A stretch of 56,470 nt of DNA from Verrucomicrobiota bacterium. GTDB taxonomy: Bacteria; Verrucomicrobiota; Verrucomicrobiia; Opitutales; Coraliomargaritaceae. Positions within the stretch are counted from its first letter, which is position 1. Every line of letters starts with the position of its first letter. Made by a program: the position numbers and the translations under genes. Shown here in pieces: positions 1 through 56,470 of this stretch. A model generated the notes under the pieces. The model was given only the letters and a program-made list of their open reading frames with translations, searched no databases and had not been told where the DNA came from. The stretch spans positions 1 through 56,470 of the forward strand of contig JBCDIN010000001.1 of assembly GCA_038748895.1 (NCBI GenBank). Reading direction: 5' to 3'.

Positions 1-159
1 TGGACAACAAGGCTACGACTTCGGAGGAGCTATTCTTAATATTTACGAGACGACCTGTTTTGATCTCTTTAGCGGGAATGCTGCGGCAGTCTTCGTAGCT
101 ACTACGCTTGCCGAGGCCTTTGGTGCCCCAGCGATAAGGAGCTTGGGTCGATCGGTGCT

Positions 160-433
160 CTAACTGTCGCGAAAAATCTCGACCCTCGGGCTGCCGGATT
201 TCAGCAGCTCGACAGCAGTTGGCAGGTATTGGATGAGTGTATCGATCAGCTCTCGGTTCTTGCAGTTACCAGTCCGCACCCAGATAAATCGGGGCTCGTC
301 ATCGTCATTGCGACGATAGCGCAAAAGTCTTCATCGCGAGGAGATACTCCGCCGTCGGCACCTGAACGATCAGCGTAATCGGCTCATGATGCTTGCAACA
401 CTGTTTGACGATTACGTTATAACAAAACGGTAA
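160..433 (-). pseudogene. Frameshifted remnant of a PIN-like DUF5615-type (toxin-like) gene
   Basis: Manual minus-strand translation of 160-321 gives RYRRNDDDEPRFIWVRTGNCKNRELIDTLIQYLPTAVELLKSGSPRVEIFRDS*. This fits the C-terminal pattern of DUF5615 proteins (P.vI..R.GN....l...L...LP.....L..G...vei). The upstream half (...EPITLIVQVPTAEYLLAMKTFALSSQ*) is in another frame. No ORF of 60 aa or more survives. Confidence 0.3.
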
Positions 434-475
434 TTACATAATCCATTTTTTAGCTTTGTGAACCATGTTTAGCTC

Positions 476-1291
476 TCATCGGTTTCGGCGGGTCAGCACA
501 GACCCAAGAACAGCAAGACCCAGCAAGAATGCGAAGGTAGATGGCTCTGGAACAACGAGTATTCCGTTATTTATACCTGTAGAAATGGCATCGTCAAAAA
601 CAACAAAGTCTTGGCCATCAAGAAAGAAATTGCGACCCGCGGAGGAAGTGCCTGAAGTAGTTATCTCGAACTCGATAATATTTTGATTAGTAAATGACAG
701 GATAACGGATGCATCCTCCTGCACCGCGCTAAGGTCGGTGCTGCCTGAAGTAGGATTTGTGATATCTCCAGAACTATTACTAAACGAATTTAGACCATCG
801 TATACCACTGTCGTGGTGTCCGTTAACTGAAAAGATGCCGGGGTCAGAATGGTAAATGTTTCCAAGCCTGCATTTACCCCGTCTATATCGTAGATCACAA
901 GATCAAACTCGAAATTGGAGCCTCCATTATCGAACAAATTAAGCGTTCCAAAATCATAAAATGACATTCGATATCTCGTCGTCCCCAAAGAGGCCACTTG
1001 GTTAATCTGGATATCATCGCTAACGTTTCCGTTCGCGCCGGTGTTGGCCGCAGAGTATGGGGTAACAGCCTCAACGATGACGGCGATGTTTATCCCACTG
1101 GATGAAACATTTGCGACATCTCCATAGCCCATACCAGTCACACCGTCATAGACCGTGCCTGTTCCAGTAATTGGTTGATCGGGCTGTGATCCCGGAGCAT
1201 AGTTTGAAAAATCCAAGTCTATAGCAGCACCTGCGGAATTTATAGAGCTAGCAGCGACGGCTGCGGAGATGAGAATAGGTTTTATTTCCAT
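476..1291 (-). CDS. PEP-CTERM sorting-domain secreted protein
   Basis: 271-aa ORF with an N-terminal signal-like segment (MEIKPILISAAVAASSINSAGA). The C-terminus VPEPSTFAFLLGLAVLGSVLTRRNR is the PEP motif, a hydrophobic helix and a basic tail. Confidence 0.85.
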   Translation of the reverse strand: MEIKPILISAAVAASSINSAGAAIDLDFSNYAPGSQPDQPITGTGTVYDGVTGMGYGDVANVSSSGINIAVIVEAVTPYSAANTGANGNVSDDIQINQVASLGTTRYRMSFYDFGTLNLFDNGGSNFEFDLVIYDIDGVNAGLETFTILTPASFQLTDTTTVVYDGLNSFSNSSGDITNPTSGSTDLSAVQEDASVILSFTNQNIIEFEITTSGTSSAGRNFFLDGQDFVVFDDAISTGINNGILVVPEPSTFAFLLGLAVLGSVLTRRNR

Positions 1292-1574
1292 GCAATAACA
1301 CTAATTTTCCGGTAGTAATTTCTGTCAAATACAAATCGGGGCGCTTGAGTCTATACGCATGAGACTAGACACAACTAAATGGCCTAAGCTGAACGCCACA
1401 TCTCGAATTCGCACTCCATAAATATTTCCTTAAGTTTCTGATTTTAGGCTCAATATGGAATCATAAAATATTTTTTAAATCGTTAGTTAAAACAAATGGA
1501 AAGTGGTAAGTCTTTTCTTAAAAACATTGTAAATCCAGAAAAGCACTTCAGTCACAACTAATTGAACCAATTCT

Positions 1575-2168
1575 TTGGCGAATCGTTATGATAAAAACCT
1601 ATCCAGCCTTTTGACTGTTGTGTCGCTTCTCTCAATCCCGACTGCTGCACATGCCGTCGCTATTGCGCTTGATTTTGAAAGGGCCGATTTCCAGGACAGT
1701 TTTACCAGAAATAATCCTCCCCCTGGCGAAATACGCTGGAACAACATTTTGTGTCTATTCGGCGTTACTGGTCCGGCTGGGCGCATTGATATGGTGGCGA
1801 CTGTCGCATCAGGATCCGCCTACAGTTTCAGCACGGTTCCACCTAGAAACACCAACGGTTCGATAACGCCGCCAGCTGTGCCCGGAGGAGCGATACTTTT
1901 AAAAGTAGAAGCCGGAACCGATGTCAGCTTTAATTTCAATTCCTTTACAGAAACGGGGAATCCTATAGCGCTTACAACGGATATATCCTTCCTCGACTTC
2001 GATCAAACTGACAGCATCGGCCAAGGCATTGCTGACGAAAAACTGAATTTCCTCGGTATAAACTCCTTGGACCAAAGCAGCTATACATACACAACGACAA
2101 CCGAAATCGGAATAGACTACAGTAACACGACGCAACCAAGCTTTTCTTCGAGACAGGGAGAGAGCTAA
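1575..2168 (+). pseudogene. N-terminal part of a disrupted PEP-CTERM paralog (secreted protein fragment)
   Basis: 197-aa ORF with a TTG start and a signal-like LLTVVSLLSIPTAAHA. It begins IALDFERADF, like IDLDFSNYAP of the neighbouring PEP-CTERM protein, but has no C-terminal sorting signal. It is in the same frame (mod 3) as ORF 2223..2747, which carries the PEP-CTERM tail. The two are separated by in-frame stops at 2166, 2190 and 2220. Confidence 0.45.
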
Positions 2169-2222
2169 AACGAGCTGTTCCGTATATTTTGATTAGGGTT
2201 CTTAATTTCCCGCGCCTTCTGA

Positions 2223-2747
2223 TTGGGGCACACTATTACCTTCGCAATCTTTAGTTTCGTTCATCCGGCGCGAATCGTGGCTGGTCAGACCATAACGAGC
2301 TTTACGGCCAATCTCGACGGGTCCTTCGATGACTACGGGATAGTCCCGGGGGACTCGGGAATTTGGGTGACAGATAGTGGTGATTCGACTCTCGTCTCTT
2401 GGACGACGATCCCAGAGCCTGCTTCCGCATTCCTTTTTGGACTTGGTGCGTTGGGACTGATGGTCCTGAAGCGAAGCGGGAATTCATCCGAGAAACTTAC
2501 GCAAGGCAGCGGACGATTAAGGACGATCGCCCGCGTCCGTTTCAAAACATCTGGCTCGCAGACGCGCGGTGGTTATTCGCGATCATCACAAGTCATCGAA
2601 ATCGGTTGCGGGCGTTTGCTCGATCTGGATGAAGCCGCGGTCCTGTTGCGAGAGGGGCTCCGCGAAGCGGAAGGTGCGGTAGCCGTATCCGACAGGCAAG
2701 GCTGGCAAACCACTGTCAACTGCTGGAATCACTTCCAACCAGCCTAA
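2223..2747 (+). pseudogene. C-terminal PEP-CTERM fragment of the same disrupted gene, with read-through tail
   Basis: Contains TIPEPASAFLFGLGALGLMVLKR (PEP, helix, basic residues) ending near nt 2474. The frame then stays open for about 90 more codons and overlaps the 3' end of the convergent 2586..6560 gene. This is atypical for a PEP-CTERM terminus. Confidence 0.4.
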
Positions 2748-5700
2748 GGGGGAGTCGAAGCTAATCAGGTCTGTCGAATTTCTGAGGGCTGTGACAGGGC
2801 CTTCGAATGATTCCTCAACCAGAAAAGTTTGCAGGCTTTCGGCAGTCCCTCCGTTAGAAAAGCCCTCGTAGACCAACCCATCTGCACTCGGAATCGTGAT
2901 GCTGAAATAGTCCTCGCCCTCGATCGTGATCACTTCGAGGTGAGTAAAGAGAGGATCATTCGCGACCGTCGCATTCTGGTTGTGCATCCACTCATTCCAG
3001 TCCGGTAGGTCGTCGTTATCCGTATCGACCAGCCGCCCGAACTCGGTAATGCCTAGACCCATCGCGTAGCTGACGTAGGCATCGGGCAGGATCGTTATGT
3101 CAAAAGAAAAGTCCCCACTTTCCGCCAGTGGGAAACCGGCCCGATCTGTAATTCCCAAAGCGGTTTCATCGATCGTGTAGGTGACTGTTTCTCCAGCACT
3201 CACCCCGGTGAAAAAGCTAAAATCGACGAAGAAAAAATTTGTCGATACAAGTGAGCTTATGAAAAAACTAAAAGAGGCCTGATCTAGGTCTACATTCGGA
3301 TTCGCTATCGCAGTCGTCGGAGTGATTGTGATAATATCGTTAGAAGAAACCGGCTCCGAAAAGGTGAAAATAACTCTGATGTCCTGGCCGACTTTAAGGG
3401 TGTCTGAGGTCGGAACGACCGAGATGAGAGTCGGTGCCGTGGTGTCCTCAGTCAAAGAGATCTGCGGTCCTTCAATATTGGATTTCCGGTTGAAAATGAG
3501 CGGGCGGAAGGAGCCTGTCAGGTTTCCCGGCCGCCACGGGTAGATTGCGAATTCCCAGGTCGTCCCGTCATCAGTGGTCGCGACTACCCCATCGGTTTGA
3601 AGTTGGGCATTATTAGCGGCGACGTAAAACTTCTGGATTCGGGAAAGGTCAAAGAAGTCAGTTGGCCGCTCTAAGACTACGGTGAGCGTCACCGGGGAGC
3701 CGTTTGGCACGGTGGTCGAGCTGGCAGCGATGGAAACCACATCGACATCACGATCATACTGGGCATCAATCGTCGTCGTCGCCGTAGCCAGGTTGCCGGA
3801 CAGATCGGAGACCGCTGCGGTTACGGTCACCTCTCCGTCGCCGAGAATTCGGAAGGGGTCGCTGGAATCAATGCAGCCCAATGTTTCGACTGCATAACGA
3901 GCGACACCAGCTGATCGGCTGTAGACAAAGATCGTTTCTCCGTTGGAGCGCCTGAGCGTCGATGCGCCGAGCCCGAGAGCAAAATTACCATTGATCTCGC
4001 CAGTTAGCCGCCCATTTCCGGTCAAAGGGAGACCGGTCGAATTGAAAAACCGGAAGACCCTCTGTCGAAGGCTACTCGCAGCTCCTGTCCAACTCAGAAC
4101 AAATCCCGCGCCTCCTGTGGATGCGATTGAAGGAAGACTCTCGCTATCGTAAGCGATGGCGCTTGCCAGAGTATTGCTTCCCGCCGGCGTTCCGTCGGCG
4201 TCAAAGCGCTGGAACGCGATCGCGGTGTCTCCCGTTCCGTCGAGTCCATTTTCCGCTACCCAAGTAACGACCCAGCGGCCATTATTCAGGCTCGCAATCA
4301 CTGGACTAAAGCCGCGATGGCCCGAATTCGCAGCGACCGGTGGAGCGACTGGAGTGCCGTCCGATTCGAAACCAAAGACTTGGATATTTGCATCGCTCGC
4401 ATTGATAAAAGCGGCGATGGCCCAACCGGAGTTGCTCAGCCCAGTCACACGGGGATCGAAACCACTTCCAGCCAGAGTTTCGCTTCCGAGGGCCACGCCG
4501 CTGGAATCATAGAGCTGGTAGAACAGCTCGTTCACGTTTTTCTCAAACACGACAATCCAGCCGCCACCCACAAGTGGAGCCGCCGTCGGCTCCCTTGCTG
4601 AACTTGCCACGTTGATCACACTTCCAGCTGTGCCATCCGAGGCAAAGGTCTGTTGCTTGACGGTGCCCCCTTCCAGCCAACCGATCGCCCAGCCGCCATT
4701 TGCAGTTGGAACGACGTAGGCTGTCTGGCTCGTGTCCGAGTTAATGGTGACGGGCCCACCGGCAAATGAAGCGTCTGTGTTGAACAGCTGATAGTTCACG
4801 AAATTGCCCGATATGAGATCCGGCGAAACCCACGCTGCGATAAAACGACCATCGGTCAGCTCAGCCACCGACGTGCCGGTGCCTGCATTGCTGGCGATTG
4901 TGTTGAGCTCACCGAGGAATCTGCTGGCTGGCTGGAGGTTCTCGCCGCCCAGGGAGTAAGTGCTGTCGGCCTGAACCTCGGCTTGCGCTGACAGATCTCC
5001 ATCCACGCCTTCAAAGAAGATCTCGACCGTCTGCCCCGTCTCGACGCTTACAGTTGTACCCGAAATCGTGAGTTCCGTAGGGTCTAAATCAAGAGTCGAA
5101 GCAGTATTTCTAAAAGACGTGCGATTGAGCGCGACCGTAATTTCAGCAGTGCTGTCGAGGACGAAGGAATCGGTAAAAGTCTTTACGTCACCAAGGATAT
5201 CCGAAGTGGTGATATCGACTTGAACCGGGCCATCGACGAGCAGCGACGCATCAAAACCAAAGAAAATACTTTCACCTCCAACGGTAGCTTCACCTTGGAT
5301 CGTATTATTCAGAGAATCGGTCAGCATCACCTCAACGGTATCGTCAAGGTTTACTTTATCCAACCCTATAGAGATCGCATTGGGAAAAGGAATCCCGGAG
5401 TCGATCTGCTCCTCCTCCGAGCGTTTGGAAAACTCGAAAAAAAGGACCTCCGGAGCACCTGCTAAACCTAGCGAAGTGATTTCAAGCTCCGCCACAAGTG
5501 CTGCGACTTGAGTCAATCGGATGTTGGTAAAGCGGTCGTAGACGGAGAGGTCTTCCGTTAACGCACCCCCAAGCATCTCCGCCGGAGTTTGCCCTAGCCC
5601 AGTATCGACGACGGTGTTCAAATTCGTCGTTGTTGCCAAGTTGAGGATCGCCCCATCGATCTCCGCTGAGCCGCTTACAACGCTTCCAAACGTAACAGCG

Positions 5701-6560
5701 TCTGTGATTGGAGCATCGAGATTATTGAGGATTTGAAAGTTTTCGGGAGAGAATCCAAGGGTGCTGGGATCGAGAGTCCCGGTATTTCCCGCATCCGCCG
5801 AGACCAGTGAAAAACTGATCAAGGCATCGCCGAACTCACCGAAGGCCGTGAATGCGTTCGTGTCCATGACTAAGTTGTCGTAGGTGAATTCGTAGATGAA
5901 TTCGTCACCGACCGCCGCCGGAGAGCCGACCTCGGCCGTAACGACCACGGCCTTTCCCGCGTAGGTCACGGTTGAACGGAGCGAAGTGATATCAAGCAAC
6001 AGCACCCCAGCCAAGTCCCCACTTTGCAACAAGATGCCGGCTCCAGCATCGTAAACGGAAAGGTCACCCGGCAAGGCCCCACCGAACATCCCGCTTAAGG
6101 TTTGGCCTGAGCCACTGTCATCAAACAATCCGAGATCTGTTGAGATCAGATTGAGCCGAGCCGTGGCGAGCGCGATCCCTCCAAAGCTCCCGCTCAGACT
6201 GGTTTCAAGACGGAAAATATCAAATGAGAACGAATCACTTGTTGTTTCAAGTAGCGACGGGGTAAAGTCGACCGAGCTCGGATCGAAGGAACCCGCATTC
6301 CCCGACTGAGCTTCCAAGGTGAAGCTGACCAGCCCGCTGGAAAACTCACCTTTATCCGTGAGCGGGTTACTGTCAGTGACTAAATCGTCGTGAGTAAACT
6401 CAAAGGTATAGAGATCCCCGAGCGCAGCACTGGAAGCGTCAGCCGTGACTGTAACAACGGCCGTGCCGCTGTAGGTCACTTTTCGGACCTCGGCACGGGA
6501 AATAAGGCCGAGGCAGGTGAACGAAACGATTGAGAGAAAGAGGAAGCGAGTCATGTTCAT
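2586..6560 (-). CDS. Large secreted repeat protein (adhesin-like): tandem N-terminal modules, propeller-like repeats, Ig-like region
   Basis: 1324-aa ORF with signal peptide MNMTRFLFLSIVSFTCLGLISRA. It has two tandem ~170-aa modules (aa 27-195 and 197-366). About seven ~45-aa W/G-rich units span aa ~565-890 (NGGWAIGWLEGG, GGGWIVVFEKN, NSGWAIAAFIN, NGRWVVTWVAENGLDGTGDTAIAFQRFDADGTPAG). There is an Ig-like stretch DTTAPTLISVVPTSDTLKVGQDIRVIFTFSEPV and an acidic DTDNDDLPDWNEW motif. Confidence 0.9.
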   Translation of the reverse strand: MNMTRFLFLSIVSFTCLGLISRAEVRKVTYSGTAVVTVTADASSAALGDLYTFEFTHDDLVTDSNPLTDKGEFSSGLVSFTLEAQSGNAGSFDPSSVDFTPSLLETTSDSFSFDIFRLETSLSGSFGGIALATARLNLISTDLGLFDDSGSGQTLSGMFGGALPGDLSVYDAGAGILLQSGDLAGVLLLDITSLRSTVTYAGKAVVVTAEVGSPAAVGDEFIYEFTYDNLVMDTNAFTAFGEFGDALISFSLVSADAGNTGTLDPSTLGFSPENFQILNNLDAPITDAVTFGSVVSGSAEIDGAILNLATTTNLNTVVDTGLGQTPAEMLGGALTEDLSVYDRFTNIRLTQVAALVAELEITSLGLAGAPEVLFFEFSKRSEEEQIDSGIPFPNAISIGLDKVNLDDTVEVMLTDSLNNTIQGEATVGGESIFFGFDASLLVDGPVQVDITTSDILGDVKTFTDSFVLDSTAEITVALNRTSFRNTASTLDLDPTELTISGTTVSVETGQTVEIFFEGVDGDLSAQAEVQADSTYSLGGENLQPASRFLGELNTIASNAGTGTSVAELTDGRFIAAWVSPDLISGNFVNYQLFNTDASFAGGPVTINSDTSQTAYVVPTANGGWAIGWLEGGTVKQQTFASDGTAGSVINVASSAREPTAAPLVGGGWIVVFEKNVNELFYQLYDSSGVALGSETLAGSGFDPRVTGLSNSGWAIAAFINASDANIQVFGFESDGTPVAPPVAANSGHRGFSPVIASLNNGRWVVTWVAENGLDGTGDTAIAFQRFDADGTPAGSNTLASAIAYDSESLPSIASTGGAGFVLSWTGAASSLRQRVFRFFNSTGLPLTGNGRLTGEINGNFALGLGASTLRRSNGETIFVYSRSAGVARYAVETLGCIDSSDPFRILGDGEVTVTAAVSDLSGNLATATTTIDAQYDRDVDVVSIAASSTTVPNGSPVTLTVVLERPTDFFDLSRIQKFYVAANNAQLQTDGVVATTDDGTTWEFAIYPWRPGNLTGSFRPLIFNRKSNIEGPQISLTEDTTAPTLISVVPTSDTLKVGQDIRVIFTFSEPVSSNDIITITPTTAIANPNVDLDQASFSFFISSLVSTNFFFVDFSFFTGVSAGETVTYTIDETALGITDRAGFPLAESGDFSFDITILPDAYVSYAMGLGITEFGRLVDTDNDDLPDWNEWMHNQNATVANDPLFTHLEVITIEGEDYFSITIPSADGLVYEGFSNGGTAESLQTFLVEESFEGPVTALRNSTDLISFDSPLGWLEVIPAVDSGLPALPVGYGYRTFRFAEPLSQQDRGFIQIEQTPATDFDDL
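5463..6482 (-). repeat. Tandem duplication of a ~170-aa coding module inside the 1324-aa protein
   Basis: The two modules align by eye. aa 27-195 reads KVTYSGTAVVTVTADASSAALGDLYTFEFTHDDLVTDSNPLTDKGEFSSGLVSFTLEAQSGNAGSFDPSS...DITSLR. aa 197-366 reads TVTYAGKAVVVTAEVGSPAAVGDEFIYEFTYDNLVMDTNAFTAFGEFGDALISFSLVSADAGNTGTLDPST...EITSLGL. Confidence 0.8.
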
Positions 6561-6723
6561 GTTTAGACTTTAAACCTCTGAATTTATCAAAATTGCCGGT
6601 TCTTGTCATTCGACTCACGTCCCATTTTTGATAGGACTCCCGTCCCAGATGTAGGGTTCTGCAATCCACCAGGACTCAAAGAAGATTCCGATCAAAGAAA
6701 CCGCTGAGGCCTCGATTGGCAGC

Positions 6724-7803
6724 TTGCACCTGATTGACTGTATGTTTAACCGTCTTAATTCGATGACCAAGACCGACCGCTGCTCCGATCCGGGTTTGCC
6801 GATTGTTTCTATCGACAGTCGTCAAGATGCGGATTTGGACGGCTTCGAAATGTGGCATGAACTCTGTCGCCCCGTTTTACAGACCCGCAGGGTTGAGGCT
6901 GAGGGGACATTTCAGTCCTCAGCACGCTTTTGCGAGACTGCCGGGGTCGTCTTCGGGGAGACTTGCTACGGAGCCACCCGTTTTGAACGCTCGCCCGCTC
7001 AGGTGCGGAATGGGGAGTCGGATCACATCGCCCTCCACTTTCTACAGCATGGGCGAGAGATTGGCGAGGCAGACGGTTACCCGCTGGAAGTTTCGAACCG
7101 CCAGATTGTCTTGCAGGATTGGGCGCGACCTTTTGTTAAGGAATCCACTGCAGTGCACCAGCTCTCGGCCATCATCCCGAGAGATTTGATCCCGCTCAGT
7201 TCAAGGCTGTTTACCCGATGCCCGGTGCACTCCTGGGATATTCGGTCTCCCGGAGGGGTTTTGCTGTCGAATAGCCTGCGTGCTATTTTTGCAGAATTGG
7301 AAACGTTTTCGATGGCAGACGGACCGAAGATCGCAAATGCCTTTGTCGGCCTAATCAATGCATTGCTGGCGGCTGACTTCGAAAACCATGCAATCCCTAC
7401 AGGGAAGACCGTGCAGGCGGTCGAGCAGTATGTCCGGCAAAACCTTCAGAATCCGCATCTTGGCCTGAAGGATATTCAAGAGGCTTTCACTCTCTCCCGC
7501 TCCTCAGCTTACCGCATGTTTGAGCCGAGAGGCGGGATACGAACTTTTATCCAAACTGAGCGGCTTGCTGCCTGCCATCGTGAACTTGTAAGAGCCAAAC
7601 CGGCAACAGTGTCGGTGCGACGAATCGCAGAGCGATGGGCCTTTCACGACATTTCCTACTTTCATCGGGTTTTCCGCAAACGATTTGGAATGACACCCAA
7701 GGAAGTCATCTATCAAAGAAACAGAGACGCCGATTCACAGTTCGAAATTTCTATGCGACAAAGACCCGAGATAACGACCTTTCATCAATGGATCGGATCT
7801 TGA
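6724..7803 (+). CDS. AraC/XylS-family transcriptional regulator
   Basis: The C-terminal double HTH is typical of AraC: LKDIQEAFTLSRSSAYRMFEP...VRRIAERWAFHDISYFHRVFRKRFGMTPKEV. It is divergent from the large secreted protein. The true start is uncertain (TTG at 6724; internal ATGs at MFNRL and MTKTD). Confidence 0.85.
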   Translation: MHLIDCMFNRLNSMTKTDRCSDPGLPIVSIDSRQDADLDGFEMWHELCRPVLQTRRVEAEGTFQSSARFCETAGVVFGETCYGATRFERSPAQVRNGESDHIALHFLQHGREIGEADGYPLEVSNRQIVLQDWARPFVKESTAVHQLSAIIPRDLIPLSSRLFTRCPVHSWDIRSPGGVLLSNSLRAIFAELETFSMADGPKIANAFVGLINALLAADFENHAIPTGKTVQAVEQYVRQNLQNPHLGLKDIQEAFTLSRSSAYRMFEPRGGIRTFIQTERLAACHRELVRAKPATVSVRRIAERWAFHDISYFHRVFRKRFGMTPKEVIYQRNRDADSQFEISMRQRPEITTFHQWIGS

Positions 7804-8249
7804 TCGACCATCGGTTCCTCTCTCGTGTTCTGCTTGCAATCACCAGTGGCAAGCTCTTCACCCTTTCTATCGGTTAAATTCTCGCTCAAACGCGCGATCA
7901 GCACAGCACTACGGTGATGACGGAACGAAGCATTACATCCGATTAACTGGATGCTTTGGGAGAGGTTAGAAAAGAGTCACATTTTTGATTCCCCGTTCGT
8001 GTGGATCTGCTGACCGGAACAATTAGTGTCTTCACTTTACGAGGATAACATAGGAGGAGTTATCCGCTTTTAGACTTCCTCTTTTTACATTCTCCTCTTC
8101 ACGTTTCATTGTTCGTCAGCTGCCCTCATACTGGAGAAAAGCGCGAACTTGCACAGTATCCAAGAGATGCCTGGACATGCCCGGCTCGACACGACGCAGA
8201 TCTGTAAAACGACGCACCCGGACGCACATCTGAAGTAATCATTTGATGC

Positions 8250-8522
8250 ATCTGCCTTTGGGAATATCTTGTCGATTATTGTGACAACAGCGTAAAAGCG
8301 ATAATCGGAGAACTTACTGAACTCTCGAAGGAACAGCAGCAATTAGCTGCTTCGATGATCCACGCCTTATGGACTGAGGAGAACACCGATGAGGTGCTCC
8401 ACCTTAAGTGACACGCCGAGCTGGATCGTCGTAATGCTTAGATTGAAAGCGGTGAAGTCGAAGTCGTCAGTGAAGCATCGATGGAAGCGTTTATCGACGA
8501 TCTGACTGCGGATGGAAGTTAG
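8250..8522 (+). pseudogene. Decayed antitoxin (addiction-module-component type, TIGR02574-like pattern)
   Basis: Manual translation from 8301 gives IIGELTELSKEQQQLAASMIHALWTEENTDEVLHLK*HAELDRRNA*IESGEVEVVSEASMEAFIDDLTADGS*. There are in-frame stops at 8409 (TGA, where the family normally has Trp/TGG) and 8439 (TAG). No start codon is evident. Confidence 0.5.
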
Positions 8523-8778
8523 TTATCAACCCGAGGTGAAGGACGACTTGCGCGGTTCTTACGATTATTACCATGAAATCGAGCCTGAGCTAGGACTTGG
8601 ATTTATCGAAGAATACCGCAAACGCTGGCCCTCGTTAGGCGTGACCCGCTGGTGATGTTCCCCTTTTACAAGAATGATCGCCGTGTCCTCCTGGAGGGCT
8701 TCAAAAATTTTTCAGTAATCTACGAAGTGCGCGAAGATAAAAATCCGCATCAAGGCCGTGGCGGACCTTCGCCTTTAG
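8512..8778 (+). pseudogene. Decayed ParE/RelE-family toxin (three frame pieces)
   Basis: The ATG at 8512 overlaps the antitoxin stop. The first piece reads MEVSYQPEVKDDLRGSYDYYHEIEPELGLGFIEEYRKRWPSLGVTRW*. The second piece is frame-shifted: FPFYKNDRRVLLEGFKNFSVIYEVREDK. The third, shifted again, reads IRIKAVADLRL* with a stop at 8776. Together these follow the ParE pattern (..DL..iydY......f.......RR.l...F...iiYev.ed.i.I.aV.h.R). Confidence 0.5.
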
Positions 8779-9145
8779 CCTCACTTCTGGTTGGTTCGCC
8801 AAGATTTTGCCTCCTGTCCATGTCAGCTCATCTTCGCCCGTTTGACCCAAATAGCGCTAACTTAAGTCGCTTTATTGAAGACCATAAATCCTATTAGAAA
8901 TCGAGGCTAAAACATTCTCTTAAATGAAAAATTATTCTCGATAATTAGTATCCAATTAACGGATACGATGAAGAGTGAAAGAGATAACTAGCATCATTTT
9001 TCTACCGATTAGACAACTCAGTAAAGTTGTTTAAAAAAGGTAAAAACCAGAGGGAGTGGGGTAAGCGCCCCAAGCCATACCCTACGTGAAGAACGGGAGA
9101 CTAAATTTTTTGACACTTTCGCCTTAATAAGGCGATTTTATAAGA

Positions 9146-12100
9146 GTGCACTACCCTTCTAATGCTGTCGTGTCTCTGACGCGTTTTGCCTCTTTTCTTG
9201 CCTTCGTTGCCGGTCCGCTTCAGGCAATCGATAATAATGGTAACGGGCTCAGCGATATCTGGGAGCAACGGTTTAACGCAGGCAGTCTGACCCAACTCGG
9301 CGACGAAGACGGCGATAGCTACAGCAATATTGAAGAGTGCATCGCCGGCACCGATCCATTCGATCCGCTTAGCTTGCCCATAATCAGCACAGTCGCGACG
9401 GATGACCCCGAGGACTTTGTCTGCATTGCTTTCGATACCGTCGGGGGGAAACGCTATCTCGTCCACAGCACCTTTGACTTAAATGACAACTTCGATAAAC
9501 TTAGCGACGGTTGGTTCGGCGATGGCGCGGAGCGTGAGATCTTCTATAATGAAAACGAGATCTACAAAACCCGCAGTCCGGCTCGTTTTGAATTTTGGTC
9601 CGACGTTACTGCTAGCTCGATTGATGCGCTCGACAGTCTGGCTGATTACACAGATGAACCAGATGGAGTCCTCTATCACGAGACTCCCTCTGCACCGATC
9701 TTCCTCGCTACAGGATACGCGGCGCGGATGACAACGCATCTTCAAGTGCCAACCACCGGATACTATCGAATCTATCTCTCCTCGGGCGGCCCGGCAGAGC
9801 TTTACCTCGCCACAAATGAGCCTGGTATTGCACAAGCAAAAATTGCCGAAGTCCTTCCGACACAGGCAGGACTTTCGCCCGGCGAATGGACGACCTACGG
9901 CACACAACAAACCGATCTCCTACTACTTCAAGCGGACACCGCCTATCGCATTGAAATGCGCTATCTCGCCAACGTTCCGTCGCAGCATTGCGCCATCGCC
10001 TGGTCAGGTCCCGGCATCGAAGGGATACAAGCCATCGGCCACGAAAATCTTGCACAGGTGATGTTCCGAAATGCTTACAGAGAGAAAACAGAATTACTCA
10101 CACACGACTACGACAGTCCGAATCAAACCGGGACGCTCTGGCCTGCAAATACTGCTATCGAGGCAGCTCCTGTTGGTATGACGGGGAATGTCGAGCGACT
10201 GACAGGCGATCCGGGTAATAGCACTGCCGAGCGTATTGTCTTCAACACGAGCAGCAGTGAGCATCTCTATGCCACTTGGCTCTACAATATGGCAACTGGC
10301 CACAACGACATGAACTTCTTGTTCATGGATGGGAGCGATAGCTCAAAAGAAGGCCCGCGTATCGCGCTTGAGGAACGCAGCTCAAATACGATTGCTGCAG
10401 TCCGCGCCGGTGGCTCGAACGGTAGCGACATCCAAATCGATACACGCTTCGACCATAGCTATCGAGTCGAGATTGTCGCGACAGTTGCCGATGAAGGGTT
10501 CGAATACGCAACACCCGAAGGCTTTTCCACTGTAGAAAAGGACCGCTTCGACATTTACGTAAGTGATCTAAGCTCACATCTGATTGGCAGCGCAAAAGGC
10601 CTTACCTTCCGAGACGGATCAAACGTTCTCAATGGATTCAGCGTGATGCAGGCAACCTTCTTCAATTCACCGCTGGACATTGCTTTCGACGATTTCGAAA
10701 TCACCAGCGGCCACATCACCGGCTCAGGGTATCTCGTGGCGAATCATACCAAGCCTGCGCCTGCAGACGGTGATCAGTTTTACAAAATGGAAGTCACCGA
10801 GATCGATCAGGACGGAGACGGGCTTCCGGATTGGGAGGAACTTGCGCTGGCCGAGTTTAACGAAGTGCTCTTCTTCGATGCTGAAACCACCAACGGCATC
10901 GCAGATGCCAACGTGCTCGATAGCCTGCTCGGCGACTCACAAGGTTTGCCGGATGTTATGCTTTTTGGCACGGATGCGGACGCTTACGAAAGCAACTACC
11001 CTAACACCATTCCAAACGACGGCGAGATCACGCTTATGCGTAGCGGCACGCTGGCCCCGCTCACCGTCAAGCTCTGCGTCGTCCCTCTCGAAAATACCGG
11101 CAACGTGAACACCGTCTGCGACGGTAGTTGCTGCATGCTGATCGGCAGTGCAGGCGATGAAGAAGTCGAGCCCGAAGACTACCAACTGTTCGACGAGGAA
11201 GGAAACATCATCACCGACACGATCCATTTTGAATTCGGCGAGATGAAAAAGGTGCTTCGCGTTAAAGCGGTTAACGACTCGATCAACGAATACCCGGAGA
11301 CGCTCAACATCGCAGTCGAGAGCTCTCCCGACAGTAGCTACACCACATCCGAACTCCTAAACGGTGCCTCCATTCAAATTTTTGATCTACCCGATAGTCC
11401 GGACAACGTCTCTATCTTTACCGGCACTTTCTCGCAAGATGGCAACGCCGTAACCGCGACAAACGGCTCCGGCTTCGTAACGCTGACAATCAATGGCCCG
11501 CGCACCGAAATCCGCATCTGGGACGAGTTCTCGGGCCTCACCTCTGCCCAGCAGGATTCGCACATGCACAAGGCCAACCCAGGTAACACACCCGGCCCGA
11601 TCATCTATGCAATCACCGAAACCCCGGGCGATGAAACGACGGACCCGCTGAACGGCCCACTGGTCAACTACCCATGGGATTTAACCGCATCGTCTGGAGC
11701 GGTTCCGACCGGTGGAGGCAGCGCGTCCAAGCAAGTCCTCATCGACTCACTCTTCGGACAAAACGGCGAAACGCCCCTTTATCTCAACGTGCACACTGTA
11801 GATAACCCAGCTGGCGAGATCTGGGCCTTCCTTTCCATCTCAGGCGGTAGCGCGAGCGATCCCGGCGACGCCTCACCACCGGCACTCCCCGGCACAGTGG
11901 AGTATCCACAACTTAACGGAGCCCTTCTCGAAGCAGAAGTCCGCCGCTTCCTCAACCAAGCCACTTTCGGCGCAACCGATCCGGATGTGGCCGCACTCAT
12001 CCAGACGATCGAACAGGCACGGATTACTAACCCTGATTACCACCGGTATGCCGCCTTTGCCGACTGGATCGACCACCAAATCAACCAGGTCGATCAAACC

Positions 12101-14704
12101 TACATGCTCGAATACACCCTTGCTTCGCAATACCAGTTCATGACGCTGGCCCACATCTTCGACAGCACGCTGAACCCGTCGCAGGGAGACTGGAATACCC
12201 CGACCAAGCCGACCCAGTGGCCAAAGATCAATCGCGACGACCCGAATCCGGAGCACTGGTATCTCGACGATGTGTATCCGGTGGACCGGGACGACTTCCG
12301 TCTCGCAGGAGCGAACGATCTCCGGGCCGAGCCGAGCTACCTGCAGCGTCGCCAAGCCCACTGGCAACTCATGATCAACGCCCACGATCAACTTCGCCAG
12401 AAAATGGGCTATGCTCTTCAGCAGATCGTTGTCGTCAGCGACACACTCACTGCCATTCGCGACACGCCCTACGGAAGCGCCAACTACCAGGACATGCTCA
12501 ACACGCACGCTTTCGGATACTATCGCGACGTGCTCGGCTTCGTTAACTGGAGCCCCCTGATGGGCAAATGGCTCTCCAGCTTACAAAACCAAAAGGCCAT
12601 CGATTTTGATAACGACGGCCTCTACGACGCCTTTCCTGATGAAAATCTGGCCCGTGAAAACATGCAGCTCTTCTCCATCGGTCTCTTCGATCTTTGGAGT
12701 GACGGCAGCCTGAAGCTCAGTCCCGAAGGGTTGCCCCGTGCGACCTACACAAACGATGACATCCGCGAATTTGCCAAAGTCTTAACCGGACAGAGCTTCA
12801 GTCGGCACAACGGCTACTTCGATTCATGGGGTGGCACCCCCTTCGTCGCCGACAATAATAACTTTGATGCCAACCAGGGATCCTACGGCGTTCTCGGCCT
12901 TGCCTACCTCTACCCCATGAAGATGTTTGGTGATTATCACTCAACCGGCCCGAAGACCTTCGCCGGCGTCACCGTCGACAATACCGGTATCACCGACCTC
13001 ACTCAGCAGGGCGTTGCCGACATTGAAGCCGCGATTGATTGGCTCGCCGGTAAACCTAATGACGGGCTACCGGACTACGACATGGTCAACAGCCATGTGA
13101 GCACGCCCGCATTCATTACCCGCCGCCTCATCCAGCGCTTCACCACATCCAACCCCACTCCAGAATACCTCCATCGCGTTGCCACTGTTTTCAAAAACAG
13201 CGAGGGCGATCTCGACCAAACAATCCGCGCCATCCTTCTTGATCCAGAAGCACGTAATCTGGACCTCAACGAAACCGTCTTCGGCATCAAGAAGTCGCCG
13301 CTCGAGGGTTACCTCCAGCTACTTCGCTCACTCGAAGCTTATACTCTCATTCCGGTTTTTAATCCAAACGGCTCACCACCCTTCGATACCGCACCGGGCA
13401 ACTTCAGCAACCCTGAGCTCTATCTCGAAACCTTCGACTACCCTTCCGATCAGATCGACAACCACCTGCGCAACACGCGCTTCATGCCGACAAGCACCAG
13501 CAGCTCTGGCAGCCGCGGACTACAGATGGACCCCTTCAGTCAAGTCACGGTTTTCAATTTTTACCTGCCCGACTACTCACCAGGCGGTGTGATCACAAAT
13601 GCCGGTCTTGTCTCTCCCGAGATGCAACTCGCCACTGAGCCGGACATCATACGCAATATCAACTACTTCGAAGACATCATCCGCTCGACCTACGGCCCCT
13701 TCGGCGACGAGCTCGGCGGCACTAATGAGAATCAAATCCTCGCATTCGGCGGCGTATCCGACGCTGAGGAGAACGACGCTCAGCGCCTCGCCCGCCAAGC
13801 ACTCGCCGATGCCTTTTATCCAGCGACTGAACCGGAAGATCAAATCACCACCGAAGCCAACGGAACCACAGCCTCCATCTACGGTTCGAGCGCATCAGCC
13901 CCTTACTGGGTTCGCCTCAGCAGGACAGGCGACACTTTTATCGCGAGCCGATCTGCCGATGGAATCAATTGGGTTCAAGTCGCGATCGAAGTTCTGCCCA
14001 TGGCAGCGGAAGTCTATGTCGGCCTCGCTGTAACCAGCCACAACGATGGCACACTCACAACGGCTGAGTTCAGCAATGTCGGCCTTACCGGTGGTGAAGG
14101 CACATGGTATAGTACAGACATCGGCAGCGTTTCTGCCAGTGGCACTACGACCGAAACCGGTGCCAACGCATTCGAGATCCAAGCCTCCGGAAACGATATC
14201 TGGCACACTAATGACGAGTTCCACTACGCATATCAACTGCTCGATGGCGATGCCGAGATCATCACTCGGGTTGACAGTCTGCAGGTCACCAACCCTTGGG
14301 CAAAAGCCGGGGTCATGATCCGCGAAACCCTTGAATCTGATTCTGCCAATGTCTTCATGTTTGTCAGCGGTTCGAATGGAGTCTACGGCCAAATCCGCCG
14401 GGTTGAGCGCGGCCGCAGCAGCGAATCGATTGCCGACGAAGCCCTGCTGGACGAACTCGATCTCCGCCTCACCAACGGGCTCTTCAAGATGCGCTACCCT
14501 TACGACGTCTCCGACAACGACGATCCGAATGTTCATGGCATTGATGAAAGTCTTAAAAACCCCCGTGAGATGATCATCGACGCGATCACCAATGCCTACG
14601 GCGACCCCTACAACGGCTCGAACGATAGCTCCGACCGGCTCAATAAACTTCAAGACGCGCTCTACCTGCTGACCTTTTCGCCCGAGTATCAAATCAAGAA
14701 ATAA
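9146..14704 (+). CDS. Giant secreted DUF1800-family protein with PA14, Calx-beta, CHRD and ConA-like lectin modules
   Basis: 1852-aa ORF with a GTG start and signal-like VVSLTRFASFLAFVAGPLQA. It carries acidic DNNGNGLSDIWE, DEDGDSYSNIEE and DQDGDGLPDWEE motifs. PA14-like region at aa ~150-300 (GYYRIYLSSGGPAELYL...AYRIEMRYLANVPSQHCAIAWSGPG). Calx-beta at aa ~605-745 (EDYQLFDEEGNIITDTIHFEFGEMKKVLRVKAVNDSINEYPETLNIAVE). CHRD at aa ~755-897 (SHMHKANPGNTPGPIIYAI...LYLNVHTVDNPAGEIWAFL). The DUF1800 core starts at aa ~925 (RRFLNQATFGAT) and runs to the C-terminal LLTFSPEYQIKK. Confidence 0.9.
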   Translation: MHYPSNAVVSLTRFASFLAFVAGPLQAIDNNGNGLSDIWEQRFNAGSLTQLGDEDGDSYSNIEECIAGTDPFDPLSLPIISTVATDDPEDFVCIAFDTVGGKRYLVHSTFDLNDNFDKLSDGWFGDGAEREIFYNENEIYKTRSPARFEFWSDVTASSIDALDSLADYTDEPDGVLYHETPSAPIFLATGYAARMTTHLQVPTTGYYRIYLSSGGPAELYLATNEPGIAQAKIAEVLPTQAGLSPGEWTTYGTQQTDLLLLQADTAYRIEMRYLANVPSQHCAIAWSGPGIEGIQAIGHENLAQVMFRNAYREKTELLTHDYDSPNQTGTLWPANTAIEAAPVGMTGNVERLTGDPGNSTAERIVFNTSSSEHLYATWLYNMATGHNDMNFLFMDGSDSSKEGPRIALEERSSNTIAAVRAGGSNGSDIQIDTRFDHSYRVEIVATVADEGFEYATPEGFSTVEKDRFDIYVSDLSSHLIGSAKGLTFRDGSNVLNGFSVMQATFFNSPLDIAFDDFEITSGHITGSGYLVANHTKPAPADGDQFYKMEVTEIDQDGDGLPDWEELALAEFNEVLFFDAETTNGIADANVLDSLLGDSQGLPDVMLFGTDADAYESNYPNTIPNDGEITLMRSGTLAPLTVKLCVVPLENTGNVNTVCDGSCCMLIGSAGDEEVEPEDYQLFDEEGNIITDTIHFEFGEMKKVLRVKAVNDSINEYPETLNIAVESSPDSSYTTSELLNGASIQIFDLPDSPDNVSIFTGTFSQDGNAVTATNGSGFVTLTINGPRTEIRIWDEFSGLTSAQQDSHMHKANPGNTPGPIIYAITETPGDETTDPLNGPLVNYPWDLTASSGAVPTGGGSASKQVLIDSLFGQNGETPLYLNVHTVDNPAGEIWAFLSISGGSASDPGDASPPALPGTVEYPQLNGALLEAEVRRFLNQATFGATDPDVAALIQTIEQARITNPDYHRYAAFADWIDHQINQVDQTYMLEYTLASQYQFMTLAHIFDSTLNPSQGDWNTPTKPTQWPKINRDDPNPEHWYLDDVYPVDRDDFRLAGANDLRAEPSYLQRRQAHWQLMINAHDQLRQKMGYALQQIVVVSDTLTAIRDTPYGSANYQDMLNTHAFGYYRDVLGFVNWSPLMGKWLSSLQNQKAIDFDNDGLYDAFPDENLARENMQLFSIGLFDLWSDGSLKLSPEGLPRATYTNDDIREFAKVLTGQSFSRHNGYFDSWGGTPFVADNNNFDANQGSYGVLGLAYLYPMKMFGDYHSTGPKTFAGVTVDNTGITDLTQQGVADIEAAIDWLAGKPNDGLPDYDMVNSHVSTPAFITRRLIQRFTTSNPTPEYLHRVATVFKNSEGDLDQTIRAILLDPEARNLDLNETVFGIKKSPLEGYLQLLRSLEAYTLIPVFNPNGSPPFDTAPGNFSNPELYLETFDYPSDQIDNHLRNTRFMPTSTSSSGSRGLQMDPFSQVTVFNFYLPDYSPGGVITNAGLVSPEMQLATEPDIIRNINYFEDIIRSTYGPFGDELGGTNENQILAFGGVSDAEENDAQRLARQALADAFYPATEPEDQITTEANGTTASIYGSSASAPYWVRLSRTGDTFIASRSADGINWVQVAIEVLPMAAEVYVGLAVTSHNDGTLTTAEFSNVGLTGGEGTWYSTDIGSVSASGTTTETGANAFEIQASGNDIWHTNDEFHYAYQLLDGDAEIITRVDSLQVTNPWAKAGVMIRETLESDSANVFMFVSGSNGVYGQIRRVERGRSSESIADEALLDELDLRLTNGLFKMRYPYDVSDNDDPNVHGIDESLKNPREMIIDAITNAYGDPYNGSNDSSDRLNKLQDALYLLTFSPEYQIKK

Positions 14705-14709
14705 CTACC

Positions 14710-16272
14710 ATGCCTAAGTATCTCGGAAAAATCTCCCGCCGCGACTTCCTCAAAGCCGGCACCTGTGGCGCTATGACCGTAGGCCCATTGGTCAATACCA
14801 TTGCGCAACTTTCACTCATCAACTCCGCTTCAGCCAGCGCCCTCGGTGGCACCTCCCTCGTCGGCAGCGACTACAAAGCACTCGTCTGCGTCTTTCTCCG
14901 CGGTGGTTGCGATATGAACAACGTTCTCATCCCCGTCGGCAGCAACGCCCAGGCCCAAACCTACGCCGACGACCGCGCCGCCGTCGCGATCGCCAACGGA
15001 GTTACCCACCCGACTTACAATCCAGGTGGCGCGAACGATACGATTTCAATCAACGTCCCCAACCACGAAACCTTCGGACTGCACCCCTCTCTCATCAACC
15101 TCGCCGCCATGTTCAACAGCGGTGAAGCCAGCTTCGTCTGCAATCTTGGCACCCTCGCCGAGCCCACCACACAGGGAGGCTACAGCACCAGCAGCCTACC
15201 AAAGCAGCTCTTCTCCCACTCCGATCAAGTCACCCAGTGGATGTCCTCCATTGCAGATAAGCCCTACACCTCCGGCTGGGGCGCACGTGTCGCCGAACTC
15301 TATAATGATACCTGGAATCTGCACAGCCAGACCTCAATGCTCATCACCGCTGCTGGCAACAACCAGTTCATGAACGGCAGCACAAGCATTCCCCAATACT
15401 CAGTCACCTCAACCGGTGCCATCAGCCTCGCCAGCTTTGGCTATAGCGCCGTCGGTCCCTACGGCCAGGCACTTAACCCCGACGGCAGCTACAAAAACTC
15501 ATCGCAGGGCGAAAGATTGAAGGCCCTCGAAGGGATCATGCAATACAGCCACGCGCACATCCTCGAAGAAGGCTACGGCGAAGTCGTTCGCAGTGCACGG
15601 GCCAACGAGGCCGTGATCAGTGAGGCCATTCAAGTCGAGCAAAGCCTCGGGATCGACTTCGACACCATCTTTACCAACTATAATGCCCAAGGTAATATTG
15701 CCGAAGAACTCAAGGCAATCGCCCGCCTCATCGCTGGCCGCGAATGCCTTGGTAACAATCGCCAGATCTTCTTTGTCGATCTCGGCGGATTCGATAACCA
15801 CCAGGATATCAACGGCGACCTTCCTACACTTCTTACCGAGCTCGACAACGCTCTCGGTGCCTTTAACGCAGGCATGAAGGAGCTCGACGCTCGTGACAGC
15901 GAATTCGCCTACGATAAAGTCACCACCTTTCAGGCCTCTGACTTCAACCGCACCTGGACGCCCAACGGCACCAATATTAACTCCGCCGGCACCGACCACG
16001 CCTGGGGCTCCCACTCCTTCGTTTTCGGCGGAGCCGTCAACGGCGGGGAATTCTTTGGCACGTTCCCGGAACTGGCCGTCGGCGGCTACGACGATGTGCC
16101 CAGCGGTTCCCGCGGACGCTGGATCCCCACCACCGCGGTGGATCAATTCGCCGCTGTTCTCGCCAGTTGGTTCGGGGTGCCACAAGGGAGCTCCGAGATG
16201 GCCGCCATTTTTCCTAATCTTAACCGCTTCCAGGATCCGTTTTCAGTCGATGCCAAGCTCGGTTTCTTATAG
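14710..16272 (+). CDS. DUF1501-family protein (sulfatase/alkaline-phosphatase-like), Tat-exported
   Basis: 520-aa ORF starting 6 nt after the DUF1800 gene. Twin-arginine signal KISRRDFLKAGTCGAM. Family motifs FVDLGGFDNHQD and GTDHAWGSHSFVFGGAVNGGEFFG. Confidence 0.9.
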   Translation: MPKYLGKISRRDFLKAGTCGAMTVGPLVNTIAQLSLINSASASALGGTSLVGSDYKALVCVFLRGGCDMNNVLIPVGSNAQAQTYADDRAAVAIANGVTHPTYNPGGANDTISINVPNHETFGLHPSLINLAAMFNSGEASFVCNLGTLAEPTTQGGYSTSSLPKQLFSHSDQVTQWMSSIADKPYTSGWGARVAELYNDTWNLHSQTSMLITAAGNNQFMNGSTSIPQYSVTSTGAISLASFGYSAVGPYGQALNPDGSYKNSSQGERLKALEGIMQYSHAHILEEGYGEVVRSARANEAVISEAIQVEQSLGIDFDTIFTNYNAQGNIAEELKAIARLIAGRECLGNNRQIFFVDLGGFDNHQDINGDLPTLLTELDNALGAFNAGMKELDARDSEFAYDKVTTFQASDFNRTWTPNGTNINSAGTDHAWGSHSFVFGGAVNGGEFFGTFPELAVGGYDDVPSGSRGRWIPTTAVDQFAAVLASWFGVPQGSSEMAAIFPNLNRFQDPFSVDAKLGFL

Positions 16273-16431
16273 CCAGCACTCAGTGATCTTCGTCGCACGT
16301 AGCCTCGAAACTCAGTTCCGGGGCCGGGCCCAGAAAACGCTAGCACTTCCCCGGCTCCGGGAGCCGAGGCCACAAACCCCCACAGCACCTTTCCCTTGTA
16401 GCATCGGAACTCGGTTCCGGAGTTCCCGAGC

Positions 16432-16983
16432 ATGAAACGCACGCTTCAGCTTCTCGTCATCGGCGTCGTGCTTCTCGGCCTTTGGTTCGCACTTCGCAAT
16501 ATAGCACCTCACACGAAAGATGCCCCAACACCACCTGAAGCCGCACCTAACACTGAAGCCGCAGCCCGAATCCAAGTCGTTCCTTCAGAACAGCCTCCCG
16601 ACGCCCGCCTCAACCGCCTGCCTGAAGGCAAGGTCGAATTTTTACCCGCTCTCGAAATCAGTCGACGTATCCACGAATCAGATACAGTCGAAGATGGGCT
16701 TCGCGAAATCGAGGCACTGCTCGCCCAATATCGCTTCGCTTTTGGTGAAAACCCCGTCGGCGTAGAAAACTTCGAAATCACCGAGCAACTCCTCGGCAAA
16801 AATCCTAAAAACGTCGTCTTCATCGCACGTGATAGCCCCGCCCTGCGCGGCAACGAGCTCGTCGATCCGTGGGGCACGCCTTACGTCTTCCACCCGCAAT
16901 CCGGCACTGAAATGGAGATCGGATCCGCCGGCCCTGACCAGACCCTCTGGACCTCGGACGACGTTTTTATCCGGTATCCTTAA
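16432..16983 (+). CDS. Membrane-anchored protein with type II secretion GspG-like C-terminal domain
   Basis: 183-aa ORF with an N-terminal TM helix (LQLLVIGVVLLGLWFAL) but no G/FTLIE prepilin motif. The C-terminus ELVDPWGTPYVFHPQSGTEMEIGSAGPDQTLWTSDDV matches the GspG pseudopilin globular-domain pattern (DPWG.PY....G....S.GPD....T.DD). Confidence 0.75.
   Translation: MKRTLQLLVIGVVLLGLWFALRNIAPHTKDAPTPPEAAPNTEAAARIQVVPSEQPPDARLNRLPEGKVEFLPALEISRRIHESDTVEDGLREIEALLAQYRFAFGENPVGVENFEITEQLLGKNPKNVVFIARDSPALRGNELVDPWGTPYVFHPQSGTEMEIGSAGPDQTLWTSDDVFIRYP
16636..16983 (+). repeat. Direct repeat copy A (3' two-thirds of the GspG-like gene)
   Basis: By eye it aligns base-for-base over ~348 nt with 18042..18387. 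Both end in ...atccggtatccttaa. Confidence 0.85.
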
Positions 16984-17176
16984 AATAATCTGAAAGCTTA
17001 ACCTCGGAAAAGCATTCTCAGGGGATTTTCAGGAAACTCAAAATTGGACGTTCGATGTTCGACGTTCATCTCGGCTTCTTCTCGTAGAGCTAATTGTCGA
17101 GCTTGTTGTCGGTAATGACGCCGCAGTTTATCGTGCCGAGCCAGCCGGATCCGAGGTTTTCGAAAATTCTACGGAT

Positions 17177-17650
17177 TCAGGCGTCCGCACCCATCGCGAG
17201 GAGCTGCAGGTCGAGTCCTTCGAAGTCTAGGAAGTCGTCGTCCAAAGTCGTCAGTTGTATGCCGTAAGATCGCGCGAAGGCAGCGAGGTAAGCATCCATC
17301 CAAACTTTAGGTGCAGGTATCTTTGAACGTGCGTAGGCAAACCAATGCGTTTGCAAGTCCGGCGGCTCTCCGAGGAACAATACCTGCGGCATGGCAGCAA
17401 GATACTTCCATCGCTCGATAGCCAAATCATTGTTAATTTTTTCGCTGCCGTAGCATTTCTGCATGGTAGGCGTTGTGACCAGCCTGAGGAAAGACTGCTG
17501 CGTCGCCCGGCAAAAGACGGCCGGAGCTTCGCTGCTGGCCATCTCAAACTGTTCTTTAACGAGAACATGCGCTGGATGTGTGTGGAAAGCCAGCGCCAGC
17601 CAGACGTTGACGTCAAAGAGCTTGGCCGGCACGGCTCGCGTCCTCCTCAC
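17177..17650 (-). CDS. vapC: PIN-domain ribonuclease toxin VapC
   Basis: The sequence LFDVNVWLALAFHTHPAH...ATQQSFLRLVTTP...VWMDAYLAAFARSYGIQLTTLDDDFLDF matches the VapC/PIN pattern with its conserved acidic residues. It overlaps the upstream antitoxin ORF. The exact start is uncertain (GTG at 17650 or the GTG giving MPAKLFDV at 17635). Confidence 0.85.
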   Translation of the reverse strand: MRRTRAVPAKLFDVNVWLALAFHTHPAHVLVKEQFEMASSEAPAVFCRATQQSFLRLVTTPTMQKCYGSEKINNDLAIERWKYLAAMPQVLFLGEPPDLQTHWFAYARSKIPAPKVWMDAYLAAFARSYGIQLTTLDDDFLDFEGLDLQLLAMGADA

Positions 17651-17903
17651 TCTGAGCTCGCTGCTCCAAACGCAGCAGATCGGCCACCTTCATCGAAGAG
17701 GCCTCTACCTTTGCAGCTTCACAGGCGAATAAAGACGTATCAAGCTTTTGGCTGTAGGTTTTTGCGCCGCCCTTTGGAGCAGGCGCACGGAGCCCGGCTT
17801 CAAAAACTTCCGTCGCCACATCCTTGAGCTTTCGCCCCTCTTGTGCGGCCCGCAGCTTCATCTCACGGACCAGCGGCTCTGGTAGGTCTAAAGTCGTCTT
17901 CAT
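17613..17903 (-). CDS. vapB: VapB-type antitoxin (ribbon-helix-helix-like N-terminus)
   Basis: MKTTLDLPEPLVREMKLRAAQEGRKLKDVATEVFEAGL is typical of VapC-partner antitoxins. An ATG at 17903 is preferred over the ORF-track start at 17939. The 3' end overlaps vapC. Confidence 0.75.
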   Translation of the reverse strand: MKTTLDLPEPLVREMKLRAAQEGRKLKDVATEVFEAGLRAPAPKGGAKTYSQKLDTSLFACEAAKVEASSMKVADLLRLEQRAQSEEDASRAGQAL

Positions 17904-18041
17904 AAAATCCAACTTTCCAGCTTTCTGGCTTTTTGTCAACAGGCATGCCCGTCTCTCAAAATATATCGCTCTATGTTTAGCTTACGAGCCTTAGCCAAAC
18001 AAGTAGGAGCCTAACAGCAATAGGACTTCCGGCAACCACCT

Positions 18042-18387
18042 TGAATTTTTACCAGCTCTCGAAATCAGTAGACGTATACATAATTCGGATACAGTCGAAG
18101 ATGGGCTCCGCGAGATCGAGGCACTTCTCGCCCAATATCGCTTCGCCTTCGGCGAAAACCCCGTCGGCGTGGAGAACTTCGAGATCACCGAGCAACTTCT
18201 CGGGAAAAGTCCAAAAGGCGTCGTCTTCATCGCGAGCGACAGTCTCGCCCTGCACGGTAACGAGCTCGTCGATCGATGGGCACGCCCTAATTCTTCCACC
18301 CGCAATCCGGCACTGAAATGGAGATCGGATCCGCCGGCCTGACCAGACCCTCTGGACCTCGGACGATGCCTTCATCCGGTATCCTTA
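18042..18387 (+). pseudogene. 5'-truncated, frameshifted paralog of the GspG-like gene (direct repeat copy B)
   Basis: It lacks the first ~68 codons, including the TM anchor. It carries two 1-nt deletions relative to copy A. One is in the DPWG-coding stretch near 18271-18279. The other is near 18335-18340 (gccggcctgacc versus gccggccctgacc). No ORF remains in the original frame. Confidence 0.8.
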
Positions 18388-18649
18388 ATCGGTATCAACG
18401 CCGAAATCCTCTTCACTTCGAGCTATTCGTCAGGCTTGATTACGAACATATTTTTTGCTTACAACGATACGATTAAACTCGCTTCAAGACTCCATTCAGC
18501 CAATACGCAGAGCGGCTATGTAGCTTTGATATGAAGTGCTATTCGCTTTATAGGATGGCTAGGCTATGAAAGGTTTTCTTTTTGAAGAATTAGATCAAAA
18601 GCCAATATCAAAACAATCGACCATTTTCAAAAGAGACGGCTACCCTAAA

Positions 18650-19249
18650 TCAGAGCTTCTTCTTTACATAAGCAATAAGTTGTTTGGCGATTGGGATACG
18701 ACGGTAGACAATATCAGTCGGGTCCCAGTAATCCTGATGGAAGATTACTTTGCCTTCTGAATTGAAGCGCATGTGAGTCACTCCGATCGACTCTTCCCAG
18801 GTTCCGTCCGGGGTGCTCTTGAAGTCAAGGCGCATCGTCCAGTCGAGATAGAACTCACTGCCTGTTCGCGCGACACGGTTGAAGACGAACTCGGCATCAC
18901 TGAGTGGTTTCAGCCCTGCCAACATATATTCTTCGATTTCACTCGACGTTGTAAATTGTTTGAAGGCGTCGCGAAAATAGACCTCATCGGCATAAACTTT
19001 TTTGATGTTTGCCTCTAAATTCTCACGGGAGTAATCGCTGAAGAGTGCTTTGACGGCCTCGAGCATGGCGGCTTCTTCCGGCGTGCCGGGAGCCGGAGGG
19101 TTTCGGATACCTGGATCGGTTTCTTTGAGGGCTGTCTTGTAATCTGCGTCTGGAATCGTTTGTGTGTGCATAGCTTGATCGGATGAGGCACATCCAGTTA
19201 TCGAGAGAACGCATAGGGCGGAAACGAGAGAAATAATTATGCGGTGCAT
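18650..19249 (-). CDS. Lipoprotein, NTF2/SnoaL-like fold (tentative)
   Basis: 199-aa ORF with lipobox LCVLSITGC. The C-terminal ~130 aa has the alternating pattern seen in SnoaL/NTF2-like proteins (VYFRDAFKQF...FYLDWTMRLDF...VTHMRFNSEGKVIFHQDYWD). It is divergent from the CMAS methyltransferase operon. Confidence 0.6.
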   Translation of the reverse strand: MHRIIISLVSALCVLSITGCASSDQAMHTQTIPDADYKTALKETDPGIRNPPAPGTPEEAAMLEAVKALFSDYSRENLEANIKKVYADEVYFRDAFKQFTTSSEIEEYMLAGLKPLSDAEFVFNRVARTGSEFYLDWTMRLDFKSTPDGTWEESIGVTHMRFNSEGKVIFHQDYWDPTDIVYRRIPIAKQLIAYVKKKL

Positions 19250-19353
19250 GGCCTAAAATGAAGCGCTCTAGACGAATTTTCCTTACAGTGACGCGATCCG
19301 ATTGTAAGTTTCGAAAAATGAGAACGTTGGTTAAAACAAATCACTAAGATAAA

Positions 19354-20379
19354 ATGACTTTGGCGATCACACTAGCTGAGAGGGGCATCATGCCTGACAG
19401 CGCTATTCGAAAGGGCATCAGAAAGCTTTTGCGTGAGCGACTAACGGACCTTTCTCGAGAAAAGAAAACAACCGCGCAATGGGTGGCCGAACTTGAGGAC
19501 CGTCCACTAGCCGAAGCAACGGAGGCAGCCAACGAGCAGCACTACGAGATCCCGGCGGCCTATTTCAAAACTGTGCTCGGTGAACACTTAAAATACAGCA
19601 GCGGCATTTGGCCCGATGGGTGCGAGTCACTTGAGGCGTCGGAAGCGGCGATGCTCGAGCTGAGTTGCGAAAGAGCGGAACTCGCAGACGGCCAGAAGAT
19701 CCTCGAGCTCGGCTGCGGCTGGGGGTCACTGAGTCTTTGGATGGCTGAGCACTATCCTGAAAGCCAGATCACCTCGATCAGTAACTCCAATTCGCAGCGG
19801 GAATACATTGAAAGCCAATGCGTGCATCGCGGCCTGACTAATCTCAAAGTCATTACCTGCGATATCAACAGTTTTGACCCATCAAATACCTTCGACCGTA
19901 TTGTTTCCGTCGAAATGTTCGAACATGTGCGGAACCACCGCCAGTTATTGCGCAAGATCGACTCATGGCTGGCACCTGGCGGAAAATTATTCGTCCACAT
20001 CTTTGCCCACCGTGAAGAGGCTTATCTTTTCGACGTGAAGAGTTCTAAAGACTGGATGTCGAAATACTTTTTTACCGGAGGAATCATGCCTTCAGCCGAT
20101 CTTCTGCCGACGGCTGCTGAACTACTGAACGAAGAAATGCGCTGGGAAGTAGATGGCACTCATTACAGCAAGACACTTGAGGCCTGGCTCGCGAAGCAAG
20201 ATGCCAATAAGGACGAGGTCATGAAAGAATTTAAAAAATGCTACGGTAGAGACAAAGCAAAGCTCTGGTTTCAGCGTTGGCGGATTTTCTACATGGCCTG
20301 CTCCGAGTTATTTGGATTTAAGGGCGGGAGTGAATGGCTCGTGATGCATTACCGCTTTGCCAAACCCGTGCAGGTCTAA
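19354..20379 (+). CDS. SAM-dependent methyltransferase, cyclopropane-fatty-acyl-phospholipid/mycolic acid synthase (CMAS) family
   Basis: ANEQHYEIPAAYFKTVLGEHLKYSSGIW and the SAM motif ILELGCGWGSLSLWMAEHYP are typical of the CMAS family. 341 aa. Confidence 0.85.
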   Translation: MTLAITLAERGIMPDSAIRKGIRKLLRERLTDLSREKKTTAQWVAELEDRPLAEATEAANEQHYEIPAAYFKTVLGEHLKYSSGIWPDGCESLEASEAAMLELSCERAELADGQKILELGCGWGSLSLWMAEHYPESQITSISNSNSQREYIESQCVHRGLTNLKVITCDINSFDPSNTFDRIVSVEMFEHVRNHRQLLRKIDSWLAPGGKLFVHIFAHREEAYLFDVKSSKDWMSKYFFTGGIMPSADLLPTAAELLNEEMRWEVDGTHYSKTLEAWLAKQDANKDEVMKEFKKCYGRDKAKLWFQRWRIFYMACSELFGFKGGSEWLVMHYRFAKPVQV

Positions 20380-20380
20380 C

Positions 20381-21658
20381 ATGTCGGCTTCCGCAGTACC
20401 ACTGAAAATCGCAGTTGTCGGCTGCGGGGTGGCCGGGCTCACCTCAGCCTGGCTTCTAAGTCGTCAGCACGACGTGCACCTCTTCGAGAAAAACGATTAC
20501 ATTGGAGGCCACACGCGGACCCTGAAAATACCTCACGGGCCAGATGCCGGCTTAGCTGTGGATACCGGATTCATTGTCATGAATCACCGAAACTACCCGC
20601 ATTTCACTCAGGTGCTGGAGCAATTGGGCGTGGCTTTGGCCGACAGCTCCATGACCTTTAGTTTCTACGATCAGGAAACGAACTATGGTTATTCGGGAAA
20701 CAATTTGAGCAGCCTTTTCCCTTCCGCTTCTTATTTTTTCAAACCGCAGCACCTAAGTCTTCTCAAGGATCTGTGGCGCTTTGCTAAAGTCGGCTTCCAG
20801 GATTTGAATTCTGGTTACCTCGCTGATAAAACCCTTGGTGACTACCTCGATGAGCGAAGATTCGGGCAGGCCTTCAAAACGCACTATCTTTACCCGATGG
20901 GGGCAGCCATCTGGTCGTCTCCCATTGCTGAAATGGCTGGTTTCCCGGCAGAACCTTACCTTCACTTCCTGGAAAATCACGGCCTCCTTCGGCTGACAAA
21001 TCGTCCTCAGTGGCGCTACGTAAAAGGTGGCAGTCGCACCTATGTCGAAGCCATGTTGAAGGATTTCAAAAATCCGCCCCAAGTTAGGGCCGCCCCCAGG
21101 TCTATTCGACGAAAAGACAGCCATATTATTCTGGAAACCATTGGTGGTGAGATTCTTACCTTCGACCATATTGTGATCGGGGCTCATGCTGATGAAGCGC
21201 TCAAGCTGCTTGCTGATCCCAGTCCGGAGGAAAAGGCGAACCTTGGGCCGTGGCGCTACCAGCCAAATGAAGTCGTTCTCCATACCTCTGCAGCGCAGAT
21301 GCCGCCAAATCGCAAGCTGTGGTCCTCCTGGAACTTCGTCCGCGAGCCAGGACAGGCTAAGGAACGTCCCGTTTCTGTCAGCTACTACATGAACCGGCTT
21401 CAACGTTTGCAGACGGACCGCGATTACGTTGTAACCCTGAATGCCGGTAGCGGGATCCCAGAAGCGGATATCATCAACTGCACGACCCTGACTCACCCGC
21501 TTTATTCGTTTGAGACAATGGCCACCCAACCCAGACTGAAAGAAATGAACGGCAAACGGAACACATGGTTTTGCGGTAGCTACTTCGGTTATGGCTTTCA
21601 CGAAGATGCGGTGCGTTCTGCAGTCGAAGTCGCCTCCCAGTTTGGCATCAAGTTGTGA
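20381..21658 (+). CDS. NAD(P)/FAD-binding oxidoreductase (amine-oxidase-like, COG2907-type)
   Basis: Dinucleotide-binding motif KIAVVGCGVAGLTSAWLLSRQHDVHLFEKNDYIGGHTRT. The ATG at 20381 lies 2 nt after the upstream stop; the ORF-track start at 20357 would overlap. Confidence 0.85.
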   Translation: MSASAVPLKIAVVGCGVAGLTSAWLLSRQHDVHLFEKNDYIGGHTRTLKIPHGPDAGLAVDTGFIVMNHRNYPHFTQVLEQLGVALADSSMTFSFYDQETNYGYSGNNLSSLFPSASYFFKPQHLSLLKDLWRFAKVGFQDLNSGYLADKTLGDYLDERRFGQAFKTHYLYPMGAAIWSSPIAEMAGFPAEPYLHFLENHGLLRLTNRPQWRYVKGGSRTYVEAMLKDFKNPPQVRAAPRSIRRKDSHIILETIGGEILTFDHIVIGAHADEALKLLADPSPEEKANLGPWRYQPNEVVLHTSAAQMPPNRKLWSSWNFVREPGQAKERPVSVSYYMNRLQRLQTDRDYVVTLNAGSGIPEADIINCTTLTHPLYSFETMATQPRLKEMNGKRNTWFCGSYFGYGFHEDAVRSAVEVASQFGIKL

Positions 21659-22461
21659 TCGAACACTCCAAAATCTTTCGTGGCACGGTCGTGCACGAGC
21701 GGCTGGTCCCAACCGGGCATGCCTTTAGCTATCCGGTCACTTTCTTCGGTTTTGATTTAAGCGAGCTACCTGAGATTGCCCGGAATAACTTCACATTTGG
21801 CTACAACGAGACGCGCCCTGTCAACCTCCGCGATAAAGACTATCTTCACGGCAAAGAAGTCCCTGTGGTTGAGCAACTTGAGGATTTCATCGGCCCGGAA
21901 GCAGATGGACAACACACCTTGCTGATCTCGTCACCACGGTATCTCGGCCGGGCCTTCAACCCTGTAAATTTTCACCTCCGCATGGAAGGTGAAATCCTCG
22001 TTGCGGCAGTGGCTGAGGTGAATAACACCTTTGGCGACCGACATGTCTACACTCTGACCGAACTCATACCAGCAGGGCCACAGACCTGGACTGCGCGAAA
22101 ACCCAAAGACTTCCATGTCTCTCCTTTCAATAACATGGCCGGGGAGTATCATTTTACCTTCCGTATAGAAAATAATGCTATTTTTCTAGGAGTCGATCTT
22201 CACCGGGACGGAAAATACGTATTAAAGACGTGGATACGGGGGAAAACACAGCCACTGACCCAGCTCAATCTGATCCGTTATTTTTTTCTGCATCCATTCG
22301 ATACAGCCCTTAACAGCATGCCACGCATCATTTGGCAGGCCGCTATCCTCTATTACAAAAAAAAGCTGCAAACCTACAAGCGGCCCAGCCCTCACTCGCC
22401 TGATACTCTGATCGATCGCGACCAACCTGAGAGAGAACCGGCACGATTCAGGCAAGGATAA
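21655..22461 (+). CDS. DUF1365-family protein
   Basis: IFRGTVVHERLVPTGHAFSYPVTFFGFDLSEL...SSPRYLGRAFNPVNFHL...VAEVNNTFGDRHVYTL matches the DUF1365 pattern. The GTG start overlaps the upstream TGA (GTGA). Confidence 0.85.
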   Translation: MIEHSKIFRGTVVHERLVPTGHAFSYPVTFFGFDLSELPEIARNNFTFGYNETRPVNLRDKDYLHGKEVPVVEQLEDFIGPEADGQHTLLISSPRYLGRAFNPVNFHLRMEGEILVAAVAEVNNTFGDRHVYTLTELIPAGPQTWTARKPKDFHVSPFNNMAGEYHFTFRIENNAIFLGVDLHRDGKYVLKTWIRGKTQPLTQLNLIRYFFLHPFDTALNSMPRIIWQAAILYYKKKLQTYKRPSPHSPDTLIDRDQPEREPARFRQG

Positions 22462-22512
22462 GTTAAAATCCCTGTTGACGGATCGCTATTCTCTGGAGTC
22501 TATTAAGGGTTT

Positions 22513-23106
22513 ATGCCCGAAAAGAAGCAGCCCAAAGTGGAAATTGCTCCTCCGGAGACTTGGGTAGATCGCTATGGTGATTACTTGTATGGCTACGCTA
22601 TGTCCCGATTGCGCAACCCGGAGGCCGCTCAAGACTGCGTGCAGGATACATTACTCGCCGGGATTAAAGCTTTTGAGCGCTTTGACGGCAGTCGCGATAT
22701 CAAATTCTGGCTGCGCGGCATCATGAGAAATAAAATCGTTGACCAGATTCGCAAATCGGTCCGCGAAAAAAAGGTCGATATTGACTCAGAGGACGAGACA
22801 CTTCTTGAGAGTTTTTGGTTCAAATACAGCGGTATCGCCACGACTAATCCCGACCCCTGGGAATTCAATCCACGTAAATTCTACGATAATGGGGAATTTT
22901 GGAAAGTTTTTGAAACCTGCATCGACGAAATTAAAGACCCGGCGCGAGAGGCCTTTATTCTGCGGGTTCTAGAAGATCTCACTACTGAGGAAGTTTGTAA
23001 GGCAATGGATATAACTCCGAATTATCTTTGGGTGCTCTTGCATCGAGCGAGAGAACAGCTTAAGATACTCCTCGAGTCCAGATGGACCGGAAAAGATGCC
23101 ACCTAA
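22513..23106 (+). CDS. ECF-type RNA polymerase sigma-70 family factor
   Basis: Region 2 reads YLYGYAMSRLRNPEAAQDCVQDTLLAGIKAF...FWLRGIMRNKIVDQIR. The region 4 HTH reads LTTEEVCKAMDITPNYLWVLLHRAREQLK. The sigma2-sigma4 linker is extended. Confidence 0.9.
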   Translation: MPEKKQPKVEIAPPETWVDRYGDYLYGYAMSRLRNPEAAQDCVQDTLLAGIKAFERFDGSRDIKFWLRGIMRNKIVDQIRKSVREKKVDIDSEDETLLESFWFKYSGIATTNPDPWEFNPRKFYDNGEFWKVFETCIDEIKDPAREAFILRVLEDLTTEEVCKAMDITPNYLWVLLHRAREQLKILLESRWTGKDAT

Positions 23107-23121
23107 ACTTTCGAAGTATTC

Positions 23122-23421
23122 ATGTTTACCTGCAAACAAGTCTCAAATGCACTGTCCGAGGAGGATTTTGAGAAAATGTCGCCGCTAAGGCGATTTTTTC
23201 TTCAGCTCCATGTGAAACTCTGCGTGTTCTGCGGCAGGTTTAATCGCCAAGTCATCGATTCTCAGGAGATGTGTAGCTGCTACAAAAAACATGAGCAGTC
23301 ATCTGAGGCTGACCGTCCAAAGCTTGATGAAAACAAGAAGGATGAGCTAAAAGAACTTCTCGCTCAGCATTCCAACAAAACATTGGTCGAGAAGAAAGAC
23401 CATGTAGAGGCTCAAGGCTGA
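23122..23421 (+). CDS. Small zinc-binding (ZAS, zf-HC2) anti-sigma factor, apparently soluble
   Basis: 99 aa, starting 15 nt after the sigma gene. It has the C4-x25-H30-x3-C34-x2-C37 arrangement (MFTCKQ...LQLHVKLCVFC) plus extra C51/C53. No TM helix and no cupin domain follow. Confidence 0.75.
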   Translation: MFTCKQVSNALSEEDFEKMSPLRRFFLQLHVKLCVFCGRFNRQVIDSQEMCSCYKKHEQSSEADRPKLDENKKDELKELLAQHSNKTLVEKKDHVEAQG

Positions 23422-23548
23422 AAGTAGTTTATCACGCTGATTATTTCTGTTCAGCCGAATTTATTCATAACTTAGAGCACCTCCAGGTAACAATATTCGT
23501 CGCGGGAGCTAACTTGCATTCTCTAAGAATAGCGGCCAACCTCCGCGC

Positions 23549-24874
23549 ATGGAATCCTGCGACACCCCCGCCTGCCAGTCCGCCCGTGAGATCTTTCAAG
23601 AGCTCCAAGAATATTACGACAGCGATAATCTCTATTTTCAGACAATCGGAGCCGTTCTAGAGGCGGCCGATCTGATTAGTGTGCCGCATCAGCTCAAGCT
23701 GATACTCAGCCAGCCAAAAAACGAAATTATGGTCCACTGCCCGGTCAAAATGGACGATGGCACGTGGCAATCCTTTAAAGGCTATCGGGTCCAGCACAAC
23801 AATGTGCTAGGCCCCTACAAAGGCGGCATTCGCTACCATCATGACGTCAAATTGGACGAAGTGAAGACGCTCTCGCTGCTTATGACGATGAAATGCGCGC
23901 TGGCCCGCCTCCCCTATGGCGGCGCTAAAGGCGCCCTCAAAGTCAATCCCAATGCCCTGAGCCGGAACGAACTTGAACGCGTCACCCGCCGAATGACAGC
24001 CTCTTTGGGTAACAATATCGGCCCTGATTATGATATCCCCGCGCCTGATGTAGGAACAAACGCGCAGATTATGGCCTGGATGGCGGATACTTACATTAAT
24101 TTTGCTGAGTCTTCGACCAAAGTGACCGCGCGCGGCGTTGTTACCGGAAAGCCGCTCGAATTCGGCGGGTCTGCTGGCCGTGAGAAAGCAACCGGGCAGG
24201 GCCTTGTCTACGTCTTGGAGGAGCTGCTACCAGGTATGCAAATGAATCTTTCGGAGCTCACCTACAGCCTGATCGGATATGGGAATGTTGGCTCGTGGAC
24301 CGCACGCCTGTTGGAAGCCCACAAAAGCACCTTGCGTGCAGTTCTGGATCACACCGGAGCGATCTATAATCCGGATGGAATCGATGCAACCGAGCTTGCG
24401 GCCTACGTAGCAGAAAATGGAGGCATCAAAGGGTACGCAGGAGCCGAACCTATTTCGGAAGAAGCCTTTTACGCTACTGAGGTCGATCTCTTCATCCCCG
24501 CCGCACTAGAGCAGATGGTCGATCTCGAGCATGCCAAACAAATAAACTGCAAAGTTCTTGTCGAAGCGGCTAACGCGCCGACAACCCCGCGAGCTGAGCG
24601 CTACCTTCTGGATAAAGGCGTTGAGATACTCCCAGCCATTCTTTGTAATGCTGGTGGGGTCACGGTGAGTTATTTCGAATGGAAACAGAATCGCCAGTCG
24701 GAGACCTGGGATGAAGAACTCGTCGATGAAAGACTTCGCAAAACCATGATCCGTTCGGCTCGTCGTGTCCTCGAAACCGCTGAACGGCTTAAGTGTAATC
24801 TTCGTCTGGCCTCATACGTTTCGGCGATTGAACACATCAACAAAGTCTACGAAATGCGGGGTGTCTTTCCCTAA
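23549..24874 (+). CDS. Glutamate dehydrogenase (Glu/Leu/Phe/Val dehydrogenase family)
   Basis: YKGGIRYHHDVKLDEVKTLSLLMTMKCALARLPYGGAKGAL is the catalytic Lys-region motif. The Rossmann motif is IGYGNVGSW. 441 aa. Confidence 0.93.
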   Translation: MESCDTPACQSAREIFQELQEYYDSDNLYFQTIGAVLEAADLISVPHQLKLILSQPKNEIMVHCPVKMDDGTWQSFKGYRVQHNNVLGPYKGGIRYHHDVKLDEVKTLSLLMTMKCALARLPYGGAKGALKVNPNALSRNELERVTRRMTASLGNNIGPDYDIPAPDVGTNAQIMAWMADTYINFAESSTKVTARGVVTGKPLEFGGSAGREKATGQGLVYVLEELLPGMQMNLSELTYSLIGYGNVGSWTARLLEAHKSTLRAVLDHTGAIYNPDGIDATELAAYVAENGGIKGYAGAEPISEEAFYATEVDLFIPAALEQMVDLEHAKQINCKVLVEAANAPTTPRAERYLLDKGVEILPAILCNAGGVTVSYFEWKQNRQSETWDEELVDERLRKTMIRSARRVLETAERLKCNLRLASYVSAIEHINKVYEMRGVFP

Positions 24875-25037
24875 AATGCTTACCTTGCTTAATCGCTTCA
24901 TCTTCAAAACAAACTGTTTTAGACTGGCCAGATTTCCTAAGAACAGAAAAAAAACGGGAATAAATCGATTAGCTAATTCTTTTAAAAGTCGTCACAACTA
25001 TTAGCTCAATTATTCATCGTTCGACGAATCACTGCTC

Positions 25038-25436
25038 ATGAACAAAAATACCATTGCCTGGATCTCGCAGATCCTAGTCGCCATCATCATGGGCCAAACG
25101 CTCTTCTTTAAATTCACAGACGCCCCTGAAACTGTCGAGCTATTCAAGCTGTTGGGCCAGGGGGCTTTTGCCTACAAGACGATTGGTATTTTGGAATTGA
25201 TCGCATGTATCTTACTCGTTGTTAGGCCAACTATCGTCTATGGGGCAATCTTATCCATCGGACTAATGTCAGGTGCGATTCTGGCTCACCTAACGACGAT
25301 CGGATTCAGCGGGCCAAATGGTTCGCTCGGGCTTCTCGCCGTTCTGGCATGGGCTTTAAGCGCTGTTGTTCTTGTTATCCGCCGCAGTGAGATCCCATTC
25401 ATTGGGATTCGTTTATCCCGCGACGGTCAAAACTAA
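25038..25436 (+). CDS. DoxX-family membrane protein
   Basis: 132 aa with four hydrophobic helices. The size and pattern are typical of DoxX-like proteins (ILVAIIMGQTLFFKF...GILELIACILLV). Confidence 0.65.
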   Translation: MNKNTIAWISQILVAIIMGQTLFFKFTDAPETVELFKLLGQGAFAYKTIGILELIACILLVVRPTIVYGAILSIGLMSGAILAHLTTIGFSGPNGSLGLLAVLAWALSAVVLVIRRSEIPFIGIRLSRDGQN

Positions 25437-25543
25437 GCCACCCCGTTCATTCCCAACAAAAATAAAAATATTAATTTAGCGGTGGTTTCTGCCTTTTCCA
25501 AGGTCTACAAGTAAGCTTCACCACCCGGATCACAAACCTGCAC

Positions 25544-26062
25544 ATGAGTTCCAGCAATCTGATAAGCGTTCTTAAAGAAACACTCCTGCAAGAATACGAC
25601 CTACTCACCCACCTAAGTGATGAGCAATACGCCGCACCAGGCCAAGGCTACTACAAAAGCAGCGTGGGCATGCATATCCGACACAATCTGGATCACTTCG
25701 GTGCCTTTTTCGATGGCCTGGAGGATGGCCGAATCGACTACGAAAGCCGCGAGCGCAATACCCTGATCGAAGAGTCCACACAGACAGCTCAAGGCTTGAT
25801 CGAAACCTATATTGAAGCACTGGAAAATTTTTCGATGGAAGCCAGCTGCGCGCTTTCTATCCGCGAGGAAGATGGCGCACCGCTCGAGAAAGCGTCTTGG
25901 ATCGAAAGCTCTTGCGGTCGCGAACTACAGTTTTTGCTCGGACATTCGGTGCATCATCACGCCATCATAGCGATGATGATTGTGCAAAATGGGTTCACGC
26001 TACCGACAGGATTTGGCGTTGCTCCCTCGACCAAGCGTTACCAGAGCAGGGTAAGTCACTAA
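25544..26062 (+). CDS. DinB-family (DinB_2-like) metal-dependent protein
   Basis: 172 aa with a His triad context HIRHNLDHFGAFF ... LLGHSVHHHAI, typical of DinB four-helix-bundle proteins. Confidence 0.65.
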   Translation: MSSSNLISVLKETLLQEYDLLTHLSDEQYAAPGQGYYKSSVGMHIRHNLDHFGAFFDGLEDGRIDYESRERNTLIEESTQTAQGLIETYIEALENFSMEASCALSIREEDGAPLEKASWIESSCGRELQFLLGHSVHHHAIIAMMIVQNGFTLPTGFGVAPSTKRYQSRVSH

Positions 26063-26076
26063 AAAAGGATCGGTAG

Positions 26077-26808
26077 ATGTGCACGTTGAGTTGGTGGATC
26101 GGTCAGGAGAACCGTGGCGTTTTCTTTAATCGGGATGAGAAAATCACTCGATCGAGAGGACTCCCTCCAAGACTCATAGAATCTGAATTCTGCGATATCC
26201 TGATGCCAGTTGATCCTGATGCGGGCGGCACTTGGATTGGCGTGAACCAAATGGGCGTAGTTATCGCCCTGCTGAATAACTACCCGCATTATCAGGCTAC
26301 ATCGCCTGATCAACGCAGCCGAGGACGACTCGTAGTCGATCTCTTAAAACAATCGGAGAACGCAGCGGACTGCATGCAGCGCCTTTCCAGTCAAAACTTG
26401 GGGCGTTACCGCGGCTTTCTGCTCTTCGCGATGGACTTGGAAAGCAAACCGCAAGCGACTGAATGGGCAGGCGAATTCCTTCGGCCCATTCCCTTGCTTG
26501 GAAGCACCGGACTTCATCTGCTGACCACTTCCTCTGTCCGATCTGAAGCATGTCTTGAATATCGGCGTAAGCTTTTCTGCCGCGAATCGCGAACACCAGA
26601 ATACCTTCGCTCGAAGCATCAACATTTCGAACGCGCAGACCCGGCGCTGGGTCCACTTATGATCCGCGACGACGCGGCAACTGATTCGATCACCGAAGTG
26701 CGCCTGGAGGATGCTAACTTTACAATGAGTTTTCAGTCTATCTCGGACAATCCGCTAGAATTGGCTCCACCTGTTATCAAAAAGATCACGATGGCCGTTG
26801 CCAAATGA
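26077..26808 (+). CDS. NRDE-family protein (TANGO2-like, N-terminal Cys)
   Basis: It starts MCTLSWW and contains the literal family signature FFNRDEKITRSR, followed by DPDAGGTWIGVNQMGVVIALLNN and QRSRGRLVVDLL. Its TGA overlaps the ATG of the next gene (ATGA at 26805-26808). Confidence 0.8.
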   Translation: MCTLSWWIGQENRGVFFNRDEKITRSRGLPPRLIESEFCDILMPVDPDAGGTWIGVNQMGVVIALLNNYPHYQATSPDQRSRGRLVVDLLKQSENAADCMQRLSSQNLGRYRGFLLFAMDLESKPQATEWAGEFLRPIPLLGSTGLHLLTTSSVRSEACLEYRRKLFCRESRTPEYLRSKHQHFERADPALGPLMIRDDAATDSITEVRLEDANFTMSFQSISDNPLELAPPVIKKITMAVAK

Positions 26809-29399
26809 GTTGGCGCAAAATTCTCGCCATCTTAGCAATCGCCTGGATCGGCCTCAATCTGCTCTCAACAGGCTATCGAGGTATGCGCGGCTTTGAACGC
26901 GAGCCTCTAGCCGATCAGGAAATCGCCATGATCCCGACCGACCAGTCCGATGATGGTAAACCCGTTGCCCTTGCCTATCGTCACTACCGGAAAGATAACG
27001 AAGCAGGCATCCCGATTCTTCTACTTCACGGTAATCCCATGGCGGGCCGTGCGATGAAGCCTCTCGCAGAACGACTAAAAAAAGAGCGTGAAGTCCTCAT
27101 CCCGGATCTGCCCGGCCTCGGATTTACAAGTCGTAACCTAAAGGTTTACTCCGCCGAGAATCAGATCTCTGTTCTGATCTCTTGGCTCGAAAAATTAAAC
27201 ATCGAAAAAGTTCATGTCACCGGCTACTCGCAGGGCGGACCGGTCGCACTCGAGTTAGTCGATCGCCGACCGGATCTTGTTGAGAGTGTCGCTCTGTTTG
27301 CAGCGGTCGGCCTGCAGGAGCACGAACTGCTCGGCAGCTATGAGCTCAACCAACCACTCTACTCGCTCTATTATGCCGCTCTCTGGAGCTTGCGCTGGCT
27401 GACGCCGCATTTTGGACTATTGGATGATCCGATTCTTTCGCCAACGACAGCAAGGAATTTTGCTGAGACCGACCTCCGACGTAACGAGCCGATCTTGAAG
27501 AACTTTGAGGCTCCTACCCTGATTTTACATTCTACCACGGATCGCTTTGTGCCCTACTCAGCCGCAAAAGCTCATGCCGAGTTGGCACCGCATTCCATTT
27601 TCGAGGAAGTCCCCGGAGGTCACATGGGTATCTTTTCCGATCCAGAGAGCTTCGCCCGGCGACTTCTAGAATTTATTACACTCGTAGAATCCGGCAAATC
27701 TCCGACGCGAGCAAATGCGGTATCCTTCAATTCGAGCCATCAACCAGGCCTCTCTGTCAAAATCCCCCAAGACACAGAATTTCTGAAGATCCTTATCCTC
27801 AGTATTTTTCTCTTCCTTCTTGTCTACGCTTCTGAGGATTTGGCCTGTATCGGCGGAGGGATTCTTGCTGCGAGCGGTGCGATGCCCTTAACGAGCGCAA
27901 TTCTCGCCTGTCTCGCAGGCATCTGGGTAAGCGATGTCTTGATCTACACTGTTGGACATCTTCTCGGAGCGCGCACTCTGGAAACTAGATTTTTTCGCCA
28001 TATCAGCGAGAAAGACGTCTCTCGTTTCCGATCTGCTTACAGCAAGCGGGGCCTCAAGATCGTTTTTATCACACGCTTCATTCCTGGCAGCCGCGTCATT
28101 GCCTATCTCACGGCTGGGATCCTCCGGCTGGGATATTTGCGGTTTAGCTTGTGGCTGTTTCTGGCGGCAAGCCTTTGGACGCCCATTCTGGTCACGACCG
28201 CCTTCGTCGTCGGCCATCCGTTAATCGACTGGTGGAAGAGCTATGGACTGAAGCTGCTTCCTGTAATCGCATTTTGTATCATCGCACTTTATCTTAGTAT
28301 AGGAATCATTTCAAAGTCATTCACTTATAAGGGTAGAGCTGAACTCCGCGGCCAATGGTTACGTCTCATCCGATGGGAGTATTGGCCTTCATTTCTGATC
28401 TACCTTCCAGTCGTCGTTTACGCAATTTGGCTCATGGTGAAATACCGCAGTGTAACCGTCTGGGCACTTTGCAATCCGGGCATGCAACCACTGAGCGGAC
28501 TCGCGATGGAATCAAAGAGCGAGATCCTAAACGCATTAAACAAAAGCACAGGCAAGATACCGGCATGGAAATTTTTACCTCAAGGTGGACCTCCGGAAGC
28601 GAGAATAGACGCTTTCAAAGAATTCCAAAAAGAGCGCCCCAATCCCTGGCCTGTCATTCTCAAGCCGGATATTGGCCAACGTGGCGAAGGAGTTGCCGTA
28701 ATCCGAACGGAAGCCGAAGCCAAGCGCTACCTGCGCGCCAATTCCGAACCTCTAATCATTCAAGCATATGTCGAGGGCCTGGAATTTGGAGTCTTTTACT
28801 ACAAAATTCCCGGCCACAGGAAAGGCCGGATCTTTTCGATCACCCATAAAATCTTGCCGCAGTTAGAAGGCGATGGCGTGCGAACGCTGGAACAACTTAT
28901 CCTTGAAGACACACGAGCCGTTGCAAAGGCCAGGCACTATCTCAAGGTCAACGCAGACCGGATTAAAGAAATTCCTGCAAAAGGAGAAACCATCCAACTG
29001 GTCGAACTCGGCACACATTGTCGTGGCGCGATATTCTTAGACGGGAACCAGTTTGCAACCGAAGCACTGGCCGAAGCACTGGATGAACTTGTTCAGACTT
29101 ACGACGGTTTTTACTTCGGTCGATTTGATCTGCGTGTGACAGATCCTGCAGCGCTTTCGAGAGGAGAGGCATTCAAGATCCTCGAACTCAATGGCGTCTC
29201 TTCAGAGTCGACGGATATCTACGACCCTAAAAACAATATCCTTGTCGCTTGGAAAAAGCTCTGCCGCCAATGGTCAATCGCTTTTGAAATCGGAGCCGCA
29301 AACCGGAAAGCAGGAATTCCCACACCGCGCTTAAAAGAAGTTTTCGCCACCCTGCGTTCACACCGCCAAAGGACTTTCTTTGAAGTTGCGGATTTATAG
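26805..29399 (+). CDS. Three-domain membrane fusion: alpha/beta hydrolase + DedA/VTT membrane domain + ATP-grasp ligase
   Basis: 864-aa ORF with an N-terminal TM helix. The hydrolase part (aa ~55-300) has PILLLHGNPMAG, the nucleophile elbow HVTGYSQGG, then HSTTDRFVP and GGHMGIF. The polytopic region (aa ~330-580) has the DedA-like FITRFIPGSRVIAYLTAGILRL. The ATP-grasp part (aa ~600-864) has WPVILKPDIGQRGEGVAVI, LIIQAYVEGLEFGVFYY and FKILELNGVSSESTDIYD. Confidence 0.8.
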   Translation: MSWRKILAILAIAWIGLNLLSTGYRGMRGFEREPLADQEIAMIPTDQSDDGKPVALAYRHYRKDNEAGIPILLLHGNPMAGRAMKPLAERLKKEREVLIPDLPGLGFTSRNLKVYSAENQISVLISWLEKLNIEKVHVTGYSQGGPVALELVDRRPDLVESVALFAAVGLQEHELLGSYELNQPLYSLYYAALWSLRWLTPHFGLLDDPILSPTTARNFAETDLRRNEPILKNFEAPTLILHSTTDRFVPYSAAKAHAELAPHSIFEEVPGGHMGIFSDPESFARRLLEFITLVESGKSPTRANAVSFNSSHQPGLSVKIPQDTEFLKILILSIFLFLLVYASEDLACIGGGILAASGAMPLTSAILACLAGIWVSDVLIYTVGHLLGARTLETRFFRHISEKDVSRFRSAYSKRGLKIVFITRFIPGSRVIAYLTAGILRLGYLRFSLWLFLAASLWTPILVTTAFVVGHPLIDWWKSYGLKLLPVIAFCIIALYLSIGIISKSFTYKGRAELRGQWLRLIRWEYWPSFLIYLPVVVYAIWLMVKYRSVTVWALCNPGMQPLSGLAMESKSEILNALNKSTGKIPAWKFLPQGGPPEARIDAFKEFQKERPNPWPVILKPDIGQRGEGVAVIRTEAEAKRYLRANSEPLIIQAYVEGLEFGVFYYKIPGHRKGRIFSITHKILPQLEGDGVRTLEQLILEDTRAVAKARHYLKVNADRIKEIPAKGETIQLVELGTHCRGAIFLDGNQFATEALAEALDELVQTYDGFYFGRFDLRVTDPAALSRGEAFKILELNGVSSESTDIYDPKNNILVAWKKLCRQWSIAFEIGAANRKAGIPTPRLKEVFATLRSHRQRTFFEVADL

Positions 29400-29657
29400 G
29401 GGTTTTTCACGTAAGCACGATCGTGGTTCGAGCGTCCGAAACTTTTTGTGAGGTTTTGATAACTATCAGAGCAAAGTTAGCACGACGCTTTTATTCAAAT
29501 AGTGGCGCATCCGCCGTCACAGCGCTTTCAATATAACAGACGAGCCTAGAGCAAATTCTCCTATTAACCGTAAGATCGAGACCGAAAGATTTCTGCCCAA
29601 AAACGGCTCATAAGTTCTCTCCGGCAAGTTTCTGGAATACTGATTGCTCAACATTCG

Positions 29658-30686
29658 ATGATGCAAAAAGTAATTATCGATAGCGACTGGGGAGGCGACG
29701 TCCTTCAACTCTCCAGTCTATTGTTCGCAAGACCTCAAGAATACCGCGTCCTTGGAGCAACTGTGACTTTCGGTAATTCGAGCCATGATCAGAATCTTCT
29801 CAATGCTGGGTCGATGCTCAAGCTGATGGATATGGACCACTGCATACCTCGCTTTCCCGGAGCCCGCGCTCCCGATGGAATGAAAGAACAACCAGAGGGC
29901 GATGGAGCACACGGTCTCACTGGTTTAGGCAAGATTGAGCCAGATCTGTCGAATACTGAACCTGAAGGCACCGATTCAGTTGATTTCATATTAGAGACAG
30001 TAGCACATGAACCAACAGATTCGGTTATTATCATAGCTACAGGCCCGCAAACAAACATCGCCAAAGCTATTCGCAAGGATCCGTCGATTATGCAACGCAC
30101 CAAGCAGATTCGCATAATGGCAGGCTGCACTGCTCCTCTCGACGGCTACCGGGTCGATAGGAATTTGAACCGGCTCTCAGATCAGCCAGTCCAACGCTTT
30201 GGAAATATAACTGAGCATGCAGAGTTTAATTTTCAACAGGCTCCAAGAGATGCTGAGACTGTATTGAAAAGTGGGATACAAATCTATCTTTTCCCCATGA
30301 ATTGCACACATCAAATGACCTTGACCCAAGCGCGTGAAGCAAAACTTGCAAAAGCCTTCAAGGATGCCGGAGCAGTTAGGGATATGATTATCGGGTTACA
30401 CTCATCCGCGAGGTTCATCGATTACCAAAAATTCGGCATCGCACCGACCCTGCACGATGTCCATACGACCGCTTCGCTAGTAGAACCTGAGCTTTACGCA
30501 GGCCGCTGGGGAGATATTGATATCGTCACGGATCCAAACGCACCAGATACAGGATATACGGGTTTTAAACCAAACCCGAATGGTTCACACTGGGTTGCTG
30601 ATACAATAAGGGATCCAGACGCCGTTTTTGATCTACTGATCAATGCCTTGAAGCGGACGATTCGTTACGAGTCGCTCACGGTTTAA
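29658..30686 (+). CDS. Nucleoside hydrolase (IUNH) family protein with divergent N-terminal Asp motif
   Basis: Family patterns present: GATVTFGNS, IIATGPQTNIAKAI, IRIMAG, GNITEHAEFNFQQAPRDAETV. The N-terminal IIDSDWGGDV replaces the canonical DTDPGxDD. Confidence 0.75.
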   Translation: MMQKVIIDSDWGGDVLQLSSLLFARPQEYRVLGATVTFGNSSHDQNLLNAGSMLKLMDMDHCIPRFPGARAPDGMKEQPEGDGAHGLTGLGKIEPDLSNTEPEGTDSVDFILETVAHEPTDSVIIIATGPQTNIAKAIRKDPSIMQRTKQIRIMAGCTAPLDGYRVDRNLNRLSDQPVQRFGNITEHAEFNFQQAPRDAETVLKSGIQIYLFPMNCTHQMTLTQAREAKLAKAFKDAGAVRDMIIGLHSSARFIDYQKFGIAPTLHDVHTTASLVEPELYAGRWGDIDIVTDPNAPDTGYTGFKPNPNGSHWVADTIRDPDAVFDLLINALKRTIRYESLTV

Positions 30687-31918
30687 ACCGCACGCTCAAG
30701 AACAACGTGCTGCACATCAATTAGCGACGTATCAAATCCGGCTTCACAGTAGCTTAGATAGTAATTCCATTTTCGCCGGAATTTGCTGTCGAAACCGAGT
30801 GCATCAACCTTCCTAGAATTTCGGTTAAATTGCTTGGCCCAGCGGTTTAGCGTTTCTGCATAATCCGCTCCGAAACCTTCCATCGAAATAAGATGAAGAC
30901 CCTCGGCAGCTTCAACATGACGCTTGATCGCACCGGGCGACGGTAGGTGACCACCTGGGAAAATGTGCTTTTGGATCCAGTCGCAGCTACTGCAATATTG
31001 CTCATAGCGATCGTCTGGAATCGTAATTGCCTGCACAACTGCTCTGGCGCCCGGTTGGAGTGAATCCCGAATTTTAGAAAAGTAACTCTCCAGATACTCT
31101 TTGCCAACAGCCTCGATCATTTCACATGAAACAACAGCGTCGAAACGACCGTCGAGTTCCCGATAGTCCTGTAGCGCAATCTCGATATTCTTACCATGTG
31201 GCGACTCGTCAAAACACTGCTTCGCGTAGTCGAATTGTTCTTCCGAGAGTGTGATTGTCTTTACTGAGCAGCCGCGCTCGGCCGCCCGCAGAGCCAGAGC
31301 TCCCCAACCAGAACCGATTTCAAGAATTCTGTCTCCCGGTTTGACTCCCGAAAGATCAAGCATGCGATCGATTTTGTTGAGCTGTGCCTGTTCAAGACTC
31401 TCATAGTAATTCGAGAAAAGAGCGCTCGAGTAAGTCATCGTTGAATCAAGGAAAGTCTGATAAAACTCATTACTGAGATCATAATGCTCCTGTATATTCT
31501 CTTTGCTTTTACTTAATGTGTTTCGACGTCCCAAGTGGTAAAGACGATTCAGAGCCCGGCCCAAATAGGAAAAACCACGCTTTGATTGACCCAGGTATTT
31601 CTGATTTTGAGCAAAGATTTTCAACACTCCGGTCAGATTCGGCGTCGACCATAGTTGGTCTACATAGGCCTCGCCTAAACCAATACTCCCACCTGAAAAA
31701 ACACGTCTGAAGAAAGCTGTATCGGTAATTTGCATCCGCTCGGGTGCTAAGTCTGCGTCACCTACATTAACAGAAGCCCCACTTGGGAAACTGACCTGCA
31801 ATCGACCTTCCTTGATTCTAGACAAAAGCCGGGCGAAGGCTGCCTCACGAAGCCCTAGCCGCTTCGATTTAGATGCGGGTAGAGCAGGATCTAGGACTGT
31901 GGTCGGTGTGGTATCCAT
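30683..31918 (-). CDS. cfa: Cyclopropane-fatty-acyl-phospholipid synthase family methyltransferase
   Basis: 411 aa, with HYDLSNEFYQTFLDSTMTYSSALF and the SAM motif ILEIGSGWGALALRAAERGCSVKTITLSEEQ. It is the last gene of an overlapping three-gene minus-strand unit. Confidence 0.9.
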   Translation of the reverse strand: MDTTPTTVLDPALPASKSKRLGLREAAFARLLSRIKEGRLQVSFPSGASVNVGDADLAPERMQITDTAFFRRVFSGGSIGLGEAYVDQLWSTPNLTGVLKIFAQNQKYLGQSKRGFSYLGRALNRLYHLGRRNTLSKSKENIQEHYDLSNEFYQTFLDSTMTYSSALFSNYYESLEQAQLNKIDRMLDLSGVKPGDRILEIGSGWGALALRAAERGCSVKTITLSEEQFDYAKQCFDESPHGKNIEIALQDYRELDGRFDAVVSCEMIEAVGKEYLESYFSKIRDSLQPGARAVVQAITIPDDRYEQYCSSCDWIQKHIFPGGHLPSPGAIKRHVEAAEGLHLISMEGFGADYAETLNRWAKQFNRNSRKVDALGFDSKFRRKWNYYLSYCEAGFDTSLIDVQHVVLERAV

Positions 31919-32676
31919 GGAAAGAAAGCGCTAGTTGTTTGCTGGTAGTTCCGGTAAGCCTCACCCCGGCTCTTGAGCGAAGAGCGTTCGGCATGCGGGA
32001 TTCCGGTAAGATAACGAAGAAAAACATACATCGCTGCAGGGCCAATCAGCGTAAGTGCCCAGTTTGGTGCACCCCACGCAAAAGCAACATAGGCCCACCA
32101 ATGCAGCCATTCGAAAAAGTAATTCGGATGACGGGAGTAGCGCCAGAGGCCGTCCCGGCAGACACCACCTTTATTTGCCGGGTCTGCACGGAAGTTGGCC
32201 AACTGCCGGTCAGCTAGCGCTTCGCCAAGCAGTGCGGCAAGTGCGATGAAGATAGCGAAAACATCTGCAAAACGGCCACCACCCACTGTGTTACTGGCGG
32301 CAATAGTCACAGGAAATATAAAGACTGCGATGAATACGATTTGAGCGAGAAACAAAAAATAGAAATTGCGTTTTGAGCGGGCTCCCCAGTGCTGAGCAAG
32401 ATTAGAGTAGCGTGGGTCCTCGTGCCCGCGAAGCACACGGTCACGCAAAAGATGATAAGTCAGACGGAACGACCATAAACAAACAATGATGACGACAAAA
32501 TCTGTTCGTGCATGCGCTTGTTCCTGAACGAAATAGTAAGCAATCGCGCTGATACCGATACCACCCGTCCAAATAAGATCAACAATAGCCATTAGCTTTA
32601 CTCTTAGCGCTATAAGGTAAATTAAACTGGCTAAGACAAAGCCCACTAGGAACAAGCCTATCCAAAAACTACTCAT
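31891..32676 (-). CDS. DUF1295-family membrane protein (steroid 5-alpha-reductase/ICMT-like fold)
   Basis: A polytopic 261-aa ORF with GLWRYSRHPNYFFEWLHWW, the DUF1295 signature. Its start overlaps the desaturase stop and its 3' end overlaps the cfa start. Confidence 0.85.
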   Translation of the reverse strand: MSSFWIGLFLVGFVLASLIYLIALRVKLMAIVDLIWTGGIGISAIAYYFVQEQAHARTDFVVIIVCLWSFRLTYHLLRDRVLRGHEDPRYSNLAQHWGARSKRNFYFLFLAQIVFIAVFIFPVTIAASNTVGGGRFADVFAIFIALAALLGEALADRQLANFRADPANKGGVCRDGLWRYSRHPNYFFEWLHWWAYVAFAWGAPNWALTLIGPAAMYVFLRYLTGIPHAERSSLKSRGEAYRNYQQTTSAFFPWIPHRPQS

Positions 32677-33629
32677 TGATTAGCTTTTGAATTTTGCGAA
32701 GCCATCGCTTCAGCGTAAATTTTCTCTGGATATACTTTCATATCCCAGACAAGTCCGAGCTTTTCCATCAAACGCAGGCCCAGGAAGGTCATGTCTATCT
32801 CCCACCAATACATGCCCTGTCTTGCAGAAAGTGGCCAGCGGTGATGATTATTGTGCCAACCCTCTCCAAAGGTCAGTAACGCGACCCAGAAATTGTTCCG
32901 ACTTTCATCTTTGGTATTAAAACGCTTATTGCCGATGATGTGCGTCACTGAATTCACGCAAAAAGTTACGTGGTAAACCAGGACCGTGCTTAGAAAGAAG
33001 CCCCACATAACAAGCTGTAAGCCACTCGTTCCCAAGCCGGGAAAAGCAGCATTCAAACCAGCACCTATCCCATACAGGACGACAATTAATGAAAGCACCG
33101 GTAGGACATGGAAACGGTCGATGAAACAAAGCTCACGATATTTAGACAAGTCTTTTACTCGATTGAATTGGATGGTCTTGTAGGAACGACAAAGGACCCA
33201 TCCTATGTGCGCCCAGAAAGCGTCTCTAACTACCGGCGAATGAATATCTTCTTCCTGATCTGAATGCTGGTGGTGATGACGATGGTTCGCCGCCCACCAC
33301 ATCGGGCCAAGTTGCGCTGAAGACGTCCCAACCCACGCAAAGACAAACTGCATAAGCCGGCTTGTTTTAAAGGAACGATGCGAAAAGTAACGGTGGAACC
33401 CTGCAGTTAGCGCAAACACACGTGCGACGTAAGTAATGATCAGGGCCACAACAGCAACCCAGCTAAAACCAGTGAAGAAGGCACCAATACATGCCAGATG
33501 CATGAAAAATATGGGGGAAGATGCCATCAACAGGCGGTTGTCTTCGTCTTTAAATCCGTGGTGAATAATCTTCGCTAAAGTCGTCATGAGAGTCGGATTG
33601 TTTAACTGTAGAGAGAACGTGGTGAACAA
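32673..33629 (-). CDS. Membrane fatty-acid (acyl-CoA/acyl-lipid) desaturase
   Basis: Three His boxes: HRYFSHRSF, HRHHHQHSD and GEGWHNNHHRWP. The start is possibly at the internal MTTLAKII. Confidence 0.9.
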   Translation of the reverse strand: MFTTFSLQLNNPTLMTTLAKIIHHGFKDEDNRLLMASSPIFFMHLACIGAFFTGFSWVAVVALIITYVARVFALTAGFHRYFSHRSFKTSRLMQFVFAWVGTSSAQLGPMWWAANHRHHHQHSDQEEDIHSPVVRDAFWAHIGWVLCRSYKTIQFNRVKDLSKYRELCFIDRFHVLPVLSLIVVLYGIGAGLNAAFPGLGTSGLQLVMWGFFLSTVLVYHVTFCVNSVTHIIGNKRFNTKDESRNNFWVALLTFGEGWHNNHHRWPLSARQGMYWWEIDMTFLGLRLMEKLGLVWDMKVYPEKIYAEAMASQNSKANQ

Positions 33630-33686
33630 AAGATACTTACAGCATTGTTCATCGTAAGTTTAGATAGCAATGCTCGATTTCCCGAC

Positions 33687-34163
33687 ATGTCTTCGCCCCA
33701 TACAATTTATCGAAATCAAGTCTTGGACACGGATTTAGAAACAGCCTGGGAGTTCATGAGTAGCCCTGCGAACCTGGACGCTATCACGCCCGAAGACATG
33801 CAATTTTCTATTATTTCAGAGACCCCCGATAAAATATATGATGGTCTGATGATCGAATATCTCGTGCAAATACCCCTCTTGGGTAAACAGAGTTGGCTCT
33901 CTGAAATAAAGCATGTCTGCGAAGGAAGGTCTTTTGTCGATGACCAAAGGGTCGGTCCTTACAAACTTTGGTTTCACTACCACGAGATCAGCGAAGTTGG
34001 AGGAGGAGTCCGGTTTGTTGATAAAGTTGTCTACACTTTGCCGCTCGGGCCCATCGGGTCCATTGCTCACATTTTTTACGTTAAGAAAAAATTGGAATAC
34101 ATTTTCGATTATCGTGCCACCGCGATGGAAAAACTATTTGGGTCTTTAAATAGTCTGGACTAG
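33687..34163 (+). CDS. SRPBCC (START/Bet v1-like) family protein
   Basis: About 158 aa from the ATG at 33687 (the ORF-track TTG is at 33645). It reads LETAWEFMSSPANLDAITPE...GPYKLWFHYHEISEVGGGVRFVDKVVY, which is the pattern of small SRPBCC ligand-binding proteins. It is divergent from the desaturase operon. Confidence 0.7.
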   Translation: MSSPHTIYRNQVLDTDLETAWEFMSSPANLDAITPEDMQFSIISETPDKIYDGLMIEYLVQIPLLGKQSWLSEIKHVCEGRSFVDDQRVGPYKLWFHYHEISEVGGGVRFVDKVVYTLPLGPIGSIAHIFYVKKKLEYIFDYRATAMEKLFGSLNSLD

Positions 34164-34322
34164 CCCGCTAAGGCATTGACACGACCAGCGGGATTCCACA
34201 GTCTTCATCTAATTTATCGGAAAGCACGTCAGTGCTACCGAACCTCGTGGTGAGAGCAACACCTCTAAATTTCCTACCACGGTCCCTTTTTACTTAGGCA
34301 AATCCTGTATGCCCATCTAGAC

Positions 34323-35504
34323 ATGCAAACAGACGCAGTTGAAACTACAGAGCCACAAGGCGAAACTCCCAAAAGCAAGGAGAAGACGACTCATGACAAT
34401 GAGATCATTGTATCCGGCATCCTTGAACTGCTACCCAATAAAACAGGCCAGTTAATCGAGCCCAATCGCAATGGTAAAACGACGCCAAATGATCCGTTCG
34501 TTCCTCGAGAGCTAATCAAACGTTTCAAGCTGAAACAGGGGAACCTAATTGTAGGAAAGGCTCAACACAACGGACGCTATCCTAATCCCAAGGTTCGTTA
34601 TATCGATACGGTTGATGGCGTTCCGCTCGAAGAGCGCAAGGGCCGCTTCTCTTTTCAACAGATGACGACGATTGCCCCTGAAGACCAAATCAGGCTGGAG
34701 GCCAAGGATGGGCGTATAACTACCCGGATCATGGACCTTTTTTGCCCCATAGGCAAAGGCACTCGTGGCCTCATCGTCGCTCCGCCGCGCACTGGGAAGA
34801 CTACCCTTCTCCACGATATTGCTTATGGCGTGATCGAAAATCATCCTGAATGCCATGTCATCGTTCTACTCGTTGACGAGCGGCCAGAGGAAGTCACGGA
34901 TTTCAAACGAAGCGTGGATGCAGAAATTTACGCCTCATCCAATGACGAAGAAATAACTAATCATCTGCGTCTTGCCGAAATCGCGATTGAGCGTGCCAAG
35001 CGTCTTGTTGAGGCCGGCAAAGACGTCGTCTTACTCCTCGACTCGATTACCCGTCTCGCTCGCGCCTACAATGCCGCCTCCGGGAAAGGTGGGCGCACAA
35101 TGACAGGTGGTCTCGATAGCCGGGCTCTCGAGAAACCACGCCAGATTTTTTCAGCCGCCCGCAACTGCGAAGAAGGAGGCAGCCTGACCATTATCGCAAC
35201 CGCCCTTATTCAAACCGGAAGTAAGATGGACGACCTTATCTTCCAGGAGTTCAAAGGCACCGGAAACATGGAGATGGTTCTCGACCGGAAAGCAGCCGAA
35301 CTACGCCTCTGGCCTGCCATCAATCTCAACGCATCCGGGACACGGAAAGAAGAACTCATTCTTTCCGGGAAATACCTTGAAGGAGCCCAATTTCTCCGCC
35401 GAGCGCTTGCCGGTCAAAAAATCGAAGATGCGGCCGAAGCGATGATTGATCGCTTCCAGCAGACGAAAAACAACGACGATTTCCTCAAGTTGCTTGATCG
35501 CTGA
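34323..35504 (+). CDS. rho: Transcription termination factor Rho (short N-terminus)
   Basis: [46 protein letters not shown] and [32 protein letters not shown]. The OB-fold part starts at aa ~26 ([15 protein letters not shown]). Confidence 0.95.
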
Positions 35505-35524
35505 TTGGTCTGTTGCCTCAAGCG

Positions 35525-36571
35525 CTACTTTAAAAACCATTTCAGCCGGAGCGCGTTAACGAAAATAACTACGAGGAAGCAGGCGGAAATGAAGCCTAGA
35601 TAATTCATGCTACCCATCTCGTGGCCTCCAGGCATCCCTGGACTGATGCCAATTACATCAAAGATAAAGCCGACGGACCAAGCACCTACAACAAGGGAAA
35701 GTATGTAGATCACCGTCGATGATTTGCCGATTAGCTTAATCAAGGTCGTAACTGTAGCAGTATTTGTAGCAGGTCCAGTTACTAAGAAAACGATTGCCGC
35801 CCCTGGCGTAATGCCCGCCGCCAATAAACCAAATGCCACCGGGATTGAACCGACCGAGCAAGCATAGACCGGGATCGAAAGCAGCGTAACTAAGGCATAG
35901 GTTAGAAAAATATTCTGGTTTAAATAGGTTTCTAACAGATTCTCAGGGATAACGACAGTAAGCAAAGCGCCAATTAAAATACCGACAAACACCGCAAGCC
36001 CGATCTCTCCGGGAAGATTGATTAAACCCTCGCGCAAGATCGAGCGCATCTTCCAAGGTTTTTTTGGATTCTGACTCGGTTCAAAATGCTCATCTTCTAT
36101 CTTCTCGGCGCAACAAGCCTGACAACAGGACGACTCAGACGGCATGGAAGTTTGATCTGATTGATCAAAAAAGTTGATCAGTGAACCAGCCAGTAACCCC
36201 GAGATCACGTCCGCAAAAATACGGCCTATCGTGAACGGAAGCCCCATCAAACTGAATGTAGTCGCAATACTGTCGACTCCGGTTTGGGGCGTTGATGCAG
36301 TGAACGCCGCTACTGCACCTTTGGACGCACCAGCGTTGCGTAGTGTTGCTGCCACTGGTATTACTCCGCAGGAACATAATGGAAGTGGAATTCCGATCAG
36401 TACAGCTTTAAGGATGCTCAACCATGTTTTCTCGGACAAGTGGCTTTGCACCATGGCCACTGGGACTAATTGTGACAGTACACCAGACAGGATAAATCCG
36501 ACAAGTAACCACGGGGCCATACTCACTAACAGCGCCCAAACCGCCGTCAGCAGATCTAGAAGAATTTCCAT
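35525..36571 (-). CDS. DUF318/ArsP-type permease (putative metal/metalloid transporter)
   Basis: A polytopic 348-aa ORF with IGIPLPLCSCGVIPVA, the family Cys motif. A Cys-rich cytoplasmic loop reads SSCCQACCAEK. Confidence 0.8.
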   Translation of the reverse strand: MEILLDLLTAVWALLVSMAPWLLVGFILSGVLSQLVPVAMVQSHLSEKTWLSILKAVLIGIPLPLCSCGVIPVAATLRNAGASKGAVAAFTASTPQTGVDSIATTFSLMGLPFTIGRIFADVISGLLAGSLINFFDQSDQTSMPSESSCCQACCAEKIEDEHFEPSQNPKKPWKMRSILREGLINLPGEIGLAVFVGILIGALLTVVIPENLLETYLNQNIFLTYALVTLLSIPVYACSVGSIPVAFGLLAAGITPGAAIVFLVTGPATNTATVTTLIKLIGKSSTVIYILSLVVGAWSVGFIFDVIGISPGMPGGHEMGSMNYLGFISACFLVVIFVNALRLKWFLK

Positions 36572-36628
36572 TCAGGAATGAGTAAACCCGATAGCAGGGT
36601 TCATCAACCCATTCCTGGAAGCAATCAA

Positions 36629-37351
36629 CTAGCCCTGACTGTAATTTTCAATGAGCTGATCAACACCGTGCTTCGACTGCTTCTTCAAAATTAAATTATC
36701 ACCGGAATAGATTTCGACGTATATTCCGCCTAAAGAATTTTTTAGAGTGACCTCTTTATCACTTTTTCCTTTTCCCTGCGAAATGGTTTGCGTGTGAGAA
36801 ATCTCAATCGTGTCTGTGGATAATACCGTAGCAAGCCGGGAGGGGAGATTTTCTATGTCAATCGAATTACGGTAGACTCCTTTTGTAGCTTCTTCTTTGT
36901 ATTGGGGTTTCTTTTTTTTGTTCGAACTTTGGCCGCCATTGTCTTTCTCAACCAGAAAGACTTCCTTGTATGGAATGGCATAGTCTATACGGAGATTATC
37001 CAGATCCACACTGGAGGTATTAGTGATTTTCACTTCGTATAAATGATGACCCTTGATATCATCAGAAGCTTTTCGCGTAAAATCGAAGCGAAGGCTGCTT
37101 CCAATGATGTATGCTTTATTCCAATCAATAATACGTTGCTTGGACGCATCGTCCAACAGGTTGTAATCGAAGCTAATCGGACTCCCCTTGCCATTAATCC
37201 GCACATTAACGAGCTCTTTTTCAGGGGAAAAGCTATCAATTAGCGCATTAATCGACTGGCCGTCCTTGCTTGAGAGTTGAACTAAATCTCCCGAAAAGCA
37301 CACCTGGCTCAGAAACATCGGGACTGCGAATAGGATAAGGGAAAATCTCAT
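36629..37351 (-). CDS. Secreted hypothetical protein with SHD1-like N-terminal module (tentative); visibly AT-rich gene
   Basis: Signal peptide MRFSLILFAVPMFLSQVCFSG from the ATG at 37351 (the ORF track starts at 37390). LSSKDGQSINALIDSFSPEKELVNVRINGKGSPISFDYNLLDDASKQRIIDW resembles bacterial SHD1 modules. The rest is Lys/Ser/Asn-rich with no recognisable family. Confidence 0.6.
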   Translation of the reverse strand: MRFSLILFAVPMFLSQVCFSGDLVQLSSKDGQSINALIDSFSPEKELVNVRINGKGSPISFDYNLLDDASKQRIIDWNKAYIIGSSLRFDFTRKASDDIKGHHLYEVKITNTSSVDLDNLRIDYAIPYKEVFLVEKDNGGQSSNKKKKPQYKEEATKGVYRNSIDIENLPSRLATVLSTDTIEISHTQTISQGKGKSDKEVTLKNSLGGIYVEIYSGDNLILKKQSKHGVDQLIENYSQG

Positions 37352-37450
37352 TGTTACTAAATATTTGGAGTAAACTCTGAACATACACATATTTCTGAGA
37401 AAAAGTAAACCACCGAAATCGCAACGAGAGGGTAGACGATAGGTTACATT

Positions 37451-38374
37451 TTAATCACGGGAATGGCTGAGCTGCCCAGAGCGTTTCGCCAAAATGCCAT
37501 GGCGTGGGGCTAAAACGAACGCGCAAGCGAAGAGCAGTCCTGCGGCTACGGCCATCATGCCCGAAGTCGAAGTCGATTCGAAACCAAGCCAACCCGGAAC
37601 AAGCAAAGCGCCCAGATGCCCGAAAACAGCCGATAAAGCCGCCAGGATGACGCTAATCGCGATCATTGTGCCAAGACGATCACTCAGGAGGTGAGCTGCC
37701 GCTGCGGGAACGATCAACATCGCAATTACAATGATACTGCCAACCGCCTCGAAAGCGGCAACCGTGGTTAACGCCACCAGCGACATAAGCAAATAATGTA
37801 TCAAATTCGCGTCGAATCCTATCGTTGTGGCCAATTCAGCGTCAAAGGACGAAAGCCGCAATTCTTTGAAAAAGAGCACGATAAACAAAATATTCATTAA
37901 TGCGACCGCTCCAAGAACGAGCGCCGCTCTCGGTACATCCAGACTAAGGCCGAAAATTTCAACCGACCAGACGACATCGAGCGGAGTTAGCTCAATAGCA
38001 CCGTAGAGCACGCAGTTCGGATCCAGATCAACGTGATCAGCCGCCTGTACAATCAAAAGGAGACCCAGGGCAAACAATGTCGTGAAAACAATCCCCATGG
38101 ATGCGCCCTCATCCACCTTACCGAAACGACTAACCCACTGGGTAAATACCGCAGTCAGAACACCGACCAGAGCAGCCCCGATAAACATTGTTAGGCTAGC
38201 TCTTGCCCCGGTGAAGAGAAAAGCGATAGCAAGGCCCGGAAGAACGGCATGGCTGATCGCGTCTCCCATCATGCTCATTTTTCGAAGCACCAGAAAGTTT
38301 CCTAACAAGGCGCAAGAGACTGCTGCCAATACGCCGATGACCACGATCCATGTATCTATTGCATACCAGGTCAT
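37451..38374 (-). CDS. Metal ABC transporter permease (ABC-3 family; TroD/YtgD-like)
   Basis: A 307-aa polytopic ORF typical of the ABC-3 family (MGDAISHAVLPGLAIAF...). It is the last gene of the operon, 9 nt after the upstream permease. Confidence 0.9.
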   Translation of the reverse strand: MTWYAIDTWIVVIGVLAAVSCALLGNFLVLRKMSMMGDAISHAVLPGLAIAFLFTGARASLTMFIGAALVGVLTAVFTQWVSRFGKVDEGASMGIVFTTLFALGLLLIVQAADHVDLDPNCVLYGAIELTPLDVVWSVEIFGLSLDVPRAALVLGAVALMNILFIVLFFKELRLSSFDAELATTIGFDANLIHYLLMSLVALTTVAAFEAVGSIIVIAMLIVPAAAAHLLSDRLGTMIAISVILAALSAVFGHLGALLVPGWLGFESTSTSGMMAVAAGLLFACAFVLAPRHGILAKRSGQLSHSRD

Positions 38375-38383
38375 TGCTAAAAT

Positions 38384-39727
38384 CTAATCTCCCGGGGTGA
38401 TCGGATGTGGACTTGCAGGCACAGTTAAACTGCCCGCAGTCTTTAAACGAACCAACTTCGCCTCCAAAGTTGCGACCATCTTTTCGCCGAGCACGTGCTC
38501 GACTGCATCGGCATCACGGTCGACCCGGCTCGTTGCAACATCGGCGTATTCAATTAGATACATCTCCCACAAGCGATGATTACGCGTTACCCGCGCAGCA
38601 GCCGCCAATCCAGCCGCAGTCAAAAGAACTGGCCCACCGGCACGGTAAGCTTCGACCAGCCCTTCCTCATAGGCTAAACGAAGTGTTCGTTTGAGCTGCT
38701 GGTCCGACCATGTCCGGCGTCCCCGCACCTGTCGGAATTCTACTGGCCGAATCTCGATTTCGAATCCATCAACCTCAAGAATCTCGTAGAGTGCGCGGAG
38801 GAGGTGCTGCCGTCCCATTCTACGCTTTAGAGCGTGCTGCCGCAAAGCACGCACCAGGACACCTCGCTCTCTTCCGAAAAACATACTTACCAAAAACCCT
38901 AAAGCCGCCACCAGAACAATTAGTGCACCAGCCGGCATTCTCGGAAAGAAAGCACTTACACTCGCTCCTACCCAACCACTCAAACCACCAATCAGTGCCG
39001 ACAGTATGAGCATTCGATCGAGCTGATTCGTCCAGAAGCGCGCTGCCGCCGCAGGTGTAATCAAAAAAGCGATGATAAGAATTAAGCCCACTGCCTGCAA
39101 ACCAGCTACTGTCACCGCAGTGACCAAGCCCAGCAAAAGAATATCCAACCCACGAACCGGCCAGCCCTGCGCTGCAGCATACTCCTCATCAAAACACAGC
39201 AGACGAAACTCTTTGAAAAACAAGCCAGAGAGGATCAGGACTCCCAGTGTGACGCCCGACAAGAGCTTAAAATCACTCAGGACCATTGAGGCCGTCTTCC
39301 CATAAATAAACGATTCCAGGCCAGCTGCGCTCCCTTCCGGCATCGTCTGGACAAATCCCAGGATCGCAACCCCCGCACCAAAGAAAACGCTAAGGATAAT
39401 GCCCATCGCGGCGTCATCTTTAATCCGCGAATAACTCCGGATCAGAAGAACCAACACACAGCCGAAAACTCCTGTAATCGTGGCCCCCAGCATCAAGACC
39501 GGCAGCGATTTCCCATCACCACCCAGCCAAACAGAAATCATAAATGCGATCCCCACACCGGGCAGCGTCGCATGTGAGAGCGTATCTCCCATCAACGAAC
39601 GCTTTCTCAACAGAAGAAATCCTCCCATTAAGCCACAGGAGCAGCCCAACAGGACCGTACAGATCACAACCAGACGCGTGTTATAATCGCGTAAGAAAAG
39701 AATGTTGATCACATCTGAGACTTCCAT
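38384..39727 (-). CDS. Metal ABC transporter permease fused to a C-terminal DtxR-family repressor domain (TroC-TroR/YtgC-YtgR-like)
   Basis: The N-terminal ~290 aa is an ABC-3 permease (MGDTLSHATLPGVGIAF). The C-terminal ~150 aa reads LLRALYEILE...LLTAAGLAAAARVTRNHRLWEMYLIEYADVATSRVDRDADAVEHVLGEKMVATLE, the DtxR/MntR HTH plus dimerisation pattern. The ATG at 39727 overlaps the GNAT stop by 1 nt. Confidence 0.85.
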   Translation of the reverse strand: MEVSDVINILFLRDYNTRLVVICTVLLGCSCGLMGGFLLLRKRSLMGDTLSHATLPGVGIAFMISVWLGGDGKSLPVLMLGATITGVFGCVLVLLIRSYSRIKDDAAMGIILSVFFGAGVAILGFVQTMPEGSAAGLESFIYGKTASMVLSDFKLLSGVTLGVLILSGLFFKEFRLLCFDEEYAAAQGWPVRGLDILLLGLVTAVTVAGLQAVGLILIIAFLITPAAAARFWTNQLDRMLILSALIGGLSGWVGASVSAFFPRMPAGALIVLVAALGFLVSMFFGRERGVLVRALRQHALKRRMGRQHLLRALYEILEVDGFEIEIRPVEFRQVRGRRTWSDQQLKRTLRLAYEEGLVEAYRAGGPVLLTAAGLAAAARVTRNHRLWEMYLIEYADVATSRVDRDADAVEHVLGEKMVATLEAKLVRLKTAGSLTVPASPHPITPGD

Positions 39728-40215
39728 CAACCCGCCTTCAGTTGCTTCTCGTAGAACATCGCCCGCCCCATCACTGGGTCGAGTTCATAGCCGACAAAGC
39801 CAAATCTCCTGTAAATTTTCTGGGCTCTTTTGTTTCCTTCCAGGACCTCCAGCGTCAGCTTACAACAGCCCAAGTCATTAGCCATGCCTTCAACTTTTGA
39901 AAGCATGGCCCGGGCTAGGCCTTGTCCTCGAAATTCAGGAACAACAACAAAGTCATGAAGATTCAGGATAGGTTTACAGGCAAATGTAGAAAAGCCTTCG
40001 AAACAGATGGCTAGGCCGGCTGGGGCTTCGCCGACAAAAGCAAGGACAACGTAGCAGTTTTTGCGCTTCCGCAGTTCGGCAAAGAGATTGCCTTTCGTGT
40101 AATCGCTTAGTCCGGAACCACCGCCCATTACATCCTTTGCATACGCGTTCAGAAGCCGGACGATCGTGTCCGCATATTCTGAAGAAGATAGGTCCGCTAA
40201 AATGATCTTATGCAT
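39727..40215 (-). CDS. GNAT-family N-acetyltransferase
   Basis: VVLAFVGEAPAGLAICFE...HDFVVVPEFRGQGLARAMLSKVEGMA...LEVLEGNKRAQKIYRRFGF is the acetyl-CoA-binding R/Q-x-x-G-x-G/A motif context. The start is the ATG at 40215, or at 40251, which would overlap the ATPase. Confidence 0.85.
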   Translation of the reverse strand: MHKIILADLSSSEYADTIVRLLNAYAKDVMGGGSGLSDYTKGNLFAELRKRKNCYVVLAFVGEAPAGLAICFEGFSTFACKPILNLHDFVVVPEFRGQGLARAMLSKVEGMANDLGCCKLTLEVLEGNKRAQKIYRRFGFVGYELDPVMGRAMFYEKQLKAG

Positions 40216-40228
40216 AATCGGTCGGTTA

Positions 40229-41068
40229 TTAGCGGTTTCGCACGATTTCATCTGCTGCTTGGCTTAGAAGAGTTAACTTACCCCCGTATGTCTTGCGAAG
40301 ATTCTCCTGGTTAAAAACTTCCTTCGTTGGGCCTGAGGCCACCACCCGCATGTTGAGTAGCACCGTCCAATCAAAATATTGCGGCACCGTGGCCAGGTCA
40401 TGATGGACCACGAAGCAGGTTTTACCGAGTTGTTGCAGCTCCTTCAGCAAATTCACAATCGCTCGCTCGGTGGCCGCATCGACCGCGGCGAAAGGTTCAT
40501 CCATGAAATAGATATCCGCATTCTGCACTAACGCCCGCGCAAGAAAAGTGCGTTGTTGTTGTCCGCCGGAGAGTTGGCTGATCTGCCGGTGCGCGTAGTC
40601 AGCCAATCCGACTCGCTCCAGCGCTTGCATTGCCAGAGACTTCGAGCGTTTATTCACTCTTTTAAACCAGCCAAGCTGACCATAGGTCCCCATCGCAACA
40701 ACATCGAGGGCACTAACCGGAAAATCCCAGTCCACGCTCTCCCGCTGAGGCACATAACCGACGCGCTTACGTTGCTTGCCATACGGTTCGCCATAGAGAA
40801 GCACTTCTCCTGAAGTGCGCGGGATCAGATCCAGACAAGCTTTGATCAATGTGCTTTTCCCCGCACCGTTTGGCCCCACAATACTGACAAGCTTTCCTTC
40901 AGGAATTGAAAGCTCAATATCCCAAATAACCGGCTTGCGGTGGTAGGCAACCGTCAAGTCCCGCACAACCAATGGCAGCGACTTGAGGTCTACCACAGAC
41001 TGCTCAAATTGTAATTGATTTTTGGATACTTCGTTCAAGAGATCTAATTTTTCGCCACGAAATCGCAC
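40229..41068 (-). CDS. Metal ABC transporter ATP-binding protein (TroB/YtgB/ZnuC-like)
   Basis: Walker A GPNGAGKSTL, signature LSGGQQQRTFLARAL, Walker B IYFMDEPFAAVD. The true start is probably downstream of the ORF-track GTG at 41068 (for example the GTG near 40996, giving VVDLKSLPLVVRDLTVAY). Confidence 0.9.
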   Translation of the reverse strand: MRFRGEKLDLLNEVSKNQLQFEQSVVDLKSLPLVVRDLTVAYHRKPVIWDIELSIPEGKLVSIVGPNGAGKSTLIKACLDLIPRTSGEVLLYGEPYGKQRKRVGYVPQRESVDWDFPVSALDVVAMGTYGQLGWFKRVNKRSKSLAMQALERVGLADYAHRQISQLSGGQQQRTFLARALVQNADIYFMDEPFAAVDAATERAIVNLLKELQQLGKTCFVVHHDLATVPQYFDWTVLLNMRVVASGPTKEVFNQENLRKTYGGKLTLLSQAADEIVRNR

Positions 41069-41084
41069 AAAAAAGCACGAAAAT
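41048..41084. repeat. Left arm of imperfect ~35-bp inverted repeat bounding the GxxExxY gene
   Basis: The arm reads TTTTCGCCACGAAATCGCACAAAAAAGCACGAAAATT. The reverse complement of 41484-41520 reads TTTTAGCCACGAAATCCCAAAAAAGAGCACAAAAAAA. They share an 11-nt perfect core, GCCACGAAATC. Confidence 0.75.
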
Positions 41085-41087
41085 TAA

Positions 41088-41471
41088 CTAGATAGGACCT
41101 AAGACATAACGTTTAATATATAATCCCGGATTTCCGAAATTAATCAGAAGGCCGCAACGTTTTCCACTACCTCGAAGGTATCCGATAAGCTGAGCAACAT
41201 GATCGCCACAGATGGCGCGAGTTGCCTTTAACTCAACAATAAGATCACTCGAAACAAGCAAGTCAGCATGTAAATCTCCGAGTATAGTTCCGTCGTCATC
41301 ATAAACCGGCACTGGCACCTGCTGCTCATCCGAAAGATCCAATTTACGCAAACGAAGAGCTAGACCATTCTCATAAACTTTTTCGAGATGACCATGCCGC
41401 AGATGTTTGTGTAAGGCAAAGGAACACTCTCTAACCATATTATAGAGTCGATTTATCCCAGATTCATTCAT
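41088..41471 (-). CDS. GxxExxY protein (PD-(D/E)xK nuclease-like superfamily)
   Basis: 127 aa with the signature GHLEKVYENGL, followed by VPVYDDDGTILGDLHADLLVSSDLIVELKA, a D...ExK-like core. It sits between the SBP and ATPase genes of the metal operon. Confidence 0.85.
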   Translation of the reverse strand: MNESGINRLYNMVRECSFALHKHLRHGHLEKVYENGLALRLRKLDLSDEQQVPVPVYDDDGTILGDLHADLLVSSDLIVELKATRAICGDHVAQLIGYLRGSGKRCGLLINFGNPGLYIKRYVLGPI

Positions 41472-41483
41472 TACTGCTCTGAC

Positions 41484-41520
41484 TTTTTTTGTGCTCTTTT
41501 TTGGGATTTCGTGGCTAAAA
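41484..41520. repeat. Right arm of the inverted repeat bounding the GxxExxY gene
   Basis: See the left arm. This arm starts 13 nt beyond the GxxExxY start codon and ends 3 nt from the SBP stop codon (41523). Confidence 0.75.
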
Positions 41521-41522
41521 TT

Positions 41523-42512
41523 CTATTTCTCCTTAAAACCAGCTGCCTTACCGCCTAGCGCATTAGCGATTGTGGTCACATTGTGGTCGATCATCCCGAT
41601 ATAAGTACCTTCATAAGTCCCGGGCTGGCCCATCGCATCTGAAAAAAGTTCGCCTCCGATGACTACTGTATGACCACGCGCTTTAGCTCCTTCGACCAAG
41701 GCTCGCACATTTTTATCAGCCACCGAGCTTTCGACAAAAACCGCCGGGATTCTCCGCTCTACGATAAAATCAACCAGTTCTTCGAGGTCACGAACCCCCG
41801 CTTCAGATTCTGTAGTGATCCCCTGAATACCTCGCACCTCGATTCCATATGCGCGTCCCAGATAGCCGAAAGCATCGTGCGCAGTGACCAACACGCGCTG
41901 GCTTTCCGGGATTGAGGCAAGCGCCTCGCGTGCATATACATCCAAAGCCTCAAGATTTTTGATGTAACTCTCTGCCCGAGCGAGATAATCATCCGCATTG
42001 GCAGGATCGTAAACAGCCAGCGTGTTTGCCACAACAGGCACTGCCTGCATCCAGCCTCTTACATCCATCCAGACATGCGGATCAGTGTACTCAGAGCCAT
42101 CATCCTTCTCCATAAGATAATCACTTTCCTCAAGAATCGCCTCTGTCACCGCTTTTACCGGTTTACCGCCCGTGGCCACACGCACCAGCACGTCGGTCAT
42201 TTTCCCTTCCAGTAATAGACCATTGTAAAAAACCACGTCCGCCTCACTTAGCGTGACGACATCACTGCGGGTTGGCTTATAAAGGTGCGGATCAACGCCT
42301 TCGCCTATAATACCGTTCACAGAAGCATGATCCCCAGCAACGTTGCGGACTATATCAGTTATCATCCCAACCGTAGAAACAATCGAATAATTCTCCTTAA
42401 TCGATTGTTTGATCTTTTCTGCAGAATCACTCTCCTCGCTTGGCTTGCATCCAACCAGAATCGCCAAAAAACAAAGCAGAAAACCACCATATATTGATTT
42501 GTTAAAATTCAT
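41523..42512 (-). CDS. Metal ABC transporter substrate-binding lipoprotein (cluster-9 TroA/MntC/YtgA-like)
   Basis: Lipobox FLAILVGC. Metal-site contexts DPHLYKP, DPHVWMDV and TAHDAFGYLG. No His-rich loop is visible, which favours Mn/Fe over Zn. The ATG at 42512 (MNFNKSIYGG) is preferred to the TTG at 42533. Confidence 0.9.
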   Translation of the reverse strand: MNFNKSIYGGFLLCFLAILVGCKPSEESDSAEKIKQSIKENYSIVSTVGMITDIVRNVAGDHASVNGIIGEGVDPHLYKPTRSDVVTLSEADVVFYNGLLLEGKMTDVLVRVATGGKPVKAVTEAILEESDYLMEKDDGSEYTDPHVWMDVRGWMQAVPVVANTLAVYDPANADDYLARAESYIKNLEALDVYAREALASIPESQRVLVTAHDAFGYLGRAYGIEVRGIQGITTESEAGVRDLEELVDFIVERRIPAVFVESSVADKNVRALVEGAKARGHTVVIGGELFSDAMGQPGTYEGTYIGMIDHNVTTIANALGGKAAGFKEK

Positions 42513-42555
42513 ATTTTGACCATTCAAAATCAAGGATCACAGTTTGTCAATCCCG

Positions 42556-42577
42556 TTCAACTTCTGGAAAAGTTGAA
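42556..42577. promoter_or_regulatory. Perfect 8-6-8 palindrome TTCAACTT-ctggaa-AAGTTGAA upstream of the metal operon (candidate operator)
   Basis: The arms are 42556-42563 and 42570-42577. On the minus strand the palindrome is followed 5 nt later by TTGACA (42550-42545), a 17-nt spacer and TTGAAT (42527-42522), just ahead of the SBP start. Confidence 0.35.
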
Positions 42578-42579
42578 GA

Positions 42580-43074
42580 CTACCTGCCAAAAATCCGGCG
42601 CAGGAAATCAAAAATACCCCAACCGCCGGATTGGTTGCCGGAACCACCGGAGTCCGGACTCTGTGACGGGGCCGGACTGGTCCCAGTGTTCCCGCCCGAT
42701 GCTGAATTCGCCGTAACTTGCGAAGGCTCATAACTCAGTGAGATCGTGTAGCCTGTAATGGATGGGCGCTGGGCAACTGCTTCAGCCACGACCCCTTCGA
42801 GCTGCTTGAGGTAATCCTGGCCTGTCGATTCAAGCGTGATCGGTCCGAAAAAATACTGCAGCGCTTCGTGCTCGTAAATCACATACCAACCGCTGTCCAA
42901 CTCTGTGAGATTCGAAATAGTTTTCCCAGGATATCGCGCATCAAAATCCGCTTTCGATAAGAATCCGGTAAAAGGAATCGCATCCGCCTCGATTACTCGG
43001 TTCCCAAGGGCTGACTGCAAAGCAAACAGGAGCCAAAACAAAGGAAGCACTAGGTGTATACGTTTCATATTCAT
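42580..43074 (-). CDS. Secreted hypothetical protein
   Basis: 164 aa with signal peptide MNMKRIHLVLPLFWLLFALQSALG. It has a globular ~100 aa followed by a Ser/Gly/Pro-rich tail. Its ATG overlaps the upstream TGA by 1 nt. Confidence 0.7.
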   Translation of the reverse strand: MNMKRIHLVLPLFWLLFALQSALGNRVIEADAIPFTGFLSKADFDARYPGKTISNLTELDSGWYVIYEHEALQYFFGPITLESTGQDYLKQLEGVVAEAVAQRPSITGYTISLSYEPSQVTANSASGGNTGTSPAPSQSPDSGGSGNQSGGWGIFDFLRRIFGR

Positions 43075-43640
43075 CAGAGGCCGGATGGAAGAGTTCCACC
43101 GAGGTCAGAATTTCTCGAGCCTTTATCTGGATCGGAGCCAGCACCACCGGAACCAGGTAGTTCAGTCGATTGACTTGAAGAATTCGCCGAGTTGGACGCG
43201 TTGTTGCCGGTAGACTCAGGTCGGGAAACCTTAGATTCATTGACCTCCACAGTCGATTCGCTGACCCCGCCTCCGAAACCAAATTCTTCAAAACTTCGGG
43301 AGCTTGCGTTCTCTGAGCTGTTTCCGCCGCCACTGCCAGCCCCAGGTGTTTCTCCCTCCGTCGCGCTTGCACCTGAACCTGCTCCTTCAGCCTCACCTCC
43401 GGCAGCCGATTCTTCCGTCTCAGAACCACTGGAGCTCGAGCCCGGGCCAGCAGACTCTGGATTTACGCTGGAACCATCCGTTCCACTTACCGTGCTGCTG
43501 CCACCCTCTTGACCTGAGCCAGTAGCCGACAAACGACCATCGAAAATATCCGGATCCGGTGCCGCTGTAGCAATTGAGGCGCTTAAAATGAACCAGGATA
43601 TTCGTAAGCGAAGGCTATTTATTAGAGTTTTTCGGTGCAA
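43074..43640 (-). CDS. Secreted low-complexity (Ser/Gly/Glu-rich) protein
   Basis: 188 aa with a TTG start. It has a signal-like RLRISWFILSASIATA, and the remainder is almost entirely S/G/E/A/N. It overlaps the TPR gene stop by 19 nt and couples to the next gene. Confidence 0.5.
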   Translation of the reverse strand: MHRKTLINSLRLRISWFILSASIATAAPDPDIFDGRLSATGSGQEGGSSTVSGTDGSSVNPESAGPGSSSSGSETEESAAGGEAEGAGSGASATEGETPGAGSGGGNSSENASSRSFEEFGFGGGVSESTVEVNESKVSRPESTGNNASNSANSSSQSTELPGSGGAGSDPDKGSRNSDLGGTLPSGL

Positions 43641-45226
43641 ATGACTTGGATTTTTTGATTTGGCTTGGTGGCATCGACCTGCAACTCAACCTCTACAGTT
43701 CTGTAGCCGCTGCGTGTCCCTTTCACAGTATAGACATCAGGAAAAAGCGAAAGCTCCTTATCCCTGAAACGCTCTGGCGCGAAGACGCGGATAATGCTCA
43801 CATAGGTGCGCTTGTCGGAAACGATCACCACCGGAGTTTCCACACTCTGCTCTTCAATTTTCTCGCGAATACGGTCTTCCTCAGCTTGCTGGGAAGGCGG
43901 CACATTATTTGGACGTGCGGCCATCGCATCGTTAAAGAACTTAGCAGCTAGCGGGTAGCGACCTTCTTTTATATACTTATCCGCATTGGCTAAATTCTGG
44001 TCGTAACGAATATTGGCGAGGTAGAGACTAGAGGCTTTTTCGTAGCCGGTTCGCGCTTCTTTTGAATCCGGCTCCAGCGAAACCGCTTCCTTGTAGAGAT
44101 CGCGGGCAGCACTGTAGCGACCTGCCTTCAGCGCATTGAATCCGTTCTCAAGCAGCTGCTCGAGCCGGGCAACTTTCTGCTTTTCTTTCAGATCGCCAAT
44201 CCGCTCTTGGAGCTGGGCAGAAGCTCGCAAGGCAACCGCTTTCTCGAGTGCCAGAATCGCCTCATCAAAATTACCAGCGGCCTCCAACGAGTCTGCTTGA
44301 GCAATCAGCTCGCCGATATCACGGTCCAGGATCTTTTCTGCCAATTGCTCGCGCTGTTTACGAATGAACGCATTATCCGGATTCGATGCGATCAGTGCGT
44401 CGATTTGCTTGAGAGCAGCATCAAGCTCACCTTTTTCTTCAAGAGCCCGGATTGCTTTTATCTCATCAGCGATCCCTTCAATCGCTGTCAGCATAGCGAG
44501 CCCTTCCGTTGCTTCGGTGTTTGCTGAATCAATCTTCAATACCTCTTCATAGGCGGCGCGGGCAGCGGCGAGCTTATCGTCGGCAAGTGAAGCTTCCGCA
44601 CTTTCGAGTAAATTGGCGATCTGCTGTATCGACCGCGCCTCGAGATCACCGAGGATCGCACTGACCAGTTCAAACTTATCGATACTATCTTGGAACTCTC
44701 CAAGATTAAGCGCATTAAGCCCGGCATTATAGGTCTCCACTGCTTCACGGTAGGTCTTTTCAAAAGCACCTTTCAAATAGTCCTGCTTCTGCAATTCAGC
44801 GTAGGTGCTCTCGTTCAATGACCGCGCTTGATCTGCCAGCGCCAGCATCTTGAGTTGCGCTTCTGCACTCGCAATAATCCCCTTCAATAGACTTTCCGCA
44901 CGCTCCGTTTTTCTCCTGGAAATCGCATCCTGGGCACGCTGCATCTCGCTGTTCAAGCCAGCAACAAAATCGAGAGAGACATCGCCCCTTCGAACTGCGT
45001 CAGCGATTTCGCCATCAAGTAACTCCTTGGCGCGATCCTCTAATTGGCGTAGGTCAAAGTCCGCCAAAGAGCCGGACCCAGGCTGCGAGACAGCAGCCGG
45101 CTCGAGACCATCAGCCGAAGACCCGCCACCGGCGAACTTTGAAAGAAAAAGGATCAACAAGGGCAGAATAATCAAACCCGCGAGAACCGCAGCGACAATG
45201 ATGACAGGTTTTTTGCTTTGAGACAT
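43622..45226 (-). CDS. Membrane-anchored TPR-repeat protein with beta-rich C-terminal domain
   Basis: 534 aa with an N-terminal TM helix (VIIVAAVLAGLIILPLLILFL). It has multiple TPR-like A/L/Y/E-rich helical pairs (AARAAYEEVLKIDSANTEA, YSAARDLYKEAVSLEPDSKEA, YPLAAKFFNDAMAARPNN). The C-terminal ~80 aa is PEGA-like (LFPDVYTVKGTRSGYRTVEVELQV). Confidence 0.8.
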   Translation of the reverse strand: MSQSKKPVIIVAAVLAGLIILPLLILFLSKFAGGGSSADGLEPAAVSQPGSGSLADFDLRQLEDRAKELLDGEIADAVRRGDVSLDFVAGLNSEMQRAQDAISRRKTERAESLLKGIIASAEAQLKMLALADQARSLNESTYAELQKQDYLKGAFEKTYREAVETYNAGLNALNLGEFQDSIDKFELVSAILGDLEARSIQQIANLLESAEASLADDKLAAARAAYEEVLKIDSANTEATEGLAMLTAIEGIADEIKAIRALEEKGELDAALKQIDALIASNPDNAFIRKQREQLAEKILDRDIGELIAQADSLEAAGNFDEAILALEKAVALRASAQLQERIGDLKEKQKVARLEQLLENGFNALKAGRYSAARDLYKEAVSLEPDSKEARTGYEKASSLYLANIRYDQNLANADKYIKEGRYPLAAKFFNDAMAARPNNVPPSQQAEEDRIREKIEEQSVETPVVIVSDKRTYVSIIRVFAPERFRDKELSLFPDVYTVKGTRSGYRTVEVELQVDATKPNQKIQVICTEKL

Positions 45227-45347
45227 AGCTATTGCGAAGACAAATCACCGCCTAAATCGGTTCAAATCGCGAGCGAAAATATCTTCCAGCTAGCTGTTCC
45301 GCTTTGGCTTGCATGGGAGTTCAAAAAATCCAGCCTTTCGAGAATTT

Positions 45348-48300
45348 ATGCCAAAACGCTCCGATATCGAGACTATCCTAATCATTGGTTCAGGCCCTAT
45401 TATCATTGGTCAAGCCTGCGAGTTTGACTATTCAGGCACTCAGGCTTGCAAGGCGCTACGCGAAGAAGGCTACAAGGTCGTCCTGGTAAACAGTAACCCG
45501 GCAACGATCATGACCGATCCGGAATTTGCCGATGTTACTTATATTGAGCCGCTTACTGTTGAGGCATTGGAAAAGATAATCGCCAAAGAACGTCCTCAGG
45601 CCCTTCTACCTACTTTGGGCGGACAAACTGGCCTCAACCTTTCCATGGATCTAAATTCGGCCGGTATTCTTGAAAAATACGGGGTTGAAATGATCGGCGC
45701 GAAACCGGAAGCGATCGAAAAAGGCGAAGCCCGTGATGTTTTCAAGCAGGCCATGCTCAAGATCGGCTTGGACGTCGCACGATCCGAAACAGTCAATACG
45801 CTCTCGGACGCCCTCAAAGCGGCCGACGAAGTCATCGGGGACTTCCCGATTATCATTCGCCCCAGTTTTACTTTGGGTGGCTCCGGTGGTGGCATCGCTT
45901 ACAACCGCGAAGAATATGAAAAAATGGTCCTGGCAGGATTGGAAATGTCCCCCACCACGGAGGTTCTTGTCGAAGAATGCCTGCTGGGCTGGAAAGAATA
46001 CGAGATGGAGGTCATGCGCGATCACAAGGATCAGTGCGTCGTTATTTGCTCGATCGAGAACTTTGACCCTATGGGGGTACACACCGGAGACTCCATTACG
46101 ATTGCCCCGGCCATGACACTGACAGACAAGGAGTATCAACTCATGCGGGATGCCTCCTTTGCCTGTATCCGAGAAGTCGGCGTGGAAACCGGGGGGAGTA
46201 ATATCCAGTTCTCCGTTAACCCAAAGAACGGCCGCATGGTCGTTATCGAGATGAATCCCCGCGTCTCCCGCAGCTCCGCCCTCGCTTCAAAGGCAACAGG
46301 ATTCCCAATCGCAAAGATCGCCGCCAAGCTCGCAGTCGGTTACAGCCTCGACGAACTGCAAAATGATATCACTCGCGAGACGCCAGCCAGTTTCGAGCCG
46401 ACGATTGATTACGTTGTTACGAAAATCCCCCGATTTACTTTCGAGAAATTTCCCGGAGCTGACTCTACCCTCACCTCCGCTATGAAATCCGTGGGTGAAG
46501 CCATGGCTATTGGGCGCACATTCAAGGAATCTTTTCAAAAGGCTCTGCGCTCACTTGAGATCGGGGCCAAGGGCTTTGTCGGGCCAGATAAATTTGTCGA
46601 ACGTATCGACGATATCGTCCAGGTCAGGGATGGAATTAGCGTCCCAACCGCAGAGCGCGTATTCTGGCTACGCCAAGGTTTCCTCAATGGCCTTTCAATC
46701 GAGGAAATCTTCGAGTTATCGAGTATTGACCGGTGGTTCCTTGTTCAACTGGAGCAGCTCGTTCAGATTGAACAGACGCTCCGCAAGACCAGTCTCGCCA
46801 AGCTCGATCACGAACTCATGAAGACAGCCAAGGAGGCTGGGTTTAGCGACGCACTGATATCCGAGCTCGTCGGCTCGAACCGTCAGGCAGTTCGCAAACG
46901 CCGGGAGAAGCTCGAAGTGATGACTAACTATCGCCTCGTCGATACCTGCGCAGCTGAATTCGAGGCTTTTACGCCCTATTATTATTCTTCCTATGGCGCG
47001 GAGAACGAAATCAAGAAGACCGAGAATAAGAAGATCATGATCCTCGGTGGCGGGCCCAACCGTATCGGCCAAGGCATTGAGTTCGACTACTGCTGTGTTC
47101 ACGCCTCCTTCGCACTCCGTGAGGCTGGTTACGAAACTGTGATGGTGAACTCAAACCCCGAGACTGTCTCTACAGACTACGATACTTCTGATAAACTCTT
47201 CTTCGAACCACTTACCCTCGAAGATGTTCTCGAAATCTACTTCCAGGAGGAATGCTCGGGCGCGATCGTCCAATTCGGCGGGCAGACACCGCTCAATCTC
47301 GCAAGTGAATTAGAAGCGCATGGTGTCAATATCATCGGCACATCCCCTTCGATGATAGATACGGCCGAAGACCGGAATCTCTTCCGCAATATTCTCGACC
47401 GAATTGACCTGAAGCAGCCAAAGAATCGAATCGCACACTCTCAAGAGCAGGCTTACGAACTCGCGGGCGAAATCGGCTTCCCCATCCTGCTTCGCCCATC
47501 CTTTGTTCTCGGCGGCCGCGGTATGTTCATCGTCTACGACATGGAGGAGATGAAGAAAATCATCCGGACCGTTTTTGATGCGGCGCCGGGTAAACCAGTC
47601 CTCCTGGACCAATTCCTTGAAAACGCCTACGAGCTCGATGTCGATTGCATCTCGGATGGAGAGACGACCGTGATCGGCGGAATTTTACAGCATGTCGAAT
47701 TTGCCGGCGTCCATTCAGGCGATGCAGCCATGGTCATGCCGCCCCATACCATTGATGATGCCATGCTGGAGGAAGTGCACCGAGCAACAAACAATTTAGC
47801 TAAGGAACTCGAGGTCGTTGGCCTGATGAACGTGCAGTATGCGATCAAGGACAACCAACTTTACATCATCGAAGTAAATCCACGTGCCTCACGCACGATT
47901 CCTTTTGTCTCTAAAGCAATCGGCGTTCCGCTGGCTAAGCTGGCCGCCCGCGTTATGGCCGGGGAAACGCTCAAAGATCTCGGCTTTACCAAAGAAATCA
48001 TTCCGCCCTACTGGGCCGTTAAAGAATCCGTCTTCCCCTTTGGCCGTTTCCCGGGAGCACCCATCATGCTTAGCCCTGAAATGCGTAGCACAGGAGAAGT
48101 TATGGGGCTGGACCGCGATCTCGGAGTCGCTTTCGCGAAGACTCAAATGGCGGCAAAGCCCGGACTGCCCGACTCAGGTGATGCCTTTATCAGCGTGAAA
48201 GATGCAGACAAAGATCGAGCGATCGAAATCGCTCGCGGACTCAGAGATCTAGGCTTTGGCATCATAGCTACTGCAGGCACCGGTCGCGTGCTCACAGCAG

Positions 48301-48584
48301 GTGGGATCGAAGTCAAAAATGTCTACCGTCTGAGCGAAGGGCGACCCAATGTGATCGACCTTATTAAAAACAACAAAGTTTCTCTAATCATTAATACTCC
48401 CGAAGGAACCGTCCCGAGGATGAATGAAAATCAGATTCGGGCAGAAGCCGTGAAGCACAACGTCTGCATTATGACCACAATCTCCGCTGCCTCAGCGGCA
48501 GTTGATGGGATCCGTTCGATCCGGGAGAAGGGCTTCGAGATCCGCTCAATCCAGAGTTATAGTCAGGAAGCTAATCCCTCGTAA
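45348..48584 (+). CDS. carB: Carbamoyl-phosphate synthase large subunit
   Basis: [37 protein letters not shown], followed by a duplicated ATP-grasp half ([25 protein letters not shown]) and a C-terminal MGS-like domain. The ATG at 45348 is preferred over the TTG at 45309. Confidence 0.97.
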
Positions 48585-48586
48585 AC

Positions 48587-49444
48587 GTGGCCGAGAAAGA
48601 AAATACTATCATCGGGCTTCTCTACGGCCCCGATCAACCAGGACTCGTCGCTAAAGTCTCGAATTGGATCTACCAACGCGACGGCAACATCTTTCACGCC
48701 GACCAACATAAAGATCCCGAAGCAAATATCTTCTTCCAACGGGTCGAATGGTCAGCGATCGGAGACCCCGCAAGCGAAGCCGCAGATTTTGAGCAATTCG
48801 TCTCCAACGATCTCGGCATGAATGTTCGCGTCGCCCTAACAACCGAAAAGCCGCGGGTGGCACTTTTTGTCTCCAAGATAGACCACTGCTTTCACGATAC
48901 CATCCTACGCTTTCGCTCAGGGGAGATGCCCGGCGAGATCGCCTGTGTGATTTCAAATCATCCAGATCTCAAGGAAGCGACCGAGAACTACGGTCTACCC
49001 TTCTATTACCTTCCGGTAACCAAAGAGACAAAAGCCGAAGTTGAGATGAAGCAGATCGAGATCCTGCAGAATCATGAGGCCTCTCTCGTCATAATGGCGC
49101 GCTACATGCAGATACTCTCCGAGAAATTTCTCGAGAACGTTGGCTGCCCGGTGATTAATATTCACCACTCGTTTCTGCCAGCATTTGCTGGGGGGAAGCC
49201 CTATCACCAAGCCTACCTACGTGGGGTTAAACTTATCGGAGCAACCGCTCATTACGCAACGCCCGACCTTGACGAAGGCCCAATCATCCACCAAGACGTC
49301 ACTCGAATTAATCACCGCAACACAATCCCAGATCTAATCCGAAAAGGCAAAGACCTCGAAAAATCCGTCTTCGCTCAAGCGATCCGCCTCCACCTCAGTA
49401 ACCGAATTCTCGTTTATAATAACAAGACCGTCGTCTTCGATTAA
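48587..49444 (+). CDS. purU: Formyltetrahydrofolate deformylase
   Basis: N-terminal ACT-like segment (GLLYGPDQPGLVAKVSNWI) plus a formyltransferase core (INIHHSFLPAFAGGKPYHQAYLRGVKLIGATAHYATPDLDEGPII). Confidence 0.93.
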   Translation: MAEKENTIIGLLYGPDQPGLVAKVSNWIYQRDGNIFHADQHKDPEANIFFQRVEWSAIGDPASEAADFEQFVSNDLGMNVRVALTTEKPRVALFVSKIDHCFHDTILRFRSGEMPGEIACVISNHPDLKEATENYGLPFYYLPVTKETKAEVEMKQIEILQNHEASLVIMARYMQILSEKFLENVGCPVINIHHSFLPAFAGGKPYHQAYLRGVKLIGATAHYATPDLDEGPIIHQDVTRINHRNTIPDLIRKGKDLEKSVFAQAIRLHLSNRILVYNNKTVVFD

Positions 49445-49480
49445 GTCGATCCGTCTTAATCTCTATTCACCACTCTTGAA

Positions 49481-50164
49481 ATGAATCGCCCAAAAAAAAG
49501 CAAAGCCAGCAATCCTCTGCTTCCAGAAGATAAACAAGTCGATGAACGTAATTTGATCGATGTCGAGGAGGCAGTTGAGCTCTCTTTCGAGGAGCGCATC
49601 CATATGTATTGGATGGAGAATAAAGCATTCGTCTCAGGCTGTGTCATCGCAGTAGCCGGAGCCATCATCGCCTTTAATGTCATGGGCATGCTCAGAAATA
49701 GTTCAGTTGCCAAATTGCAAGCCAGCTACTCCCAAGCAATTGCTGATGAATCCCTTGAAGATTTCGCAAAGAATAACACAAATAAAGAGCTCGGAGGCTT
49801 CGCTGCACTTCGCGCGGCAGACACTGCTTTCGGTGCAGAAGACTTTCCCAAAGCAGCCGAACTCTACCAACTCGCCGCGGAAGCGCTCGAAAATCCCCTC
49901 CTTGCCGGCCGCGCCAAGCTCGGCCACGCGTTTGCCTTGCACGCTTCCGGTTCCGAAGAGGCAGGCCTCTCTGCGCTGAATACACTCGCCGCGGATAGCT
50001 CCCTTCCCGAATCGATCCGCGTCGAAGCAGCCTATCATCTGGCGATTGATGCCGATGTCGCTGGAAATACCGAAACCTATGAAAGCTATGCCGCCCAGAT
50101 CCAGAACGCGGAAATCGCAGGGGCCTGGCGTCAACGCCTCGATCAATACGCACAGAGACGTTAG
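49481..50164 (+). CDS. Membrane-anchored TPR-like protein (YfgM-like architecture)
   Basis: 227 aa with a charged N-terminus, one TM helix (FVSGCVIAVAGAIIAFNVMGML) and then an Ala-rich helical-repeat domain. The opposite-strand ORFs here lack any such organisation. Confidence 0.65.
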   Translation: MNRPKKSKASNPLLPEDKQVDERNLIDVEEAVELSFEERIHMYWMENKAFVSGCVIAVAGAIIAFNVMGMLRNSSVAKLQASYSQAIADESLEDFAKNNTNKELGGFAALRAADTAFGAEDFPKAAELYQLAAEALENPLLAGRAKLGHAFALHASGSEEAGLSALNTLAADSSLPESIRVEAAYHLAIDADVAGNTETYESYAAQIQNAEIAGAWRQRLDQYAQRR

Positions 50165-50318
50165 CCTTAGCCACGCCATTGCTGGCGACCAAAAGGCCTC
50201 GATTAAAATGCGTTCCACGCCGTGGGGAATCATTGACAGCGCTTAGACTTCCCACACAAGAGTCAGGCGTTTTGCACAGTTATGCATTTATGGCTTCTGA
50301 GCCGCACCACAAAACTAA

Positions 50319-51647
<1,329 letters not shown>

Positions 51648-51670
51648 TACAAAGCTACAGACAATTTCTC

Positions 51671-51700
51671 AAAGCCCGGCCTCATGGTCGGGCTTTTTAT
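51671..51700 (+). terminator. Rho-independent terminator after eno
   Basis: The stem pairs AAAGCCCGGC with GTCGGGCTTT (10 bp, one G-T pair). The loop is ctcatg. A TTTTT-containing tail follows. Confidence 0.75.
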
Positions 51701-51774
51701 ATTGTAATCGCTGAGATCACCTGAATCCGCGGTTTGACATCTAATTTGAATGACCTTGTCTCTATGTAGTAGCT

Positions 51775-52194
51775 ATGAGCTTAGCAGAAAAACAATCGAG
51801 CCTCGTCGAGGAAATTACCCTTATCCCCGATGCGTACGAACGCCTCGGCTACATTGTGGAACGTGGAAAGAACGCGCCCGGACTGACCGACGACCTTCGT
51901 ATCGATAGCTTCAAAATAGAAGGCTGCATGTCGCAACTCTGGGTCGTACCGGAATTTAAGCAAGGTCTCTGCTACTTTCGTTCCGAGTCTGATTCCGCAA
52001 TTGTCAAAGGCATCGCCAGCTTGCTCTGTGATTTCTACAGCGAAGCAAAGCCTGATGAAATCATCGCTGAAGACGCGAGCTTTCTTGGCGAAGTGGGCAT
52101 TACGCAGCACTTATCGCCAAATCGTCGCAATGGGCTCAGTCGTATCGTCGAGTCAATTCAGCGGTTCGCTCAGTCCTGCTTAACAGAATCATAA
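51775..52194 (+). CDS. sufE: SufE-like cysteine desulfuration (sulfur acceptor) protein
   Basis: 139 aa with IPDAYERLGYIVERGK and the active-site context KIEGCMSQLWV. Confidence 0.88.
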   Translation: MSLAEKQSSLVEEITLIPDAYERLGYIVERGKNAPGLTDDLRIDSFKIEGCMSQLWVVPEFKQGLCYFRSESDSAIVKGIASLLCDFYSEAKPDEIIAEDASFLGEVGITQHLSPNRRNGLSRIVESIQRFAQSCLTES

Positions 52195-53945
52195 ATCAAC
52201 GCGGCTCGGATATCAGCCAAGGTACGGACGTCGGACTTCCGGTCAGTTCTGATCTCCAGGACACGGACTCCCTGTTCAGGAAGAGAGCCAATTTGATTAG
52301 TAAACGTATCCCAATCCTGGATACGATCATATAAAATCGAGTGCGCCGAACAAAGAGCCTCAAGATCAACTGCCTGCGGCGTTGCAAAGAACTCCTCAAA
52401 GGTCGAAGCATTTTCTGCCACTGGCAGATGCTCAAAAATACCACCACCAATGTTGTTTATTAGGATGACCGTTAAAGACCCGCGTAGCTTTGGTTGAATC
52501 AGCAGTGCATTACTGTCGTGCAAGAAGGCTAAGTCCCCCGTTAGCAGCACTGTAGGTTGACCACCATGCGCGACTCCCAATGCCGTGCCCAAAGTACCAT
52601 CAATTCCATTCGCCCCGCGGTTAGAATAAATAGAATGGGCTCTGTCGCCAGCCCGCCAAAACCACTCCGCGTAGCGCACACTCATGCTGCTGGCGAGAAA
52701 GACCGCGCTTTTCTCCGGTAAATGCTTCGACAAAAGAAAGGAAGCCTTACCCTCAAAAAGATCTTCAGTTGATTCGAGTGACTCACGAATGAGTTGATCC
52801 GTTTCCCGCTCGGTTTGATCCCAAAGCTCAAGCCAGGCAGGATCGTTTTTCATGTTGGGGAGACATTCGGCTAAAGCCGACGCTTTCCCTAATAAAGGCG
52901 CTGCCACACGATGCAACGGATCTGTATTCATCGGCCGCTCCGATAAAAGAAAAGAGACCGGATCTACAACAGCAAGCCATTGGCGGAGGACTTTGCTAGT
53001 TGGTAAAGGGCCAATCTGGAGGATCGCCGTCGGCTTCAAATCCTTCGTCTTGGCAGGGACTCTCAAAAAGCTGTCATAATTTATAATCAAAGAGTCGAAG
53101 TTCTGTCCTCGGAGTGGATTTAGAACATCGCTCAACACAGGCCATCCCAATTTATCTGAAATTAGTTTTATAGCTTCAGTAAAAGCAGCATCTGAATCGT
53201 TCGGGTTGATGTCACCGACAACAATCAATCCATGCTGATGGCTCCCAAGACGTTCAAGGGCGACAGTATCAAAGCTACCGCTTGTCTTTTCAGACTCGCA
53301 GGGACGAGTCACCACTGTCGCAGCCGTCTCCAAGGCCTCAACCGCGATCACAGGATCAACGTCCAATTCAGGCGCTAGGGGATCACGAAATGGAAAATTC
53401 AAATGAACCGGACCGGGGTTTCCATCCAAAGAGCGAGCCACTGCATGGACCAGCGTCTGTCGCAAAAAAGCTAAAATAGACGGTTCCACTTCGGGCAAAG
53501 TCAGCTCTGCAAACAGTCGAACATAGTTACCATAGAGCTTGGTTTGATCAATCGTCTGCCCCGAAGCACAATCACGAAGCTCTGGCGGACGATCCGCTGT
53601 CAGCAGAAGCAGGGGAGTGCCACTCATTGATGCTTCCACAACTGCCGGAAAGTAATTGGCCGCCGCCGAGCCCGAAGTACAAATCAACGCTACGGGCTTG
53701 TGTGTTCGCTTAGCGAGTCCGAGTGCGAAAAAAGCTGCAGAGCGCTCATCCAGAACCGGGATCGCCTCAATCTTGGCGTTACGGGCGGCCGCAATCGTTA
53801 ACGGTGTCGAGCGTGAGCCCGGAGAGATCACGATCTTCTCCAAACCAAGACGAGCCAGCACTTCAATCGTTAACGCGCCCCAAGCTGAGTTCAGATTTGA
53901 ACGCGCCAGGGAGTCAAAAGGACTGGAATTGCTTTTATCTAACAT
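52170..53945 (-). CDS. menD: 2-succinyl-5-enolpyruvyl-6-hydroxy-3-cyclohexene-1-carboxylate synthase
   Basis: AWGALTIEVLARLGLEKIVISPGSRSTPL, DERSAAFFALGLAKRTHKPVALICTSGSAAANYFPAVVEA, LLLLTADRPPELRDCASGQTIDQ. ThDP C-terminal motif GANGIDGTL. Confidence 0.93.
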   Translation of the reverse strand: MLDKSNSSPFDSLARSNLNSAWGALTIEVLARLGLEKIVISPGSRSTPLTIAAARNAKIEAIPVLDERSAAFFALGLAKRTHKPVALICTSGSAAANYFPAVVEASMSGTPLLLLTADRPPELRDCASGQTIDQTKLYGNYVRLFAELTLPEVEPSILAFLRQTLVHAVARSLDGNPGPVHLNFPFRDPLAPELDVDPVIAVEALETAATVVTRPCESEKTSGSFDTVALERLGSHQHGLIVVGDINPNDSDAAFTEAIKLISDKLGWPVLSDVLNPLRGQNFDSLIINYDSFLRVPAKTKDLKPTAILQIGPLPTSKVLRQWLAVVDPVSFLLSERPMNTDPLHRVAAPLLGKASALAECLPNMKNDPAWLELWDQTERETDQLIRESLESTEDLFEGKASFLLSKHLPEKSAVFLASSMSVRYAEWFWRAGDRAHSIYSNRGANGIDGTLGTALGVAHGGQPTVLLTGDLAFLHDSNALLIQPKLRGSLTVILINNIGGGIFEHLPVAENASTFEEFFATPQAVDLEALCSAHSILYDRIQDWDTFTNQIGSLPEQGVRVLEIRTDRKSDVRTLADIRAALIYDSVKQD

Positions 53946-54008
53946 GATTTAACTACAAACCATTGAATCTGCTCTCAATCGAACGAATGACAACCACAGA
54001 GCCGCTAA

Positions 54009-54719
54009 TCACCGAGCTGCCGACTTCAAACGTTTCAGAAGCTGAAGAGAATTTGGTGAATCCGAATGCACACAAACCGTCTGCGCTCGTAAACTGATCT
54101 GAGCCCCATCCAGGCAAGGCATCTCCCCAGATTGCTGCCAATGCATGAACCGATCCACCGCATGATCAGCATCTTCAATTAACGCTCCCACCTCAGAGCG
54201 AGGAACGAGCGAGCCATTCTTATTGTAAGCTCGGTCTGCAAAAATCTCACCCATTACACTTCGGCCCATCGTCTCGGCCGTGTGCTGGCAGGCACCGCCC
54301 GCGAGGCAAAAGAGAACAAGATCAGGTCGCGATGCCATCCAATCAAACAAAGATGCTCGAAGCGCTGGGTCTTTCTCCACAACATGATAGAGCGCGCCAT
54401 GCAATTTAAGATGATGGACGCTTACCCCTAGCGAGGTCGCCAGTTGGAAAAACCCACCGACTTGAATCTCCAGCAATTCACCAAATCCTCCAGCATCGAT
54501 ATCAACACTTCCACGACCAGCTGCTTGAGATAGCCCCGGGTGAGCGCCGATTTTCACTCCCATTTTTTCTGCCAACTGTATCGTAAAGGCCGTTTTTTCA
54601 GGACTCCCGGCATGCACACCACAGCAGATATTTGCCGCATCAACCTCCGCCAGAAGCTCACCTGTCTGCGCATCGCTCTCGTTCTCCCCGAGATCACAAT
54701 TGATAATCAGGCCACCCAT
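54009..54719 (-). CDS. pxpA: 5-oxoprolinase subunit A (LamB/YcsF family)
   Basis: MGGLIINCDLGE from the ATG at 54719 (the ORF track starts at 54761), then NICCGVHAGSP and HLKLHGALY. Confidence 0.9.
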   Translation of the reverse strand: MGGLIINCDLGENESDAQTGELLAEVDAANICCGVHAGSPEKTAFTIQLAEKMGVKIGAHPGLSQAAGRGSVDIDAGGFGELLEIQVGGFFQLATSLGVSVHHLKLHGALYHVVEKDPALRASLFDWMASRPDLVLFCLAGGACQHTAETMGRSVMGEIFADRAYNKNGSLVPRSEVGALIEDADHAVDRFMHWQQSGEMPCLDGAQISLRAQTVCVHSDSPNSLQLLKRLKSAAR

Positions 54720-55564
54720 TGGAATGAAAGTTGGGCTCCGGGTGGACACTGGGCAAGCCAATCCAAATCCCTCTCTGGCAAGACCGCAAGCTTCGCATAA
54801 CCGCCCACCGTCGGACCATCCGCCATCGTAACAATCGGCTGCCCGCTACCTGTGATTTGGAAACTGCCCGGCAAGACAGGCTCGCTCGGGATCGAAGGAG
54901 GGATTTTCAAAAGTGGACCCTGCAAACGAAAGCCCGTCCGGTCCGATTGGGAAGAAACTGTCCATTTCGCACCGACCAGCTGAGCCCGCGTCGTAGGGTC
55001 AAAGGCTTCAAATTGTGGCCCCGGTAGAATTTTAAAACTTCGTTCCATTTCAAAAGCCCGCTGCTTAGCAAAGACATATTCCCTCCTTCCAATCCGCTCA
55101 AACGCATCCGGATGAAGGCGCTTTCCAGATTCAAGAAGGGAGCCTTTCTTGAGAGGCACTCCCAGTCCGTTGCGCAGATCTGTCGAGGCTGACCCAAACC
55201 ATTGATCGACCTGAAAACCTCCCGGCACTGCAAGATAGGCCCAGAGCCCGGAACGCCTCGAAGGAAATGTCAAAACACTCCCTTCCGGGACACACTCTGC
55301 AGACCACGGCGCGATGCGCCCCCCTAGATCAGCACCGGCAACGGCTATCCATGTATCTTCAAGCACCCGGAGCTTTTGACCCTGCATAAGCAGCTCCATG
55401 ACGGGTGCACTCGGCCGATTCCCAAGCAGCGCGTTCGCCACTCGCATTGAATATTGGTCCAATACGCCACCCGGAGGTACCCCAAAACGCCTCCAGCCAG
55501 GCCGTCCCGAGTCCTGAATCGAACAACCAACGCCAGTAGATAAAATTTCAAGACACGTGGACAT
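54707..55564 (-). CDS. pxpC: 5-oxoprolinase subunit C (KipA / allophanate hydrolase subunit 2 family)
   Basis: LEILSTGVGCSIQDSGRPGWRRFGVPPGGVLDQYSMRVANALLGN and a C-terminal GSGQPIVTMADGPTVGGYAK. Confidence 0.9.
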   Translation of the reverse strand: MSTCLEILSTGVGCSIQDSGRPGWRRFGVPPGGVLDQYSMRVANALLGNRPSAPVMELLMQGQKLRVLEDTWIAVAGADLGGRIAPWSAECVPEGSVLTFPSRRSGLWAYLAVPGGFQVDQWFGSASTDLRNGLGVPLKKGSLLESGKRLHPDAFERIGRREYVFAKQRAFEMERSFKILPGPQFEAFDPTTRAQLVGAKWTVSSQSDRTGFRLQGPLLKIPPSIPSEPVLPGSFQITGSGQPIVTMADGPTVGGYAKLAVLPERDLDWLAQCPPGAQLSFQWVA

Positions 55565-55650
55565 AACCTGTCTCCATTTTAGTCAGACTTTTGAACCGCT
55601 AAGAAGTAGAAAAAGCTCCGAAAAACTTCTGCATTGAGAGCTATCTTTTC

Positions 55651-56292
55651 CTATTGCTGAGGCACAAACTGGACTTGATCTCCCGGCTTTAGCCTAAAAA
55701 TCTTTCCTGTATCTATTTTAGCGCCTTTGCACCGATCCGCCTGAAAGAATTTTAAGTTTGTCCGCCCCAGCAGATTCCAGCCACCAGGACTAGCTACAGT
55801 GTAGATCCCGGCATGTGGGCCACCAATCGCTACAGTTCCCGGCTCGATCCGATTTCGGGGAGTATTACGACGGTCGATTTGGAGGCGCGGGTCTAAACCC
55901 TCTAGATATGGAAATCCCGGGGTAAAGCCGATCATTCGAACTGAATATTTACCTTCAGAGTGTATCTTGATCACTTCCTCGACAGATCGACCAGTCGCTT
56001 CAGCTACAAACCCTAAATCCGGCCCGTCATAAACGACCGGCACCTTATGCAATTTGGAATTCTTCGCTTTTCCTCGCTTTCCAAAATCAGCTTTCGAGAG
56101 CCATCCTTCCAGTATCGTCTTTGCAACTGGCTGCGCAAAGATCAGTAGAATGCTGGAGTGTCCTAGCACGTATTCCTCAAAATGAAGAGGCGGCTCCTTG
56201 GCCAGCGCAGCTCCAATCGAAAAACGATCTGCATCCTCGACCCCACGCAGGAGCCAAGCTCTCTTTCCATACGCCATTAACTCGCCTCGCAT
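55651..56292 (-). CDS. pxpB: 5-oxoprolinase subunit B (KipI / allophanate hydrolase subunit 1 family)
   Basis: YSVRMIGFTPGFPYLEGLDPRL...PRNRIEPGTVAIGGPHAGIYTVASPGGWNLLGRT. Confidence 0.9.
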   Translation of the reverse strand: MRGELMAYGKRAWLLRGVEDADRFSIGAALAKEPPLHFEEYVLGHSSILLIFAQPVAKTILEGWLSKADFGKRGKAKNSKLHKVPVVYDGPDLGFVAEATGRSVEEVIKIHSEGKYSVRMIGFTPGFPYLEGLDPRLQIDRRNTPRNRIEPGTVAIGGPHAGIYTVASPGGWNLLGRTNLKFFQADRCKGAKIDTGKIFRLKPGDQVQFVPQQ

Positions 56293-56470
56293 GCTTGTAA
56301 TCTATGGAGAATCTGCACCCAGAGACAAGAGCTCGATCTAGGTAAAGACCCGGTTTCTGAACCCTTTGATGCTGGTAAGGTCGCCCCAATTGGAGCCTTT
56401 AAGGGGATTGGCTTTGGGCGGGAATTTACGTTGCTTTTCCCGCTGCCAGAGGCCGGTGAATCCCAGGACA

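Follow-up and report, generated by a model that had tools for sequence, protein, structure and literature searches.

A widespread, uncharacterised gene cluster encoding a hydrolase-DedA-ATP-grasp fusion protein, a candidate for aminolipid head-group modification

Closest described systems

Taurine-ornithine lipid (cerilipin) and serine-glycine lipid (flavolipin) have been described in Gluconobacter and Bacteroides. The gene for the ATP-dependent transfer of taurine to the carboxylate of ornithine lipid is not known (PMC12971839), and the addition of serine to glycine lipid is a hypothetical step rather than a known one (PMC10191378). OlsI, which acts on aminolipids, is an alpha/beta hydrolase (PMC12493201). 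None of the known aminolipid enzymes (the OlsC/D/E hydroxylases, the OlsG methylase, etc.) is an ATP-grasp, DedA, DinB or NRDE protein, and in this they differ from the proteins described here.

MprF, an aminoacyl-phosphatidylglycerol synthase and flippase, joins a head-group-modifying domain in the cytoplasm to a membrane domain that translocates the lipid, and its operon partner AcvB/PA0919 is an alpha/beta-type hydrolase that works on this lipid from the periplasm (PMC8131360, PMC11980842, PMC13197417), a plan that resembles the one proposed for the fusion protein reported here. Searches with Pfam and NCBIfam detected no MprF-type domain in the fusion; unlike MprF, its membrane part is DedA/VTT and its energy would come from ATP via an acyl-phosphate instead of from aminoacyl-tRNA. 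Its hydrolase, unlike AcvB, lies in the same polypeptide, and its conserved neighbours are OlsB/OlsA, DinB and NRDE. A 2023 survey of DedA fusions gives rhodanese, PAP2 and disulfide-oxidoreductase partners only (PMC10127716). For TANGO2, a role as a Cys-Ntn hydrolase that cleaves fatty-acyl conjugates has been proposed (PMC13044924). An earlier note on this DNA knew of no characterised system with the present architecture, and a literature search for a description of the system (an ATP-grasp fusion with NRDE) likewise found none.

The locus and its encoded proteins

In the window (the whole stretch of DNA analysed, 56,470 nucleotides), a run of genes on one strand begins with a DoxX-family small membrane protein (25038..25436, +; Pfam DoxX_2, E 7e-7) and continues with a 172-aa DinB-family protein, probably metal-binding (25544..26062, +; Pfam DinB, E 1e-6), a 243-aa NRDE/TANGO2-family protein (26077..26808, +) and an 864-aa fusion protein (26805..29399, +). 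These four same-strand genes are best explained as a single instance of a gene cluster that is widespread but uncharacterised. Read directly from the window, the NRDE ORF starts MCT and contains VFFNRDE (NRDE at residues 18-21, nt 26128-26139, +), and its stop overlaps the start of the fusion ORF in the ATGA at 26805..26808 (+); the same 4-bp overlap is repeated in many related loci. From N- to C-terminus the fusion has an anchor, then an alpha/beta-hydrolase domain, a DedA/VTT core and finally an ATP-grasp domain, and the motifs HVTGYSQGG, FITRFIPGSRVIAYLTAGILRL, VILKPDIGQRGEGVAVI and ILELNGVSSES were all found in it. The overlapping ORF pair and four-part protein proposed in the earlier note are therefore borne out by the ORFs, the quoted motifs, Pfam, and the ATP-grasp profile and Foldseek matches.

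That the fusion or the NRDE adjacency is a product of assembly, frameshift or chance, with no functional unit behind it, has practically no probability. Relatives of the fusion occur in at least 579 species of many phyla, complete Coraliomargarita genomes among them, the linkage crosses phyla, and the AlphaFold model is confident across both domain junctions (mean pLDDT 90.6); these observations rule the artefact reading out. Full-length homologues have 32-85% identity, and the fusion is genuine. The doubt about the junctions voiced in the earlier note is dismissed by the homologues, the complete genomes and the model, and its two further doubts also fell away: the catalytic residues of hydrolase and ATP-grasp domain are intact in the alignment, and NRDE accompanies the fusion across phyla, often translationally coupled.

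The NRDE protein resembles human TANGO2 and Shewanella HtpA in scoring above the Pfam TANGO2 cutoff (E 1.9e-16; 61 bits vs 22.6), and it can be aligned to the human TANGO2 structures 9bwa and 8sv7. C2, N18, R19, D20 and E21 do not vary across the aligned subfamily and are the residues proposed as the Cys-Ntn hydrolase catalytic centre of TANGO2 (PMC13044924). Unlike TANGO2 and HtpA, the subfamily is shorter (~240 aa) and its context is lipid head-group enzymes instead of cytochrome c or haem genes (PMC10470608). The proposed oxyanion residue, Asn157 in human TANGO2, is also not kept: the position is Thr151 here, in a conserved LT(T/S)SS motif, which counts against the explanation that we prefer below. 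The NRDE protein, a bacterial relative of a human disease protein, shares an uncharacterised but widely conserved operon with a membrane enzyme of three parts (ligase, flippase-like domain and hydrolase).

The N-terminal anchor of the fusion (residues 3-28; 26811..26888, +) is a helix in the AlphaFold model with a hydrophobic peak at residues 6-24; its N-tail is net positive across 58 homologues (up to 10 K/R), suggesting an N-in orientation. The alpha/beta-hydrolase domain (residues ~38-296; 26916..27692, +) scores 68.9 bits with Abhydrolase_1 (cutoff 25.8) and 58.4 bits with Abhydrolase_6 (cutoff 26.3), and Foldseek matched it to esterases, PhaZ, the membrane phospholipase A 6i8w and ABHD6. 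In its triad of S142 (nt 27228), D246 (nt 27540) and H273 (nt 27621), all on the + strand, the aspartate is invariant and the serine and histidine are at least 90% conserved in the homologue alignment. The DedA/VTT core (residues 322-505; 27768..28319, +), assigned from Pfam VTT_dom (E 2e-14; 54.4 bits vs 33.9), invariant residues, helix pattern and loop charges, runs from re-entrant loop 1 (tip S343-E344-D345) through a TM helix, a cytoplasmic K/R-rich loop and re-entrant loop 2 (R424..P427..R430) to two TM helices. Like the DedA proteins YqjA, UptA and TMEM41B/VMP1, it exceeds the Pfam cutoff and has two re-entrant loops, the first with invariant acidic E344 and D345 and the second with invariant basic R424 and R430 (P427 is invariant as well); unlike them, it sits between two enzyme domains.

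Residues 508-546 (28326..28442, +) comprise a K/R-rich amphipathic helix and a hydrophobic 'RWEYWP...P535' helix, the hook, in which E525, W527 and P535 are invariant and both flanks are positively charged. The ATP-grasp ligase domain that follows (residues 547-864; 28443..29399, +) falls below Pfam cutoffs with this single sequence and was assigned by family profile, domain model (pLDDT 93.3, pTM 0.90) and Foldseek. Against PDB sequences the profile found CphA2 7ta5 (1.4e-9), CphA1 7wac and 7lg5 (4e-9) and GshF 3ln6, and the top Foldseek matches were the CphA1 G domain and GshF, then Ddl/VanA. The ATP-grasp residues K620, Q653, E660, R773, D775, E794 and N796 are invariant in the 58 homologues, and no ATP- or Mg-binding residue varies. 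The G domain of cyanophycin synthetase (CphA1, CphA2) and the ATP-grasp half of GshF, a bifunctional glutathione synthetase, the best relatives by profile and fold, have in common with the fusion the catalytic residues and a (K/E)R.P.V.GDG..T..ELI insertion, but at only ~15-17% identity and a TM-score of ~0.5 on the query. Unlike them, the fusion has neither a Mur-ligase-like M domain nor a GshA domain, and the amphipathic helix and hook take the place of the usual N-terminal subdomain. Cyanophycin synthetase and GshF add an amino acid onto a terminal carboxylate.

The hook always accompanies the ATP-grasp module; homologues that consist of the ATP-grasp part alone keep it N-terminally and have K/R-rich N-tails. 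ATP-grasp domain and hook are the constant module, the hydrolase and DedA parts being dispensable in some relatives. That every ATP-grasp module carries the hook suggests a membrane substrate.

K and R are abundant in the N-tails, in the 388-443 and 503-526 loops and in the stretch that follows the hook. Re-entrant loop 1 is acidic, and VTT-ATPgrasp homologues have acidic N-tails immediately ahead of it; in one homologue, P0243, the hook is accompanied by exactly two TM helices. These charges, the parity of P0243 and the topology of YqjA by cysteine accessibility (bioRxiv 10.1101/2021.10.18.464800), with which the loop charges of the fusion are consistent, suggest that the ATP-grasp ligase is cytoplasmic and the hydrolase periplasmic. 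The same parity and charge, not coordinates, point to a hook that does not span the membrane. That its helix is fully hydrophobic over 18 residues counts against our preferred explanation.

Gene neighbourhood across genomes

Neighbourhood counts refer to the 69 related loci that offered 2.5 kb or more of upstream sequence. An OlsB-like gene (PF13444) is present in 51 of the 69, an OlsA-like gene (PF01553) in 44 and genes of either type in 53, while the DinB-subfamily gene is found in 49 and NRDE in 33; at least one of OlsB, OlsA, DinB and NRDE occurs in 66, compared with a roughly estimated chance expectation of well under one locus. Neighbouring genes are often joined by 4-bp overlaps, and a DoxX gene adjoins the cluster in 15/69 loci, either before DinB or immediately after the fusion. 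The best NCBIfam models of the two neighbouring acyltransferases are OlsB (E 7e-38) and OlsA (E 1e-44); in three loci (L021, L055, L068) their place after the fusion is taken by a bifunctional synthase of the OlsF family. All of these OlsB-, OlsA- and OlsF-like neighbours score below NCBIfam equivalog cutoffs, so their amino-acid specificity is not fixed by the family match, a point against the aminolipid reading preferred below.

DinB, which the earlier note had treated as background, is a steadier partner than NRDE. Its subfamily has near-invariant R46, H47, D65, Y66, R69, R71, R126, E127, H134, H137, H138 and a GxAPST motif, and its gene likewise stands ahead of ATP-grasp variants that occur alone or with just the VTT or just the hydrolase part; these variants retain the DinB/NRDE/OlsBA neighbours. 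Thus a stand-alone hook and ATP-grasp gene stands in the order DinB-ATPgrasp-OlsB-OlsA (L083) and another in the order DinB-NRDE-ATPgrasp-OlsB-OlsA (L085), both translationally coupled to OlsB-OlsA; a hydrolase-ATPgrasp protein without VTT follows DinB-NRDE (L087), and a VTT-ATPgrasp protein follows DinB (L086). At L085 an Asp/Arg-hydroxylase gene is also close by; the ornithine-lipid hydroxylase OlsC and LpxO belong to its family.

The wider locus had been described in the earlier note as devoted to membrane-lipid modification. This setting is not conserved: CMAS, DUF1295, desaturase and DUF1365 genes lie near the fusion in only 1-3 of 80 loci. Adjacency to OlsB/OlsA or OlsF is a conserved context that this first reading overlooked.

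The window's own clade has DoxX-DinB-NRDE-fusion only. No OlsB or OlsA gene was found within the 56-kb window, nor within 8-10 kb of the fusion in the Opitutales/Coraliomargarita clade, which likewise weighs against the aminolipid reading. A review states that Puniceicoccales and Opitutales have homologues of OlsF or OlsH, and the aminolipid link for this clade rests on that statement and on other phyla.

Aminolipid head-group modification and alternative readings

Because the operon lies beside amino-acid-lipid synthesis genes in most genomes, it is a testable candidate for a new head-group modification. From the gene neighbourhood and the ATP-grasp relatives, we put at about even the chance that the fusion acts on acyloxyacyl amino lipids, as an ATP-dependent ligase of their head groups, a flippase and a hydrolase. 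The substrates would belong to the ornithine- or glycine-lipid class and be products of OlsB/OlsA or OlsF-like enzymes. Held by the hook at the cytoplasmic face, the ATP-grasp domain would phosphorylate a free head-group carboxylate (in the simplest case the one in alpha position of the N-acylated amino acid) and then join an amine (a second amino acid, taurine or similar) to give a dipeptide-type or amidated head group. The DedA/VTT core would shift the lipid between leaflets, and the periplasm-facing serine hydrolase would deacylate, trim or transfer the product. DinB (probably metal-binding, four-helix) and NRDE (Cys-Ntn hydrolase-like) may be cytoplasmic accessory enzymes for the same substrate. 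The build, translocate and trim cycle suggested in the earlier note fits this predicted topology and the OlsB/OlsA or OlsF adjacency in most genomes.

What ties the cluster to the OlsBA, OlsF and OlsHI pathways is physical linkage: in most genomes it adjoins genes of the OlsB/OlsA or OlsF families. It differs in that the linked acyltransferases are sub-equivalog and that, near the fusion in the window's clade, they are absent. ATP-grasp chemistry matches both the taurine amidation of ornithine lipid (PMC12971839) and the serine-glycine-lipid step (PMC10191378), and if the proposal is true, the cluster's enzyme would fill these gaps.

A tRNA-independent analogue of MprF/AcvB, in which the ATP-grasp domain esterifies or amidates an amino acid onto phosphatidylglycerol, PE or similar, DedA flips the product and the periplasmic hydrolase removes the modification and so sets its level, seems unlikely. 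The layout, with a synthase in the cytoplasm, a translocator and an alpha/beta hydrolase in the periplasm, does parallel MprF plus AcvB (PMC8131360, PMC13197417); Ddl and the ester-forming VanA are among the structural neighbours, and no aminolipid synthase gene lies near the fusion in the window's clade. However, it is OlsB/OlsA-type and not phospholipid genes that adjoin most loci, stand-alone ATP-grasp genes are translationally coupled to OlsB-OlsA, and the nearest ATP-grasp relatives form amides on terminal carboxylates. Equally doubtful is a carrier-lipid relay, in which the ATP-grasp domain loads an aminolipid or other lipid, DedA flips it and the hydrolase domain acts as a transferase to a periplasmic or outer-membrane acceptor, the carrier being recycled as in Dlt D-alanylation or undecaprenyl-phosphate cycles. 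A ligase and a hydrolase joined in one polypeptide on opposite faces of the membrane make more sense in a relay than in a pathway that destroys what it has just made, DedA proteins are tied to carrier-lipid recycling (PMC10127716), and acyltransferase activity is possible for alpha/beta hydrolases (OlsI, PMC12493201). Acceptor-related genes, however, are not conserved nearby, and many family members are missing the hydrolase, the DedA domain or both, so neither is essential to the core chemistry.

Somewhat less probable again is a carboxylate amidation, with NRDE as a glutaminase-like supplier of ammonia through its N-terminal Cys and the ATP-grasp domain making a lipid carboxamide of altered head-group charge, by analogy with carbamoyl-phosphate synthetase or MurT/GatD. 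Class II amidotransferases use an N-terminal cysteine, the Met-Cys N-terminus and NRDE motif are kept in NRDE, and its gene shows translational coupling with that of the ATP-grasp protein in many phyla; but no glutaminase activity is known for TANGO2 proteins, for which the literature favours fatty-acyl conjugates and acyl-CoA, and absence of NRDE from about half of the loci means that it is not an obligatory substrate supplier. Action on undecaprenyl-phosphate-linked or peptidoglycan precursors by a UptA-like DedA, a Ddl-like ligase and a periplasmic hydrolase is improbable: the VTT region weakly matches UptA (NCBIfam, E 9e-11) and Ddl enzymes are structurally near the ATP-grasp domain, but the UptA and Ddl matches are far under family cutoffs, and the conserved neighbours are aminolipid acyltransferases, not cell-wall genes.

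It counts against the preferred explanation that a polypeptide with its ligase in the cytoplasm and its hydrolase in the periplasm could serve for synthesis and turnover, for a transferase relay or for some other purpose.

The gene pair and the domains of the fusion protein

In the window, the NRDE gene (26077 to 26808, + strand) reads as a 243-residue ORF that starts MCT and contains VFFNRDE, and the ATG of the 864-residue fusion ORF (26805 to 29399, +) lies within an ATGA that overlaps the NRDE stop. Every sequence feature quoted in an earlier note on this DNA, which had proposed a membrane system of the two genes, is present in these ORFs. An assembly or frameshift artefact, in the fusion or in its adjacency to NRDE, can be set aside with near certainty on the evidence of full-length homologs, complete genomes, and a confident structural model. 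Full-length homologs were recorded at 32 to 85% identity and include complete genomes, those of Coraliomargarita akajimensis DSM 45221 (ADE54946.1) and Coraliomargarita spp., and the AlphaFold model of the whole protein has a mean pLDDT of 90.6 with no segment below 50. When one genome for each GTDB species was scanned with a sequence pattern, relatives turned up in at least 579 species of the Verrucomicrobiota, Acidobacteriota, Gemmatimonadota, Planctomycetota, Bacteroidota/Rhodothermia/Balneolaceae, Desulfobacteraceae, KSB1, Calditrichota, and others. Databases name these homologs solely “alpha/beta fold hydrolase” or “DedA/pimeloyl-ACP esterase.”

The earlier note had read from the sequence a serine hydrolase with its elbow, D, and H, a DedA/VTT domain, and a C-terminal ATP-grasp ligase, and all three hold: the first in fold and triad, the second above the Pfam gathering score, and the third by family profile, domain model, and Foldseek. 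Residues 70 to 285 match Abhydrolase_1 and Abhydrolase_6 above gathering scores, and Foldseek aligned the domain with esterases (E value, 4e-12), the structural neighbors including PlaF, a membrane phospholipase A (6i8w). The triad consists of S142 in GYSQGG, D246, and H273; among 58 homologs, D246 is invariant and the other two are at least 90% conserved. One full-length homolog (P0059; 820 residues, 21 member sequences) has a degenerate hydrolase, with GNGFGA instead of GYSQGG and no alpha/beta-hydrolase Pfam match, yet keeps the VTT and ATP-grasp residues.

VTT_dom (PF09335) matches residues 352 to 464 with 54.4 bits against a cutoff of 33.9. The modeled core is an inverted repeat whose two re-entrant loops have the helix-turn-helix pattern of DedA proteins. 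Repeat 1 comprises helix 322 to 342, the tip S343-E344-D345, helix 344 to 356, and transmembrane helix 362 to 387, and repeat 2 comprises helix 402 to 423, a tip from R424 to R430, helix 429 to 439, and transmembrane helix 444 to 469. E344 and D345 in re-entrant loop 1 and R424, P427, and R430 in loop 2 are invariant in 58 homologs; the counterparts in YqjA are E39, D51, R130, and R136 (bioRxiv 10.1101/2021.10.18.464800). Experimental probing gave YqjA three spanning helices, one hairpin that enters from the periplasmic side, one that enters from the cytoplasmic side, and a C terminus inside (bioRxiv 10.1101/2021.10.18.464800), a topology that agrees with the helix pattern of the fusion's DedA core.

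As a single sequence, the C-terminal third gave only subthreshold Pfam and NCBIfam matches (TTL, ATP-grasp_3, and cyanophycin synthetase), and a profile of 17 homologous C termini found cyanophycin synthetases, GshF, and a RimK-domain protein among PDB sequences, with E values of 1e-9 to 1e-7. Because Foldseek with the full-length model returned alpha/beta hydrolases only, residues 516 to 864 were modeled separately (pLDDT, 93.3; pTM, 0.90). This model retrieved the CphA1 G domain, GshF, and CphA2, followed by Ddl/VanA, with an E value of 1e-9 and a probability of 1.00 for the CphA1 G domain, GshF, and Ddl, in alignments spanning only about 250 to 280 of its 349 residues. Among 58 full-length homologs, K620, Q653, E660, R773, D775, E794, and N796 are invariant and align to the KP..G and E.N motifs of cyanophycin synthetases; this set covers the ATP-binding Lys, the hinge, and the Mg-binding Asp, Glu, and Asn of the C-terminal subdomain by which the ATP-grasp superfamily is recognized. 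The N-terminal (pre-ATP-grasp) subdomain is absent from the models, where residues 508 to 570 are an amphipathic helix followed by a hydrophobic one and by coil. Whereas CphA1 combines its G domain with a Mur-ligase-like M domain and an N domain, the fusion has the G-like region only, and searches of Pfam and NCBIfam found no Mur-ligase domain in it.

An exhaustive HMMER search with residues 516 to 864 returned 2,629 representative clusters at 50% identity, 1,097 of them at an E value of 1e-30 or below. Members of about 800 to 900 residues combine hydrolase, VTT, and ATP-grasp, those of about 510 to 600 residues combine VTT and ATP-grasp, and those of about 350 to 430 residues consist of ATP-grasp and the hook alone, the hook being the hydrophobic helix that follows the amphipathic one within residues 508 to 546 of the fusion and has an invariant P535. 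A protein of about 710 residues (P0243) has hydrolase and ATP-grasp without VTT, in the order K/R-rich N-tail, transmembrane helix, hydrolase, exactly one further transmembrane helix, K/R-rich amphipathic helix, hook, and ATP-grasp. Stand-alone members have a strongly basic N-tail preceding the hook and basic residues following it, and VTT-ATPgrasp homologs have short acidic N-tails immediately ahead of re-entrant loop 1. These features of P0243, the stand-alone members, and the VTT-ATPgrasp homologs all fit the topology proposed below.

Net charges over 58 homologs of the fusion are +1.8 for the N-tail, −1.8 for re-entrant loop 1, +4.6 for loop 388 to 423, +3.0 for re-entrant loop 2, +5.3 for loop 503 to 526, and +2.1 for the residues past helix 527 to 545. 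A topology in which all six hydrophobic helices span the membrane, N-in and C-in, was rejected because the K/R-rich DedA loops would lie outside, and an N-in reading of the DedA core because the ATP-grasp domain would end outside. A domain that depends on ATP has to lie in the cytoplasm, and the solution consistent with this has an N-in anchor, a periplasmic hydrolase, and a non-spanning hook. The predicted order is thus an N-in anchor, the periplasmic hydrolase, a YqjA-like DedA core of three transmembrane helices and two hairpins, a cytoplasmic amphipathic helix, the hook, and the cytoplasmic ATP-grasp domain; charge and parity arguments suggest that helix 527 to 545 does not cross the membrane.

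NRDE, DinB, and the conserved neighborhood

The NRDE protein matches TANGO2 (PF05742) with an E value of 1.9e-16 and 61.4 bits against a cutoff of 22.6, and C2, N18, R19, D20, and E21 are invariant in the alignment of its subfamily. Cys2 and the NRD(E) residues have been proposed as the catalytic center of a Cys-Ntn hydrolase whose substrates are fatty-acyl conjugates (PMC13044924). What TANGO2 does biochemically is disputed, the proposals being heme trafficking, acyl-CoA binding, and Ntn hydrolysis (PMC10470608, PMC13044924). The proposed oxyanion residue of human TANGO2, Asn157, aligns to Thr151 within a conserved LT(T/S)SS, and the Asn is thus replaced; the alignment with the human protein stops before the position of Lys166, and a near-invariant Arg163 lies about 12 residues beyond Thr151. 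At three loci an NRDE gene stands downstream of the fusion (L016, 10516 to 11286; L033, 10507 to 11253; L056, 4128 to 4547), and the one that was aligned (L033) belongs to the canonical TANGO2 type: it has GLSNALL, with the Asn, where the upstream subfamily has LT(T/S)SS. The DinB protein (25544 to 26062, +), encoded upstream of NRDE, keeps a His47/His134/His138 triad together with an Arg cluster. Such a triad is typical of metal-binding DinB proteins, and the fold is typical of thiol S-transferases.

Gene neighborhoods were compared at the 80 best-scoring of at least 579 loci, with ORFs called crudely and clustered within 6 kb of the fusion, and neighbors were counted by tblastn and BLAST clustering at the 69 loci having at least 2.5 kb of upstream sequence. 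An iterative NRDE HMM on the crude ORF set became contaminated in round 3 by over-extended ORFs overlapping the fusion and was left out of the counts. A GNAT protein of PF13444 (OlsB-like) is encoded at 51 of the 69 loci, the DinB subfamily of the window at 49, a PF01553 acyltransferase (OlsA-like) at 44, NRDE at 33, a ferric-reductase-TM/Rieske protein at 18, and DoxX (25038 to 25436, +, in the window) at 15; 66 of the 69 have at least one of OlsB, OlsA, DinB, and NRDE. Acyltransferase genes of the OlsB/OlsA type, or OlsF, stand beside the fusion at 53 of the 69 loci and also beside split versions. The most frequent order, on a single strand and often with 4-bp overlaps, is OlsB-OlsA-DinB-[NRDE]-fusion-[DoxX]. 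The best NCBIfam models for the acyltransferases are OlsB (L-ornithine N-alpha-acyltransferase; E value, 7e-38) and OlsA (lyso-ornithine-lipid O-acyltransferase; E value, 1e-44), both below the equivalog cutoffs, and three loci (L021, L055, and L068) instead have an OlsF-family bifunctional synthase after the fusion, likewise below its cutoff.

The other architectures keep the same company. Stand-alone ligases occur in the orders DinB-ATPgrasp-OlsB-OlsA (L083) and DinB-NRDE-ATPgrasp-OlsB-OlsA-YHS, the latter followed at some distance by an Asp/Arg-hydroxylase gene (L085), and with an NRDE fragment upstream (L084); a hydrolase-ATPgrasp protein lies in the order DinB-NRDE-fusion-YHS (L087), and a VTT-ATPgrasp gene has a DinB fragment overlapping its start (L086). 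Subfamily HMMs for DinB and NRDE recognize these neighbors at E values of 1e-29 to 1e-85, and the NRDE fragment at 6e-13. The linkage of NRDE to the fusion that the earlier note had proposed is therefore real, but it belongs to a larger unit. What stays constant is the ATP-grasp domain with its membrane hook, and the core of the unit is DinB, [NRDE], and hooked ATP-grasp, usually with OlsBA. That note had also placed the pair inside a locus otherwise devoted to membrane-lipid modification; cyclopropane-synthase, DUF1295, desaturase, and DUF1365 genes occur at just 1 to 3 of the 80 loci, and since they are not kept beside the fusion elsewhere, they are rejected as members.

The window and its Opitutales/Coraliomargarita relatives (L001 to L003, L054, and L081) have [YHS]-DoxX-DinB-NRDE-fusion only, and tblastn found no OlsB or OlsA homolog in the window's 56 kb. 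In C. akajimensis DSM 45221, the fusion (ADE54946.1) has the NRDE gene (ADE54945.1) and DinB and DoxX genes next to it. According to a review, OlsF or OlsH homologs exist in Puniceicoccales and Opitutales. For the window's own clade, the aminolipid link is thus indirect, running through other phyla and this statement. Promoter-like sites in the window were fewer than in shuffled sequence, and no terminator predicted between DoxX, DinB, NRDE, and fusion was convincing; both scans are uninformative for this phylum.

Several further genes recur at these loci. A secreted YHS-domain protein of about 150 residues with a signal-peptide-like N terminus, absent from the window, recurs beside the cluster in distant phyla (L081, 7707 to 8192; L085, 8819 to 9265; L087, 8154 to 8600) and at nine of the loci L001 to L080, for example, L002, L028, L033, L044, L055, L068, and L076. 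The ferric-reductase-like membrane protein fused to a Rieske [2Fe-2S] domain (about 350 residues; 18 of the 69 loci, e.g., L008, 2936 to 4844, and L059, 2985 to 4822) is encoded immediately upstream of the OlsB-like gene and is followed by a protein of about 257 residues without a Pfam or NCBIfam match; the association hints at a redox or hydroxylation step within the same pathway. A protein of about 230 residues with a signal-peptide-like N terminus, a HEIAH zinc-peptidase motif, and a weak match to Peptidase_M48 adjoins the fusion at eight loci, downstream at L012 (10485 to 11165), L023, L030, L043, L046, and L051 and upstream at L016 and L041. The Asp/Arg beta-hydroxylase gene of L085 (9973 to 10875) follows the DinB-NRDE-ATPgrasp-OlsB-OlsA genes at a distance of about 1 kb; its family is that of LpxO and of OlsC, which hydroxylates ornithine lipid.

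A proposed role in aminolipid head-group synthesis

In the nearest ATP-grasp relatives, the CphA1 G domain and GshF, the acceptor resembles a peptide, and its terminal carboxylate is activated and extended by an amino acid; the acyloxyacyl aminolipids made by OlsBA or OlsF bear just such a carboxylate, the free alpha-carboxylate. Aminolipids with dipeptide or amidated head groups, for example, flavolipin, ornithine-serine-glycine lipid, and taurine-ornithine cerilipin, have been known for decades with the genes for the extra step missing (PMC12971839, PMC10191378); flavolipin, a serine-glycine lipid, derives from glycine lipid by a pathway described as “unknown” (PMC10191378). Since ligases of this type extend terminal carboxylates, aminolipids carry one, and these head groups lack a gene, we propose an aminolipid ligase. 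Homology, gene context, and the charge and parity arguments give about an even chance that the fusion cluster is an aminolipid head-group ligase/flippase/hydrolase system; any specific product is much less probable. At the cytoplasmic face, the ATP-grasp domain would ligate an amine onto the head group, the DedA core, a putative flippase, would translocate the lipid, and the periplasmic serine hydrolase might deacylate, trim, or transfer it. An alpha/beta hydrolase, OlsI, works on lyso-ornithine lipid (PMC12493201).

Three other readings are strongest for the window's clade, which has no adjacent olsBA. One is a tRNA-independent analog of MprF and AcvB acting on phospholipids, which we consider unlikely. 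MprF and AcvB (synthase, flippase, and periplasmic hydrolase) are functionally the closest system, but they share no homologous part with the fusion and use another energy source, so that the likeness is functional only; no MprF synthase or flippase domain is among the Pfam and NCBIfam matches of the 864-residue protein. A carrier-lipid relay in which the hydrolase serves as a transferase is equally doubtful, and carboxylate amidation with NRDE as the ammonia donor has still less to recommend it. A role on undecaprenyl phosphate or peptidoglycan is very improbable; against the UptA equivalog of NCBIfam (NF052604), the protein scores 42 bits, below the cutoff of 250.

Each part of the proposed aminolipid system comes from a known superfamily (ATP-grasp, DedA, alpha/beta hydrolase, NRDE, or DinB). 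In the literature we found no description of DedA with ATP-grasp and hydrolase, of ornithine lipid with ATP-grasp, of aminolipid with DedA, or of any member; ATP-grasp and DedA proteins both go unmentioned in an aminolipid review of March 2026 (PMC12971839), and this architecture is missing from a survey of DedA fusions published in 2023 (PMC10127716). The system is a candidate for head-group modification coupled to translocation by a different machinery, and for the long-missing enzymes. For the missing aminolipid step, the hooked ATP-grasp ligases encoded beside OlsB/OlsA in hundreds of species are a direct candidate, and, by its size and spread over phyla, the family could account for unassigned lipids in soil and marine lipidomes. 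In the fusion, a DedA domain has a lipid substrate that is strongly implied, and the translational coupling of a bacterial NRDE gene to enzymes of lipid head groups makes an amidase or acyltransferase role of TANGO2 tractable to test.

Only tentatively do we suggest that this is the first ATP-grasp system to build peptide or amide head groups on membrane lipids without tRNA and with its own flippase and periplasmic hydrolase, and that, as its seemingly obligate partners would then show, NRDE/TANGO2 proteins are ancestrally Cys-nucleophile amidases or transacylases of N-acyl (amino-acid) lipids. If true, the latter would give a disputed human disease protein a concrete, testable activity. A further-out variant, prompted by the DinB fold, the DoxX, YHS, and Rieske partners, and the GshF-like ligase, would have a lipid-anchored thiol or sulfur-containing head group as the product.

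Other genes of the window

On one side of the operon lie genes for a CMAS-like methyltransferase (19354 to 20379), a flavin amine oxidase (20357 to 21658), a DUF1365 protein (21655 to 22461), an ECF sigma factor (22513 to 23106), and a small Cys-rich putative anti-sigma protein (23122 to 23421); the other flank (30683 to 33629, − strand) encodes a second CMAS, a DUF1295 protein, and a fatty-acid desaturase. This set of flanking genes, which is not kept beside the fusion in other genomes, resembles stress-regulated cyclopropane or furan fatty-acid clusters. Elsewhere, an ABC-3 metal-transporter permease is fused to the C-terminal metal-binding/dimerization domain of an iron-dependent repressor (38384 to 39730, −), in a gene that adjoins a second ABC-3 permease and an ABC ATPase. 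A 1,852-residue ORF is followed by a DUF1501 protein (9146 to 16272, +), a pairing common in PVC-group bacteria.
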